A program made the position numbers and the translations under genes. A stretch of 46,298 nt of DNA from an uncultured Dehalococcoidia bacterium (GTDB lineage: Bacteria; Chloroflexota; Dehalococcoidia; Lucifugimonadales; CAZGRI01): positions 1 through 46,298 of the forward strand of contig CAZGRI010000003.1 of the NCBI GenBank assembly GCA_964528205.1, written 5' to 3'. Below are positions 1-46,298 of this stretch, piece after piece (the stretch's first letter is position 1; every line of letters starts with the position of its first letter). Below the pieces are notes generated by a model. It did no database searches. It was not told the origin of the DNA and saw only the letters and a program-made list of their open reading frames with translations.

Positions 1-1014
1 GGATGCTTCCTCGTAGAAGGAGCGTTTCTCCAACATGCCGTGATCGCCCATCATGTCTCCGTGCTCGCTGGTGAATACGACCACCGTATTGTCGTCTATG
101 CCGGAGCGTTCAAGGGCGGACGTGATCTTCCCCACCATGCGGTCAACGAGAGTGATGTTGGCCAGGTAGTGGGCCCGGAGCGTGCGCCAGCCCAGCTCGG
201 TGGTCACGTCCTCCCTGGGCGCGGCGTAACGGGCCATGTACTCATCGTTGGTCTGGTCGACCCCATCCAGCATGAACTGCATGAAGTAGTCGGCCCTCAC
301 CCGATTCACCAGGGACGCGGTATCGGGCTTTTGGAGGAAAGCGGGACCGACGGGGAGGCCGGCCGGGTCGTACATGTCCATGAACGGACCGTGATATGGG
401 GAGTGAGGCTCGAAGGTGCTGACGTACAGGATGAAAGGCCTGTCTTTGTTCTCTTCGATGAACTCCGCGGCTCTATCCCCAAGATAGGCAGCCATCTGGT
501 GCTCTTCCGGCAGGTCGTAATGTGCGTCGGAGCTGAAGACGTTCAGGCCGTCAGTGACCCTGTCGGGCTCATAGCCGTGGTCGACAAGATAGCGGTGGTA
601 GTCCGACACGAGATAGCGCAGCTCAGGTCTGGAGTACCTCCCGACGCCAATGTCCTCAGCCGATATCCATACGTCGAAGCCGTGCTGCGCCACCAGGTCG
701 TTGCCAAGATGCCACTTGCCCATATAGCCCTTGAAGTAGTCGCTGGACACCATCTCCGAGATTACGGGCGTATCCTCGGGCAGACGGATTTGATTGACGA
801 TCGGCCCCGCCGTGTGCGGGTATAGCCCCGTCATGATGGTCGCTCTTGCGGGTGTGCAGACCGGCTGGGAGACGTAGGCGTTTCTGAACACAAAGCTCTC
901 GTCGGAGAGTGCGGTGAGATTGGGCACCTGCATCCAGTCGGCTCCATAACAGCTCATCGTGTCATGGCGCTGCTGGTCGCTCATGATGAAGACGATGTTC
1001 GGCCTGTCCGCCAT
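1..1014 (-). CDS. Sulfatase (arylsulfatase family), partial; the 3' end lies beyond the left window edge
   Basis: The minus-strand frame is open from the ATG at 1014 to position 1. It is absent from the ORF track because it has no stop in the window. Translation begins MADRPNIVFIMSDQQRHDTMSCYGADWMQVPNLTALSDESFVFRNAYVSQPVCTPARATIMTG, which includes the sulfatase C-x-P-x-R formylglycine signature (CTPAR). The listed + ORF 40..825 is its shadow. Confidence 0.85.
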   Translation of the reverse strand, partial: MADRPNIVFIMSDQQRHDTMSCYGADWMQVPNLTALSDESFVFRNAYVSQPVCTPARATIMTGLYPHTAGPIVNQIRLPEDTPVISEMVSSDYFKGYMGKWHLGNDLVAQHGFDVWISAEDIGVGRYSRPELRYLVSDYHRYLVDHGYEPDRVTDGLNVFSSDAHYDLPEEHQMAAYLGDRAAEFIEENKDRPFILYVSTFEPHSPYHGPFMDMYDPAGLPVGPAFLQKPDTASLVNRVRADYFMQFMLDGVDQTNDEYMARYAAPREDVTTELGWRTLRAHYLANITLVDRMVGKITSALERSGIDDNTVVVFTSEHGDMMGDHGMLEKRSFYEEAS

Positions 1015-1284
1015 TTCACCTGTCCTTTCCGACTGGTCCGCCCCATGAGGACGGCTCGCCGTACACCGTACTCGGAATCCGCTGTGGGGTATTCTACATT
1101 AACGGCAAGACGAGTCCCAGGAAGGCATCGGCGGAAGACTGGTCAGCCTCCTACATCACCCCCCAAGCGTTCCCCGTCCACAGCCGTGGAGAGGGGCGAT
1201 CTAAGCCTCCGGCTCGCGTTGTTCCGCCTGGGGGTGAGGTCCCGGGTCGCTCACGCGCAGGGATGCCAAGACTTGGGCCGCGCC

Positions 1285-1314
1285 TTGAGTATGCATTGAG
1301 CCTGTTGCTACAAT
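1285..1314 (+). promoter_or_regulatory. Candidate sigma70-type promoter of the rib operon (TTGAGT-18 nt-TACAAT, with TGc extended -10)
   Basis: TTGAGT at 1285-1290 and TACAAT at 1309-1314, 35 nt upstream of the ribD ATG. Confidence 0.4.
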
Positions 1315-1348
1315 CTGGAAACGAGACTCAGGCAGGTAGTCCGGTCCA

Positions 1349-2437
1349 ATGACGCACATGAAACGGGCGCTGGCACTGGCGCGCAGGGCTTTGGGCTCCG
1401 CGAGTCCGAATCCCGCCGTGGGAGCGATCGTCGTCAACGACGGCCAGATCGTGGGCGAGGGCTGGACTCAGCCGCCGGGACACCCCCATGCCGAGCCGAT
1501 GGCCCTTGGCCAGGCCGGCGCTAGGTCACACGGCGCCACGCTGTTCGTCACACTGGAGCCCTGCAACCACTTCGGCAGGACCGCCCCGTGCACTCAGGCC
1601 ATCATCGACGCCGGCATCGCCGAGGTCAGGGTGTCGACTCTCGATCCCAATCCTTTGGTGAACGGCGCCGGCATCTCACGCCTCCGGGAGGCCGGGATCA
1701 GGACGCACGTGGGCGAATGCGAGGAGCACGCCCGTCACCTCATCGAGGCGTATCTGAAGTTCGTCGAAACCGGGCTGCCGTTCGTGACCGCCAAGTTCGC
1801 TATGAGCCTCGACGGTAAGATCGCGACCCGCACCGGCGAGTCGAGATGGATCACCGGACAGGAGTCCAGACGTTGCGCGCACGAGCTCCGAGCCGCAAGC
1901 TCAGCCGTCATGGTGGGAGTGAACACGGTGCTGGCCGACGACCCACGGCTCACAGCGCGCGACGCTCAGGGGGTCGCGCTGAGCCACCAGCCGTTGAGGG
2001 TCGTTGTGGACGGCGCCGCGCGGACACCTGCAGACGCGAAGCTGCTCTTGGAGCCGGGCCGGACGCTGATAGCCGTTTCCCGGGCGGACGACGCCGCATG
2101 CCGTCGCCTGGCCGATAAGGGCGCGGAGGTTGAGTCTGCCCAGGCTGACGACGGCTCGGTGGACCTCCCACGCCTTCTGGAGGAGCTGGCGGGCCGTGAC
2201 GTGTCCAGCGTCCTGGTGGAGGGCGGGGGCACCCTGCTCGGCTCGCTGTTCGACGGGGGCCTTATCGACAAGTACGTCGCGTTCGTGGCGCCGGCCATTA
2301 TCGGCGGTGTTGATGCGCCGGGGCCAATCGGCGGCCAGGGCGTACACGGCATCGCGGACGCGCTGAGGCTCCAGAGTGTCACCGTCGAACAGCTTGGAAG
2401 CGATATCATGGTGGTCGGGTACCCTGAATCGAGGTGA
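1349..2437 (+). CDS. ribD: Bifunctional diaminohydroxyphosphoribosylaminopyrimidine deaminase / 5-amino-6-(5-phosphoribosylamino)uracil reductase
   Basis: 362-aa ORF. It has the CMP/dCMP deaminase zinc motifs HAEPMAL and TLEPCNHFGRTAPC, then the C-terminal reductase domain (KFAMSLDGKIATRTGESRWITG). It is the first gene of a rib cluster. Confidence 0.93.
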   Translation: MTHMKRALALARRALGSASPNPAVGAIVVNDGQIVGEGWTQPPGHPHAEPMALGQAGARSHGATLFVTLEPCNHFGRTAPCTQAIIDAGIAEVRVSTLDPNPLVNGAGISRLREAGIRTHVGECEEHARHLIEAYLKFVETGLPFVTAKFAMSLDGKIATRTGESRWITGQESRRCAHELRAASSAVMVGVNTVLADDPRLTARDAQGVALSHQPLRVVVDGAARTPADAKLLLEPGRTLIAVSRADDAACRRLADKGAEVESAQADDGSVDLPRLLEELAGRDVSSVLVEGGGTLLGSLFDGGLIDKYVAFVAPAIIGGVDAPGPIGGQGVHGIADALRLQSVTVEQLGSDIMVVGYPESR

Positions 2438-2438
2438 G

Positions 2439-3047
2439 ATGTTTACTGGAATCGTAGAGGAGGTGGGGTCCATCCAGTCGGTCGAACCCGGACGGCTGGT
2501 CATAGCCGCCCTCACGGTGATGGAGGACCTGGGCCTCGGTGACAGCATCAGCGTCAGCGGGGCATGCCTCACCGTCGCATCGCGTGACCGGTCTTCCTTC
2601 TCAGTCGACGTCGTCCCCGAGACCCTGCGTCGCACCAACCTGGGGTCTCTGGCCGTGGGCGACGGCGTCAACCTGGAACGGTCCCTGGCCATGGGAGGCC
2701 GTCTGGGGGGCCATATCGTGCAAGGCCACGTCGACGCTACCGGCGCGATCGACAGCGTCGAAGAGGAGGGGGAGGCCCTGCTGGTGAGCGTCGGTGCACC
2801 GCCGTCGGTGATGCGCTACGTGGTGGAGAAGGGGTTCATAGCTGTGGACGGGACGAGTCTCACGGTAGTAAACTGTTCCAACCAAGGGTTTACGGTGACG
2901 CTGATACCCTATACACGGGCGAACACGGTCCTGGGCGCTCGAGGCGTCGGCGACTCGGTCAACCTGGAGATCGACATACTGGCCAAGTACGTAGAGCGAC
3001 TGCAGAGCGGACCGACGGAGCCAGTCGACCCACCGCTCGGCACATAA
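2439..3047 (+). CDS. ribE: Riboflavin synthase (alpha chain)
   Basis: The internal ATG at 2439 gives the canonical N-terminus [12 protein letters not shown] and lies 1 nt after the ribD stop. A duplicated lumazine-binding repeat is present ([13 protein letters not shown] / GDSVNLE). The track ORF 2376..3047 carries a spurious N-terminal extension. Confidence 0.9.
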
Positions 3048-3061
3048 ACTGGAGAGTCTGA

Positions 3062-4294
3062 ATGCCCCTTTCCTCGGTCGAGGAGGGAATCGAAGACATA
3101 AAGGCGGGGCGCATGGTCGTCATCGTCGACGATGAGGACCGTGAGAACGAAGGCGACCTGGCCATGGCCGCCGAGTGCGTGACGCCCGAGGCCGTCAACT
3201 TCATGGCGACCTACGGGCGCGGGCTCATCTGCGTGCCGATGATGGCCCAGCGTCTCGAGCAGCTCGGCATCCACCTGATGGTCCACGACAACACGGCCCG
3301 CCTTGGCACCGCCTTCACCGTCTCTGTCGATGTCCTACAGGGCGCAACCACGGGCATATCGGCTTACGATCGCGCCGCCACGGTGAGGGCCCTCCTGGCC
3401 CCGGAGACCAAGCCCGAGGACCTGGGCAGGCCCGGCCACGTGTTCCCACTGCGTTATCGGGAGGGGGGCGTGCTGGTCAGGGCCGGCCAGACGGAGGCGT
3501 CGGTGGACCTGGCCCGCCTGGCCGGGCTGCAGCCCTCGGCCGTCATATGCGAGATCATGGCCGATGACGGCAGCATGGCGCGCATGCCTCAGCTAGAGGG
3601 GTTCTCAGCCAAGCACGACGTCAAGATAGTCTCGGTCGCGGACATAATCGCCTATCGTCGAGACCATGAAAAGCTCATAGAACGGGTGGCCGAAGCACGT
3701 ATTCCCACGGAGTACGGCGAGTTCCAGGCGGTGTCATATCGGAGCCTGGTGGACGCGGACGAGCACGTGGCACTGGTGATGGGCGCCGTCAACGACAAGG
3801 ACCCGACGCTCGTCAGGGTCCACAGCGAGTGCCTGACCGGCGACGTGTTCGGCAGCATCCGGTGCGACTGCGGCGAACAGAAAGCCCTGGCCCTGGAAGC
3901 CATCGTGCGGGAGGGGTCGGGCGTCTTCCTGTACATGCGCCAGGAGGGCCGTGGCATAGGCCTGCACAACAAGCTCAAGGCATACTCGCTCCAGGATGAC
4001 GGACTGGACACCGTGGACGCCAACATCGCGCTGGGCTTCGCTCCCGACCTGCGGCACTACGGGGTCGGCGCGCAGATCCTCGCCGACCTGGGAGTCAGGA
4101 GACTGCGCATCCTCACCAACAACCCCAGGAAGGTCGTTGGCCTCGAGAGCTTCGGGCTCGAGCTGGTGGAGCAGGTCCCCATCGTCGCCTCCACCAACGA
4201 TGAGAACCGGCGCTATCTGGAGGCAAAGCGAACCAGAATGGGCCACCTGCTGGACGTGACGGGCTCGGGAGGCGTGGCGGAGGCGGACGAATGA
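3062..4294 (+). CDS. ribBA: Bifunctional 3,4-dihydroxy-2-butanone-4-phosphate synthase / GTP cyclohydrolase II
   Basis: 410 aa. DHBP synthase motifs ([17 protein letters not shown]) are followed by the GTP cyclohydrolase II zinc motif ([19 protein letters not shown]). Confidence 0.93.
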
Positions 4295-4764
4295 CCAGGG
4301 AGATCGAGGGAGGTCTCCAGGGCGAGGGTCTCCGTATCGGCGTCGTGGTGGCCCGCTTCAACAACTTCGTGACGGCGAAGCTGCTGGAGGGGGCGCAGTC
4401 GGCCCTCGCCGGTCACGGTGTAGCCGACGACGACGTCACCGTCGTCAGGGTCCCCGGCTCGTTCGAGATACCGGTCGTGGCCCGCAAAATGGCGGAGTCG
4501 GACCGTTTCGACGCCGTGGTGTGCCTCGGGGCGGTGATCAGGGGCGAGACGGACCACTACGAGCACGTGGCCGGCGAGGCGGCCAGGGGCATCGCGAACG
4601 CCTCGGTCGCGACCGGCAAGCCCGTGGTCTTCGGAGTGCTGACCACCGACACCGTCGAGCAGGCCACCAAACGCGCCGGCGGCAAACAGGGCAACAGCGG
4701 CTACAGCGCCGCCGTCGCGGCCATCGAGATGGCCAACGTCCTCCGCGCCCTGGACTCGGACTAA
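4291..4764 (+). CDS. ribH: 6,7-dimethyl-8-ribityllumazine synthase
   Basis: 157 aa. Typical lumazine synthase sequence (RIGVVVARFNNFVT, VPGSFEIPV, GAVIRGETDHYE). Its start overlaps the ribBA stop (ATGA). Confidence 0.93.
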   Translation: MTREIEGGLQGEGLRIGVVVARFNNFVTAKLLEGAQSALAGHGVADDDVTVVRVPGSFEIPVVARKMAESDRFDAVVCLGAVIRGETDHYEHVAGEAARGIANASVATGKPVVFGVLTTDTVEQATKRAGGKQGNSGYSAAVAAIEMANVLRALDSD

Positions 4765-4791
4765 ACCCTGAGGCGGGGCGTCCGCTTCAAC

Positions 4792-4821
4792 TTGAAAGAG
4801 CGCGTTCAGGCTTGGTAGAAT
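4792..4821 (+). promoter_or_regulatory. Candidate promoter of the tRNA-Gln/tRNA-Glu pair (TTGAAA-18 nt-TAGAAT)
   Basis: TTGAAA at 4792-4797 and TAGAAT at 4816-4821, preceded by TGg. The predicted start is a few nt before tRNA position 1 (4832). Confidence 0.4.
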
Positions 4822-4831
4822 TCAAGTCTGT

Positions 4832-4905
4832 TGGGGATTCGTCTAGTGGTAGGACGACAGACTCTGGATCTGTAAGCCGAGGTTCGAATCCTCGATCCCC
4901 AGCCA
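4832..4905 (+). tRNA. tRNA-Gln (anticodon CTG), CCA encoded
   Basis: Cloverleaf folded by hand. Acceptor tggggat/atcccca with the bacterial Gln U1:A72 pair, D arm gtctagtggtaggac, anticodon stem-loop acaga-ctCTGga-tctgt, T arm cgagg-ttcgaat-cctcg, then g-CCA. Confidence 0.9.
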
Positions 4906-4923
4906 ACTTTATTGGCCCTGCGT

Positions 4924-5000
4924 GGCGCATTCGTCTAGCGGCCAAGGACACCGCCCTCTCAAGGCGGAGATCACGGGTTCGAATCCCGTATGCGCTACCA
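4924..5000 (+). tRNA. tRNA-Glu (anticodon CTC), CCA encoded
   Basis: Acceptor ggcgcat/atgcgct, D arm gtctagcggccaaggac, anticodon stem-loop ccgcc-ctCTCaa-ggcgg, T arm acggg-ttcgaat-cccgt, then a-CCA. Confidence 0.9.
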
Positions 5001-5236
5001 CCCCTTCCGTTTCTTCGACCACGTCTTCAATTTGGGCGGGGTTGGCGTCGAGCGGGACCATAACGTCGCTGTAGCCAGCTCGCTTTGCGATACTGAAGCC
5101 ACGGTGCTTCAAAATCGCTTCGACGGGCTCCGGCCCCATCACCGTTGAATACACTCGTACCCTCGCGGGACATCATTGCGACACGCCCCTACATGTATTA
5201 GCCTGTGTCGCAAGTTGAGCTTGTGGGAGCGAACCG

Positions 5237-5923
5237 ATGCCTGACTGGAAGAAGGTTATCAAGGAGATAGCAACGGCGGTCGAGGAAGCCTCACGAGAAG
5301 CCAAGGCCAAACCTCAGACCAAGAGGAAGGTCACGACCAGGAGGACACAGGAGCCGAACAGATGCCTCTTCTGGGATTGCGATACCCCAATTCGTGCCGA
5401 CCACATCCTGTGCTATGACCACTTTGGTGACCTACAAGATGGGTTGATCGACGAATGCCCCGGCTGCGGCCTAGCCAAGGATGTCCAATATGAGGTCTGT
5501 CTGGACTGTTATCGGGCGGGCGAGAGGAAGCCAAAGCCGACCAGGGCGACCGCAAAAACTAGGCAGACCAAGAAGGCGGCCTCAACCAACACCTGGTATC
5601 GCCAGGAGTATTCCCCCGCTTGGGAGGCTGGGGATGCGACGGCCAGCCAGTTCTTCGTGTACATCCTCAAACTGGACGGCGGCGGCTTCTATCCAGGCCA
5701 GACACGGGAGCTGAGAGAACGCCTGTCCGAGCATCGTGATGGGAGAGTCAAGACCACTGCGGGCAAGCACCCCAAACTCCAATGGTTTGGCATACTGCCA
5801 ACCAGGGAAGCGGCCACGAGTGTCGAGGTGGAGCTGAAGAAGCTGGTGGATAGCAACCCGCGCCAGGTGCGGCGCATGGTCATAGGGTTCAAGGACCTGG
5901 TGGAGGAGCTCGACTACAGGTGA
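5237..5923 (+). CDS. GIY-YIG nuclease-family protein with a Cys/His-rich N-terminal zinc-finger region
   Basis: 228 aa. The C-terminal half matches the GIY-YIG/UPF0213 pattern (FFVYILKLDGGGFYPGQTRELRERLSEHRDG ... EAATSVEVELKKL). The N-terminal half has CLFWDC-x8-HILCYDH plus a CPGC-x12-CLDC ribbon and a Lys/Arg-rich linker. Confidence 0.75.
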   Translation: MPDWKKVIKEIATAVEEASREAKAKPQTKRKVTTRRTQEPNRCLFWDCDTPIRADHILCYDHFGDLQDGLIDECPGCGLAKDVQYEVCLDCYRAGERKPKPTRATAKTRQTKKAASTNTWYRQEYSPAWEAGDATASQFFVYILKLDGGGFYPGQTRELRERLSEHRDGRVKTTAGKHPKLQWFGILPTREAATSVEVELKKLVDSNPRQVRRMVIGFKDLVEELDYR

Positions 5924-6501
5924 TCGGCGCTCCGGTGTGGATGTTCTGACTGGCGGCCCTGGGCTTCCCACTCCGTTGCGAGCATCCCATAGACCATCAG
6001 GTCGGCGAAGCGGCCGTTCTTCCACACCCGCTGCCTCAAGACTCCTTCCTGGGTGAAGCCCAGCTTCTCGGGGATCGCGCGGCTCCTCAGGTTGTCGGGG
6101 TCGCAGCGTATCTCGATGCGATTAAGGCCGAGGTCGTTGAACGCATGGTCGAGCACCGCCCGGCAGGACCTGGTCACGAGACCTTTCCCCTGGTGCGCTT
6201 CGTCCAGCCAGTAGTGGATATCCGTGTGCTTGTTCGTACGATCGATCTCGTGAAGCCCTACAACGCCCGCCAGCTTGCCCTCGGACCAGATTCCTGCCAG
6301 AAAGCCTCCATTCTCCACGAACATTCCCAGGTCGTGCCTGATGCGGTCCACGGTGTCCCGCAACGAGGTGTGCTCGGGCACCCAGGGGATCCACTTTCGA
6401 AGGTGCTCTCGATTCCGATCGATGAGGGCAAATAGCTCCGCGGCATGTCGCTCCTCGAGGAGCCGGATCTCTGCATCGTCATCAAGTTGGAACCGAAACA
6501 T
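5914..6501 (-). CDS. GNAT family N-acetyltransferase (RimJ/RimL-like)
   Basis: 195 aa. Typical RimL-type pattern (IRLLEERHAAELFALIDRNREHLRKWIPW ... HQGKGLVTRSCRAVLDHAF ... NRIEIRCDPDNLRSRAIPEKLGF). Confidence 0.85.
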   Translation of the reverse strand: MFRFQLDDDAEIRLLEERHAAELFALIDRNREHLRKWIPWVPEHTSLRDTVDRIRHDLGMFVENGGFLAGIWSEGKLAGVVGLHEIDRTNKHTDIHYWLDEAHQGKGLVTRSCRAVLDHAFNDLGLNRIEIRCDPDNLRSRAIPEKLGFTQEGVLRQRVWKNGRFADLMVYGMLATEWEAQGRQSEHPHRSADHL

Positions 6502-6502
6502 G

Positions 6503-7153
6503 CTAGCCGCCTCGCCGGCTGGCCTCCACCGACCTTGCCGCTACGTCATTCCAGACGTCGGATAGCTCGGCCACGAGCTCGTATAGTCCTGAGACCGAGT
6601 CCCAGAGCGCGTTTCGAGCACCTTCTATGTCTGCGGCGTTGCCCTCGGCGATGGCCACCTTCAGCCTGCCCGCCAGGTCCCTGTGGGCGACAGATGCCGT
6701 CTGGCCGGCGTTGACCACGGCGCCCAGGGCCTCGACATATCGATCGACGACCTCGCCGTCAGAGACCGAGGCATCTATCTTCGTGTTGAACGCTTCCGGG
6801 CCGAAGAAGTGATGGGGCCTTCGATGGCCCTGGTCGTCCCAAAACGTGTGAGTCGGCTGGATGTGCGGCGTGACCGAGAGGTACATGATCGCGGGCTCGG
6901 GACCCACCGCCCGGACCGCGTGCGTCTGATCTGTCAGCGCCACACACATCTGGCCCGGCCCGACTACCTGACGTTCACCTTGTATCTCGAACTCAGCATC
7001 GCCTTCGAGGACCAGGAATACCTCCTGTCCCAGGTCGTGACTGTGGACTTCAGGCATGGGTCCGGGCTCGACCTTCACAAAACGCGACCTGATCTGAGGC
7101 GTGACCAGAGACAGATGAGTATCCACGCGGTAGTCATAGATCGGAAAGGCCAT
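6503..7153 (-). CDS. Cupin domain-containing protein
   Basis: 216 aa. Cupin motifs (HSHDLGQEVFLVLEGDAEFEIQGE ... GQMCVALTDQTHAVRAVG). Its stop lies 1 nt from the start of the downstream GNAT gene. Confidence 0.75.
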   Translation of the reverse strand: MAFPIYDYRVDTHLSLVTPQIRSRFVKVEPGPMPEVHSHDLGQEVFLVLEGDAEFEIQGERQVVGPGQMCVALTDQTHAVRAVGPEPAIMYLSVTPHIQPTHTFWDDQGHRRPHHFFGPEAFNTKIDASVSDGEVVDRYVEALGAVVNAGQTASVAHRDLAGRLKVAIAEGNAADIEGARNALWDSVSGLYELVAELSDVWNDVAARSVEASRRGG

Positions 7154-7288
7154 TCTCTCCCCCTTAGATCGGCGTTCTGTTGCCCTGAAGGGCGGTCATC
7201 CGAGTTCCCACAGGTCCGAAATCCCTTGTGCGCTACCATCCCTCCCTGTATCCGACCACATTCTCGCTTTGCGCATCCATGCCGGTCC

Positions 7289-8113
7289 CTATAACGTTTG
7301 GCGGGACAGGAACGCGAAGCTCGCCTTCAGGTTATCGAACACGTTGGCGTCCGACGGTATCTCCATGATCGCCGGGCCGTCGAAGCCCTGGTCCTCCAGT
7401 ATGTCCAGCATCCGGCCGCAGTCCAGATCGCCGGTGTCGACGCTGTGGTACGGCTTCCCCGCGCGCGACTGCTTGAAATGAACGATCTTGTTCACGTCGG
7501 GCGGGATGTCTGCCAGGTCTTCCAGAGGGTCGGTATCCGGATGACCCCTTAGCTGATTTATCGGGTCGGGGCACAGACCGAGGTAGCCGCTTTCGTCAGG
7601 GTCCATCCTGTCTCTGGCCATGTCGACCAGCATGGCGATGTTGTCGATAGGAAGCCAGGAGTTCTCTATCGACAGGACAACCCCCTGTCGTGCCGCCTCG
7701 GCTGCTAATTCGGAGACAGCAAGGGCCTGGTCCGGAACGTCATCGGGCGACTCCCATCGCGCATCAAATGGGGCCGGGTCCACGAGCCGCAGGTGAGGCT
7801 CGGTCCTTCCAACCGCCTTGGCCCCCTCCAGCGCGGCCTGGAACGCGTCGCCCCGAGGTTCGCTCCTCCGCGTCAGGCACGGCCATGCCATGGCGAGGTT
7901 GAAGCTCAGGTCAGGACTCGCGTCCGCCAGTGCCCGCAGCCTGGTCACGACGGGGCGCCACTCGTCTCCCTCACCGGTCTCGTAATCCCCAAGGCAGGTC
8001 TGCCTCAGCTCGATGTGCCTGGCGCCGCAGGCCTCGGCCTTCGTCACCAGGTCCTTCACATCCGTTGTCTGTAACTGGTGTCGCCAGGAATTGGTAATGG
8101 CTCCGAAGATCAT
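7289..8113 (-). CDS. Sugar phosphate isomerase/epimerase (xylose isomerase-like TIM barrel)
   Basis: 274 aa. Family-typical segments (GARHIELRQT, LSIENSW, IVHFKQSRAGKPYHSVDTGDLD). Confidence 0.78.
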   Translation of the reverse strand: MIFGAITNSWRHQLQTTDVKDLVTKAEACGARHIELRQTCLGDYETGEGDEWRPVVTRLRALADASPDLSFNLAMAWPCLTRRSEPRGDAFQAALEGAKAVGRTEPHLRLVDPAPFDARWESPDDVPDQALAVSELAAEAARQGVVLSIENSWLPIDNIAMLVDMARDRMDPDESGYLGLCPDPINQLRGHPDTDPLEDLADIPPDVNKIVHFKQSRAGKPYHSVDTGDLDCGRMLDILEDQGFDGPAIMEIPSDANVFDNLKASFAFLSRQTL

Positions 8114-8279
8114 AAGTGACTCCTACACCGGGCCTCTCTCGCTCGATCTCATTGTTTGGCCTACTAACCGCGGCGACGCCCGGCGGGTCAGGTATACTAT
8201 GATTGTTGTCAGTGTCAGACTCCGAGGCCCAGGTGACTGAAGTCTCCGAGGCTATGAATCCGGGCCGGGCCTTATTCAA

Positions 8280-8474
8280 TTGGTTTGTGAGGTAAGTCCC
8301 TTGTCGCGAGCGCGAACCGAGTGGTACGACGATCACCCTCCGGCGTGTACATGCGCCACCTGCAGCCAGAGGCGTCTGGGCAGGGGCAGGCGGTCTGACA
8401 GGAGGTTCGCGTCTGCGTTCTCAGGCCGGGGTTGGTGGCGTCGCCTGCTAAGGGCCATAGGCATCGGCCGTTAG
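8280..8474 (+). CDS. Small hypothetical protein with a CxCxxC motif (weak call)
   Basis: 64-aa ORF with a TTG start in an otherwise empty 414-nt intergenic gap. GC-rich third positions. Contains HPPACTCATCSQRR. I recognised no family. Confidence 0.25.
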   Translation: MVCEVSPLSRARTEWYDDHPPACTCATCSQRRLGRGRRSDRRFASAFSGRGWWRRLLRAIGIGR

Positions 8475-8527
8475 CTGGACGACTCGATCTTCGACCGTGT
8501 ACGGCGTGCTGGGCCAAGCCCAACTCT

Positions 8528-10240
8528 TCAAAACGCGTCGGGTGCGGCGGCGATCTCGTCGAGCTGGTCCCTGGTGTACGACCCCAGGCTCCGGAAGTCC
8601 AGCTCCGTGTAGTTCTTGATCCAGCGCAAAGTGATCTTGCCGGCCTTTCGGTACCGCTCGGCGGCCTGTTCGTAAGCCGCCCGGCCGGCGGAATCTCCGT
8701 CCTGCACGGCCCCCTCGCGAATCCTCAGGATGTCCTCGAGCTCCTGGCCCACCAGCCGTTTGACCAGGCCGAGGTCGTGGGCCTCCTCGGTGTCGGTGCC
8801 TACCGCTGAGTGCAGGACTCGCTGGGACGTCTGGGCCACCGATATTCGCGCGGTCGCCAGGTCCTCCATCAGCCGGGGCTGCACGCCGGGCCGTCCCTCA
8901 AGGCTGTCGATGCCCTTGGCCCCCCTGCCGGTCAGCCAGCCCTCCAGATACTCGATCATCGTCCGGATATTGCGACGGGTGCCCTCCACGGTGATGGGCC
9001 CCTCGGGTGCCTTGACCTCCACCGGGTAGTTGTCCGGGTCGGCCATTTCGGCGGTTGGCTTCCATCCCGAGCCGATAAGGTTCTTGAACGGGTCCGCCGC
9101 GGGCTTCATGTGGAAGATGTGGGCCACCCATCCTCGGAGGAACCCCTGATGGGCCTCCCATTCCTTGTCGGCCCCGATAGATGCGGCCGCGGCCTCGTTC
9201 ACCTCAGGATTGCGGTCGGGCAGCGCTGTAGCCATCCCCCCGATGGGAACGGCGCCCCTCTTGAGGCAGATGCTGACCAGCCGCCTGAAGATGTTGGCGA
9301 TGAAGTCGGTCGTCTTGATGTCCACTCCGAAGCGGTCAGGCCAGACGGACTCGGGGTCCGTCATGACGTACTCCAGGATGCTTGCCTTCAGGTCCCAGCG
9401 TGCCGCGTTGAGGCCGGCGCCATAGGGGCCCAGGGCATGCAGCATCTCCTCCATCTGGTAGACCGCGGGCAGCGACTCCACCAGGATTATTGCCTTTATG
9501 ACGGCGTCCGACGGCAGGTCCAAGTGACGGACGCTGAAGTCGAAAAAGTCCCGGTACCAGGATGCCTCGTCAGCGGACTCGAGCTTGGGCAGGTAGAAGT
9601 AGACGCCCTGACCGCGTTCGATCTGGGCCCTGCCGGCGTGGAACAGGGTCAGCGCCGTGCCCAGAATGGCCGCGGGGACCGGCTCTCCGTCGATCCGGAC
9701 GTCGGACTCGTCCAGATGGAGGCCGCGCTCGCGGTGCATGAAGAAAGGGATCTCGCCGGGCTGGATCTCGTACTTGCGGCCTCGCCGCTTGTCTTCGAGC
9801 ACGAGCGTGCGTTCTACGGCGCCCAGCCGGTTGCGGGCCGCCGCCAGCGTGTCAACCAGCCTGTGTCCCCCTGAGTCCTCGTCGTCGTCCAGGTAGCCCT
9901 CCGCTCGGTCACCGTCCGGCCCGGCGTTGAGGGCGTTGATGAACATGTTGGTGATCGACGCCGGCCCTGATATCTCTATACCCGGCCTGGTGAGCTCCTC
10001 GGGTACCGAGGCAACCTTCCAGTCGCCGGTGTTGATCTCGCTGACCGGGGGATGTGTGAGCTTCGCTCGGTCGCTCAGCGTCCTGCTGAGGACCTCGGCC
10101 CTCGCCCGGCGAAGCTGGTGGACCCTTGGCGTAAAGCGTTGATGGGCCGTCGCGAGGTAGGTCTGGAACTCCTCGGTGAGTAGCTTACCGGCTCCCTCAA
10201 CAGGGGCGAAACTGACGGTGCCGATGCTTGTCCCTGCCAT
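8528..10240 (-). CDS. aceB: Malate synthase (A-type)
   Basis: 570 aa. Diagnostic malate synthase A segments (GIEISGPASITNMFINALN, GVYFYLPKLESADEASWYRDFF, LNAARWDLKASILEY, GGMATALPD). Confidence 0.9.
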   Translation of the reverse strand: MAGTSIGTVSFAPVEGAGKLLTEEFQTYLATAHQRFTPRVHQLRRARAEVLSRTLSDRAKLTHPPVSEINTGDWKVASVPEELTRPGIEISGPASITNMFINALNAGPDGDRAEGYLDDDEDSGGHRLVDTLAAARNRLGAVERTLVLEDKRRGRKYEIQPGEIPFFMHRERGLHLDESDVRIDGEPVPAAILGTALTLFHAGRAQIERGQGVYFYLPKLESADEASWYRDFFDFSVRHLDLPSDAVIKAIILVESLPAVYQMEEMLHALGPYGAGLNAARWDLKASILEYVMTDPESVWPDRFGVDIKTTDFIANIFRRLVSICLKRGAVPIGGMATALPDRNPEVNEAAAASIGADKEWEAHQGFLRGWVAHIFHMKPAADPFKNLIGSGWKPTAEMADPDNYPVEVKAPEGPITVEGTRRNIRTMIEYLEGWLTGRGAKGIDSLEGRPGVQPRLMEDLATARISVAQTSQRVLHSAVGTDTEEAHDLGLVKRLVGQELEDILRIREGAVQDGDSAGRAAYEQAAERYRKAGKITLRWIKNYTELDFRSLGSYTRDQLDEIAAAPDAF

Positions 10241-10618
10241 CGTGCTTCCTCCTCTTTCCCCGTCCGCCTAAGCCAGAGGGCTTCGACGCGTTGATTGCAC
10301 AGATCGAGGTGCGGCCGAATGCGGTCGCTCCACGCGACCAACACACGATACCCACGAGGCAAAGAGGTGTCAATCCTGCCGACGGCAAGCCCCGGCTCCC
10401 TGGAGCACGGTGTGATGTGAGCGTCCGACGGGTGGTGTGGTTGGGTAACCGCGAGCGCGTGGGTCCGGCGAAGTACAGATCGGAATGTTGGACGGCCTGA
10501 TGCTCAGCGCTTTAGCCGATAGAGTACGGACGGCGCCATACCGCACCGGAATTCTGGCTGTGTGACAGACATGCCGGAGCGTTGGCGGATTGGCCGGAGG
10601 ACCTTGGCGTTCGAGGAG

Positions 10619-10762
10619 CTAGGAAGCTTTGCCGATCCTGAACACGGTCGCGCCGCAGACTGAGCACTTGCCGCGGGTGGCCGGCCGGCCGTTCTTGAGA
10701 GTCACTTGCTGCGCTTCATTGATGTCGCGGTGGGCGCGGCACTTCAGGCAGTAAGCTTGCAT
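10619..10762 (-). CDS. DUF5679-type small zinc-ribbon protein (47 aa), missing from the ORF track
   Basis: The reverse-complement translation is MQAYCLKCRAHRDINEAQQVTLKNGRPATRGKCSVCGATVFRIGKAS. It has two CxxC pairs and the KNGRPA core typical of this family. A GGAGGTG ribosome-binding site lies 5 nt upstream. Confidence 0.7.
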   Translation of the reverse strand: MQAYCLKCRAHRDINEAQQVTLKNGRPATRGKCSVCGATVFRIGKAS

Positions 10763-10980
10763 TGGACACCTCCAAACGTAATGAGAACCCCGGGGGACGC
10801 CTTGACCGCGCCTACGAAATCCGGCGATGTGCCGGAGGTGGCCGCCTGTCTGAACGGACCGGTAACGTCGCTCACCGGTCCCGTGGCCATAATTCGATGC
10901 GCCCCCGCATCAACGATGCGTGAGCGCAGCCCCCTTCGAATTGCCAGAGCTATTATATAGGCCGCTATCCCTTACAACAA
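10763..10980 (-). promoter_or_regulatory. Candidate promoter (TTGTTG-17 nt-TATAAT) plus a ~180-nt hairpin-rich 5' leader of the DUF5679 gene
   Basis: On the minus strand, TTGTTG is at 10980-10975 and TATAAT at 10957-10952. The leader holds three clean hairpins. One is nested at 10891-10942 (aattcga/tcgaatt enclosing tgcgc/gcgca enclosing gcatc/gatgc). One is at 10856-10881 (ggaccggt/accggtcc). One is at 10820-10836 (tccggc/gccgga). Confidence 0.35.
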
Positions 10981-11097
10981 GCCCCCGGACACACTGGAAC
11001 CTTGGCCCTATCGTGTGCGTCTGACCGACCCCCATCCGACCGCCGCGAACGGAGCCCTCTCCGTCGCGGCGCACCGGTGCCGGGAGCCGCCACGAGA

Positions 11098-11126
11098 TTG
11101 ACCGGGAGATAGGCCGCAAATATAAT
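11098..11126 (+). promoter_or_regulatory. Candidate promoter of the ComDE-like operon (TTGACC-17 nt-TATAAT)
   Basis: TTGACC at 11098-11103 and TATAAT at 11121-11126, 50 nt upstream of the ATG at 11177. Confidence 0.45.
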
Positions 11127-11176
11127 GGCGTGGACCCCATCCGCTTGGATATCAGGATAGGAAAGGACCCGTCCAC

Positions 11177-11674
11177 ATGCAAGAGCCCCTATTAACGCCC
11201 GCGGCAGTCCTGGGACAGCTCAACAAAAACAACGTCAGCCACGTCGTCTGGCTACCCGACAGCGAGACCAACTTCATGTACCACCAGATGGTGGCCGATC
11301 CGACTCTTAGTCTGGTCCCGGTCTGTCGAGAGGGCGAGACTATGGCCATCGCCGCGGGGCTGTGGGTCGGCGGCAAGCGGCCCATGGTGCTGATTCAGAA
11401 CACTGGACTTTTCGAGTCCGGGGACTCGGTCCGGGGCCTCGGGTTGGACATAAACATACCGCTTGTCATGATGATCGGCTACCGCGGGTGGACGCGGCAC
11501 GGCGTAACGCCGGACTCGGCGGCGACCTATACGGAGCCCATCCTCAACGCCTGGGGCATCAGATACTACCTGGTTGAGACCGACGCCGACGTCGATCGGG
11601 TCTCCCTGGCGTTCGAGGAGGCGGAACGGGAGCGCCGCCCGGTCGCCTGCCTCATGGGCGCGGAGTACGGATAG
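11177..11674 (+). CDS. ThDP-dependent sulfopyruvate/phosphonopyruvate decarboxylase-like enzyme, alpha (N-terminal PYR domain) subunit
   Basis: 165 aa. ComD-like pattern (VSHVVWLPDSETNFMY ... VCREGETMAIAAGLWVGGKRPMVLIQNTG). Confidence 0.78.
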   Translation: MQEPLLTPAAVLGQLNKNNVSHVVWLPDSETNFMYHQMVADPTLSLVPVCREGETMAIAAGLWVGGKRPMVLIQNTGLFESGDSVRGLGLDINIPLVMMIGYRGWTRHGVTPDSAATYTEPILNAWGIRYYLVETDADVDRVSLAFEEAERERRPVACLMGAEYG

Positions 11675-11676
11675 AC

Positions 11677-12252
11677 ATGATCGAGATGGCGGACGCCCTT
11701 CGGCTGATCGAAGAGCGACGAGACGGCGCGCTGGTCGTTTCAACCATGACGGGGACCCAGGGTTGGAATGCGGTCACATCGAACGAGGCGATAGACCTCC
11801 CCATGGGCGGCGCCATGGGCAAGGCTTCGTCGCTCGCCCTTGGCCTCTGTCTGGCGCGGCCCGACAAGAGAATCATCCTCATCGACGGCGACGGCAGCCT
11901 CCTGATGAACCTGGGCGCTCTGGTCACGGTAGCCGGCAGCATGCCGCACAACCTCTACCACGTCCTCCTGGACAACGAGGCGTACGCCGTCACGGGAGGC
12001 CAGCCCACTCCCGGCGCCGGTGTGGTCAGTTTCACGGGGATGGCTCGGGCCGCGGGCTACAACGCCGCGTTCGACTTCGACGATCTGGAGGACCTGGTGA
12101 CCCGCATCGACGAGGTCCTGGGACACAAAGGCCCCGTCCTGGCGTCGATCAAGACCACTCCGGTGATTGACCCTTTGCCCTTGCCTCAGCGTGGCCCCTC
12201 GCGCCGGACCCCCGAGGCCATGCAGACCATGTCCGACGCGCTACGCCGGTAG
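11677..12252 (+). CDS. ThDP-dependent sulfopyruvate/phosphonopyruvate decarboxylase-like enzyme, beta (PP domain) subunit
   Basis: 191 aa. ThDP-binding motif GDGSLLMNLGALVTVAG...LLDNEAY. Starts 3 nt after the alpha-subunit stop. Confidence 0.78.
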   Translation: MIEMADALRLIEERRDGALVVSTMTGTQGWNAVTSNEAIDLPMGGAMGKASSLALGLCLARPDKRIILIDGDGSLLMNLGALVTVAGSMPHNLYHVLLDNEAYAVTGGQPTPGAGVVSFTGMARAAGYNAAFDFDDLEDLVTRIDEVLGHKGPVLASIKTTPVIDPLPLPQRGPSRRTPEAMQTMSDALRR

Positions 12253-12320
12253 AGTGCCGGCCGCCGGTCTGCAACAGGTCGGACTCTTCAGCCGTCACAC
12301 ATGAGGATCGGGGACTGCAC

Positions 12321-13082
12321 ATGGTAGACGCGCACGAACTCTCGGGAAAGGTCGCTATCGTCACGGGCGCGGGCCAGGGAATGGGCAGGGCCGTGGCGGA
12401 GAGGCTGGCCGCAGCCGGCGCCCGCATCGTGGTGGATGACCTCGACATCGAGTCGGCGCAGCGAACGGCGTCAAGCATCAAGTCCCACGGTGGCGACGCC
12501 CTCGCCATTGCCGCTGACGCTTCTTCACGGAAGGACGTGCGGCGTATGGTGGAGAGCGCTCTTGACGCCTATGGCGAGATCCACATTCTGATAAACAACG
12601 CCGGGGTGCTTCGCCCCACCCCTGTCATCGACATCGAGGAGGACGAATGGGACCTGGTGGTCGGCGTCAACCTCAAGGGCACGTATCTTTGCTCCAGAGA
12701 GGTCCTGCCGTCCATGCGGAAGGCGGGCTGGGGCCGCATCGTGAACTTCTCGTCGACGGCGGGAAAGAACGTCAGCACGGTGGGCGGTGCGCACTACACG
12801 GCGGCCAAGGCCGGTGTGCTGGGATTCACACGGCATCTGGCAAGCGAGGAGGCACGGCACGGCATCACCGTGAACGCGGTGTGTCCCGGGCTCATCGACA
12901 CGGAGATGGTACGCTCGACCATCGACGACTCCCGGGCAAAGGCCTACGCGGACAGCTTCCCGATCGCCAGGCTTGGGGAGCCCGCTGAGGTGGCGGAGCT
13001 GGTGGCTTTTCTAGCGTCGGATAGGGCTGCCTACATCACCGGGGCGTCGCTGGACATCAACGGCGGCGACCTCATGATCTAG
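12321..13082 (+). CDS. SDR family oxidoreductase (FabG-like)
   Basis: 253 aa. TGAGQGMG cofactor motif, NNAG, catalytic YTAAK, and C-terminal GEPAEVAELVAFLASDRAAYITGASLDINGG. Confidence 0.9.
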   Translation: MVDAHELSGKVAIVTGAGQGMGRAVAERLAAAGARIVVDDLDIESAQRTASSIKSHGGDALAIAADASSRKDVRRMVESALDAYGEIHILINNAGVLRPTPVIDIEEDEWDLVVGVNLKGTYLCSREVLPSMRKAGWGRIVNFSSTAGKNVSTVGGAHYTAAKAGVLGFTRHLASEEARHGITVNAVCPGLIDTEMVRSTIDDSRAKAYADSFPIARLGEPAEVAELVAFLASDRAAYITGASLDINGGDLMI

Positions 13083-13107
13083 CATTGATCTGCGGGCTGA
13101 GCCGCAG

Positions 13108-13560
13108 CTAGCGGAACCGGGCCTCTATGTCCAGGACCTTGTCCAGCCGTCGCCGGTGGCGCTCCTCGCCGGTGAAACGAGCCGATAGGAAGGCCGTGGC
13201 CAGCTCCCTCGCGACCTCCGGCCCCACGATCCTGGCACCCATGCAGAGCACGTTCATGTCGTCGTGCTCGACCCCCTGGTGGGCCGAGTAAGTGTCGTGG
13301 CACACGCTGGCGCGGATGCCGCGGACCTTGTTGGCGGCGACCGACGCTCCCACGCCGCTGCCGCACACCATGATGCCGCGCTCCGCACCGTCGGTAAGGA
13401 CGGCCTCCGCCAGCGCCTTTGCGAAGTCGGGGTAGTCATCAGTGGGATCGAGCGCGCTGGGCCCGACGTCCACGACCTCGTGCCCCTGCTCCGTCAGGAA
13501 CTCGACCATCTCGGTCTTCAGTCCGTACCCGGCATGGTCGGCCCCAATGGCAACTCGCAT
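13108..13560 (-). CDS. rpiB: Ribose-5-phosphate isomerase B
   Basis: 150 aa. MRVAIGADHAGYGLK ... GIMVCGSGVGASVAANKVRGIRA ... is the canonical RpiB/LacAB pattern. Confidence 0.9.
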   Translation of the reverse strand: MRVAIGADHAGYGLKTEMVEFLTEQGHEVVDVGPSALDPTDDYPDFAKALAEAVLTDGAERGIMVCGSGVGASVAANKVRGIRASVCHDTYSAHQGVEHDDMNVLCMGARIVGPEVARELATAFLSARFTGEERHRRRLDKVLDIEARFR

Positions 13561-13709
13561 TGTCCGTCTCCTTGCTCAGAACACATGCCGATGTATTCGA
13601 TCTCCGGCCGTGCTCAACGACGTCCCAGAAGTGTAAACACAGCGCGACGGAGCGTCAACATGTGCGAGAATGCCGCTGGACCGCCGCGTGGCCCAGCCCG
13701 GCCTATGCA

Positions 13710-13738
13710 TTGACACCGATTGGGGGCGTGGGTGTAAT
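13710..13738 (+). promoter_or_regulatory. Candidate promoter (TTGACA-17 nt-TGTAAT) of the hydrolase-like gene
   Basis: TTGACA at 13710-13715 and TGTAAT at 13733-13738, 53 nt upstream of the ATG at 13791. Confidence 0.35.
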
Positions 13739-13790
13739 GTGTCCGAACCGGCCCTCGAAGCGGAACGCAGTCCATCAGGAAGAGTGTGTC

Positions 13791-15797
13791 ATGCCGATAA
13801 CGGAGCTGGACATAACCAACGACAGCGCCTTTGCGGACGGTGAGGTATTCGGCGACGTAGGCCCATACCGCCTGCTGGAAGGGACAGCCCGCTTTACGAT
13901 CGACCCGCTTGCGGTCCAGAACCAGGCGATCACCGACGTCGAGCTGGCGCCGCGTGACGCCGACGGCAAAGTGGCGTTCTCGTCGGACTTTGCGATGCTG
14001 CAGCCGGCGGACCCGGAGAAGGGCAACCGCCGGGTCCTGTTCGACGTAATCAACCGGGGCCGCAAGACGGTGCTGGGGAACTTCAACAGCGCCGAGCGAC
14101 CGCTGGACCCTGCGGGGCCCCTTGAGCCGGGAAACGGCTTTCTGATGCGCCACGGCTACACCGTGGTATGGTGCGCGTGGCAGGCCGACGTGCCCCCTAC
14201 TCCAGGCCTTATGGGTCTGTCGGCGCCCGAGCCACTGGGTCCGGACGGTGGCCCCCTCACCGGCAAGATGATGTTCTGGCAGCAAGTCAACGAGCCAACC
14301 CAGGTCCTCCTGCTGTCCGATCGGCAGCACCTGCCAAACCCTCCGGCGGACATCGACGACCCCTCCGCCGAGCTTTTCGTTCGCGACCACCCAAATCGCC
14401 CGGCCGAACTCGTTGCTCGCGACAAGTGGTCGTTCGTACGGGTGGAGGGCGTGGAGGTCGAGCCGGAGCCGAGCCACGTCTACATGCCCTCGGGCTTCGA
14501 GCCGGGCAGGATCTATCAGCTCGTCTACACGGCTAAGGGGAGCAGAATAGTCGGCCTGGGCTTCGCCGCGGTCAGGGATAGCGTGTCCTTCCTCAAGCAC
14601 GGCTCGACTGGAGACGGCAATCCCTGCACCGGTGGCATAGACAAGGCGTACGCCTTCGGCTCGTCGCAGAGCGGCCGGTTCCTCCGCCAGTTCATCCACA
14701 CGGGGATGAACGAGGACGAGAACGGGCGTATGGCCCTGGACGGCATCATCCCTCACATCGCGGGCGGAATGCGAGGCGAGTTCAACCTGAGATTCGGCCA
14801 GCCGTCCAAAGACATCTGCTACGTGATTCCCGAGATGTTCCCGTTCACGGACACCGAGCAGTCGGACCCCGTCACCGGGTACACGGGCTCCGTGCTGACG
14901 CGTCTCAAGGACCGGAACGTCGTCCCGAAGATCATGTTCACCAACACCTCGGCCGAGTACTGGAGGGGCGACGCCGGGCTGATACACACCGACCTGGAGA
15001 CGATGACCGACGCCCCCGAGGAGTCGGAGTTCGTGAGGCGATACCACTTCGCTGGAACGCAGCACGGGGCGGGCGTATTCCCGCTCAGTGACGTTCGTGC
15101 GTCCGACGGCTTGCGGGCAGAGCTTCCCTACAACAGCGTCGATTACGCGCCACTGCACCGGGCCGCGCTGGTGAATCTGGACCACTGGGCCACCACCGGC
15201 GAGCCCGCGCCGGCCAGCAGCCATCCCAGCTTTTCCAACGGCACCGCCGTCGAGTCGCACACACTGCTCGACAGGTTCAAGTCGCTGCCCGGGGTGCGGG
15301 TTGCACCAGAGACGACCCGGGCGATTCGGCTCGACTACGGACCTGAGGCGCACCTGGGCCGCACGACGACCCTGCCACCCGTCGACGGAGAGACGTACCC
15401 CGCCGTGGTCTCGGACATAGACGCGGACTTCAACGAGACCGCCGGCATACGCCTGCCCGACCTGACGGTCCCCGTCGCCTCGTACACGGGCTGGAACCTG
15501 AGGCATCCGGACAGCGGCAATCCGGACCTGTACATAGGCGTGACCGGCGGGTTCGCAGGCTGGACCCTGCCACTTGCCTCCAACGCCGAAGAGAGGGCCG
15601 GGTCCAGCGATCCCCGGCCCTCGATCGAAGAGCGGTACGAGTCCAGGGAAGCCTACCTTCAACAGGTGCGAACGGCCGCAAAGAGTCTGGCTGTCGAGGG
15701 ATATCTGCTGGATGAGGACGTGGTGGACGTGGTGGACCGAGCGGCGCTCAAGTACGACACGTTCACGGCCGCGGTCGATGGCCCTGAGGCTGGCTAA
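13791..15797 (+). CDS. Large conserved protein of the alpha/beta-hydrolase-domain (Abhydrolase_10-like) type
   Basis: I chose the internal ATG at 13791 (MPITELDITNDSAFADGEVFGDVGPYRLLEGTARFTIDP...). The 124-aa upstream extension of track ORF 13419..15797 is Arg/Pro-rich and overlaps rpiB. The family assignment rests on memory of homologues with the same N-terminal pattern. Confidence 0.65.
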   Translation: MPITELDITNDSAFADGEVFGDVGPYRLLEGTARFTIDPLAVQNQAITDVELAPRDADGKVAFSSDFAMLQPADPEKGNRRVLFDVINRGRKTVLGNFNSAERPLDPAGPLEPGNGFLMRHGYTVVWCAWQADVPPTPGLMGLSAPEPLGPDGGPLTGKMMFWQQVNEPTQVLLLSDRQHLPNPPADIDDPSAELFVRDHPNRPAELVARDKWSFVRVEGVEVEPEPSHVYMPSGFEPGRIYQLVYTAKGSRIVGLGFAAVRDSVSFLKHGSTGDGNPCTGGIDKAYAFGSSQSGRFLRQFIHTGMNEDENGRMALDGIIPHIAGGMRGEFNLRFGQPSKDICYVIPEMFPFTDTEQSDPVTGYTGSVLTRLKDRNVVPKIMFTNTSAEYWRGDAGLIHTDLETMTDAPEESEFVRRYHFAGTQHGAGVFPLSDVRASDGLRAELPYNSVDYAPLHRAALVNLDHWATTGEPAPASSHPSFSNGTAVESHTLLDRFKSLPGVRVAPETTRAIRLDYGPEAHLGRTTTLPPVDGETYPAVVSDIDADFNETAGIRLPDLTVPVASYTGWNLRHPDSGNPDLYIGVTGGFAGWTLPLASNAEERAGSSDPRPSIEERYESREAYLQQVRTAAKSLAVEGYLLDEDVVDVVDRAALKYDTFTAAVDGPEAG

Positions 15798-16545
15798 GAG
15801 ATACTGGGCCACGAAGCCCCGTACACTGGCCCTGCTAGGCGACATCCGAGACTCCGGCTGGTGCCGGCGCACCGTGTACATCGCGCCGTCCGGTGACACA
15901 AGGCAGGCCCAAAGCGACACCCCGCACCCTCCGGAGGCCTCCTGGCTGGACGACGTAGACTACGTGGTCCGGCAGTCGGGCCCCTCTGAGACTGGCCTGG
16001 GCGTCTTTCTGGGCGACGACCGGGCCGTGGTAGTCCTGCCTCCATTCCCGCTGTCGGATTACGTCGGGCGCCCCGGGGCCCACGTCGCTCCGCTTGTCGA
16101 GCTGCTGGCCTCCCAGACCGTGTCGGGCGTCGTGCTCCTCAGGCTGGGTCGCTATGCGGTTGGCGTCCTGCGAGGCGACGAGCTTGTCGCGTCCAAGACC
16201 GGGACACGGCACGTCAAGAGCAGGCATCGCGCCGGCGGGTCGTCCCAACGGAGGTTCGAGCGCAGCCGCGAGAGGCTTGTCCGGGAGCTCTTCGACAAGA
16301 CCTGCGAGGTCGCCCGGGCCGTTCTGTCTCCATACGAGGCCGAGATCGAATACGTCCTCACCGGCGGCGAACGCCACACGCTGGGCCGCTTCGTAAAGCG
16401 ATGCCGGTACATGAGAGACCTCGGCCCCAGGACTCTCGGACGGGTGCTTCAAATAACCCGGCCGGGGCAAAGAGCTCTCGAAGGAGTGGCCGCCGAGGTC
16501 TGGAAGAGCCGGGTCCTGGTATTTGAACCGGATGGGAAGAGCTAG
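15778..16545 (+). CDS. acVLRF1-type (Vms1/ANKZF1-like, eRF1-fold) peptidyl-tRNA hydrolase
   Basis: Conserved core VVLLRLGRYAVGVLRGDELVASKTGTRHVKSRHRAGGSSQRRFERSRE, carrying the GGxSQ catalytic-glutamine loop. The start is uncertain. The ATG at 15778 overlaps the upstream gene by 20 nt, and the track start at 15574 is rejected. Confidence 0.6.
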   Translation: MALRLAKRYWATKPRTLALLGDIRDSGWCRRTVYIAPSGDTRQAQSDTPHPPEASWLDDVDYVVRQSGPSETGLGVFLGDDRAVVVLPPFPLSDYVGRPGAHVAPLVELLASQTVSGVVLLRLGRYAVGVLRGDELVASKTGTRHVKSRHRAGGSSQRRFERSRERLVRELFDKTCEVARAVLSPYEAEIEYVLTGGERHTLGRFVKRCRYMRDLGPRTLGRVLQITRPGQRALEGVAAEVWKSRVLVFEPDGKS

Positions 16546-16575
16546 TTGACAACGGTGAAGGCTTCAATCTCCGGA

Positions 16576-16605
16576 TTGTTGAGGCCCGCAATACGCTGCT
16601 ACAAT
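16576..16605 (+). promoter_or_regulatory. Candidate promoter (TTGTTG-18 nt-TACAAT) of the ferredoxin-like gene
   Basis: TTGTTG at 16576-16581 and TGcTACAAT ending at 16605. This is the same extended -10 as at ribD. Confidence 0.35.
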
Positions 16606-16663
16606 GGCCCGATCCTGTCAACTGAGCGATACGAGATCATAAACGATGATAAGGAGATGGAGC

Positions 16664-17017
16664 ATGGCCGAATTTGAGGCGCAGGTTCTTGTCTGCACCA
16701 ATAGCGAGGGGGCGGAGGACCAGCGACACTGCGGAGACAAGGCCGGTGAGCAGGTCCTCCAGAGATTCAACCAGCTCCTGGTGAAGCACCAGCTTCAGGA
16801 CCGGGTGGACATCTGCGACGTCGGCTGCACCAGCCAGCACCGAAAGTGCGACACCAGTCAGGGCTCGGTGATCGTGTACGGTCCCGCGGCCGCTCAGGGC
16901 GGAGTCTGGTACGTCGCCTCTCCGGACGACGTCGAGGAGATCATCACGGAGCATCTCATCAACGGGCGAGTCGTCGACCGGCTTCGGAACAACGAGCGCT
17001 CGGTCAAGCTGTCCTAG
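16664..17017 (+). CDS. Thioredoxin-like (2Fe-2S) ferredoxin domain protein
   Basis: The ATG at 16664 is preceded by AAGGAGA. The pattern VLVCTN...HCGDK...DVGCTSQHRKCDTSQGSVIVYGP...GVWYVASPDDVEEIITEHLINGRVV matches this family. Confidence 0.7.
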   Translation: MAEFEAQVLVCTNSEGAEDQRHCGDKAGEQVLQRFNQLLVKHQLQDRVDICDVGCTSQHRKCDTSQGSVIVYGPAAAQGGVWYVASPDDVEEIITEHLINGRVVDRLRNNERSVKLS

Positions 17018-17178
17018 CTACAGCCGGTAAAGAAAACCTGCTTATTGGGAAGATTTCTTGGCACAGGCCTGCCGGATATTCGATTGTCCCCTTGGACTAA
17101 GATCCCAGGTTCGTACGCCGTTCCCGCTGACTTCGGGCTTATTGCGTTGATCAAATAGGATGGCCTTGGAAGCCAACT

Positions 17179-17203
17179 GTCATGCTGAGCTTGTCGAAGC
17201 ATC
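17179..17203. repeat. REP-like palindromic element (gtcatgctgagcttgtcgaagcatc)
   Basis: Hairpin atgct...agcat. It belongs to a short-element type seen in many bacterial genomes, whose spurious translation reads VMLSLSKH. Confidence 0.45.
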
Positions 17204-17385
17204 TGGCTGTGTGGAGCCTCGTCACCGCCTTCCATCGCGCCCCACCCAACCAGATTCCTCTCTACCGGTCGGAATGACACTGGGTGACCTGTCGATCTAT
17301 TTGACCAAAAACCATCAGTCCGGGGACCAGTAGCCGAACGACTCTCCGAGGTGATTGACGGTCACGCATGCTCGCCGTAGGCTCG

Positions 17386-18072
17386 CTAGCGCAGGGAGTC
17401 CCGCGTGATGACCTCGCCCGACTTGAACTGTCGCCAGGCGCCTTCGACATAGGCGGTTACGGCGCCTGCGCCGACCACTCTCCACTCCCCTTCCCGTCCA
17501 AGACAGCCTGTCTTGCCGTCTATGCCGAGCACCGTCAGCCCGGACGGGGCCGACTCTCGGAGCCCTTCCGCCACCGCCGCTGGGTCGCTACGTTCGTGGT
17601 GCGGCAGCGTCGCGACGCCGGGGGCTAGGCCCAGCGCCTCCGTCCAGCCGCGGAACCTCATCCACGAGCCCAGCACCATCGCCCCTGCCGAGGACCCGGC
17701 CAGCACCACCCCTCGCTTGAGGGCACGGCGCATATGGTCCAGTAGCAACGAGCCCGTCAGCGTTTCCAGGAGGTGAGCCGGATTGCCGCCGGTGAAGTAG
17801 ACGACGTCGGCCGTTTCAACCGGCGAGAGAAGCTCCTCATCGTTGGCGTCCGCAGCATTCAATACCATCAGGGCCGAGGCGTCGAAGCCTAGGTCTGAAA
17901 AGTACGAGACCCCGTTGGAGGCGGCTCTGGACGGGTTCTCGAAAGCCGCGGCTGTCGGTACTACGAGCAGCGCCGGCCTAGGGACGCCTGTCGCCTCCAG
18001 CAAAGCACGGTCCATCTTCTCGCACCCGGGCCTGAACTCGTCCCCGCCCACCAGGGCGATCGCTCCGGCCAT
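17386..18072 (-). CDS. Peptidase S51 / type 1 glutamine amidotransferase-like protein (cyanophycinase/dipeptidase E family)
   Basis: I preferred the start at 18072 (MAGAIALVGGDEF) because GGAGGTG lies 6 nt upstream. Family motifs are VVYFTGGNPAHLL and the nucleophile region LAGSSAGAMVLG. Confidence 0.75.
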   Translation of the reverse strand: MAGAIALVGGDEFRPGCEKMDRALLEATGVPRPALLVVPTAAAFENPSRAASNGVSYFSDLGFDASALMVLNAADANDEELLSPVETADVVYFTGGNPAHLLETLTGSLLLDHMRRALKRGVVLAGSSAGAMVLGSWMRFRGWTEALGLAPGVATLPHHERSDPAAVAEGLRESAPSGLTVLGIDGKTGCLGREGEWRVVGAGAVTAYVEGAWRQFKSGEVITRDSLR

Positions 18073-18120
18073 GCTCGGCACCTCCACTGGCTGACGCCGG
18101 TGAGCATTCTATCAGACCGC

Positions 18121-18191
18121 CCCGTCATTCCGCCGAACAGACAACCGCTCACCGACCAGCACCCGTCATTCCGGCTTTCGCCGGAATCCAG
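18121..18191. repeat. Two tandem copies of a cccgtcattccg element, the second forming the hairpin attccggc-tttc-gccggaat
   Basis: Copies at 18121-18132 and 18162-18191, with the hairpin at 18168-18187. An inverted partial copy (cggaatgac) lies at 17270-17278 on the other side of the S51 gene. Confidence 0.5.
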
Positions 18192-18485
18192 AAGCCTGGC
18201 GAAGTCACCAACGGTTACGACCTGCCCAGACTCATTGGTGTGAGGTCCATGTAGCAGCATCGACGGCAGATAATCACTCAGCGGAAGGCGGATTATGAGA
18301 CGGCAGACGATGGTCCATGAACTGGCCGGCGCGGTGACGAGCATCAGCCGCTGGCTCGGGAGCATAGTCGCGGGACATTCGAATCGAACGCCGCCGCGGA
18401 ATCCCGTCGATCGCCAGCCGACCGCCAGGGAGCTGGGCGAATGGTACCAGCACACGGTCCTCGGACGTTAGTTAGGAGGGACGAA

Positions 18486-18791
18486 ATGACACTGCAGAGC
18501 GGACCCCTGGGAATCGTCGAGGCACAGGGCGGAGTCGCCGAGCTCCCGCGGGAGTTACTGGTGTCGCGGGTGGACGTCGAGATCGCGCGCGCCACCCTTC
18601 AAAAGATGTTCGACGAGGCTGCCGAGTACGGGCTGACCAAAGCAGACGTGGTCAAGGCTGTGCTCCGACCAGCTTTCCAGACGCCGCGAGGCTGCGACTG
18701 CTACGCCTGCACAGCCCGCCGTGCAGCCGAGCAGAGCGAGATCGCCGGTCAGAAAGATACCCGAGCGCGTACGCGCATTGAGAACCGCTAG
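18486..18791 (+). CDS. Hypothetical small protein (101 aa) upstream of MMPL-1
   Basis: The ATG at 18486 is preceded by TAGGAGGGAC. It contains GCDCYACTARR. I recognised no family. It ends 29 nt before the MMPL-1 start. Confidence 0.45.
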   Translation: MTLQSGPLGIVEAQGGVAELPRELLVSRVDVEIARATLQKMFDEAAEYGLTKADVVKAVLRPAFQTPRGCDCYACTARRAAEQSEIAGQKDTRARTRIENR

Positions 18792-18819
18792 ATACCCTCA
18801 GACGAGAAAGGATACGGAG

Positions 18820-21162
18820 ATGTTCGAGATTTTGAGAAGCCGGCGATCACACAACGTAGACCAACGAAAGGCGGACGCCGAGTCCACGCTCGACCCCTCC
18901 GAGCTCTCCTCCACCGGGCGTATCGCCCGCTTCGCCGGGCGTCGGCCGTGGATCACCATCGGAGCCTGGCTGGTGGCGCTCGTCGTCTCGGTCGTGCTGG
19001 TTGGCACGCTGCTCGGGGACTCGCTGACCACGGAAGATTCCATGAAGAACAACCCAGAGTCCTTGCAGGCCCAGAGCCTGCTCGGCGAGAGGCTCGGCCA
19101 CTCCGGTGGAAACGTTACGGACATGGTCGTCGTCCGCTCGCCCAACCAGACGGTCGACGACGTTGGCTACAGGGCCTACGTCGAGGAGCTGCACAGCGAA
19201 CTGACGGGCCTGGGAGACGACGTGGTCGTGGGTGTAGCCCACTACTACGTGACCGAGGACGAGTCCATGGTTTCCGCCGACCGGCGGACCACCATAGTCC
19301 CAGTGGAGCTGGCGGACAAGGAGAAGGTCGACCTGGTTCACGAGGTCGTGGACCGGGCCAACGAAGGTGGGTCCTTCGAGGTCTTCATCACCGGAGAGGC
19401 CACGATGGAGGAGGAGCTCATAGAGATCGCTGAGAAGGACCTTCAGGCCGGCGAGACCATAGGCATCGGAGTGGCGCTGGTCGTTCTGGCCCTGGTGTTC
19501 GGCGCCATCGCCGCAGCTTTGCTCCCCATCGTACTGGCGATAGCCGCCATAGTCGCGGCCCTTGGGGCCACGGCGCTGGTCGGACAGGCCTTTGAGCTCT
19601 CATTCTTCGTGACCAACATGATCACGATGATGGGTCTGGCCGTGGGCATCGACTACTCGCTCTTTATCGTCTCCAGGTACCGGGAGGAGCGCGAGCGCGG
19701 GCTCGGTAAGCTCGACGCCATATCCGTTGCAGGCCCGACGGCGAGCCGCACGGTGATGTTCAGCGGGATGACCGTGGTCCTGGCCCTCACCGGGCTGCTG
19801 ATTCTGCCGGTGTCCACCTTCCAGAGCCTGGGAGCCGGCGCAATTCTGGTTGTCATCGCCGCGGTGCTGGCTTCGATGACCCTGCTGCCCGCCGTGCTAG
19901 GTCTGATGGGCGACAAGGTCAACGCCATACGCATACCCTTCATCCAGCGGCGCAAGACCGGGCAGCCGGCCGGGGCCGGCGGCGGGTTCTGGTACTGGAC
20001 CGCCCGTGCCGTCATGCGCCGGCCTGTGGTCAGCATGCTGGTCGCAGCCGGGCTACTACTGGCCTCCGCAAGCTCGTACATCGACATCAACCTGGGAGAA
20101 GCCGGCGTCAGCGCCCTCCCTGACGGCCTGAGGTCCAAGGAGGCGTTCCTGGTTCTCCAGGAGGAATTCGGGTTCGGGCAGGACCTGCCGGCTGTGGTGG
20201 TCATTGACGGCCAGACCGACTCCGAGTCGGTGCAGGCGGCTATCGAAAATCTCGAAGGGGCCTTGGCATCGGACCCGGCCTTCCTGCCAGGCGACCTGGA
20301 CATATACGCGGAGGCGGACCTCTCAGTGCTCTCAGCAAGGCTGACAGGAGACCCGCTGGGCCAGGAGGCCATGGACGCGCTCACGCGACTGCGAGAGGAC
20401 TATGTCCCGGCGGCGTTTGACGGTGTGCCAGCCAATGCCCTGGTCACCGGTGAGACCGCCGAGATAGCGGACTTCAATCAGACGACCGACACCTATACTC
20501 CCATCGTGTTCGCCTTCGTCCTGGGGCTCAGCTTCCTGCTCCTGACCGTGGCGTTCCGCTCTATCGTGGTGCCGGCAACGTCCATCATCATGAACCTTCT
20601 GTCGGTAGGGGCCGCCTACGGGCTGGTAGTGCTGGTCTTCCAGAAAGGGGTCGGGGCCGACCTGCTGGGCTTCCAGCAGATAGACACGGTCGGCACCTGG
20701 CTCCCGCTGTTCCTGTTCTCCATACTGTTCGGACTGTCCATGGACTACCACGTGTTCCTGCTGAGCCGGATTAGGGAGCGGTTCGACCAGACCGGCGACA
20801 ACGACGAGGCGGTGGCGTTCGGGCTTCGCTCGACGGGCCGGCTGATCACCGGCGCCGCACTGATCATGGTCGCGGTCTTCGGCGGCTTCGCGCTGGGCGA
20901 CCTAGTGATGATGCAGCAGTTCGGCTTCGGCCTGGCGGTGGCGGTCTTCATGGATGCCACCATAGTCCGGTCGGTGCTGGTGCCGTCGGTCATGAAGATA
21001 CTCGGCGACCGCAACTGGTACTTCCCTGGCTGGCTGGAGTGGATACCGAGGGTCGGCCTCGAGGCGAGCCAGCCCTCGACGGCACAGCCGGTCCCGCAGC
21101 CCACGTACGGAATCGTCGTAGACCAGACGGTTCCGGACGCCAGCGGTGCAGGCGACGACTAG
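18820..21162 (+). CDS. MMPL family (RND superfamily) transporter, copy 1
   Basis: 780 aa from the ATG at 18820 (MFEILRSRRS), with RBS AAAGGA. Two 6-TM bundles carry the MMPL signatures GIDYSLFIVSRYREE and GLSMDYHVFLLSRIRE. The track start at 18721 overlaps the upstream ORF and is rejected. Confidence 0.9.
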   Translation: MFEILRSRRSHNVDQRKADAESTLDPSELSSTGRIARFAGRRPWITIGAWLVALVVSVVLVGTLLGDSLTTEDSMKNNPESLQAQSLLGERLGHSGGNVTDMVVVRSPNQTVDDVGYRAYVEELHSELTGLGDDVVVGVAHYYVTEDESMVSADRRTTIVPVELADKEKVDLVHEVVDRANEGGSFEVFITGEATMEEELIEIAEKDLQAGETIGIGVALVVLALVFGAIAAALLPIVLAIAAIVAALGATALVGQAFELSFFVTNMITMMGLAVGIDYSLFIVSRYREERERGLGKLDAISVAGPTASRTVMFSGMTVVLALTGLLILPVSTFQSLGAGAILVVIAAVLASMTLLPAVLGLMGDKVNAIRIPFIQRRKTGQPAGAGGGFWYWTARAVMRRPVVSMLVAAGLLLASASSYIDINLGEAGVSALPDGLRSKEAFLVLQEEFGFGQDLPAVVVIDGQTDSESVQAAIENLEGALASDPAFLPGDLDIYAEADLSVLSARLTGDPLGQEAMDALTRLREDYVPAAFDGVPANALVTGETAEIADFNQTTDTYTPIVFAFVLGLSFLLLTVAFRSIVVPATSIIMNLLSVGAAYGLVVLVFQKGVGADLLGFQQIDTVGTWLPLFLFSILFGLSMDYHVFLLSRIRERFDQTGDNDEAVAFGLRSTGRLITGAALIMVAVFGGFALGDLVMMQQFGFGLAVAVFMDATIVRSVLVPSVMKILGDRNWYFPGWLEWIPRVGLEASQPSTAQPVPQPTYGIVVDQTVPDASGAGDD

Positions 21163-21184
21163 CAGAGACTGACATATCGTTCAG

Positions 21185-21229
21185 AGAGGGCTCCCATCAT
21201 CGCCTCCGATGGGAGCCCTCTTTGTTTTT
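21185..21229 (+). terminator. Rho-independent terminator after MMPL-1
   Basis: 14-bp perfect stem agagggctcccatc / gatgggagccctct with loop atcgcctcc, followed by tttgttttt. Confidence 0.8.
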
Positions 21230-21582
21230 GGCGGCCGGACGGGTTATTCAGACCATCTGCTGTCGCAACGCGCTCGACCGCATCCACCAACGACGACGCG
21301 GGGCCGGCCCGCCAACTGCTTTCGAGATTCCTCCTCTTCGTCATACGGGCAAGGTCGTCAATGTGACGTCCGTGCTACGGCATCCACTAGCTGGCCGAGT
21401 CCCTCGGGTAGAGCGAGTGATCCTCCGAGATGCCGTCCACGAGTACGAGTCCTACATAGGTCTGGTGGATGAGAAGCCGGTCGTCCCATCGTATGCGACG
21501 GAATCCACACTCCAGACGATGCGCAAAACCTGGCCTGCCGAAATAATGAACAGCATCGACAACATGAAGAAAGGACATAGAG

Positions 21583-23914
21583 ATGTTTGAGATGTTGAGA
21601 AGCAGACGATCAGGCGCGGTCGAGCGCAAGGCAAGTGACAGGGAGCCGAACGTCGATACGACGACGCTGGCCTTCACCGGGCGCGTGGCATACTGGAGTG
21701 CTCGCCATCGCTGGTGGGTCGTAGCGGCCTCAGTGTTCGTCCTCGTCATGGCGATGTTCGTTTCCAGCACCGTCGAGACGAAGGAGCTGGACTACGACGG
21801 CGAGGGCGAAGCCGCCGATGCCTCCGATCTGGTCAACGAACGGTTCGACTTCGATACAGCGCCGACCGAGCAGCTCGTCTTCAGCAACCCGTCGCTGGAC
21901 GCCAACAACCCAGCGTACAGGCAAGCTGTCGACGATCTTATTGGACAGCTCAGGGCGTTGCCCGAGGTCGCCTCGGCTGTCTCCTACTACGACACTCAGG
22001 CCGCCGGCATGGTGTCCGAAGACGGGCACGTGGTGCTGGCCAGGGTCGAGATCGATACCTCGACCGGAGATGCCGAAGATAAGATAGGCGTCATCCTGGA
22101 TACAGTGCACGCCGCCAATGCGAGCGCCGATGGTTTCGAGATTGCCATTGCGGGCAACACCTCGCTGATAAGCGAGCTCAGCAGGATCGACGAAGAGGAC
22201 TTCGCCATCATGATCGTTGCGACCATGGTGCTGGCGCTGGTCTTCATGCTGATCGCCTTCCGGGCGGTGGTGGCGGCTGCGATGCCGCTGGTCCTGGCCA
22301 TCGGCTCGATATTCACCGCCATCGGCGTCGCGACGCTGGTCAGTCACGTGTACCCGATGGTCGACTTTCTCGCACAGGTGGTCCTGCTGATGGGCATGGC
22401 GGTGGGCGTCGATTACTCGCTGTTCATTGTCAGCCGGTACCGCAACGAGCGCGCCGCCGGCAGGCCGAAGCTGGAGGCCATCGCGGTGGCCAGCAGCACC
22501 ACCGGCCGGGCGGTATTCTACGCAGGCATCACCGTGGTCCTTTCGCTGGTGGGCCTCTTCCTGACCAACAGCGCGATCTTCATCTCCATGTCAGCCGGCA
22601 TCATCATAGTGGTGCTGCTGGCCTTGCTGGGCTCCCTGACTCTCATACCGGCTCTTCTGGGGATTCTGGGCGACAACATCAACAGGCTGCGTCTGCCCAT
22701 CATCGGACGGGAGACGCAGGGCCCCAGCACTGGGGGCATCTGGGGGGCCATAACCGACAGGGTCCTGGCTCGACCCGGCATCCTTGCCACCGTGACCACC
22801 GCGGCACTCATCGCAGTCGCGGTACCCGTGGTCTCACTTGACATAGGCTTCCCCGGCGGCTCCAAGTCCCTACATGACGCGGTTGAGGGGAAGCGGGCGC
22901 TTCAGCTTCTGGAGGAGCACTTCACAGCCGGACTGACCCAGCCGGCCTATGTCGTCGTAGACGCATCGGATGTGAACTCCCCCGAGGTCCAGGCCTCAGT
23001 AGCGAGGTTAATTGAAGAGGTTGACAGGGATGGCGCTTTCGTTCCGCCCTACGACGTTGAGGTCAGACTCGGCCAGCGACCTCCTCTACGTGCAGGTGCC
23101 CGTTGACGACGACAATCCGGAGGACGTCGTTCGGCACCTCCGCGAAGACATCATCCCAGTGGCGTTCGCCGGAGACAGCACGGCCCAGGTATCGGTCACC
23201 GGACAAGCGGCTGGAAGTCTCGACTTCGCCGAGCAGATGAACAGCACGGCGCCCTACGTGTTCGGCTTCGTGCTGGGACTGGCGTTCCTGCTGTTGCTGG
23301 TGATGTTCCGATCGATAGTGATACCGTTCAAGGCCATCGCTCTCAACCTTCTGTCGGTGGGCGCAGCCTACGGTGTGTTGGTAGCAGTCTTCCAGTTCGG
23401 CTGGGGAATCGGCCTGCTGGGCATGGAGACCACCGGGGTAGTCATGTCCTGGCTGCCGGTGTTCCTCTTCTCCATCCTGTTCGGGTTGTCGATGGACTAC
23501 CACATGCTGGTGCTCAACCGGATCAAGGAGTTCTACGACCAGGGGCTCAGCAACGAGGAGTCGGTCTCCCAGGGCATCAAGGTCACCGCGGGACAGATCA
23601 CCAGCGCGGCGGCCATCATGGTCGGGGTCTTCGGCGCCTTCGCGCTGGGACGCCAGATCGAGCTGAAGCAGATGGGACTGGGCCTGGCCGTGGCTGTCCT
23701 GGTGGACGCCACCATCATAAGGTCCATACTGCTGCCCGCCTCCATGAAGCTGCTGGGCGACCGCAACTGGTACCTGCCCAACTGGCTGGAGTGGCTGCCT
23801 TCGCTGGGCCCGGAGTCCGGCCAGCCCTCGACGCCACAGCCAGTCGCGCAGCCGAATTACGGACTCGCCTCGGGTGAGATTGTTCCGGACGCAAGCGGCG
23901 CCGGCGACGACTAA
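21583..23914 (+). pseudogene. MMPL family transporter, copy 2, interrupted by a single-base frameshift near 23065
   Basis: Track ORFs 21583..23106 and 23012..23914 are the N- and C-terminal parts of one MMPL protein. The two parts are ...VDRDGAFVPPYDVEV | SDSASDLLYVQVPVDDD...VAFAG.... They align colinearly with copy 1 (...DPAFLPGDLDIYAEADLSVLSARL...AAFDG). The joined length of about 777 aa matches copy 1. Confidence 0.8.
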
Positions 23915-23935
23915 CAGAAACTAACCTGGCCTTCA

Positions 23936-23979
23936 AGAGGGCTCCCATCATCGTCTCCGATGGGAGCCCTCTTTGTTTT
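23936..23979 (+). terminator. Rho-independent terminator after MMPL-2, near-identical to the one after MMPL-1
   Basis: Same 14-bp stem agagggctcccatc / gatgggagccctct. The loop atcgtctcc differs by 1 nt. Followed by tttgtttt. Confidence 0.8.
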
Positions 23980-24039
23980 CAGCGGTTTGCCCACACATCG
24001 CGGAATAGCGGGAGGTGGACGAGCGCCGGCCTTGGCTCC

Positions 24040-24175
24040 AGACGCAGAGGCTCAGGCGGATGCCCATGGGCAGGTGGCGTCGCCGGAAGAGGTCGCCGAC
24101 CTGGTCGCGTTCCCCTGCGGCGACGGGTCGTCATACATAGACGACACCGCCTTCCCGTTGACCGGTCGTGACTGA
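24040..24175 (+). pseudogene. Relic of the C-terminus of an SDR oxidoreductase
   Basis: Translation ...GQVASPEEVADLVAFPCGDGSSYIDDTAFPLTGRD* mirrors the canonical SDR tail. Compare [31 protein letters not shown] at 12321..13082. The ITG and DGG motifs are degraded and there is no N-terminal Rossmann part upstream. Confidence 0.5.
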
Positions 24176-24335
24176 ACTCCGGGTTCTTCCCCGAGCCGGA
24201 GTGATGTGTAGCGGACCGGTATTCGGTCAAGCGGGCTCTGGAGCGTAAGGCTTCGCCTCCATCCCGTCGGCAAGCTCCCCGCAGGGACGGAGTCCGATGT
24301 TATTCCTTTTTATGAGTCGGACAGGACAGGCCGAA

Positions 24336-24386
24336 CCTTCCCCCTCAGGGGAAGGTTACTATCCTCTCCCCCGAGTTAGAGAGAGG
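24336..24386. repeat. Two adjacent GC-rich REP-like hairpins
   Basis: ccttcccc-ctca-ggggaagg at 24336-24355 and cctctc...gagagg at 24363-24386, in the gap between the SDR relic and the amidohydrolase gene. Confidence 0.4.
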
Positions 24387-24506
24387 CGCATGGCCTGCCT
24401 GAATCACTCCTTGATCCTTGACCAAACACTAGCCGTTCCGCCGACCAACCCGATTCCGAAAGCGTGATATGATCGGGCCATTCCACTCTGCGATGGAGGC
24501 GCCACC

Positions 24507-25532
24507 ATGCCGTTTGGAGACAACGACTGGCTCGCTTTGACCCAGGAGCCGATCCTGGAGCCCGAGGTCCCCATCTGCGACCCGCACCACCACTTCTGGG
24601 ACCTTCGGCCAGAGCGGGTCCCCTACCAACGGTATCTCCTCCACGAGCTGGCTGACGACATCAACAGCGGCCACAACGTCCGCTCCACCGTGTTCGTCGA
24701 GGCGAGGGCGATGTACAGGGCGGACGGACCCGAGGAGATGCGTTCCGTCGGCGAGGTCGAGTTCGTTCAGGGCCTCGCGGCCGCCAGCGCCAGCGGGCTG
24801 TACGGTCCCGGCCGGGCCGCGGCGGCCATTGTGGGTCACGCCAATCTGAACCTGGGCGAACGCGTCGAGCCGGTGCTGGAGGCGTTACAGGCCGCCAGTC
24901 CCAACCGATTTCGTGGGATACGGCACTCGGTTACGTGGGACCCCCACCCTGAGATCGAGGACACGTCCGCCTACGTGATAGAGGGCCAGCTTTCCAATGA
25001 TAGCTTCCGGGCGGGCGCGAGAGTGCTGGCAGGCATGGGCCTGTCGTTCGAGGCGTGGCTCAACCACCCACAGCTTCCGGAGCTTGCCGACTTCGCCAGG
25101 GCCGTGCCGGACCTGACGATCGTCGTGAACCACATCGGAGGTCTCCTCCGTGTCGGGCCTTACGCCAGCCGGGCCGACGAGGTGCTGGCCGGTTGGAGGA
25201 GCGGCATCGCCGACGCGGCGTCCTGTCCCAACGTCAACATGAAGCTCGGCGGCATCGGTATGCCTCGGACCGGCTTCGACTGGCATACCCGCGACGAGCC
25301 CATCGGATCCGAGGAGCTGGCCAGGTCCATGGCCCCCTTTATGACCTACTGCATCGAGCAGTTTGGCCCCGACCGGTGCATGTTCGAGAGCAACTTCCCC
25401 GTGGACAAAGTGTCCTACTCCTACAACGTGATGTACAACGCCTTCAAGCGCCTGTCCAGGGGATACTCGGCATCCGAGCGCGCCGCTATGTTCCACGACA
25501 CCGCCGTTCGCGTTTACCGGATCGACTTGTAG
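24507..25532 (+). CDS. Amidohydrolase-2 family metal-dependent hydrolase (TIM barrel)
   Basis: 341 aa. N-terminal ICDPHHHFWDL metal motif, VVNHIGG, and a FESNFPVDK tail typical of PF04909-type enzymes. GGAGG RBS. Confidence 0.85.
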   Translation: MPFGDNDWLALTQEPILEPEVPICDPHHHFWDLRPERVPYQRYLLHELADDINSGHNVRSTVFVEARAMYRADGPEEMRSVGEVEFVQGLAAASASGLYGPGRAAAAIVGHANLNLGERVEPVLEALQAASPNRFRGIRHSVTWDPHPEIEDTSAYVIEGQLSNDSFRAGARVLAGMGLSFEAWLNHPQLPELADFARAVPDLTIVVNHIGGLLRVGPYASRADEVLAGWRSGIADAASCPNVNMKLGGIGMPRTGFDWHTRDEPIGSEELARSMAPFMTYCIEQFGPDRCMFESNFPVDKVSYSYNVMYNAFKRLSRGYSASERAAMFHDTAVRVYRIDL

Positions 25533-25546
25533 CAGGAGTTGCGAGA

Positions 25547-26467
25547 GTGGCTGAGTTCGTCGCGTACTTCAACGGCGATTTCGTCCCGTACAGCCAGGTC
25601 TCCATCGACCCGGACGACCTGGCGATAATGGGCGACTCGGTCTTCGATGTCGAGCGCACATTCGATGGCAGGCTATTCCGGCTCGAAGACCACATAGACC
25701 GGCTGTACCGGTCGCTCCGCTACAGCCGCATCGACCCCGGGCTCTCTCCACGGGAGATGATGGATATCTCAGAGGGGGTTGTGAGGCGCAACGAGCCCCT
25801 GCGAAAGCCCGGAAGCGACTTCCTGCTGCGGCAGCTCGTCACCAGGGGGCAGGGTCCGGGCACGCCCCCGACCGTCCTCGTCGCCATCCCGCACCATGGC
25901 ACCGGCGCCATCGATTCGCATATCGACTTCTCGCAGTGGGCCAGGTTCCATAAGACTGGAGCGCCCGTGGTGATCCCATCGGTGAGGAGCTACCATAACA
26001 GCTCTCTGGACCCCAAGGTGAAGCACTATAGCAGGATGAACTTCGCGCTGGCCCGGTTCGAGGCGGCCGACGTGGACCCCGACTCGTTCCCCGTGCTCCT
26101 GGACCAGAGCGGCAACCTCTCGGAGAACATCGCGGCCAACTTCTTTCTGGTGACGGGCGGTGTCATACGGACGCCGAGGGACAGCAACATCCTGCAGGGT
26201 ATCTCGCGCCAGGTCGTCTTCGAGCTGGCGGAGCAGCTCGACATCCCCGCGGTCGAGGAGGACCTGCAGCCCTACGACGCGTACACGGCCGACGAGGCGT
26301 TCCTGACCAACAGCGGCTACCAGCTCCTGCCAGTGGCCTCGATAGACGGCCGCCGGGTCCGGCACGAGGTGCCGGGGCCCATCAGCAACCGGCTGCTGGC
26401 GGCCTGGAGCGAGCTGGTCGGAGTCGACATCGTCGACCAGGCCCTTCGGCAAGCCGGCCTGGGCTAA
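25547..26467 (+). CDS. Class IV (fold type IV) PLP aminotransferase, BCAT/D-amino-acid aminotransferase/ADC lyase family
   Basis: GTG start at 25547, with AGGAG 8 nt upstream. Begins VAEFVAYFNGDFVPYSQVSIDPDDLAIMGDSVFDVERTFDGRLFRLEDHIDRLYRS and continues ...GVIRTPRDSNILQGISR. The track ORF starting at 25055 overlaps the amidohydrolase gene out of frame. Confidence 0.8.
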   Translation: MAEFVAYFNGDFVPYSQVSIDPDDLAIMGDSVFDVERTFDGRLFRLEDHIDRLYRSLRYSRIDPGLSPREMMDISEGVVRRNEPLRKPGSDFLLRQLVTRGQGPGTPPTVLVAIPHHGTGAIDSHIDFSQWARFHKTGAPVVIPSVRSYHNSSLDPKVKHYSRMNFALARFEAADVDPDSFPVLLDQSGNLSENIAANFFLVTGGVIRTPRDSNILQGISRQVVFELAEQLDIPAVEEDLQPYDAYTADEAFLTNSGYQLLPVASIDGRRVRHEVPGPISNRLLAAWSELVGVDIVDQALRQAGLG

Positions 26468-26540
26468 CAGGGCGGTTAGAGTCCCGAGTAGAAGCATCTA
26501 CCACGGGACTGTTCCACCGAACGGGTCCCACGGCTGACCC

Positions 26541-28208
26541 CTACCTACCCCCCTTGACCCGCATGGCGTACTGGGTGAGGGGGCTGGGGGATGGGGCCGT
26601 GCGGACGTTGAGGACGGCGGGGCGGTTCGAGGCGAAGGCTCGCTCCAGGGCCCCGGGTAGCTGGCTCGCCTCCTCCACCAGCTCGCCGTGGGCGCCCAGG
26701 GCCTCGGCCAGCTTGTCGTAGCGGGTCGGCAGCAGCTCGGTCGCGACGGTCCGGCCCTCGAAGAGCTCCACCTGCTGGTGGAAGTCCATGCCCCAGACGC
26801 TGTCGTTGCCTACGATGATGACCACCGGCAGATTGTGCCTCACGGCCGTGTCCAACTCCATCGCGTGGAAGCCGAAGGCCCCGTCGCCGGTCATCAGCAC
26901 GATCTTGGAGTCGGGCAGCGCGACCCTGGCGCCGATGCTGAATGGGACGCCGAAGCCGATCATACCCAGGGTACTGTTGCAGAACCAGCGGTTGGGCCGG
27001 TACACGCGGTGGTAGACCGACCCCCAGAAGGCGAAGTCGCTGCCCTCCAGCACCAGGCAGGTGTCCTCGTCCAGGAAGGGACGCAGCGCCTTGTGCAACG
27101 ACATGGCGTGCATTGGGCCGCTCTCCGGCGCCATGGCCTCCAGCCGCCGGTCCTCGTCAGCGCGGGCCGCCTCCAGCTCCTCGATGATAGGCAGCTTGCT
27201 CCAGCTGTACTGTTCCGCATCCTCGGCTAGCTGCTTTACGACCGCGCCGACGTCGCCGAGTATGGACACGTCCACGCCCCGGGACTTGCCGATCTGGTCG
27301 ATCGACGGCTCTACCTGGATGAACTTCACGTCAGGGCTGAATGTCGGCGGGCCGCCCCAGTTGACGGTGAAGTCCAGCTTCTTGCCCAGCAGCAGCACGA
27401 CGTCGGCGTCTTTCAGCACCCCGGCGGTCGTGCTGATGCGGCTGTCCGAGAAGCCGAAGCAGTACGGATGGTCGTCGGAGACTATTCCGCGGCCCAGCTC
27501 CTCGGCCAGGAGGGGCAGGTGGGTGACCTCTATCAGGCGCTCCAGGTCTTCGCGGGTCACGTCGTACGCCCCGTTGGCCGCCACCACCACCGGACGCTGC
27601 GCCGTCTGTAGGAGCTCGATGGCCGCTTTCACGCGCGCCGCGTCGCCCTGGACCTTGCCCGTGGGCCTGTACTCCTCCGGCTTGTAGGTCCACACTTTGC
27701 TGTCGTCCACCTCGGCGGTCTGGACGTCCACCGGGATGGTCAGGTGAACGGGACCTCGCCGGCCCGTCAACGCCGTCCGGAAGGCGCGGGCGAAGTACTC
27801 CGGGATACGGTACGGGTCGGAGAGCATCCACGAGCCCTTGGTCACGGGCGCGGCCATGCCGACCTGGTCGATCTCCTGCATGGCGCCCTGTCCCAGGCGG
27901 CTCTGGTCGGCGCAGCCGGAGATGTTGACCAGCGGGGTCTCGACGTGGCCGGCCAGCGTCAGCCCCGGTATCGCGTTGGCGTGCCCCGGAGTCGTGAACA
28001 TGGTCACGCCGGGCCTGCCCGTGGTGCGCCCCCAGGCGTTGGCCATGTCCACCGCGGCTTGCTCGTGCCTGGTGTCCACGAACCTGAACCCCTCCTGGGC
28101 CATCAAGTCCATTACATTCAGCGTGTGGTCTCCGGCTATGGCGAAGACCGTGTCGACGCCTTCGGCACGGAGGGCCCGGGCTATCAGTTGGGAGCCTGTC
28201 GTCTTCAT
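26541..28208 (-). CDS. Thiamine diphosphate-dependent enzyme (acetolactate synthase large subunit-like family)
   Basis: The start at 28208 (MKTTGSQLIARAL) is preceded by AGGAGA. ThDP motif GDGAFGFHAMELDTAVRHNLPVVIIVGND. Substrate specificity cannot be read from the sequence. Confidence 0.85.
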   Translation of the reverse strand: MKTTGSQLIARALRAEGVDTVFAIAGDHTLNVMDLMAQEGFRFVDTRHEQAAVDMANAWGRTTGRPGVTMFTTPGHANAIPGLTLAGHVETPLVNISGCADQSRLGQGAMQEIDQVGMAAPVTKGSWMLSDPYRIPEYFARAFRTALTGRRGPVHLTIPVDVQTAEVDDSKVWTYKPEEYRPTGKVQGDAARVKAAIELLQTAQRPVVVAANGAYDVTREDLERLIEVTHLPLLAEELGRGIVSDDHPYCFGFSDSRISTTAGVLKDADVVLLLGKKLDFTVNWGGPPTFSPDVKFIQVEPSIDQIGKSRGVDVSILGDVGAVVKQLAEDAEQYSWSKLPIIEELEAARADEDRRLEAMAPESGPMHAMSLHKALRPFLDEDTCLVLEGSDFAFWGSVYHRVYRPNRWFCNSTLGMIGFGVPFSIGARVALPDSKIVLMTGDGAFGFHAMELDTAVRHNLPVVIIVGNDSVWGMDFHQQVELFEGRTVATELLPTRYDKLAEALGAHGELVEEASQLPGALERAFASNRPAVLNVRTAPSPSPLTQYAMRVKGGR

Positions 28209-28430
28209 GCGTATCTCCTGTGAGTTTGGCTGTCCGGTCGGTGACAATTATAATGCGACTCGCCGGGATTGAAAGGCCCGAGTCAGGAGGGCTGCTGTTG
28301 TCTGATGTTTTCGGTGACCGGGGCCCCTACTCGACTCGCGCGGGTTTCGGAGAGGTTCGGGTGGACTACAGACCGAAACGCGCAGCCGACCGAAGAATCG
28401 GGTCATTGGTGCTAGCCCTGAACATTCGTC

Positions 28431-29063
28431 GTGCCTAACGTCGCCGGAGTGCGTTTCCTTCCCTGTGCCGCCGCGCTGATTGCAGTCGCGGTCGTGTGCC
28501 TCCTGTTCGCGGCAAGTCCCGCGGTGGCCAACGGCGTTGCACTCCCCATCGATGAGGGCGTGTCAGGCCCTTATGAGTACCAGGTGGGCATAGGGCCGTT
28601 CAGCCCGCTGCGCAAGGCACTGTTCGTCGCCGTAACGCTCACAGCCGGCAGCAGCCCAGTGATCGACGCCGACGTGATGGTGACGGTGGCGGTGGACGGC
28701 TCTCCGAACGAGGTCGGGCCCCTGGCCGCAGCCAATAGCCTGACCCACCTAGCGACCTACGAGCTCTCGCTGGACCTACCCGAACTGGCGCGCGACAGGG
28801 TCTCATTCAAGATAGAGGTGGATAGCCGCCATGGGCCGGCCGTCATCGAAGCGGAGATGATCGTCCCGGACGTCGTGGGGACGTTCAACGGCGACTCGGT
28901 CTCCCCAACAGCGGCGCCAGCCCCAAACGAGGCGACGCCTGACACGTCAGCAGGGAGGTTCGTCTACTCCGGTTTCGCCGTCCTGGCTGGGCTGCTCGGC
29001 ATCGGATTCGGCGTCTGGGGCCTGGCCAGGTACCGGCGGCGGCGCTCGGCTGACCCGGGGTGA
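28431..29063 (+). CDS. Hypothetical secreted protein with a C-terminal membrane anchor
   Basis: 210 aa, GTG start. N-terminal signal peptide (AAALIAVAVVCLLFAASPAVANG) and a C-terminal TM helix followed by RYRRRRS. Confidence 0.5.
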   Translation: MPNVAGVRFLPCAAALIAVAVVCLLFAASPAVANGVALPIDEGVSGPYEYQVGIGPFSPLRKALFVAVTLTAGSSPVIDADVMVTVAVDGSPNEVGPLAAANSLTHLATYELSLDLPELARDRVSFKIEVDSRHGPAVIEAEMIVPDVVGTFNGDSVSPTAAPAPNEATPDTSAGRFVYSGFAVLAGLLGIGFGVWGLARYRRRRSADPG

Positions 29064-29070
29064 CTTCCTC

Positions 29071-30840
29071 TCACTCTATGTCAACCGTGAACGCGTAAAT
29101 CCCCGACTCCAGGTCCGAGACGTACACCACTTCGTTGACCACCCTGACCCCCCAGGCGCCCTGGGCGATGTCCCGCTCGTTGGCGTCGGGCACTGTATCG
29201 AAATGCGCGATCTCCTTCGGCATCGCCGGGTCTCGGAGATCGACTACCCGCAGGCCGTCTATGTAGTAGGAGACGTAGGCGACGCCGTCGACCACCCGCA
29301 CGTTGTGGATCGAGATGCCGTCCCTGGTCGCATAACGCGAGACGACCGTAGGGCTGGTCGGGTCCGTCACGTCCAGGACCGTCATGTGCCGGCCGTAGCC
29401 CTCCGAGTTGTGCGCGTAGTACAATCTGTTGCCCGTCGAAAAGGGCCAACCGCTATGGCTGAAGATGCCGTCCCAGGCTATCGAGCCCAGGGACGAGATC
29501 GCAGTCGGGTCCGTTACGTCCAGTATCCACAGGCCGGCGCTTAGGTAGTTCAGGAACGCGATCAGCCTACCGTTGACCTCTATGACGTTGACGTCGTGGG
29601 CGCCGTGGCCGTTATCCTCGGCGGTATCCGTGGTAATGCTGAATCGGCCCGCCTCCAAAGGATTGGCCGGGTCCGACACGTCGATTACCAGCAGGTCGGT
29701 CTTCGGGAACCTCGAATGGTTGATGGCGTATACGAGACGGCCGTCAGGCGACAGGAAGATGTTGTGGAAATTAGTGTAGTCGTCCACCTCGCCGACCGTC
29801 ACGGGCTCCCGGAACTGGCCGATAGGCTCGGGCGTACTGGGGTCCGAGATGTCGAACACCTGGAGGCCGGTTGGGACCGACCCGGCGTACAGAAGCCCGT
29901 CCCGGGCCTTGACGTCGAAGACCACGGCAGGCCCCGTACCTGCCCTGGCACGACCAATGATCGTCCCGTCTGCGGCGTCCAAGATCTCGATCAGACCGTC
30001 GGACCTGGGTGCGAAGACGAGGCCGTCGTCCGCCCACACATCGGTGTGTATGCCTCGGCCCGGCTGGTGCCACAGCAACGTAACGTTGTCCGTCGACTGA
30101 GGCTCGTCCCGTCGCGCGATTCGAGTGAGGTTAGCGCTGGCGGCGAAGCTTGTGGTCTGGACCGTGACCTCGAGTCCGCTGTCTCCTTCCGCGGGCATGA
30201 AGGCCATGAGGGCGCCCCGGCCCATCCCGGTGCAGAACGACAGCTCCCAGCGGTTCCGCTGGCGCTGGGGGGTGCACAGGGACACGGGAGGCAGAGGGCT
30301 GGGCCACGGCCCGCTTTCTAGCCTCCACAAGTCGTCGTCCGGATTGTCGCCCGGCCTCACACGCAGGGCCAGCCAGGGCGGCGGAGACCCTGTGCGTCCA
30401 GGCTCGGGGACCAGTTCCCCTGCCCACAGACCGGCTCGGTCCGAGGCGTCAACGGGCTCCCGGGTCGGGCCCGCGGTGGGACTGGCACCCTGGCCAGCGG
30501 TGGGGGTCGGAGTCTTGGCGAGAACCGCCGTCGCCGCGGCGGTTGCAGTGAAAGACCGCACTGGCGTCTTTGTGGATGCAGGGGACGTCCCGGGGGTCGA
30601 TGCCCGCTCGGGTGTGGGCACTGGAGACGTAGTCGCCGAAGGTGAAACGCTCGCGGTGGACCCGGGTGTGGGGGAGGCCAGGCCACTGGTCGGCGCGGCG
30701 GGTACGGCCGTCCCGGCAGGAACCGAGGCCGTCGCCGAGGAGGTAGGTCCGATCGTGGGCGTCGCGTCGTCCCCACCGCAAGAGCTTAACAGCAGCCCCG
30801 CGACGGACACGACCACAAGCCAGAAGCAGATGCGTCCCAC
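29071..30840 (-). CDS. LVIVD-repeat beta-propeller lipoprotein with a long Pro/Thr/Ser/Ala linker
   Basis: I chose the GTG at 30840, giving a lipoprotein signal (VGRICFWLVVVSVAGLLLSSCGG). Repeated LVIVD-type units are present (LQVFDISDPSTP, LLVIDVSDPANP, LWILDVTDPTA, MTVLDVTDPTSP, LRVVDLRDPAMP). The longer track ORF to 31047 is Arg-rich and unsupported. Confidence 0.72.
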   Translation of the reverse strand: MGRICFWLVVVSVAGLLLSSCGGDDATPTIGPTSSATASVPAGTAVPAAPTSGLASPTPGSTASVSPSATTSPVPTPERASTPGTSPASTKTPVRSFTATAAATAVLAKTPTPTAGQGASPTAGPTREPVDASDRAGLWAGELVPEPGRTGSPPPWLALRVRPGDNPDDDLWRLESGPWPSPLPPVSLCTPQRQRNRWELSFCTGMGRGALMAFMPAEGDSGLEVTVQTTSFAASANLTRIARRDEPQSTDNVTLLWHQPGRGIHTDVWADDGLVFAPRSDGLIEILDAADGTIIGRARAGTGPAVVFDVKARDGLLYAGSVPTGLQVFDISDPSTPEPIGQFREPVTVGEVDDYTNFHNIFLSPDGRLVYAINHSRFPKTDLLVIDVSDPANPLEAGRFSITTDTAEDNGHGAHDVNVIEVNGRLIAFLNYLSAGLWILDVTDPTAISSLGSIAWDGIFSHSGWPFSTGNRLYYAHNSEGYGRHMTVLDVTDPTSPTVVSRYATRDGISIHNVRVVDGVAYVSYYIDGLRVVDLRDPAMPKEIAHFDTVPDANERDIAQGAWGVRVVNEVVYVSDLESGIYAFTVDIE

Positions 30841-30865
30841 ATAAGCATTATAGGCGATGGGCGGG

Positions 30866-30956
30866 ATCCTCACCCCTTGTCGTTCCCCTCTCCACAGCCG
30901 TGCAGAGGGGACGCACTCAACTGCCAGCCGCCCTCTGAAATGGCAGGGGTGAGGTC
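30866..30956. other. Compact three-stem structured element in the LVIVD/acs divergent intergenic region
   Basis: Outer stem cctcacccct (30868-77) / aggggtgagg (30945-54). Inner stems cccctct (30885-91) / agagggg (30904-10) and ctgcca (30921-26) / tggcag (30941-46). Confidence 0.4.
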
Positions 30957-30961
30957 CACGA

Positions 30962-30990
30962 TTGACAGGGATTAGGGCAGTTCGTATCCT
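30962..30990 (+). promoter_or_regulatory. Candidate acs promoter (TTGACA-17 nt-TATCCT)
   Basis: TTGACA at 30962-30967 and TATCCT at 30985-30990, 74 nt upstream of the acs ATG. Confidence 0.35.
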
Positions 30991-31064
30991 TTGGTCACCC
31001 CGACGCAGACGCGGGACAGCGTCGTGTCGGGGCTGCCACACATCCACCGCCCTGGAGGCAAGAC

Positions 31065-33044
31065 ATGACCACCGACCCTAATGAACAAAGCCTGCTGCAG
31101 AGCCTTTTGAAAGAGGAGCGCCGGTTCCCACCGCCCGACGGGTTCCGCGCCAGCGCAATCGTCAGCGACGAGGCTCCCTACGAACAGGCGGACCGCGACT
31201 TCGAGGGGTTCTGGGCCGGGCACGCCGAAAAGGAGCTCCACTGGTTTCGCAAGTGGGACACAACGCTGGAGTGGGACGCACCCTGGGCCAAGTGGTTCGT
31301 TGGCGGCCAGACCAACGTCTCCTATAACTGCGTCGACCGGCATGTCGAGACGTGGCGTCGGACCAAGGCGGCGATAGTCTGGGAGGGGGAGCCGGGCGAC
31401 TCCGTTACCCTGACCTACCAGGACCTTCACCGGGAGGTGCAGAAGTGCGCCAACATGCTGAAAGGGCTGGGCGTCAAGAAGGGCGACAGGGTCGCCCTGT
31501 ACATGGGGATGGTACCGGAGCTGGCCATCGCGATGCTGGCCTGCGCCCGCATAGGCGCGCCGCATAGCATCGTGTTCGGCGGCTTCAGCGCCGACTCGTT
31601 GAGGGACAGGATCAACGACTGCCAGGCTACTGCGCTGATCACGCAGGATGCCGCCTGGCGTCGTGGGAGGCCGGTACCATTGAAGGGGTTCGCCGACGAG
31701 GCACTGGACGGCTGCCCAACCGTGGCGAAGGTGGTCGTGGTCAAGCGGGTCGGTGAGGACGCCGGGGCCGGCATGGTGCAGGGCCGCGACGTTTGGTGGC
31801 ACGAGGAGATGGCGAATGCCGGTCTGGTATGTCCGGCCGAGCAGCTCGACAGCGAGCACCCGCTGTTCATACTCTACACGTCAGGCACAACCGGCAAACC
31901 GAAAGGGATCCTTCACACGACGGCTGGGTACCTGCTGGGCGTTCACATGACGTCCAAGTGGGTCTTCGACATTCAGGATGACGACTACTACTGGTGCACC
32001 GCCGACATCGGCTGGGTCACCGGCCACAGCTATATCGTCTACGGACCCCTGTCCAACGGAGCGACGACCGTGATGTACGAGGGTAGCCCCGACTGGCCGG
32101 ACCGGGACAGGTTCTGGTCAATCGTCGAGAAATACCGTATCAACACCTGCTACACCTCCCCAACGCTGCTCCGCTCCTGCATGGGCTGGGGCGACGAGTA
32201 TCCTGCGAGGCACGACCTGAGCAGCCTGCGCCTGCTCGGGACCGTCGGCGAGCCCATCAATCCCGAGGCGTGGATCTGGTACAACGAGAACATCGGCAAG
32301 GGGAGGTGTCCCATCGTCGACACCTGGTGGCAGACCGAGACGGGGATGATTCTCATAACCCCTCTGCCGGGAGTAGTGACCACCAAACCGGGGTCGGCAA
32401 CCAGGCCGTTTCCTGGCATCGGGGCCAAGCTGGTGGACGAACAGGGCAACGAAGTGCCGGCCGACACAGGCGGCTATCTGGTGCTCACCCGGCCGTGGCC
32501 GGCCATGCTGCGTACCTTCTGGGGCGACGACGATCGGTATGTAGAGACCTACTGGAATCGCTTCCCGGGAATGTACTTCACCGGCGATGGGGCACGTCAG
32601 GACGAGGATGGTTACTTCTGGATCACGGGCCGAGTGGACGACGTGGTCAACGTGGCCGGGCACCGGCTGTCCAACATCGAGATCGAAAGCTCCCTGGTCG
32701 CCCACCCGGCTGTGGCGGAGGCTGCCACGATCGGGCGAAGCGACCAGGTAAAGGGACAGGCCATCTCGGCCTTCGTCGTGCTTAGAGCGGATCACCAGGC
32801 CAGCGATGGCCTAAAACAGGAGCTTCGGAGTTGGGTGGCGGAGCGGATCAGTCCCATCGCCCGCCCCGACGATGTATTCTTCTCAGCCGATCTTCCTAAG
32901 ACGCGCTCCGCCAAGATCATGCGCCGGCTGCTGAGGGACGTCGCCGAGGGGAACGCCCTCGGCGACACTACCACCCTCACCGACCCGGCTGTCATCGAGG
33001 AGCTCAAGGACCGCTACGTAGCCGAGGGCAAGGAGGAGTCCTAG
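31065..33044 (+). CDS. acs: Acetyl-CoA synthetase (acetate--CoA ligase)
   Basis: 659 aa. Canonical Acs sequence ([70 protein letters not shown]). Confidence 0.95.
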
Positions 33045-33635
33045 CTACTCCAGAATCGGGTACCTCCGAACAAGGGGTGTTTCCGCCCACAGCTTACCAA
33101 GACCCAGGGTGTAGCCCGCCTTGGCCAGCGGCAAGCCCGCGAAGATCAGCATGTACAGGATGTGCTCGTCCATGAACGGGTTGTGCTCCGGCGGCATGAA
33201 GCCCGCTGCGTACATCATTGCCGACATCGCGATCCCCGAGATCGAGGCGATGACAACCCCGATGCCCAGAACGAGCGCCAGGCCTATCGCCAGCAGTCCC
33301 ACCATGAAGAGCCAGTCAACTGCGGCGTTGCCCGCCATCGCCTTGAAGCCCTCGGCGAACGGTCCCTTCGCACCGAAGTTCAGGAAGCCGAACGTTGGGG
33401 AGCCGCCGTTGATCCACGCGCCGTCCGACGCCGTTGCATAGCCCAAACCAAAGACCTTGTCGAAGAAGGCCCACAGGAAGATCCACCCTACCCCCATTCT
33501 GAGCAGCCCCCAGACGTAGCGAGCCCTATCTTCCGCCATCAAAACGACGTTGACCTTCCCTTCCGGCATGGGTTCCGGACGCTCGACTCCCAGGCTCGAT
33601 ACCCGACCCCCTGTCCTCTCCGCAATCGTTGCCAT
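33045..33635 (-). CDS. DoxX family membrane protein
   Basis: 196 aa with four hydrophobic segments (LLRMGVGWIFLWAFFDK ... LFMVGLLAIGLALVLG...). Its stop codon abuts the acs stop with zero spacing. Confidence 0.65.
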   Translation of the reverse strand: MATIAERTGGRVSSLGVERPEPMPEGKVNVVLMAEDRARYVWGLLRMGVGWIFLWAFFDKVFGLGYATASDGAWINGGSPTFGFLNFGAKGPFAEGFKAMAGNAAVDWLFMVGLLAIGLALVLGIGVVIASISGIAMSAMMYAAGFMPPEHNPFMDEHILYMLIFAGLPLAKAGYTLGLGKLWAETPLVRRYPILE

Positions 33636-33717
33636 CTCTGGCCTCCTTTCTGTGGCGTCCTCCGGCTCCCGCTCTCTGCGCAGGACCTGCTCGGGACACC
33701 TAATGTTCTATGTTTGT

Positions 33718-33783
33718 ACTATATTTCACAAAGTGTGAAGATGACATGAGAAAAGGCGCAACTTCATGAGGTTCTCATGAAGT
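33718..33783 (-). promoter_or_regulatory. AT-rich control region upstream of doxX: perfect 10-bp-arm palindrome, degenerate copy of the regulon box, TATAGT -10
   Basis: Palindrome acttcatgag-gtt-ctcatgaagt at 33761-33783. On the minus strand, CTCATGTCATCTTCACA runs 33750-33734, then 10 nt, then TATAGT at 33723-33718. A second palindrome, ttcaca-aag-tgtgaa, is at 33725-33739. Confidence 0.4.
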
Positions 33784-33872
33784 CTCAAGTGGACTCGGCG
33801 CAGGAGTAGGTCCAAGCATGTGGCGCGAGGGGCAATCCGCGCTCTTGAGGAGCTGCCTTGCCGTCCGGCCTA

Positions 33873-34769
33873 CTAGAGGGACCTCGTCGCCAGGAGCACC
33901 TCGACTTTGACCTCGTCCTCTACCTGAACGATCCCGCCGATGTTCGGCGGTCTGATATCCAGGTCGGCCCATACGAAGCTGGTGCGGCCGACAATGAAGA
34001 TGACGTCCCCGTCGTCCCGCGCCTCCACGTCGAACGAGACGGCGAACTCGGCGCCGCGGATAGCCAGTTTCCCTCCGATGGTTGCGGACACCGCATCACC
34101 ATCTGTGAAGCCTGACGGCAAGGAGCCGATGTCATCGACGGTGAAGACGGCCACAGGGTCCCCGGGGAACATGGTCCGACGGATGTAGCTGTCGCGGCGT
34201 GATTGGTCGCTGCTCAGCTGGTGAAGGTCTATCTCGAACACCGAGGGGCGGCCGTCCAGGTGCAGTTCGCCCGATAGTGCCGTCGTCCTGACAACGGCGT
34301 CATTGGGCAACGGGAGTCGAGCCAGCTTCTCCCGGACGGTGAAGGTGGCCTCGGACCCCTCGCCAACCGTGAAGGTCACCCCCTCCACCTGCCCCTGAGC
34401 TCTGGCGACGTTTGATGGGGCGGTCGTGCTCGTCGCGGTCGGGGGCACGGCGGAGGACGTTGGGATCGACGTCGCCGTGCTCGCCTGCTCCGGGGTCGCG
34501 GTGGGTGCCTCGGCCGTCGTTGGGCTGGGAGCGACCGCGGTAGTTGCCGTGGGGGTCGACGTCTCCTCAGCGGGCAGCATGCCGGTCGCTGCCGGCACGG
34601 TCGTCGCTGTCGCAGTCGGCGTGGCCGTATCGGCTGTCACCGGAGTCTGAGCCGAATCAACGGGCGTGTCGGACGAACCGCAGGCTGTCAGAGCCACGAA
34701 CGCGATGCCGACCATAAGGCCGAACGTTGCACCGCTGCGTACTCGAAAACGCCTCGTTGAAGGCCCCAT
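33873..34769 (-). CDS. YceI-like domain lipoprotein with a Thr/Pro/Ala-rich linker
   Basis: The start at 34769 (MGPSTRRFRVRSGATFGLMVGIAFVALTACGS) is preceded by GAGGAGAGG. The C-terminal YceI fold pattern is present (TFTVREKLARLPLPNDAVVRTTALSGELHLDG...SDQSRRDSYIRR...). The 123-aa Arg-rich extension of the track ORF is rejected. Confidence 0.78.
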   Translation of the reverse strand: MGPSTRRFRVRSGATFGLMVGIAFVALTACGSSDTPVDSAQTPVTADTATPTATATTVPAATGMLPAEETSTPTATTAVAPSPTTAEAPTATPEQASTATSIPTSSAVPPTATSTTAPSNVARAQGQVEGVTFTVGEGSEATFTVREKLARLPLPNDAVVRTTALSGELHLDGRPSVFEIDLHQLSSDQSRRDSYIRRTMFPGDPVAVFTVDDIGSLPSGFTDGDAVSATIGGKLAIRGAEFAVSFDVEARDDGDVIFIVGRTSFVWADLDIRPPNIGGIVQVEDEVKVEVLLATRSL

Positions 34770-34789
34770 GAACCTCTCCTCTGAGCTAG

Positions 34790-35383
34790 CTACGATTCTA
34801 GACCGGCGCCGCGCTCCACGGCGGCCGTGGCCCGTGGGGGGAGCTTGAGCTCGCCGCTCTCCTCGTCTCCAATGCCTGAGAGGCCGATCCCGACCCCAAG
34901 GGCGACCGCGACCGCGGCTACCGCCACCCACCATCTCAAGACGGAGACGCGGCCGCCTGCGACCGTCAGGACCGCGATCAGCGGAAAGGCGATAGCGGCC
35001 AACGGCAAGGTATACGAGACGACACGGTCGAGCTGGGTCTCGCCCAGAAAGGCCGCCACGGCCGTGAGCCCGAATCCCCCTGTCCAGAGCACGGCGAAGG
35101 CGATGTGGCGGTTTCGGTTTCCGGCAAGGACGCGCCACAGCACACCGGCCACCAGACCGGCGAACAGCGCGCCGGCGGTTACCGTCGCGCTGTTGAACAG
35201 GATGTCGTCAGGCGACCGAAGGGGTAGTGAGACCAGGGACTCGATCACCGCGGCCACCGAACCCGCCACGAGGCCTGCCACGACGGGGCTCTCCGTCGAT
35301 CCGCGACCGCTCTCAGCCCCTGTCTTCACGGGCTCACGACTCAACTCCCTCAACTCCAGGGGACCGCCGTGGGCAGCCCTCAC
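34790..35383 (-). CDS. Hypothetical integral membrane protein
   Basis: 197 aa with about five hydrophobic helices. Its GTG start overlaps the stop of the upstream gene (GTGA), which suggests translational coupling. Confidence 0.5.
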   Translation of the reverse strand: MRAAHGGPLELRELSREPVKTGAESGRGSTESPVVAGLVAGSVAAVIESLVSLPLRSPDDILFNSATVTAGALFAGLVAGVLWRVLAGNRNRHIAFAVLWTGGFGLTAVAAFLGETQLDRVVSYTLPLAAIAFPLIAVLTVAGGRVSVLRWWVAVAAVAVALGVGIGLSGIGDEESGELKLPPRATAAVERGAGLES

Positions 35384-36027
35384 TGTTGACCAGGTCTCCC
35401 CTCTCCACCGCCGCCAAATCCGCCGCCGCCGAAGCCGCCTCGTAACCCGCCGCCGAAGCCCTGAGCACCCTCAGGCACCACGAAGACCGTCGACGCCGCC
35501 AGCGTGCCGTCCTCCGCTCGCTCGCCGGTAACGGTCAGGCGCATCCCCTCGGTCAGGTCTCCGACCTCCGCCAGGGCGGTGATCTGTATCCTGGTGTCGG
35601 GGCCAACAGTTGCCTGGAGCGGCCCTTGCTGGGTCGTGATGGTCACGGTGCCGTCCTCGATCTTCTCGATGATTCCGGTGACACCCGATCCGCCGCCGAA
35701 TCCCAGGCCTCCGGGGGCTTGTCCCGCTCCGCCCTGCCCGAACTGGTCCTGCAGCTGCTGACGCAGCTCCGTCAGTTCCTCCTGGCTGGCCTCGCCGGAC
35801 TGGACCCTCTGCCGGAGGTCGGCCAGCGTCTGTAGTCCGCTCCCCTGCGTCGGCTGGCTCTGGACCTGGGACTGGACGCCCGTCGGTTGCACCACCTGGG
35901 CGATGCTCTGGGTGTCATCGTCGCCCTGGCTCTTGCCCAGCGCAACACCCCCGAAAAAGGAGCCGCCCAGCACTCCACCCAGGACCAGTGCGCCCGCGAG
36001 CATCAGAATGAAGCCTTTGTTGCTCAT
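35380..36027 (-). CDS. Membrane-anchored or secreted DUF5666-like protein with glycine-rich tails
   Basis: 215 aa. N-terminal TM/signal (GFILMLAGALVLGGVLGG), a Gln-rich linker, then a beta-rich core (GIIEKIEDGTVTITTQQGPLQATVGPDTRIQI...GMRLTVTGERAEDGTLAASTVFVV). The C-terminus is GGLRGGFGGGGFGGGGEGRPGQQ. AGGAGG RBS. Confidence 0.6.
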   Translation of the reverse strand: MSNKGFILMLAGALVLGGVLGGSFFGGVALGKSQGDDDTQSIAQVVQPTGVQSQVQSQPTQGSGLQTLADLRQRVQSGEASQEELTELRQQLQDQFGQGGAGQAPGGLGFGGGSGVTGIIEKIEDGTVTITTQQGPLQATVGPDTRIQITALAEVGDLTEGMRLTVTGERAEDGTLAASTVFVVPEGAQGFGGGLRGGFGGGGFGGGGEGRPGQQ

Positions 36028-36060
36028 TGCCTTGTTCCTCCTGTCACGTGTGCCTTCTGC

Positions 36061-37272
36061 CTACTCGTAGCGCAGCGCCTCTATCGGGTGGAGGTTGGCC
36101 GCCCGAACCGCCGGGTATATGCCGAAGAAGAGACCGATGGCCGCCGAGACTATCAGCGCGAGGACGGTGATGTCGCTCCCGGCCGCCGTCTGGAACGTCT
36201 GACCTCCGAGGTTACGGCCGTCCAGGAGCCGCGAAAGCGTTATGCCCAGGACCGCTCCCGCCCCGCCACCACCCAGGCTCAGCAGAGTCGCCTCCGAGAT
36301 GAACTGGTACAGAATATCCCGCCGCTTCGCGCCCATGGCCTTGCGGATGCCGATCTCTCGTGTGCGCTCTGTGACCGACACCAGCATGATGTTCATGATC
36401 CCGATGCCCCCGACCAGCAGCGATATCCCGGCGATGGCGCCCAGGAAGATCACGAACGTCTCCTGGGTCTCCTCCAGGGTGTCGATGATCTCCTGCTGGC
36501 TGGTTATCGAGAAGTCGTCCTCGCCAGTGATTCGATGGCGGAGCCGCAGAGCGGCGGCGATCTGCTGGAGGGCATCCTCCTTGGCGTCTTCGTCGGCGAC
36601 CTGGACGTTAACGGTCTGAACCGTTACGCCGCCCTGCGTCGTGCGGGTTGAGGCGAGCCGGTAGTAGACCGTGGTTATGGGAACAAGAAGCTGGTTGTCC
36701 AGGTTCCCCAGGGCGCTCCCGCCCTTGCTCTCCAGCACACCGACGACCGTGAACTGGCGGCCGTTGATCCGGACGGTCTGGCCCACGGGGTCACGGAAGC
36801 CGAACAGGTCCTCAGCCGCCTGTGAACCCAGCACCGCGACCTCCGAGATCCCTTGCACGTGCGCCGCGGAGATGAACTGTCCGGTCGCGACCTCGTGGTT
36901 CCGCACCGTCTGGTACTCGGGGGTCACGCCGACTATCTGGGTGGCTGTGCTGTTTCTGCCGGCCACGACCTGGCCTGCGGTGTTCAGCTCGGGCGCCACC
37001 GCCGTCACGGCGGGCGCGACGCCCGGCTCCACCAGGGCATAGGCGTCTTCCAGCGTAAGACTCTGTGCGCCGCCGGTCGGCCGCACGAACAGCAGGTTGG
37101 AGCCCAGGGACTGGATCCTCGACGTTATGGCCTCCTGGGCCCCGCGTCCCACCGACATCGTCGATATCACCGCGGCAACGCCGATCACGATGCCCAGGAG
37201 GGCCAGCCCCGTCCTTAGCTTGTTGCCGGCCAGGGAGGACAACGCGGTGGAGAAGATGGTCAGAGGGCTCAT
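36061..37272 (-). CDS. ABC transporter permease, MacB/FtsX type
   Basis: 403 aa. N-terminal TM helix, a roughly 220-aa extracytoplasmic MacB_PCD-like domain, and a C-terminal FtsX 3-TM bundle (GGIGIMNIMLVSVTERTREIGIRKAMGA). Confidence 0.9.
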   Translation of the reverse strand: MSPLTIFSTALSSLAGNKLRTGLALLGIVIGVAAVISTMSVGRGAQEAITSRIQSLGSNLLFVRPTGGAQSLTLEDAYALVEPGVAPAVTAVAPELNTAGQVVAGRNSTATQIVGVTPEYQTVRNHEVATGQFISAAHVQGISEVAVLGSQAAEDLFGFRDPVGQTVRINGRQFTVVGVLESKGGSALGNLDNQLLVPITTVYYRLASTRTTQGGVTVQTVNVQVADEDAKEDALQQIAAALRLRHRITGEDDFSITSQQEIIDTLEETQETFVIFLGAIAGISLLVGGIGIMNIMLVSVTERTREIGIRKAMGAKRRDILYQFISEATLLSLGGGGAGAVLGITLSRLLDGRNLGGQTFQTAAGSDITVLALIVSAAIGLFFGIYPAVRAANLHPIEALRYE

Positions 37273-38006
37273 GCTGTCTCCTGTTCCCCGCCGGCGGAGA
37301 CGGCCTGGAGGGGGTCCGCAATCCGCTCATCTCTGACTACGGCGCCGTCCAGCATCGAAACGACACGGCCCGTATGAGCGGAGATGTCACTCTCATGGGT
37401 CACGATGATAACCGTGATGCCCTGTTCCCGGTTCAAACGCTGGAGGATGGCCATGATCTCCTGGCTTGACCGGCTGTCGAGATTGCCCGTCGGTTCGTCG
37501 GCCAGCAGGATTGAAGGGTCCTTCACCAACGCTCGGGCGATACCGACGCGCTGCTGCTCGCCGCCAGACAGCTCCGTCGGCCGGTGGCCGGTCCTCCGCG
37601 CCAGGCCGACCTGCTCCAGCGCGTCGAGTGCGCGGCCTCGACGGTCGCTCCCGTTGCCGTAGAGCAGGGGAAGCTCGACGTTTGACAGTGCCGACAGCCG
37701 GGGAAGCAGGTTGTAGGTCTGGAACACGAAGCCGATCTTACGGTTGCGGACGTCGGCCAGGCGACCGTCGCCCAGGGAACCTACGTCCTCGCCCTCCAGG
37801 ACGTAGCTCCCGGCCGACGGTACATCCAGGCAGCCTATGATGTTCATCAGCGTCGACTTGCCGGAGCCGGACGGGCCCATTATCGCCGTCAGCTCTCCCT
37901 TCCGGATCGACAGATCGACCCCTCGCAGCGCGGCAACCTCAACGTTGCCCAGGTTGTAGACCTTGGCAACGCTCTTCAGGTCGATTATCGTCGGATGATC
38001 GTTCAT
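37269..38006 (-). CDS. ABC transporter ATP-binding protein (MacB/LolD-like)
   Basis: Walker A GPSGSGKST, signature LSGGEQQRV, Walker B ILLADEPTGNLD. I preferred the ATG at 38006 (MNDHPTIIDLKSV), which lies 16 nt after the adaptor stop. The alternative start at 38084 would overlap the adaptor by 62 nt. The stop overlaps the permease start. Confidence 0.9.
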   Translation of the reverse strand: MNDHPTIIDLKSVAKVYNLGNVEVAALRGVDLSIRKGELTAIMGPSGSGKSTLMNIIGCLDVPSAGSYVLEGEDVGSLGDGRLADVRNRKIGFVFQTYNLLPRLSALSNVELPLLYGNGSDRRGRALDALEQVGLARRTGHRPTELSGGEQQRVGIARALVKDPSILLADEPTGNLDSRSSQEIMAILQRLNREQGITVIIVTHESDISAHTGRVVSMLDGAVVRDERIADPLQAVSAGGEQETA

Positions 38007-38022
38007 CTGACGCACCGCTCCG

Positions 38023-40347
38023 CTATCGACCACCGACGCTGGTGGGACGGCCTCCGCCGAAGCCACCGCCGCCGAATCCGCCACCGGGACGGAAGCCTCC
38101 CCCGAAGCCGAAACCGGTGGTACTGGCCTGCTCCGCCTGCATCACAAGCTGCTCGCCCTCGGCAAGCCCACCTTGGACCACTGCCCAGAAGTCATCGCTG
38201 TTGCCCAGCACCACCGGTCGTTCTTCGATCACACCCGCGCTGATGACGCGCACCAGCGGCTGATCGAAGGTGCCGTAGAGGGCCTGTAGCGGCACCAGCA
38301 AGACGTCCCGGTCCTCGCGGATGACGACACCCGCGACGGCGCTCAGTCCCTCGGGAAGCGTGATCCCCGCCGGCACCTGCACTTGAATCCGAATCGGGTA
38401 GCTGACCACGCCCTGCTGGCTCCTGGCGGCTGAGCCAACATCGGAAACGACGCCTTCCAGCACCTGCCCCGCCAGGGCGTCCATCGTCACCGTTGCCGAT
38501 GCTCCCACCCGCACGTACAGCACGTCTATCTCATCCACTATCCCATCGACCTCGACAACAGTTGGATCGACCACCTCGAGGACCGGCGTGTTGGGATTGA
38601 TGAGACTGCCCGCCTCGACGTTGATCAGCGACACGACGCCGTCCATCGGGGCCGTAAGGATCGCGTTAGCCATGTCCGTCTCGGCATCGCTCAGAGCAAC
38701 CAGCGAAGATGCTACCTCGGTCTCCCGAAGCGCTATCTCCAGCGGGTCCGGGCTGTTCCTGATCTCATCGAGATCTTCTTCGGCCTGCGTCAGGATGGCC
38801 TGCGCGACCGTTACCTGCTGTTGTTTCGCTTCCAGCTCCATGGGATCGGCGCCGGCGACTAGCTCGCCAAGGTCCTCCTCGGCCTTCGCGAGATCGGCCT
38901 CCGCGAGGTCCACCTGCCGCTGCTTGCTGTCAGCTTCGAGCGTGTCCGGTCCGCCTAGTAGCTCAGCGATCTCTTGCTCTGCCACGTCCAGGTTGACAAG
39001 CAACAGCGCAAGCTGCTTCTCCTTGGCCTCTGTCTCCAGAGCGCCGGCCGCCTCGTAGAGGTCGGTCAGGTCCTGCCGTTCGGCGCTCAGAGCGTCCTCG
39101 GCACGTGCCACCGCGATAGTGGCGCTGTCGACGGCCTTGGCCTGCTGAGTCCTCGTGGAGGCCAGGTCGGAGATCGCCTTGCTGTGGGCGTCCCAGGCAG
39201 TCGACAGCTCCTGGGAGACGCAGGCCCCTTGATGCGGGACCGCACCGTTCGCGCAGTCGGCGGCGATGGCGCCCGGATAGAAGTTCAGCCAGGTATATAT
39301 CACTGACTCGTCCCACTGAGTGGCCGGATCGTCGACGGCGATGCCCTGGACGGCCACCCACGGCGCCAGGTCATAGTACCGAGAGTTCGGGTCGAACAGC
39401 GACGCCAGGTCCACGCCCCATGACGCCAGAAGGGCATCCGGGTCCAGAGCTTCATCCGTCTCACTCAGGTCGACCCCAAGCCATCTCTCGAAGGCCTCCC
39501 TGTACCCGTCTCGGGCAGCATCGGCGGCATCCTGCTTCGTCTGCACGTTGTCGTTCCATGTGTCGGTGGCGAGCGCCAGGTCCCGTTGAGCGTTTGCCAG
39601 CGTGGTGGCGGCGGAGTCGATCTGCAACTGTGCGGTGTCGACATCCTCGTCGCTGGGCCCGCTCCTGAGAGAGTCCAGCGCGGCCGTTGCATTGTCGACC
39701 GCCAGCCGGGCGTCCGTGACCGCGGACTCGGCCCTGGCTACCTCCTGTGCGGTAGGGTTCAGGAGCCCGTCGACGGCGTCCCGAGCGGTCTGGAGCGCCA
39801 ACGCGGAGCCGGCGAACAACGCTTCGGCCTGTGCGATCTGCTGCGACGTTGGCTGCAGCTTCTCCACCGCGTCCTCGGCGTTCCTCAGAGACAGCCATGC
39901 ACTGGACACGTCGGCCTCGGTCTGTGCCAGCTCGAGGGCGGTATGGGGGTCTCTGGCCTTCACCAGGGCCTCGTTGGTCTTGTCCAGATTGACCTGAGCC
40001 TGGGCGACGGCCTTCGCCAGCGACGCCACGGTTGCTGCATCGAGTGTCACAAGGTTCTGGCCCTGGACCACGGACTGCCCCTCGTCCACCAGCACCTCTC
40101 CGATGGCGCCCTGGACGCCGAAGGTCAGCGTCTCTCGGTTGGGGTAGACGAGGCTACCGTTTGTGGAAACCTCGTTCACGAGGTCGCCGGACCGAACGAC
40201 GATGAGCTGCTGGTCTTCCTCGAGGTCGGCGCTATCGGTGCCGGTCGTCAGGGCGTAGGCTCCGTAGGAGGCGCCGACGGCCCCGAAGACGACCGCAACC
40301 AGGACGCCGATCTGCCAGGCCCTCAGGCTCCTTATCGCGTCTAGCAT
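38023..40347 (-). CDS. HlyD/MacA-family periplasmic adaptor (membrane fusion protein), unusually long at 774 aa
   Basis: N-terminal TM helix, a lipoyl-like half (VSTNGSLVYPN...GEVLVDEGQSVVQGQNLVTLD), and about 460 aa of helical repeats with a roughly 100-aa insert. These are followed by the second lipoyl half (ILTAPMDGVVSLINVEAGSLI), beta-barrel and MP domains, and a C-terminal GFGFGGGFRPGGGFGGGGFGGGRP tail. Confidence 0.85.
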   Translation of the reverse strand: MLDAIRSLRAWQIGVLVAVVFGAVGASYGAYALTTGTDSADLEEDQQLIVVRSGDLVNEVSTNGSLVYPNRETLTFGVQGAIGEVLVDEGQSVVQGQNLVTLDAATVASLAKAVAQAQVNLDKTNEALVKARDPHTALELAQTEADVSSAWLSLRNAEDAVEKLQPTSQQIAQAEALFAGSALALQTARDAVDGLLNPTAQEVARAESAVTDARLAVDNATAALDSLRSGPSDEDVDTAQLQIDSAATTLANAQRDLALATDTWNDNVQTKQDAADAARDGYREAFERWLGVDLSETDEALDPDALLASWGVDLASLFDPNSRYYDLAPWVAVQGIAVDDPATQWDESVIYTWLNFYPGAIAADCANGAVPHQGACVSQELSTAWDAHSKAISDLASTRTQQAKAVDSATIAVARAEDALSAERQDLTDLYEAAGALETEAKEKQLALLLVNLDVAEQEIAELLGGPDTLEADSKQRQVDLAEADLAKAEEDLGELVAGADPMELEAKQQQVTVAQAILTQAEEDLDEIRNSPDPLEIALRETEVASSLVALSDAETDMANAILTAPMDGVVSLINVEAGSLINPNTPVLEVVDPTVVEVDGIVDEIDVLYVRVGASATVTMDALAGQVLEGVVSDVGSAARSQQGVVSYPIRIQVQVPAGITLPEGLSAVAGVVIREDRDVLLVPLQALYGTFDQPLVRVISAGVIEERPVVLGNSDDFWAVVQGGLAEGEQLVMQAEQASTTGFGFGGGFRPGGGFGGGGFGGGRPTSVGGR

Positions 40348-40460
40348 CTTTCTCTGCCCCCTTCAGTGGCCCTTGGCGCAAGACCGGTGCCGTTAGTCCG
40401 GCTGCTGTCGACAGGTGTGTCATCTAGAGTTTGGAGTCTTGACGGACTCGCGGTATTCAC

Positions 40461-40504
40461 GTTGTAGCAGGAGAATGTTGAGAAAGTATGAAGTGTCTAT
40501 GAAG
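40461..40504 (-). promoter_or_regulatory. Regulon box D: three phased half-sites plus a -10-like hexamer upstream of the adaptor/ABC operon
   Basis: Minus strand reads CTTCATA-gaca-CTTCATA-cttt-CTCAACA (40504-40476), then 9 nt, then TACAAC (40466-40461). It sits between the kinase stop (40532) and the adaptor start (40347). Confidence 0.55.
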
Positions 40505-40531
40505 GACAGTGTCTGATTTCGGGTGAGTGGC

Positions 40532-41896
40532 CTAGTCGGTGCGGGCGTGCATCGGCAGGGTGAATACGAAGAGGCTGCCCTTGCCCTGCGTGCTCTCGAC
40601 GCTGATGGTCCCTCCATGCGCCTCAACGAGCTGCTTGGCGATGGTCAAGCCCAGGCCGGCTCCGCCGGTTGTGCGTGCTCGAGAAGGATCGGCCCGGTAG
40701 AATCTCTCGAAGACGTATGGCAGCACCTCGGCTGGTATGCCCTCTCCCGTGTCGGCCACCGTGACGCTCACATCGGGACCAGCGGTCCGCGTCGACACGG
40801 TGACGCTCCCGCCCGAAGGGGTGTGCCGTATGGCGTTGTCCAGAAGATTGCCGACCACCTGTGTTATCCGAGTCCTGTCGATCTCAGCTACGGGTAGACG
40901 ATCGTCGCCATCCAGGCCAACCGATACGCCTCCGGCGTCGGCCCGTGGTCGGAACGCCTCCACCGACGCCGCGACGAGGTCGTTGACGGAGTACGGCTGT
41001 CGGTCCAGCCGAAGGTCGGGTGACTCGGCCTCGGCCAGCGCCCTCAGGTCCTCGACCAGGTGGGCGAGGTTCAGGCCCTGCTTGTGTATCGTCTCGATAG
41101 TCGCCGCATCCGCGGGCAGGACTCCATCGCGCACGGCCTCCACATAACCCTGTATGTTCGACAGGGGTGTCCTGAGCTCGTGGGCCACGTCCGCGACCAT
41201 GTTGCGCCGTTGACGCTCTGAGTTCTCCAGGCCGTCGGCCATTACATTGAACGTGCGTCCCAACTCGCTGATCTCGTCCCGGCCCCTGGCCGGTACCCTC
41301 TGGGAGAGGTCTCCGCGACCCAGACGGTCCGCGGCAGAGTTCAGTGTTCTGACCGAGGAGAGCACACGGCGCGACATCAAGGAGATCAGAAGGATCCCTC
41401 CCGCGCCCGTGGCAAGCCCGGCCCATAGTAGCGATCGGTTTGTCTGTTCGGCGAATCTGGTCAGCGGGGGCTCCGGTAGCTCATCCGGCACATCGCTGGC
41501 CGTCACGATGACGAACGCGACCTGACGCCCTCTGCTCATGACCGGGTAGGGCACCCCTTCGCGGCCGCGCCTGATGGGAGGCGGCCTTACCCCGATGCCT
41601 GTGTCACCGACCACCCGCCCGGTGCTGTCGGTGACGACGATGCGCCGGCTGTAGAGTGAGCCGGCCCTCTCGACGACCTGCTGCAGTCCCGTCCACTCGC
41701 CCCGGGCGTCGTAGAACTGTGCCACCATTCGGTGGACGCGTTCCTTTCGCACCTCCTCGAAGTCCCGCTGGATCCGCGCGACCTCTTGTCGGGCCTGGTA
41801 CCCGATATACCAGCTGACGGCACCCAGTGCCAGGGCGAGGACCAGCGCGAAGCCAACCATGAGCCGGAATTGGAGGCTGAAGAACCACCTAGGCAT
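40532..41896 (-). CDS. Sensor histidine kinase (two TM helices, HAMP, HisKA, HATPase_c)
   Basis: The ATG at 41896 (MPRWFFSLQF) overlaps the regulator stop within ATGCCTAG. H-box ADVAHELRTPLS, N-box LLDNAIRHTP, G-boxes DTGEGI and GGAGLGLTI. The track start at 42013 lies inside the regulator gene and is rejected. Confidence 0.9.
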   Translation of the reverse strand: MPRWFFSLQFRLMVGFALVLALALGAVSWYIGYQARQEVARIQRDFEEVRKERVHRMVAQFYDARGEWTGLQQVVERAGSLYSRRIVVTDSTGRVVGDTGIGVRPPPIRRGREGVPYPVMSRGRQVAFVIVTASDVPDELPEPPLTRFAEQTNRSLLWAGLATGAGGILLISLMSRRVLSSVRTLNSAADRLGRGDLSQRVPARGRDEISELGRTFNVMADGLENSERQRRNMVADVAHELRTPLSNIQGYVEAVRDGVLPADAATIETIHKQGLNLAHLVEDLRALAEAESPDLRLDRQPYSVNDLVAASVEAFRPRADAGGVSVGLDGDDRLPVAEIDRTRITQVVGNLLDNAIRHTPSGGSVTVSTRTAGPDVSVTVADTGEGIPAEVLPYVFERFYRADPSRARTTGGAGLGLTIAKQLVEAHGGTISVESTQGKGSLFVFTLPMHARTD

Positions 41897-42578
41897 CGCC
41901 GAACCTGTACCCCACGCCGTAGATAGTGTGAACGTAGCGGTCGTCCTCGCCCTCTGCCTCCAGCTTCCGCCGCAGGTTCGCCACATGGGCGTCGACCGTC
42001 CGGTCGAAGCCATCGAAGTCGAACCCGAACACGCGGTCGATGATCTGCTCGCGCGTGAAGGTCCTGCCCGGCTCCCTGATCATCATGGCCAGGAGGCGGA
42101 ACTCAGTTGGGGTCAGCCGGACCTTGGCGGCCCCTACGTGGACGTCCCGCAGGCGAAGATCGACCTTAATGTCTCCGTAGTCCAGCTCCTTCGGTCCGCG
42201 CTCCATGGCCTCCCGGGCGGTCCGTCTGAGCACAGCGCGTACGCGGGCGGCGAGCTCCTTGGGGCTGAAGGGCTTGGTCACGTAGTCATCGGCCCCCAGG
42301 TCCAGGCCCACCAGCCGGTCTTGCTCCTCAACCCGCGCGGTAAGCATAACGATGGCGACGTCCGACTCCTCTCTCAGCGCTCTGCACACGTCCAGTCCAT
42401 TCATGCTCGGAAGCATCAAGTCGAGGACGACCAGGTCGGGCCTCGCCTCGCGGGCCAGCTTCAGCCCTTCGAGCCCGTCCGTGGCGGTCAGGACCTTGTG
42501 GCCGTCACGCTGAAGGTACAGGCCCACCAGCTTGACCGTATCCGAATCGTCCTCGACTATCAGAACTTTGCTAGACAT
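41889..42578 (-). CDS. OmpR/PhoB-family response regulator
   Basis: 229 aa. Receiver domain (VLIVEDD...DLVVLDLMLP...KP) and a winged-helix output domain (LTPTEFRLLAMMIREPGRTFTREQIIDRVFG...VDAHVANLRRKLE...IHTIYGVGYRF). Confidence 0.93.
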   Translation of the reverse strand: MSSKVLIVEDDSDTVKLVGLYLQRDGHKVLTATDGLEGLKLAREARPDLVVLDLMLPSMNGLDVCRALREESDVAIVMLTARVEEQDRLVGLDLGADDYVTKPFSPKELAARVRAVLRRTAREAMERGPKELDYGDIKVDLRLRDVHVGAAKVRLTPTEFRLLAMMIREPGRTFTREQIIDRVFGFDFDGFDRTVDAHVANLRRKLEAEGEDDRYVHTIYGVGYRFGDA

Positions 42579-42614
42579 TCCTCTCGAACCCCAAGGTGGG
42601 CTATCAGGCGGTCC

Positions 42615-43982
42615 CTAAGCGGCGCCTCGGTCGGGCCTGGGTTGGAGAGTCAGCTCGACGGTCGTGGGCTCACCGTCTCGCAGGAGCTCGACTGTCAGTT
42701 TGTCCCCGGGCCTGTTGTTCTCCGACAGGTACGAAATCAGATCGTTCATCCCCTCGATTGGAGTCCCGTCCAACCTTATTATTACATCTCCGCCCACGGG
42801 ATACTCAACGCCTTCAAGCCTGGTGGTCCCCATGGCGGCTACCAGGCCGGCGTCATCTGCGGGACCACCATTGGCTATCCCGACAATCAGCGTCCCCCGG
42901 GTATCTGGAGTAAGCCCGTTGGCCTGCGCCAGTTTTCCGTTCAACGACGCCCCGCTGATGCCGAGATAGGCGTGCTGGTACTCGCCGTCGGCCACCAGCT
43001 CGGGCACTATCCTCTTGGCAGTGTTGATGGGAATGGCGAACCCTACTCCGGCGCTCACGCCGCTGCTGCTTATGATCTGGGCGTTGATGCCGATGACGTC
43101 GCCGAGCCGGTCCAACAGCGGCCCGCCGGAGTTGCCAGGGTTGATAGGGGTGTCGGTCTGGATGATCTGGGAGTTGGAGTAGCCGTTGGCTCCCGGCACG
43201 GCGCGCCCTAGGGCGCTGACGATGCCGCGCGACATGGTGAACTCCTGGCCGAACGGGTTGCCTATCGCCAGGCTAAGCTGGCCCACCCTGAGCTCGGCGC
43301 TATCCCCAAGCTCCAGGGCCTGGAGGGCCAGTTCCGAAGTATCGATCTTCAGGACCGCCAGATCGGAGTCGGCGTCGCTGCCCAGCACTTCGGCCTCGAA
43401 CTCGGAGCCGTCGGCGAAGACGACCGTGACCCGGTCCGCCTCGGCGATCACGTGATGGTTGGTGACGATATGTCCTTCGCCGCTCCATACGAAGCCGGAC
43501 CCCTCGCCGGCAGGGGCAAACCCCTCACCGCGAGACGGACCGCCGAAGCGTCCCTGCGACGCCGGGACATTCCTCTCCACTCTGATGTAAACGACCGAGG
43601 GCAATGCCGACTCGTAGATGTCGCCCAGCACCTCCTCGTAAGCCGCCACGATATCGTTCGAGGTAAGCGAGTCCAGCGCGGCCTCAACCGACTCGACCTC
43701 AGAGTCCGTGGGCACGACGACCGCTGCGGAGTCCTCGGCTACCGGGGCAACCTGGATCTCTGTGATCGCCTCGATGGGGCTCGCCTCTACGCGAGTGAGA
43801 TCGGCTACCTCCGGTACGGCGATCGGGGAGGAGACGACCTCTACGATGGCGGGCGCCGACTCCAAAACGTTCGTGTTTGAAGGCTCGTCCGACAGAGAAG
43901 CGACCGTCGCTCCTCCGCACGCTACGAGCGCTACCGAGGCGATTGCCCCAAGGGCCACAGCTACGCGTCTGATTCTCAACAT
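42615..43982 (-). CDS. HtrA/DegP-family (S1C) serine protease with PDZ domain; predicted lipoprotein
   Basis: 455 aa. Lipobox ALVACGG. Catalytic triad context HIVTNHHVI, DSDLAVLKI, NPGNSGGPLLD. C-terminal PDZ. AGGAGGGGAGG RBS. Confidence 0.9.
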   Translation of the reverse strand: MLRIRRVAVALGAIASVALVACGGATVASLSDEPSNTNVLESAPAIVEVVSSPIAVPEVADLTRVEASPIEAITEIQVAPVAEDSAAVVVPTDSEVESVEAALDSLTSNDIVAAYEEVLGDIYESALPSVVYIRVERNVPASQGRFGGPSRGEGFAPAGEGSGFVWSGEGHIVTNHHVIAEADRVTVVFADGSEFEAEVLGSDADSDLAVLKIDTSELALQALELGDSAELRVGQLSLAIGNPFGQEFTMSRGIVSALGRAVPGANGYSNSQIIQTDTPINPGNSGGPLLDRLGDVIGINAQIISSSGVSAGVGFAIPINTAKRIVPELVADGEYQHAYLGISGASLNGKLAQANGLTPDTRGTLIVGIANGGPADDAGLVAAMGTTRLEGVEYPVGGDVIIRLDGTPIEGMNDLISYLSENNRPGDKLTVELLRDGEPTTVELTLQPRPDRGAA

Positions 43983-44013
43983 CTTCCTCCCCTCCTGATC
44001 GGAACTTCCTAAA

Positions 44014-44057
44014 AGCCTAACCCGGAACTGTTAAGGAATTATGAAGGCCGTATTAAG
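44014..44057 (-). promoter_or_regulatory. Regulon box A: three phased half-sites plus a -10-like hexamer upstream of htrA-RR-HK
   Basis: Minus strand reads CTTAATA-cggc-CTTCATA-attc-CTTAACA (44057-44029), then 9 nt, then TAGGCT (44019-44014). The hexamer is 32 nt upstream of the htrA ATG. Confidence 0.55.
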
Positions 44058-44174
44058 CTACATCTGCACAAGTTTCGGGCTGCGTGCGTCGGCGCCGGGA
44101 CAAAAGAGTGCCCCGGCCAATGGGCCGGGGCACTCTCAGGAGGCTGGGCCCGATAATGGGCCCGGAAGACGGCC

Positions 44175-44636
44175 CTAGAGTGAGGTAGTGTCGGGGGCCT
44201 GAGGAGCGGCCGGAGGCGCCTGGAATCCCCGCCACGGGAATCCACGACCGTGGAAACCCTTGCCGTGGGTCCGGGGCCCACCGCGGAAACCGTGTCCTCC
44301 GAAGCCGGGCACGCCGAAACCGTGGGTAAGGCCCTCGGGCATCGCGTTCATCCAGTCTTCGAGATCGTCACGCTGCTCCGGTGTGATCCGGCCGCTCTCC
44401 TCTAGGGCGTCCAGCCTGGCCTGGATCTTCTCTGCCCTCATCTCGGCGACGGCCTGGTCGAAGGCGTCCTGGACCTGCGACTCCTCCAGTCCCAGGATCG
44501 AAGCGACCCGTGAGATCATGCCTTTCACGGGGGAGTCCCCATTGGGGTCGGCAGTCTGTGCCAGTACCGCGCCACCGCTGATCCCCAGGGCCACCACCGC
44601 CGTCAGGACCGAAACTATTACCCAACGTCTCTTCAT
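44175..44636 (-). CDS. Secreted helical protein resembling DUF2680/YckD and CpxP/Spy-type envelope proteins, with a Gly/Phe/His-rich tail
   Basis: The ATG at 44636 (MKRRWVIVSVLTAVVALGISGGAVLAQ) is preceded by AGAGGAGGG. The helical core carries an LTxxQ-like motif (RITPEQRDDLEDWM). The tail is HGFGVPGFGGHGFRGGPRTHGKGFHGRGFPWRGF. Confidence 0.55.
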   Translation of the reverse strand: MKRRWVIVSVLTAVVALGISGGAVLAQTADPNGDSPVKGMISRVASILGLEESQVQDAFDQAVAEMRAEKIQARLDALEESGRITPEQRDDLEDWMNAMPEGLTHGFGVPGFGGHGFRGGPRTHGKGFHGRGFPWRGFQAPPAAPQAPDTTSL

Positions 44637-44682
44637 TGTCACACCCTCCTCTTTGTTGGTCCGGCTAGTCCGTTCGTTTAAC

Positions 44683-44715
44683 ACGATAGCGAAAGAGTGT
44701 TAAGGAAGTTTGAAG
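44683..44715 (-). promoter_or_regulatory. Regulon box B plus a -10-like hexamer upstream of the DUF2680/CpxP-like gene
   Basis: Minus strand reads CTTCAAA-cttc-CTTAACA (44715-44698), then 9 nt, then TATCGT (44688-44683). Confidence 0.55.
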
Positions 44716-44726
44716 AACTCGCCCGG

Positions 44727-44921
44727 CTACACCGCGGACCGCGAGACCGACCTCCGTGGCCGCATGACCATTCCCTGCAGGCAGGAGGACGACAGCGCCG
44801 CCTTTTCCGTCTCCGTCAGGCAGTACCCGCAGTGAAGACAGGTCAGGTACGCGCCGTATATGTCCTGGTTGTCGGCCACGTCGCCGTCTATGCAACGAGG
44901 GCAGCATTTGAGCCAGAGCAT
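44727..44921 (-). CDS. Small zinc-ribbon protein (64 aa)
   Basis: The ATG at 44921 (MLWLKCCPRCIDGDVADNQDIYGAYLTCLHCGYCLTE...) is preceded by GGAGGG. The CPRC-x17-CLHCGY arrangement is a classic 4-Cys ribbon. Confidence 0.5.
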   Translation of the reverse strand: MLWLKCCPRCIDGDVADNQDIYGAYLTCLHCGYCLTETEKAALSSSCLQGMVMRPRRSVSRSAV

Positions 44922-45000
44922 TTTCGCACCCTCCGTGCCTCGCCCGCCCAGGTCCCTTGGAATGGGCCGGCCGTCCAAATTCGACTGTTTCCATAGACGG

Positions 45001-45033
45001 ATGTTAGCGAACGACTGTTAAGGAAATATGAAG
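45001..45033 (-). promoter_or_regulatory. Regulon box C plus a -10-like hexamer upstream of the zinc-ribbon gene
   Basis: Minus strand reads CTTCATA-tttc-CTTAACA (45033-45016), then 9 nt, then TAACAT (45006-45001). Confidence 0.55.
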
Positions 45034-45182
45034 CCCTCAGGAAAGCGGCTTCAAACTGGGTCTGTCACTGCTCTTCGCCTCCCCGACACCGTTGACCCAG
45101 AGACGCTCCTCTCATAGACTTACCCCACCGACAGTTGAGTCACACGCAATCCGTCCACTGTCTATCCAAAAAAGGAGCTGAA

Positions 45183-46239
45183 ATGCCGAACGTCGCCGCC
45201 AGAGACCTTCACGCCCTGGTCAAGGATATCCTCGTGGCAGCCGGCGCCAGCGAGACGAACGCTGAACGGATGGGAGAGGCGCTGGTCTCGTCCAACATGG
45301 CCGGCGTCGACACCCACGGGGTCGTCCCCCTGGCGCTCTACGTCTCCCAGATAAAGAGCGGCGAGCTTGTACCGACGGCATCGCCCGAGATCGTCAAGGA
45401 AACGGCCAACTCGGCGCTGGTGAGGGGCAACTGGACCTTCGGCCACGTGGTCGCCGAGTACACAATGAGGCTGGCCATCGACAAGGCCCGAGACCACGAT
45501 ATCGGAATCGCCAGCATGATGGAGTCGGGCCACATCGGCCGGCTCGGCGAATACGCCGAAATGGCCATTGCGGAGGGAATGATCGGATTGGTGCTGGCGG
45601 GCGGATACGGCGCGGAGGTCCCCACCGCGGTCCCGTTTGGCGGCCGGGAGGCTGCCCTGCACACCAACCCTGTATCCATGGGCTTTCCCGCTGGTGACGA
45701 GACGCCGATGTTCTTCGACTTCGCTACCACGACCATCGCGGGCACAAAAGCTAACCTGGCCAAAAACCGCGGCGAGCAGGTGCCGCCGGGCAGCATGATC
45801 GACGACGAGGGCAACTTGACTACGGACGCGTCCGGCTGGCCCGATAGGCGTGCCCTCACGGCCTTCGGGCAGCACAAGGGCTACGCGATCATGCTGGCCA
45901 ACGAGGTGATGGGCAGGATACTCTCCGACGCCGACTCCTACGCCGACACGGAAAAGGGAGGCGTCACCATGCGGCACCAGGGCGTGACGATGATCGCCAT
46001 CAAGGCCGACCTGTTCCAGCCGATGGCCCGTTTCGGAGGCCGGGTCGACGACCTGGAGCGTAAGATGCGGGCCCGTGCCGCCGGCCAAAGGGTTTCAGGA
46101 GGTGCTGGTGCCCGGCGACCTGGAGGCGAAGGCCAGAGAGTCCAGGAGCAGGGACGGCGTCCCCGTCATGGACGACATCTGGGCGTCGCTGACCGGGCTG
46201 GCCGAGGAGTTCGGGGTGGCCTTGCCGAGCGTATCCTAA
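45183..46239 (+). pseudogene. Ldh2-family (malate/L-lactate/ureidoglycolate) dehydrogenase with an apparent +1 frameshift at a C-run near 46072
   Basis: Translation from the ATG at 45183 is typical of the family (MPNVAARDLHALVKDILVAAGASETNAERMGEALVSSNMAGVDTHGV...HKGYAIMLANEV...). After ...DDLERKMRA the frame becomes Arg/Gly junk with no stop in the window. The +1 frame reads VPPAKGFQEVLVPGDLEAKARESRSRDGVPVMDDIWASLTGLAEEFGVALPSVS*, which is the expected family C-terminus. The listed minus ORF 45162..46088 is a shadow. Confidence 0.8.
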
Positions 46240-46245
46240 ATCGAC

Positions 46246-46298
46246 GGGCCGGTAGCTCAGTCTGGTCAGAGCATCGGACTTTTAATCCGAGTGTCCAG
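46246..46298 (+). tRNA. tRNA-Lys (anticodon TTT), truncated by the window end
   Basis: Acceptor gggccgg, D arm gctcagtctggtcagagc, anticodon stem-loop tcgga-ctTTTaa-tccga. The T arm is cut off. Confidence 0.85.

Follow-up and report, generated by a model that had tools for sequence, protein, structure and literature searches.

The eleven minus-strand genes at positions 33873-44921 of the window (the whole 46-kb stretch of Dehalococcoidia DNA analysed) probably form an envelope-stress and detoxification regulon specific to a marine Chloroflexota (Dehalococcoidia) lineage and controlled by one two-component system. In our best reading, this regulon would be a functional analogue of E. coli BaeSR-MdtABC-Spy plus CpxAR-CpxP-DegP, with a MacB pump at its centre. 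Gene calls and domain searches placed all eleven genes, which are co-oriented, at or beside the positions given in an initial annotation, and the domains claimed there were borne out by the gene calls and Pfam evidence. The claimed tight spacings were also recovered: 16 nt between the adaptor (MFP) and ABC ATPase genes, an ATGA overlap between the ATPase and permease genes, 33 nt between the permease and DUF5666 genes, and 20 nt between the membrane-protein and YceI genes. The GTGA overlap described for the DUF5666 and membrane-protein genes is present with the gene call at 34790-35383, but becomes a 50-nt gap with the 179-aa start chosen by other gene callers. The description of a secreted set has to be corrected for the zinc-ribbon protein, which is cytoplasmic and has no signal peptide.

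All four transcription units of this region share a conserved box, in agreement with the earlier claim of a box-controlled locus. The box is a tandem direct repeat (cTTCAnA-N4-cTTAACA) with a TAnnnT-type hexamer 9 nt on. The pattern TTCATANNNNNTYAACA (at most one mismatch) was matched four times in the 46-kb window versus 0.05 expected matches; all four are on the minus (coding) strand, one in each promoter-bearing gap, and there are no others in the 46 kb. Box 1 (TTCATATTTCCTTAACA, 45016..45032, minus strand; PWM score 34.4 bits) precedes the start codon (ATG) of the zinc-ribbon gene by 95 nt and is followed after 9 nt by the -10-like hexamer TAACAT. Box 2 (TTCAAACTTCCTTAACA, 44698..44714, minus strand) lies 62 nt upstream of the small-protein ATG, with TATCGT after 9 nt, and Box 3 (TTCATAATTCCTTAACA, 44029..44045, minus strand) lies 47 nt upstream of the HtrA ATG, with TAGGCT after 9 nt. 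Box 4 (40476..40504, minus strand), 129 nt upstream of the adaptor ATG, consists of three tandem half-sites with 11-bp spacing (CTTCATA GACA CTTCATA CTTT CTCAACA) and is followed by TACAAC after 9 nt. A TAnnnT-type hexamer is found at a fixed distance from every site.

Conservation of the box was analyzed with a PWM trained on the sites of the window and of one related locus (L008), which was used to scan 465 kb of other loci. Nine matches of at least 20 bits were found, versus 0.2 in shuffled sequences, and the top ten matches were all located 48-165 nt upstream of orthologous small-protein, response regulator, adaptor or zinc-ribbon genes. Five further sites were detected in loci L039-L041. 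The direct-repeat spacing of about 11 bp, the position at the -35 region and the conservation would fit an operator of OmpR/PhoB type, and the encoded regulator is the putative box-binding protein. In addition, an intrinsic terminator (44100..44137, minus strand) with a 15-bp perfect stem followed by UUUU ends the small-protein transcript; its fold has a z score of -4.55 and was equalled by none of 200 shuffles. Transcription in situ is represented by near-identical metatranscriptome contigs, which cover YceI, the adaptor, the regulator and kinase genes, HtrA and the whole small-protein gene, the last being the contig of highest depth. These contigs are low-depth assemblies which cannot show co-regulation and may include DNA carry-over.

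The core of the locus encodes a MacB-type exporter. The permease (36061-37272, minus strand; MacB_PCD 2.1e-47, FtsX 1.5e-20) matches MacB structures over its full length (5lil, E = 1.8e-55) and has four transmembrane helices in an FtsX-type bundle, with the MacB core domain between TM1 and TM2. Its cognate ABC ATPase (37269-38006, minus strand; ABC_tran 5.1e-33) contains a Walker A motif (GPSGSGKS), a signature (LSGGEQQR) and a Walker B motif (LLADEPT). The adaptor (38023-40347, minus strand; 774 aa; HlyD_3, HlyD_D23) is of MacA/YknX type, having lipoyl, beta-barrel and membrane-proximal domains and an alpha-hairpin. It aligns to MacA structures at residues 51-155 and 467-743, and Pfam YknX-type adaptor domains are annotated on its homologs. 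Its coiled-coil hairpin exceeds that of MacA by about 310 residues and carries a conserved tip insert (residues about 285-400), in which Cys365 and Cys376 form a conserved pair. The tail of the adaptor is Gly/Phe-rich. A gene for a TolC-type outer-membrane exit duct was found neither in the window locus nor in the related neighbourhoods, which fits a monoderm, YknXYZ-like form. We also observed a match of the adaptor to the DevB model (2.1e-17) and of the permease to LolC/E (1.1e-17), a weak match of the adaptor to IhpB (the adaptor subunit of a divalent-metal exporter), and faint matches to CusB/CzcB.

The fourth gene of the core (35380-36027, minus strand) encodes a protein of 215 aa, tentatively assigned to the DUF5666 family by the matches of its homologs and a predicted model. 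The window protein itself scores below the DUF5666 (PF18914) threshold of 27 (16.8 bits, E = 0.0086), the profile covering a beta domain of about 60 residues; 27 of the 32 family members match it, the best at 1.4e-6. The protein comprises a single-pass glycine-zipper transmembrane helix, a helical hairpin, a beta domain (five strands at residues 119-184 in the model) and a GGFGGG tail. Its hairpin shares a motif (L-x-x-L-V-x-S-G-x-I/S-T/S-x-E-Q) with the small DUF2680-like protein encoded at the same locus (hhalign probability 94.6%, E = 6.9e-8). It is likely a membrane subunit of the pump. At least 147 clusters of this pump partner (50% identity, E <= 1e-30) were counted. Alternatively, it could be a substrate of the pump or a wall-associated factor.

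The distribution of these genes was analyzed in about 32 related Chloroflexota/Dehalococcoidia loci. The MFP-ABC-MacB-DUF5666 core is invariant and co-oriented in 29 of 29 loci wherever the sequence is present. The DUF2680-like small protein, the OmpR-type regulator and the histidine kinase form a frequent layer, and HtrA (six lineages), YceI (five), the 197-aa membrane protein (three) and the zinc ribbon (two) an optional one. The small-protein gene is located directly upstream of the regulator-kinase pair in 9/9 loci of the 29-locus set which have both (the near-identical L008 and L009 counted separately); the same position was observed in all three contexts found with the small protein as seed, two of which run on into the pump. 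HtrA, YceI and the 197-aa protein adjoin the system again in differing orders (L010, L014, L024-L027); accessory genes were seen next to it, and in the same orientation, in three or more distinct arrangements. Unbiased all-against-all ORF clustering of the neighbourhoods revealed no further conserved partner. Some of these loci, all of which are from metagenome-assembled genomes, are close relatives (L018/22/23/32/33; L024-27), and the counts therefore overstate independence. In about half of the related loci, no two-component system adjoins the pump, implying that the pump can work under other control. The initial view of a functionally linked extracytoplasmic set was supported, as most members adjoin again in other Chloroflexota genomes; linkage beyond this genome holds for the core and accessories, but gene order is permuted and the zinc ribbon recurs only once (L010). 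The idea of one fixed 11-gene system has to be abandoned.

The response regulator (41889-42578, minus strand; Response_reg and Trans_reg_C) belongs to the OmpR/PhoB family, and its gene overlaps by 8 nt that of the histidine kinase (40532-41896, minus strand; HAMP-HisKA-HATPase). In the kinase, two transmembrane segments (13-31 and 156-174) flank a loop of about 124 aa on the outside. BaeS is the best named relative of the kinase (BaeS_SmeS, 244.6 bits), and the regulator scores 215.8 bits against BaeR. Both values are far below the NCBIfam equivalog cut-offs (500 and 380, respectively), so the pair was assigned to a generic OmpR/PhoB-class system rather than to BaeSR orthologs. The first gene of the same unit, htrA (42615-43982, minus strand), encodes a lipoprotein (lipobox LVAC) of the HtrA/DegP serine protease family (Trypsin_2 5.9e-38, PDZ_2 1.7e-12) with triad motifs NHHV/DLAV/GNSGGP and only one PDZ domain.

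The small protein (44175-44636, minus strand; 153 aa) is secreted or anchored and was tentatively assigned to the DUF2680 family through its homologs: the window protein had no match to DUF2680 (PF10925) up to E = 10, whereas 9 of 28 aligned homologs matched it (best 2e-6). It has a three-helix core (residues 36-98) with an I-T-P-E-Q motif, and a disordered Gly/His/Phe/Arg tail. One to five His residues occur within the Gly-rich tail of each homolog, and we take this tail to be reminiscent of that of ZraP. No significant match was obtained in a PDB profile search, and none at E < 1 with Foldseek. Membership in the CpxP/Spy/ZraP group (LTXXQ, Metal_resist) was rejected, since the score (14.6 bits, E = 0.038) is far from the threshold of 29.2 and one I-T-P-E-Q is present where two LTXXQ motifs are required; the earlier label 'CpxP-like' is thus an analogy at best. 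Metal_resist matches, all sub-threshold, were also seen in the DUF5666 family.

The zinc-ribbon protein (44727-44921, minus strand; 64 aa, CPRC...CLHC) has a homolog solely in L010, where it is also preceded by the box. At the other end of the locus, a polytopic membrane protein with 4-5 transmembrane segments (34790-35383, minus strand), to which no Pfam family was matched, is the obligate partner of a YceI-domain lipoprotein (33873-34769, minus strand; lipobox LTAC). The latter has a linker rich in Thr/Pro/Ala and matches PF04264 at residues 139-292 with 27.9 bits, above the gathering threshold of 23.7. YceI is a lipid/polyisoprenoid-binding fold. The pair is a self-standing cassette which elsewhere occurs without the pump and without the box.

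The regulon that we favor may operate as follows. The kinase would sense a disturbance outside the cytoplasmic membrane via its outside loop, and the phosphorylated regulator would bind the tandem 7-bp direct repeats (11-bp spacing) overlapping the -35 regions of the four promoters, probably activating rather than repressing them. It would thereby turn on the zinc-ribbon gene, the monocistronic gene for the small secreted protein, the htrA-regulator-kinase unit, and a six-gene operon which would provide the exporter (extra-long adaptor, ATPase, permease and DUF5666 membrane subunit) and then the membrane-protein/YceI lipid-binding pair. Because the regulator and kinase genes are inside the htrA unit, positive autoregulation is proposed. 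The pump might then rid the outer leaflet and wall zone of a membrane-active compound or peptide, as has been proposed for YknXYZ and pneumococcal MacAB, HtrA might remove damaged exported proteins, and the small protein may be a stress-induced chaperone and/or a feedback modulator of the kinase.

It is unlikely that the locus instead serves envelope building, the MacB machine moving an endogenous lipid, glycolipid, lipoprotein or wall/S-layer component in the manner of LolCDE or DevBCA, with YceI as lipid carrier, DUF5666 as substrate adaptor and the two-component system matching supply to growth. LolCDE and DevCBA do belong to the MacB superfamily, as reflected in the DevB and LolC/E matches above, but the permease is far closer to MacB than to LolC or DevC. 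A YceI protein, putatively lipid-binding, lies within the pump operon here, but this linkage was found in only five lineages and the membrane-protein/YceI pair is mostly elsewhere, without the box. The core is widespread and often has no sensor nearby, as expected for a housekeeping machine, and the great length of the adaptor, whose conserved tip could form a disulfide, might let it extend to an outer layer. On the other hand, inducible stress control is a better fit to the tight association with an HtrA protease, a small protein of stress type and a BaeS-like system under autoregulation.

A metal homeostasis module in the manner of ZraPSR/CusRS, in which the tail binds Zn, Cu or Ni, the kinase senses the metal and the pump exports it or a chelate, appears quite improbable. 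The kinase and regulator also match models of heavy-metal sensors and regulators well (cztS_silS_copS, 1e-59; cztR_silR_copR, 1.4e-49), but these scores are far below the models' own cut-offs and also below those of BaeS and PhoB. The His residues in every small-protein tail, the sub-threshold Metal_resist matches in both families and the resemblance of the adaptor to IhpB, CusB and CzcB point to metals, whereas His is almost absent from the Gly-rich tails of both the adaptor and the DUF5666 protein, a role in metal handling is not obvious for HtrA or YceI, and the neighbourhoods contain no recurrent metal-binding domain, P-type ATPase, CDF transporter or copper oxidase. That only the four pump genes form a unit, with the protease, YceI pair, zinc ribbon and small protein nearby by accident, is very improbable, because, even though order and membership vary, HtrA, YceI and the zinc ribbon are missing from most related loci and the YceI pair is autonomous elsewhere, the box precedes the HtrA, zinc-ribbon, small-protein and pump genes and nothing else in 46 kb, while the accessories adjoin again in the same orientation and the small and DUF5666 proteins share their helical motif.

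An extension of the stress regulon, which we regard as doubtful, is that pump and sensor are physically coupled through a shared docking module. The small protein and the DUF5666 protein both have the short helical hairpin motif given above, and Gly/Phe-rich disordered tails end these two proteins and the adaptor; the small protein terminates in ...TTSL, and such a T-S-L/F end, which has the form of a PDZ ligand, is found in lineages with an adjoining HtrA. These features might allow a Cpx-like feedback loop and Bce-like sensing of the pump state. If so, a Cpx-like proteolytic loop and Bce-like sensing would have arisen independently in a monoderm, deep-branching phylum, together with an envelope-spanning MacB machine of new architecture (double-length adaptor, disulfide tip and fourth subunit).

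Several known systems resemble parts of this locus. Like MprAB-PepD of mycobacteria and CssRS-HtrA/B of Bacillus, it has a two-component system which adjoins, and presumably controls, an HtrA-type protease; those systems have neither pump nor small modulator, and HtrA is optional here (6 of about 32 loci). In the BceRS-BceAB peptide-antibiotic resistance modules of Firmicutes, a two-component system and a transporter of the MacB superfamily are coupled genetically and co-evolve (PMC5985334). Such coupling is also seen here, but a Bce-type module was rejected, as it needs a 10-TM permease, no adaptor and an intramembrane-sensing kinase without a sensor domain, in contrast to the 4-TM permease, the adaptor and the kinase outside loop of about 124 aa of our locus. 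YknWXYZ and pneumococcal MacAB (Spr0693-0695) resemble our locus in that the ATPase is a separate protein, the permease has four TM helices and a MacB periplasmic core domain, and the adaptor is anchored in the membrane and lacks an outer-membrane partner. An additional membrane protein, whose role is unclear, is co-transcribed with the exporter genes (PMC5985334). YknW is of Yip1 type, whereas the extra protein here belongs with DUF5666 and passes the membrane once. With 774 aa, our adaptor has roughly double the length of theirs (about 370-400 aa) and contains a conserved Cys-pair tip insert, and our locus also has its own dedicated two-component system and box.

The Bae and Cpx targets of E. 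coli include Spy/CpxP, DegP, the mdtABCD-baeSR operon and yceJI (PMC2731931). A sensor pair, a small protein and an HtrA-family protease are common to CpxAR-CpxP-DegP and our locus, and yceJ-yceI is also CpxR-responsive in E. coli; there, however, the genes are scattered, and the small protein here fails the tests for CpxP, with modulator feedback and proteolysis being hypothetical. The closest parallel, which was absent from those listed initially, is the Bae response, in which pump and two-component genes form one operon (mdtABCD-baeSR), the small periplasmic Spy is a strongly induced target, and few operator sites serve a small regulon (PMC2731931). As with BaeSR (mdtABCD-baeSR, spy, acrD), an OmpR-type pair, whose kinase has BaeS as its best named match, is contiguous with a pump, whose induction here is a proposal, and a separate small extracytoplasmic helical protein and a small set of operator sites are present. 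The pump here is of ABC MacB type rather than RND, with no outer-membrane channel gene at the locus, the small protein is of DUF2680 type rather than Spy, and HtrA and YceI are included. In the literature searched, no published account of the whole arrangement was found, consistent with the initial annotation, but its novelty is lowered by this close parallel. Since part of the set recurs in relatives, the locus is best regarded as a familiar envelope-stress system in a form particular to this lineage, and not as a system of a new kind.

Eleven consecutive genes are found in the same orientation on the minus strand at 33873–44921, as the initial annotation had described, and their domains are supported by Pfam. 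With start codons chosen together with Shine-Dalgarno-like sequences, they encode a zinc-ribbon protein (44727–44921; 64 aa with CPRC...CLHC, without a signal peptide), a small secreted protein (44175–44636; 153 aa), HtrA (42615–43982; lipobox LVAC, Trypsin_2 and PDZ_2), a response regulator (RR, 41889–42578; Response_reg and Trans_reg_C), a histidine kinase (HK, 40532–41896; HAMP-HisKA-HATPase_c) whose gene overlaps the RR gene by 8 nt, an adaptor (38023–40347; 774 aa, HlyD_3 and HlyD_D23), an ABC ATPase (37269–38006; ABC_tran), a permease (36061–37272; MacB_PCD and FtsX), a DUF5666-like protein (35380–36027), a polytopic membrane protein (34790–35383), and a YceI lipoprotein (33873–34769; lipobox LTAC, YceI above the gathering score). 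Among the last six genes, adaptor and ATPase are 16 nt apart, ATPase and permease overlap (ATGA), the DUF5666 gene lies 33 nt from the permease gene and overlaps the membrane-protein gene (GTGA), and YceI follows after 20 nt, the same values as noted initially. The start of the membrane-protein gene is perhaps 54 nt further in, as other gene callers give a 179-aa product. The G+C content is approximately 64%, and the sequencing runs that contain the DNA of this locus are marine or seawater metagenomes.

To examine conservation, homologs of the DUF5666-like protein were collected, four on long contigs were inspected, and one genome per species was scanned using an alignment of 10 closer sequences (a first alignment was too diverse), which gave 25 loci. 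The window proteins were then mapped by tblastn onto 29 related loci of at least 5 kb each, all from metagenome-assembled genomes of Chloroflexota/Dehalococcoidia. Wherever sequence was present, the adaptor, ATPase, permease, and DUF5666 genes were co-oriented and closely packed. The small-protein gene was detected in 10 of the 29 loci, directly 5' of RR-HK or, in loci L018 and L023, of the adaptor gene; RR-HK occurred in nine (the near-identical L008 and L009 counted separately). HtrA was present in five loci, upstream in L010 and immediately 3' of the DUF5666 gene in L024–L027. YceI was found in four (L010, L014, L024, and L025), the 197-aa membrane protein in two, and the zinc ribbon in L010 only, beyond which a relaxed-threshold search found no zinc-ribbon homologs. 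All-against-all clustering of every ORF of the related loci revealed no additional conserved partner genes.

The locus therefore falls into layers, with four pump genes that are invariant, a regulatory unit of three genes that is frequent, and recruits that are optional. The box-controlled locus proposed in the initial annotation is a real and conserved module, but it is not a fixed 11-gene system, as only the four pump genes are invariant. When the small protein was used as the starting point, all three contexts placed it directly before RR-HK, and two of them ran on into the four pump genes. The contexts of the 197-aa protein, again three of three, showed a YceI gene immediately after it and no pump close by. 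In L010 the two are fused in frame into a single 390-aa product, and a further fusion of this kind is P0174. The membrane-protein/YceI pair is a cassette in its own right.

The module often has DDE transposases, recombinases, and integrases at its borders or within it (L008, L009, L010, and L017). An insertion element splits the kinase gene in L010, and the permease gene is interrupted in L017. These mobile-element genes suggest that some genomes carry a mobile or decaying copy of the module.

The four promoter-bearing gaps of the locus share a motif. Allowing at most one mismatch, TTCATANNNNNTYAACA has four matches in the whole window (0.05 expected), all on the minus strand, located 129 nt 5' of the adaptor ATG, 47 nt 5' of the HtrA ATG, 62 nt 5' of the small-protein ATG, and 95 nt 5' of the zinc-ribbon ATG. 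In this box, 7-bp direct repeats are set 4 bp apart (cTTCAnA-N4-cTTAACA), which is the operator geometry of the OmpR/PhoB class; the pump promoter carries three tandem repeats. At each of the four sites a TAnnnT hexamer follows 9 nt after the box, which therefore overlaps the -35 position, as pho boxes do. The small gene is followed by a 15-bp perfect hairpin and UUUU, a terminator confirmed by folding. A generic promoter/terminator scan picked up neither the boxes nor this terminator.

Based on the boxes and the hairpin, the locus is predicted to comprise four transcription units, each preceded by one box: zinc ribbon; small protein; htrA-RR-HK; and adaptor-ATPase-permease-DUF5666-membrane protein-YceI. 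We infer that the box is bound by the encoded regulator, because the two lie in one locus and are conserved together and the repeats have the fitting geometry. The box before htrA-RR-HK implies autoregulation of the sensor pair.

A weight matrix trained on the window's four sites plus three from L008 was scanned over 465 kb of other loci on both strands. Nine matches reached 20 bits or more, against 0.2 in shuffled sequence, and 15 reached 15 bits or more, against 1.8. The best ten matches all lie on the coding strand, 48–165 nt 5' of orthologous small-protein, regulator, adaptor, or zinc-ribbon genes, and the top matches include L013 and L021, where the pump has no adjoining sensor. Five further sites were found in L039–L041. 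No box was found 5' of the free-standing membrane-protein/YceI pairs; therefore, this pair is not generally part of the regulon. In L018 and L023 the small gene directly precedes the pump and the sensor pair is absent. Another 11-bp-spaced repeat, TGACAC-N5-TTAYCA, precedes the small gene there (approximately 5640–5660 and 4840–4860, respectively) and could serve as an operator variant for some regulator whose gene lies elsewhere.

A DoxX-like gene just 3' of YceI (33045–33635, minus strand; 196-aa membrane protein with only faint DoxX resemblance, E = 2.2) was considered as a twelfth member and rejected, because it has its own sigma-70-like promoter (ATGTCA-18-TATAGT at 33747–33718), a weak matrix score (10.7), and no recurrence in the related loci. 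A hairpin also precedes this gene. On the other side, a malate/L-lactate dehydrogenase-like gene assigned by eye to the Ldh_2 type (45183–46245, plus strand) diverges from the zinc-ribbon gene. Its reading frame shifts near 46040: the frame from 45183 runs without a stop into a tRNA gene at 46246, and the authentic-looking C-terminus (...VLVPGDLEAKARESRSRDGVPVMDDIWASLTGLAEEFGVALPSVS*) sits in another frame, so that the break is a frameshift, a pseudogene, or an assembly error. The window has three tRNA genes on the plus strand, an adjoining pair (4832–4902 and 4924–4997) and this third one (46246–46298), which is cut by the window end.

In one metatranscriptome, near-identical assembled contigs covered YceI, HtrA, the RR/HK junction, and three parts of the adaptor gene; they also spanned the small gene in full, and its depth was the highest (11.7 vs. 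2–5 for the others). At best, these contigs indicate transcript presence, not co-regulation.

Over its full length, the permease matches MacB structures (1.8e-55) and the pneumococcal homolog (2.3e-37), which places the exporter in the MacB class, as proposed in the initial annotation. The adaptor aligns with MacA over residues 51–155 and 467–743, and its hairpin is approximately 310 residues beyond that of MacA. Multiple alignment of 20 orthologs showed that the coiled-coil segments vary in length and that the tip insert (approximately 285–400) is conserved and seldom gapped, with cysteines C365 and C376 kept in 80% of sequences. No outer-membrane channel gene was present in any neighborhood examined.

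The DUF5666-like family contains at least 147 clusters at E ≤ 1e-30, and of 32 members sampled, 27 match the DUF5666 domain. The DUF5666-like protein has four parts. Its glycine-zipper transmembrane helix (GGxLGGxFxGGxALGKSQ) is conserved; the other three are a helical hairpin, a beta domain of five strands, and a GGFGGG tail. Disordered GGFGGG tails are found in both the DUF5666 protein and the adaptor and are conserved across both families, the Gly/Phe-rich C-terminus being a family trait of the adaptor. A Foldseek search with the DUF5666-protein model gave no match with E < 1, and OB-fold proteins including YgiW appeared at chance level only.

The small protein consists of a signal or anchor helix, a three-helix core, and a disordered Gly/His/Phe/Arg/Trp tail, whose Gly/His/Phe/Arg character is conserved across the family; 9 of 28 members match DUF2680. 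The structure model is confident for the three-helix core only. A PDB profile search gave chance-level matches, and Foldseek returned nothing with E < 1. The label CpxP-like, given initially, can at most be an analogy, as the protein did not pass the tests for the CpxP/Spy family. Profile–profile comparison revealed a 28-column helical motif common to the small and DUF5666 proteins (...LDALVESGRITQEQADE... vs. ...LRQRVQSGEASQEEL...; probability 94.6%, E = 6.9e-8). In all four lineages in which HtrA adjoins (the window, L024, L025, and L026), the small protein ends in T-S-L/F, compared with none of nine loci without an adjacent HtrA. C-termini of the type T-S-hydrophobic resemble PDZ ligands, and HtrA contains a single PDZ domain. 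CpxP/DegP-like proteolytic feedback between the two might be envisaged, but this is only a hint, because the sample is small and L024–L026 are related.

The simplest model that fits all of the evidence is that the locus is an envelope-stress and detoxification regulon, which we consider fairly probable. The kinase would detect a disturbance outside the membrane, and the regulator would activate the four box promoters. The MacB exporter would then rid the outer leaflet and wall zone of a membrane-active agent. The other outputs would be a small stress protein, a protease for quality control, and the lipid-binding YceI pair that this genome has in addition. Alternatively, the locus might serve envelope building by a Lol/Dev-like exporter, which would suit a core this widespread and the occurrence of YceI. 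However, YceI is only an occasional recruit and the stress-type partners argue for an inducible defense, which makes that role unlikely. Metal homeostasis is also unlikely: sub-threshold matches to metal models and the histidines of the small-protein tails would agree with it, but no metal gene recurs in the neighborhoods. Chance adjacency of the genes is highly improbable, as the shared box speaks decisively against it.

An envelope-stress regulon of this kind would give DUF5666 and DUF2680, both without a known function, roles that can be tested. The former would be a fourth component, never missing, in a large MacB exporter family (at least 147 sequence clusters), and DUF2680-type proteins would be small secreted partners of a two-component system. 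Chloroflexota/Dehalococcoidia are abundant in marine and subsurface settings and their cell envelope is poorly understood; to our knowledge, there is almost no genetics for them. For this uncultured phylum, a compact regulon with a recognizable operator would be defined. The adaptor, unusual among MacB systems in its great length and conserved Cys-pair tip, bears on the role of MacB adaptors in bacteria without an outer membrane.

By family membership, the locus combines a MacB-type exporter, HtrA, YceI, and an OmpR-class two-component system; orthology to BaeSR and assignment as a Bce-type module were tested and rejected. The literature searched on DUF5666, DUF2680, MacB with HtrA and two-component genes, SAR202 with MacB, and Chloroflexi YceI/HtrA gave no description of the arrangement, consistent with the initial view that it is not a described system. 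Structurally, the pump comes nearest to YknWXYZ and pneumococcal MacAB; both are MacB systems of monoderms that include an adaptor, to which Bacillus adds an enigmatic membrane protein (PMC5985334). The nearest functional parallel is the Bae response of Escherichia coli: its mdtABCD-baeSR operon joins pump and sensor genes, and Spy, a target outside this operon, is strongly induced. The Cpx response of the same organism includes CpxP, DegP, and also yceJ-yceI (PMC2731931). The locus introduces no new principle, because a sensor-controlled pump together with a protease and a small chaperone follows the logic of Bae and Cpx.

Follow-up and report, generated by a model that had tools for sequence, protein, structure and literature searches.

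The stretch of DNA analysed here, hereafter the window, comprises 46,298 bp from an uncultured Dehalococcoidia (Chloroflexota) bacterium. Towards its right end lie the genes for a small zinc-ribbon protein, a secreted protein, an HtrA-type protease followed by a sensor-regulator pair, and an exporter, with the following features:

44727-44921, minus strand: zinc-ribbon ORF of 64 aa (CPRC...CLHC), with a GC3 of 0.85 like the neighbouring genes
44175-44636, minus strand: secreted 153-aa protein, DUF2680-like, with a signal peptide, a three-helix core and a tail
44104-44137, minus strand: intrinsic terminator hairpin, a 15-bp stem followed by UUUUG, which ends the DUF2680-like unit
42615-43982, minus strand: HtrA/DegP-family serine protease (Trypsin_2 and PDZ)
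41889-42578, minus strand: OmpR/PhoB-family response regulator (Response_reg and Trans_reg_C), the presumed box-binding protein
40532-41896, minus strand: sensor histidine kinase (transmembrane segment, outer domain of ~120 aa, transmembrane segment, HAMP, HisKA, HATPase)
38023-40347, minus strand: HlyD-family membrane-fusion/adaptor protein, 774 aa
37269-38084, minus strand: ABC transporter ATPase
36061-37272, minus strand: MacB-type permease (MacB_PCD and FtsX)
35380-36027, minus strand: 215-aa protein, kept after the FtsX gene in the relatives L113 and L031

The start of the kinase gene overlaps the stop codon of the regulator gene, and the 215-aa protein is probably the end of the efflux operon. 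The terminator hairpin has an energy of -33.1 kcal/mol (z = -5.9), and an equivalent hairpin is found in the closest relative, L121.

The zinc-ribbon ORF gave no match in Pfam or NCBIfam and its homologues form only four clusters of 87-92% identity; as judged from these sequences, this target is limited to very close relatives. The 153-aa protein carries a disordered tail rich in Gly, His, Arg and Phe, and ITxEQ-like motifs are visible in it by eye only. Its AlphaFold model consists of a three-helix core with pLDDT values of 74-88. The protein of the window has no match to DUF2680 (PF10925) at E <= 0.01, while two of its homologues score above the Pfam gathering threshold of 25 bits (L097, 31.9; L091, 26.6), two others lie below it (L103, 17.7; L128, 17.1), and precomputed PF10925 annotations exist for two database homologues. 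Judged by these scores, the label DUF2680-like holds for the homologues only. The initial annotation had also called this protein CpxP-like, a name that found no backing in Pfam, where LTXXQ was not matched, or in a Foldseek search of the PDB, in which the best hit had E = 0.7.

The regulator is composed of a receiver domain (Response_reg, 2.4e-30) and a C-terminal winged helix (Trans_reg_C, 5.2e-27), matches the structures of MtrA, RegX3, BaeR and PhoP over its full length, and is the only OmpR/PhoB-family regulator detected in the window. Its best NCBIfam match is the PhoB model, with BaeR among the top matches, and that of the kinase is BaeS. All of these matches lie under the equivalog cut-offs. 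With the PhoB model TIGR02154 the regulator reaches 235.7 bits where 296.2 are required, and with PRK10161 175.7 against 471; the kinase reaches 199.1 bits against 334.2 for PhoR (TIGR02966), with Pfam domains restricted to HAMP-HisKA-HATPase and no PAS. Likewise, the scores for BaeR (215.8 bits against 380), BaeS (244.6 against 500) and CpxR (161.9 against 341) fall short of the equivalog cut-offs. The recognition helix of the regulator, TVDAHVANLRRKL, is too undistinctive to link the protein to the box motif described next.

Four minus-strand sites in this region share an 18-mer with the consensus CTTCAWAnTTyCTyAACA. The sites, the hexamers proposed as their -10 elements and two additional repeats are:

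45016-45033, minus strand: box C, CTTCATATTTCCTTAACA, 5' of the zinc-ribbon ORF
45001-45006, minus strand: proposed -10 of promoter C, TAACAT, 9 nt past the box
44698-44715, minus strand: box B, CTTCAAACTTCCTTAACA, 5' of the DUF2680-like gene
44683-44688, minus strand: proposed -10 of promoter B, TATCGT
44051-44057, minus strand: third in-phase repeat, CTTAATA, 11 bp 5' of box A
44029-44046, minus strand: box A, CTTCATAATTCCTTAACA, 5' of htrA and the regulator and kinase genes
44014-44019, minus strand: proposed -10 of promoter A, TAGGCT
40498-40504, minus strand: third in-phase repeat, CTTCATA, 5' of box D
40476-40493, minus strand: box D, CTTCATACTTTCTCAACA, 38 nt past the kinase stop codon and 5' of the efflux operon
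40461-40466, minus strand: proposed -10 of promoter D, TACAAC, a weak element (TAAAAC in the orthologue)

Direct inspection confirmed the reading of the initial annotation, in which the four 18-mers were placed at these minus-strand coordinates, 14 of the 18 columns were invariant (the variable positions being 6, 8, 11 and 14) and exactly 9 nt separated each box from a hexamer starting with TA. Each box is formed by the direct repeats CTTCAWA and CTYAACA separated by 4 bp, which gives an 11-bp period in all four boxes and also at the orthologous loci. The third repeats are present before A and D as had been described, but the closest relatives, L121 and L113, do not conserve the copy at D. All four boxes are intergenic and each faces a minus-strand gene with a Shine-Dalgarno sequence. 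A search of both strands of the window with the pattern CTTCAWANTTYCTYAACA, allowing up to 3 mismatches, returned four matches against 0.06 expected, a count reached by none of 100 shuffles, and no further box was found outside the four sites. When the 9-nt gap and TA were added to the pattern, the four matches stood against an expectation of 0.00.

The promoters at the boxes lack a recognisable -35 element, as had been claimed. No TTGACA-like hexamer lies 16-18 nt 5' of any of the four proposed -10s; at site C, direct reading gives 1/6 matches to the -35 at each of these spacings, and a promoter scan called no sigma-70 pair at the four boxes. Each box would span approximately -39 to -22 and so cover the place where a -35 is lacking. 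The earlier statement that all genes here lie on the minus strand needs a correction, as the next gene 5' of box C is encoded on the plus strand from 45183. Its divergent promoter, TTGACC-17-TAGACT (45092-45120), is canonical and conserved.

The boxes are conserved together with the orthologous sensor-regulator pair and its neighbouring targets across Chloroflexota. A matrix scan of relatives, proposed earlier as a check, was carried out with a matrix derived solely from the four sites of the window on 30 orthologous loci (352 kb) at a threshold of at least 16 bits, and gave 26 matches; column-shuffled matrices gave 1.3 on average and 4 at most. Once the matrix had been refined, 33 of the 37 sites found outside the window lay directly 5' of, and co-oriented with, three kinds of gene, namely regulator operons (21), DUF2680-like genes (8) and HlyD-like genes of HlyD-ABC-FtsX operons (4). 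The hexamer [TC]AnnnT follows after exactly 9 nt in 27 of the 37 sites, after 8 nt in four and after 10 nt in two, and the downstream TAnnnT is often preceded by TG, as in housekeeping promoters. The complete arrangement of box, gap of ~9 nt and TAnnnT precedes the orthologous regulator, DUF2680-like and HlyD-ABC-FtsX units in both Dehalococcoidia and Anaerolineae. Regulators at least 55% identical to that of the window usually have a box 5' of their own operon, and those less than 50% identical, mostly from other phyla, have none at their own promoters.

When 185,579 species genomes (GTDB) were searched for the exact pattern, 94 stretches were retrieved, 33 of them from Chloroflexota. Within this phylum 27 of 34 exact sites precede the same kinds of gene as in the window (DUF2680-like 21, regulator 2, HlyD/ABC 4), and the other seven comprise three MsrQ-like genes, one cytochrome b561-like gene and three unassigned or lacking an ORF; a box identical to box B was found before 18 orthologues of the DUF2680-like gene. 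In an alignment of nine genomes 5' of that gene (A4) the box is invariant save for one C/T position, and the invariant columns are essentially those of the box, TA and the last T in the -10, one base of the ribosome-binding site and the start region. The same footprint pattern is seen for boxes C, B and D in alignments A1 and A3, and in two close marine metagenome contigs box C, the gap and the -10 form a conserved island between diverging flanks. In L121 a box stands before each of its three units. The position orthologous to box D is kept in L121 and L113, and boxes of this type also occur in L010, L013, L020 and L011; the efflux link to the box is conserved, and the htrA link is found in fewer genomes. 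Since the same box precedes the same genes in dozens of Chloroflexota genomes, it appears to be a real regulator-binding site. Phylogenetic footprinting supports the three proposals of the initial annotation, namely that the adjacent OmpR-family regulator uses the boxes as operators, that the boxes mark a regulon which includes the operon of their own regulator, and that their geometry is that of Pho boxes.

We therefore consider it likely that the boxes are the operators of the adjacent OmpR/PhoB-family regulator, which would activate the four units through them. In the proposed mechanism the kinase would sense an extracytoplasmic perturbation, possibly envelope or secreted-protein stress, by means of its ~120-aa outer domain and would phosphorylate the regulator. 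The latter would then bind the two 7-bp direct repeats as a head-to-tail dimer, with the 11-bp periodicity. As the -10 follows the box after 9 nt and the box stands where a -35 would be expected, sigma-70 RNA polymerase may be recruited by the bound regulator, a class II activation as described for PhoB and CiaR. The zinc-ribbon protein, the DUF2680-like protein, the protease together with regulator and kinase, and the HlyD-ABC-FtsX (MacAB-like) exporter would be jointly induced, and induction of the htrA unit would amount to positive autoregulation.

The sign of regulation might also be the opposite. The adjacent regulator could bind the boxes and repress by occluding the -35 region, the units being de-repressed when it is dephosphorylated; the region of approximately -39 to -22 is one from which many regulators repress, and in Streptomyces CutR acts as a repressor of htrB from -17 (PMC12802291). 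However, promoters devoid of a recognisable -35 should be weak in the absence of an activator, and the strict 9-nt spacing in 27 of 37 sites is a signature of contact between activator and polymerase, as with PhoB and CiaR. Moreover, sensor-regulator operons autoregulated through such boxes are usually positively autoregulated, and we regard repression as unlikely.

The boxes share the geometry of the E. coli Pho box, and the PhoB model is the best NCBIfam match of the regulator. The boxes could thus be true Pho boxes of a phosphate-starvation regulon, bound by a PhoB orthologue encoded outside the window. PstS-like (PBP_like_2) genes of Pirellula, Planctomycetales, Bythopirellula and a deltaproteobacterial metagenome-assembled genome have the identical 18-mer with its gap and TA in front of them, and therefore a PhoB-type protein from elsewhere in the genome could recognise the box. 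A PstS-like gene accompanies three of the five exact matches in Planctomycetota (L087, L116 and L126), yet none of the 33 exact-pattern loci of Chloroflexota and none of the orthologous sensor-regulator loci. In addition, box and sensor-regulator pair occur together in more than 40 genomes, the scores of regulator and kinase are under the PhoB and PhoR cut-offs, the kinase has no cytoplasmic PAS, and the genes behind the boxes encode a protease, a secreted protein and an exporter, with no pst genes among them. A phosphate regulon was rejected on these grounds and is, in our view, quite improbable. Finally, recognition of the 18-mer as a promoter element by an alternative sigma factor, for instance of the ECF type, on which envelope-stress regulons with htrA often depend, is hardly credible in spite of the fixed distance to a conserved downstream hexamer. 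An internal direct repeat with an 11-bp period and sometimes a third in-phase copy is what OmpR-family sites typically look like, unlike -35 elements; the TAnnnT hexamer, often preceded by TG, is housekeeping-like; a 9-nt gap does not match ECF -35/-10 spacing; and no sigma or anti-sigma gene is linked, whereas the sensor-regulator pair always is.

With activation by the adjacent regulator as the preferred reading, the boxes would be the real but conventional binding site of an unstudied stress system. The arrangement is mechanistically textbook for the OmpR/PhoB type and adds an example, not a new principle. The analysis provides a concrete, testable regulon and an operator consensus for an uncharacterised sensor-regulator pair, conserved in uncultured Dehalococcoidia and Anaerolineae, among them marine and other environmental lineages without genetic tools. 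One probable stress response links an HtrA protease, a MacAB-like exporter, a DUF2680-family protein and, in some relatives, an MsrQ-like protein. DUF2680 thereby gains a first regulatory context, and the motif can be used for promoter annotation in metagenome-assembled genomes of Chloroflexota. More tentatively, the box and the pair may constitute a phylum-wide extracytoplasmic-stress response of Chloroflexota in which the DUF2680-family protein, the most conserved target, serves as a chaperone like CpxP, Spy or ZraP and as feedback partner of the kinase; we hold this to be possible, though doubtful. If true, it would represent a Cpx/Bae-like circuit that arose by convergence in bacteria whose envelope is atypical, and a first functional context for DUF2680.

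Among known systems, the Pho-box architecture noted in the initial annotation stands: as for E. coli PhoB, the boxes are 18 bp long (7+4+7) with an 11-bp period, lie ~10 bp 5' of the -10 and replace the -35. The regulator likewise joins a receiver to a winged helix, and its operon would, from the position of box A, be autoregulated. In Planctomycetota the same 18-mer apparently acts as the Pho box of pstS-like genes. Unlike in the Pho regulon, there is no pst linkage in Chloroflexota, none of the targets (htrA, the DUF2680-like and zinc-ribbon genes and the MacAB-like exporter) serves phosphate acquisition, and the repeats are CTTCAWA/CTYAACA instead of CTGTCAT. The half-sites of Bacillus subtilis PhoP and WalR are TTAACA-type repeats and TGTWAH-N5-TGTWAH, respectively. 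The downstream repeat of the box contains TTAACA, which we take to correspond to the PhoP-type repeats, and the reverse complement of the whole box, TGTTAA-N5-TATGAA, presumably resembles the WalR consensus closely and shares its 11-bp periodicity; phylum and targets differ, however, and the orientation to the promoter is fixed here.

The CiaR box, NTTAAG-N5-TTTAAG, has its last base 10 bp upstream of the -10, and htrA is a target (PMC3091779); one report also describes regulation of the efflux pump SatAB by CiaRH (PMC9241815). Similarly, CTTCAT-N5-CTTAAC ends 10 bp before the -10 here, the core TTAA is common to both, and box A precedes the predicted htrA gene as htrA is a direct CiaR target. 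The systems differ in the final G of the CiaR repeat, reported to be essential, in whose place the hexamers of all four sites end in T or C, in the recognition helix (TVDAHVANLRRKL here, VVEVYVSKVRKKL in CiaR; PMC3091779), in the Chloroflexota host and in that no box-dependent small RNAs are evident. Compared with the Cpx, Bae, Css and Cut systems, all scores of regulator and kinase are under the equivalog cut-offs, the CutR motif TAWATAAA is unrelated to the box, and the secreted protein has no relationship to CpxP, Spy or LTXXQ detectable with Pfam or Foldseek. Nevertheless, an OmpR-family regulator, a kinase sensing the extracytoplasmic space and an HtrA-family protease are combined as in E. 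coli CpxRA and BaeSR, and the same regulator-kinase-HtrA linkage is found in CssRS of Bacillus and Streptomyces and in Streptomyces CutRS. As with Bae and Cpx, an exporter and a small secreted helical protein also figure among the predicted targets; judged by promoter position only, htrA is placed behind box A and the HlyD-ABC-FtsX operon behind box D.

Reading the minus strand of 40000-46298 places the four 18-bp direct-repeat boxes exactly where the initial annotation had put them, with 14 of the 18 positions invariant and a common layout of CTTCAWA, 4 nt and CTYAACA. A hexamer beginning with TA stands exactly 9 nt past each box (TAACAT, TATCGT, TAGGCT and TACAAC in the four cases), and the third in-phase repeats are indeed present, at 44057-44051 before box A and at 40504-40498 before box D.

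Boxes and genes of the window
45033-45016, minus strand: box C, CTTCATATTTCCTTAACA, preceding the zinc-ribbon ORF
44727-44921, minus strand: zinc-ribbon ORF, 64 aa, GC3 0.85, like the neighbouring genes
44715-44698, minus strand: box B, CTTCAAACTTCCTTAACA, preceding the gene of the 153-aa secreted protein
44175-44636, minus strand: secreted helical protein, 153 aa
44104-44137, minus strand: strong terminator hairpin 3' of the 153-aa gene
44046-44029, minus strand: box A, CTTCATAATTCCTTAACA, preceding htrA-regulator-kinase
42615-43982, minus strand: HtrA
41889-42578, minus strand: OmpR/PhoB-family regulator
40532-41896, minus strand: kinase, TM-HAMP-HisKA-HATPase, its start overlapping the regulator stop
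40493-40476, minus strand: box D, CTTCATACTTTCTCAACA, preceding the HlyD-ABC-FtsX exporter operon
38023-40347, minus strand: HlyD-like adaptor
37269-38084, minus strand: ABC ATPase
36061-37272, minus strand: MacB/FtsX permease
35380-36027, minus strand: 215-aa protein

A degenerate search of both strands with up to 3 mismatches returned only boxes A-D in the 46-kb window, four matches against 0.06 expected, a number that none of 100 shuffles reached; with the gap and TA added to the pattern the expectation falls to 0.00. Direct reading found no -35-like hexamer 16-18 nt 5' of the proposed -10s and a promoter scan likewise found none, in agreement with the absence claimed earlier. Taking TTAACA as a -35 with 17-nt spacing was rejected because the hexamers found there (GTCTAT, TAAACG, TAGGAA and GAATAC) are inconsistent with a -10 and the conserved gap is 9 nt. 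The promoter scan located a canonical promoter, TTGACC-17-TAGACT at 45092-45120, for the divergent plus-strand gene, and an Rfam search (E <= 0.1) showed no known RNA element in the 5' leaders, its only hit being an incomplete tRNA where the window ends.

The same elements stand out in alignments with relatives. Among the upstream regions of DUF2680-like genes (homologues of the 153-aa protein) from nine genomes, invariance is essentially limited to the 18-bp box, an RBS base, the start-codon region and, in the -10 that stands 9 nt past the box, the TA and the last T. Box D and its -10 region form a conserved island across the window and two related loci (L121 and L113). All four short marine metagenome contigs carrying the zinc-ribbon gene keep box B, its gap and its -10, and the two that reach far enough upstream keep box C with its own gap and -10 as well; the flanks around both boxes diverge; the divergent canonical promoter is a separate conserved island in these close relatives.

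Full-length relatives of the kinase (40-54% identity) come only from Chloroflexota, Dehalococcoidia and Anaerolineae metagenome-assembled genomes. In local tblastn searches the regulator-kinase pair (regulator 55-74% identical) was recurrently linked to homologues of the 153-aa protein and to HlyD-ABC-FtsX operons, and less frequently to HtrA. Derived from nothing but the four window sites, a matrix applied to both strands of 30 orthologous loci (352 kb) at >=16 bits gave 26 matches; thirty column-shuffled matrices averaged 1.3 and gave at most 4. A refined matrix found 37 sites beyond the window, 33 of them directly 5' of and co-oriented with three kinds of gene: the regulator operon (21), the DUF2680-like gene (8) and the HlyD-like gene (4). 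The gap to [TC]AnnnT at these 37 sites was 9 nt in 27, 8 in four and 10 in two. The box is usually present 5' of regulators at least 55% identical and, in what serves as a negative control, absent 5' of the pairs with regulators below 50% identity in Bacillota, Desulfobacterota and more distant Chloroflexota lineages. At the closest relative, L121 (regulator 74% identical), the order is DUF2680-like gene, terminator, regulator-kinase and HlyD-ABC-FtsX, each unit with its own box 5'. The proposed operator and its regulon, autoregulation included, are supported by strong comparative evidence. The recognition helix, RT[VI]D[AV]H[VI].N[LI]RRK, is family-typical and was discarded as a box-specific marker, as it does not discriminate between regulators with and without the box.

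An exact-pattern scan (CTTCAWANTTYCTTAACA-N9-TA) of 185,579 species, one genome each, returned 94 stretches, 33 from Chloroflexota. The 34 exact Chloroflexota sites precede DUF2680-like genes (21, three of them with multi-repeat forms), regulator orthologues (2), HlyD-like/ABC genes (4), MsrQ-like genes (3) and others (4). In the MsrQ-like cases, from three Dehalococcoidia MAGs, CTTCAAAATTTCTTAACA stands at gap 9 from TATGTT before a membrane protein with a Ferric_reduct domain, which suggests that in some lineages the regulon may include a repair function for oxidised extracytoplasmic proteins.

Boxes before MsrQ-like genes
L135, 5474, minus strand
L148, 5852, plus strand
L152, 4840, minus strand

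Outside Chloroflexota the exact box was also seen at L142 2880 (+), L166 2341 (-), L174 563 (-) and L149 2272 (-), the targets being an HtrA gene (Tissierellia and Eubacteriales MAGs), HlyD-ABC-FtsX (a Clostridia MAG) and a regulator-kinase pair, the last in an 'Actinomycetota' MAG and 45% and 41% identical. These may be related systems in other phyla, transfers or mis-binned contigs.

A PhoB-type protein is a much less likely binder of the boxes, suggested by the identical 18-mer, with the 9-nt gap and TA, found just 5' of PstS-like (PBP_like_2) genes in Pirellula, Planctomycetales, Bythopirellula and a deltaproteobacterial MAG.

Boxes before PstS-like genes
L087, 3802, minus strand, with a third in-phase repeat
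L110, 3085, plus strand
L116, 6517, plus strand
L126, 1512-1540, plus strand

They have the look of authentic Pho boxes, with the sequence shared by those phyla, which makes "Pho-box-like" a literally fitting term as far as the DNA is concerned. A phosphate regulon in the window is ruled against by the scores of the regulator (235.7 against a cut-off of 296.2 for the NCBIfam PhoB model) and of the kinase (199.1 against 334.2 for PhoR), by a kinase without a PAS domain and by the lack of any PstS-like gene at the Chloroflexota loci with the box. Both proteins miss every NCBIfam equivalog cut-off, those of BaeR, CpxR, MtrA and others included, and no OmpR-type regulator besides 41889-42578 is detectable in the window. 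The published Streptomyces CutR motif, TAWATAAA (PMC12802291), is unrelated to the box and was rejected.

The "CpxP-like" label given to the 153-aa protein found no support: LTXXQ gave no match, and the CpxP/Spy label was dropped since Foldseek gave no PDB match better than E = 0.7. Modelled with AlphaFold2 on an alignment of 28 sequences (mean pLDDT 60.2, core 74-88), the protein shows a core of three confidently predicted helices and a tail that is disordered and rich in Gly/His/Arg/Phe. The DUF2680 cut-off is passed by some homologues; in the literature this family was found in two unrelated papers only. The core of about 65 aa is conserved in the family (SRVAxILGL...GRITxEQADE...W..RP[DE]), with the ITxEQ module duplicated in some members; the tails (window 44175-44330, minus strand) are highly variable, rich in Gly/His/Arg/Phe or, in L097, in Asp/His, and they hint at metal or client binding.

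The zinc-ribbon ORF has no family hit and no homologue among 174 genome loci; its homologues in the protein database amount to just four very close clusters (87-92% identical), on four short ENA metagenome contigs (L175-L178), two with marine-catalogue-style names. Its GC3 and conservation suggest a real gene. As a conserved regulon member it was dropped, and it looks more like an addition to the regulon that is specific to the lineage.

Elsewhere, the initial annotation was slightly off in placing every gene on the minus strand, the gene 5' of box C being on the plus strand (45183-46245). It reads well for ~290 residues, and then an Arg/Gly-rich, apparently out-of-frame tail enters a tRNA without a stop codon, which suggests a frameshift near 46050-46080 in a pseudogene or an assembly error. 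Only the 5' part of the tRNA (46246-46298, plus strand; Rfam, 35.5 bits) precedes the window end, and ARAGORN is silent on it because of this truncation. Two palindromes at 33725-33783 (-), 5' of a 196-aa gene starting near 33634, look like the operator of another, dimeric regulator: ACTTCATGAG-aac-CTCATGAAGT (33783-33761) and TTCACA-ctt-TGTGAA (33739-33725), the latter ranking fifth with the box matrix (12.2 bits) solely through one shared half-site.

The boxes are almost certainly functional cis-elements, as the sequence directly indicates, and the adjacent regulator probably binds them. Two 7-bp direct repeats of 11-bp period, ending 9-10 bp before a -10 that lacks a -35, are the arrangement through which OmpR/PhoB-family regulators activate in class II mode; this favours a model in which the kinase would sense an extracytoplasmic signal and the phosphorylated regulator would bind the box head-to-tail, recruiting the housekeeping RNA polymerase at four promoters, that of its own operon included. 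Activation is, with slightly less confidence, the probable effect, and envelope or secreted-protein stress has about an even chance of being the signal. We found no literature on a Chloroflexi/Dehalococcoides system or motif of this kind. The system is uncharacterised, of a very well known regulatory kind and not mechanistically surprising, and is of use for the annotation of Chloroflexota genomes and as a context for DUF2680. The E. coli Pho box has the same geometry, with equal repeat length, period and -10 spacing. The window boxes equally share the promoter geometry of streptococcal CiaR, whose site NTTAAG-N5-TTTAAG lies 10 bp before the -10 and which has htrA as a direct target (PMC3091779).
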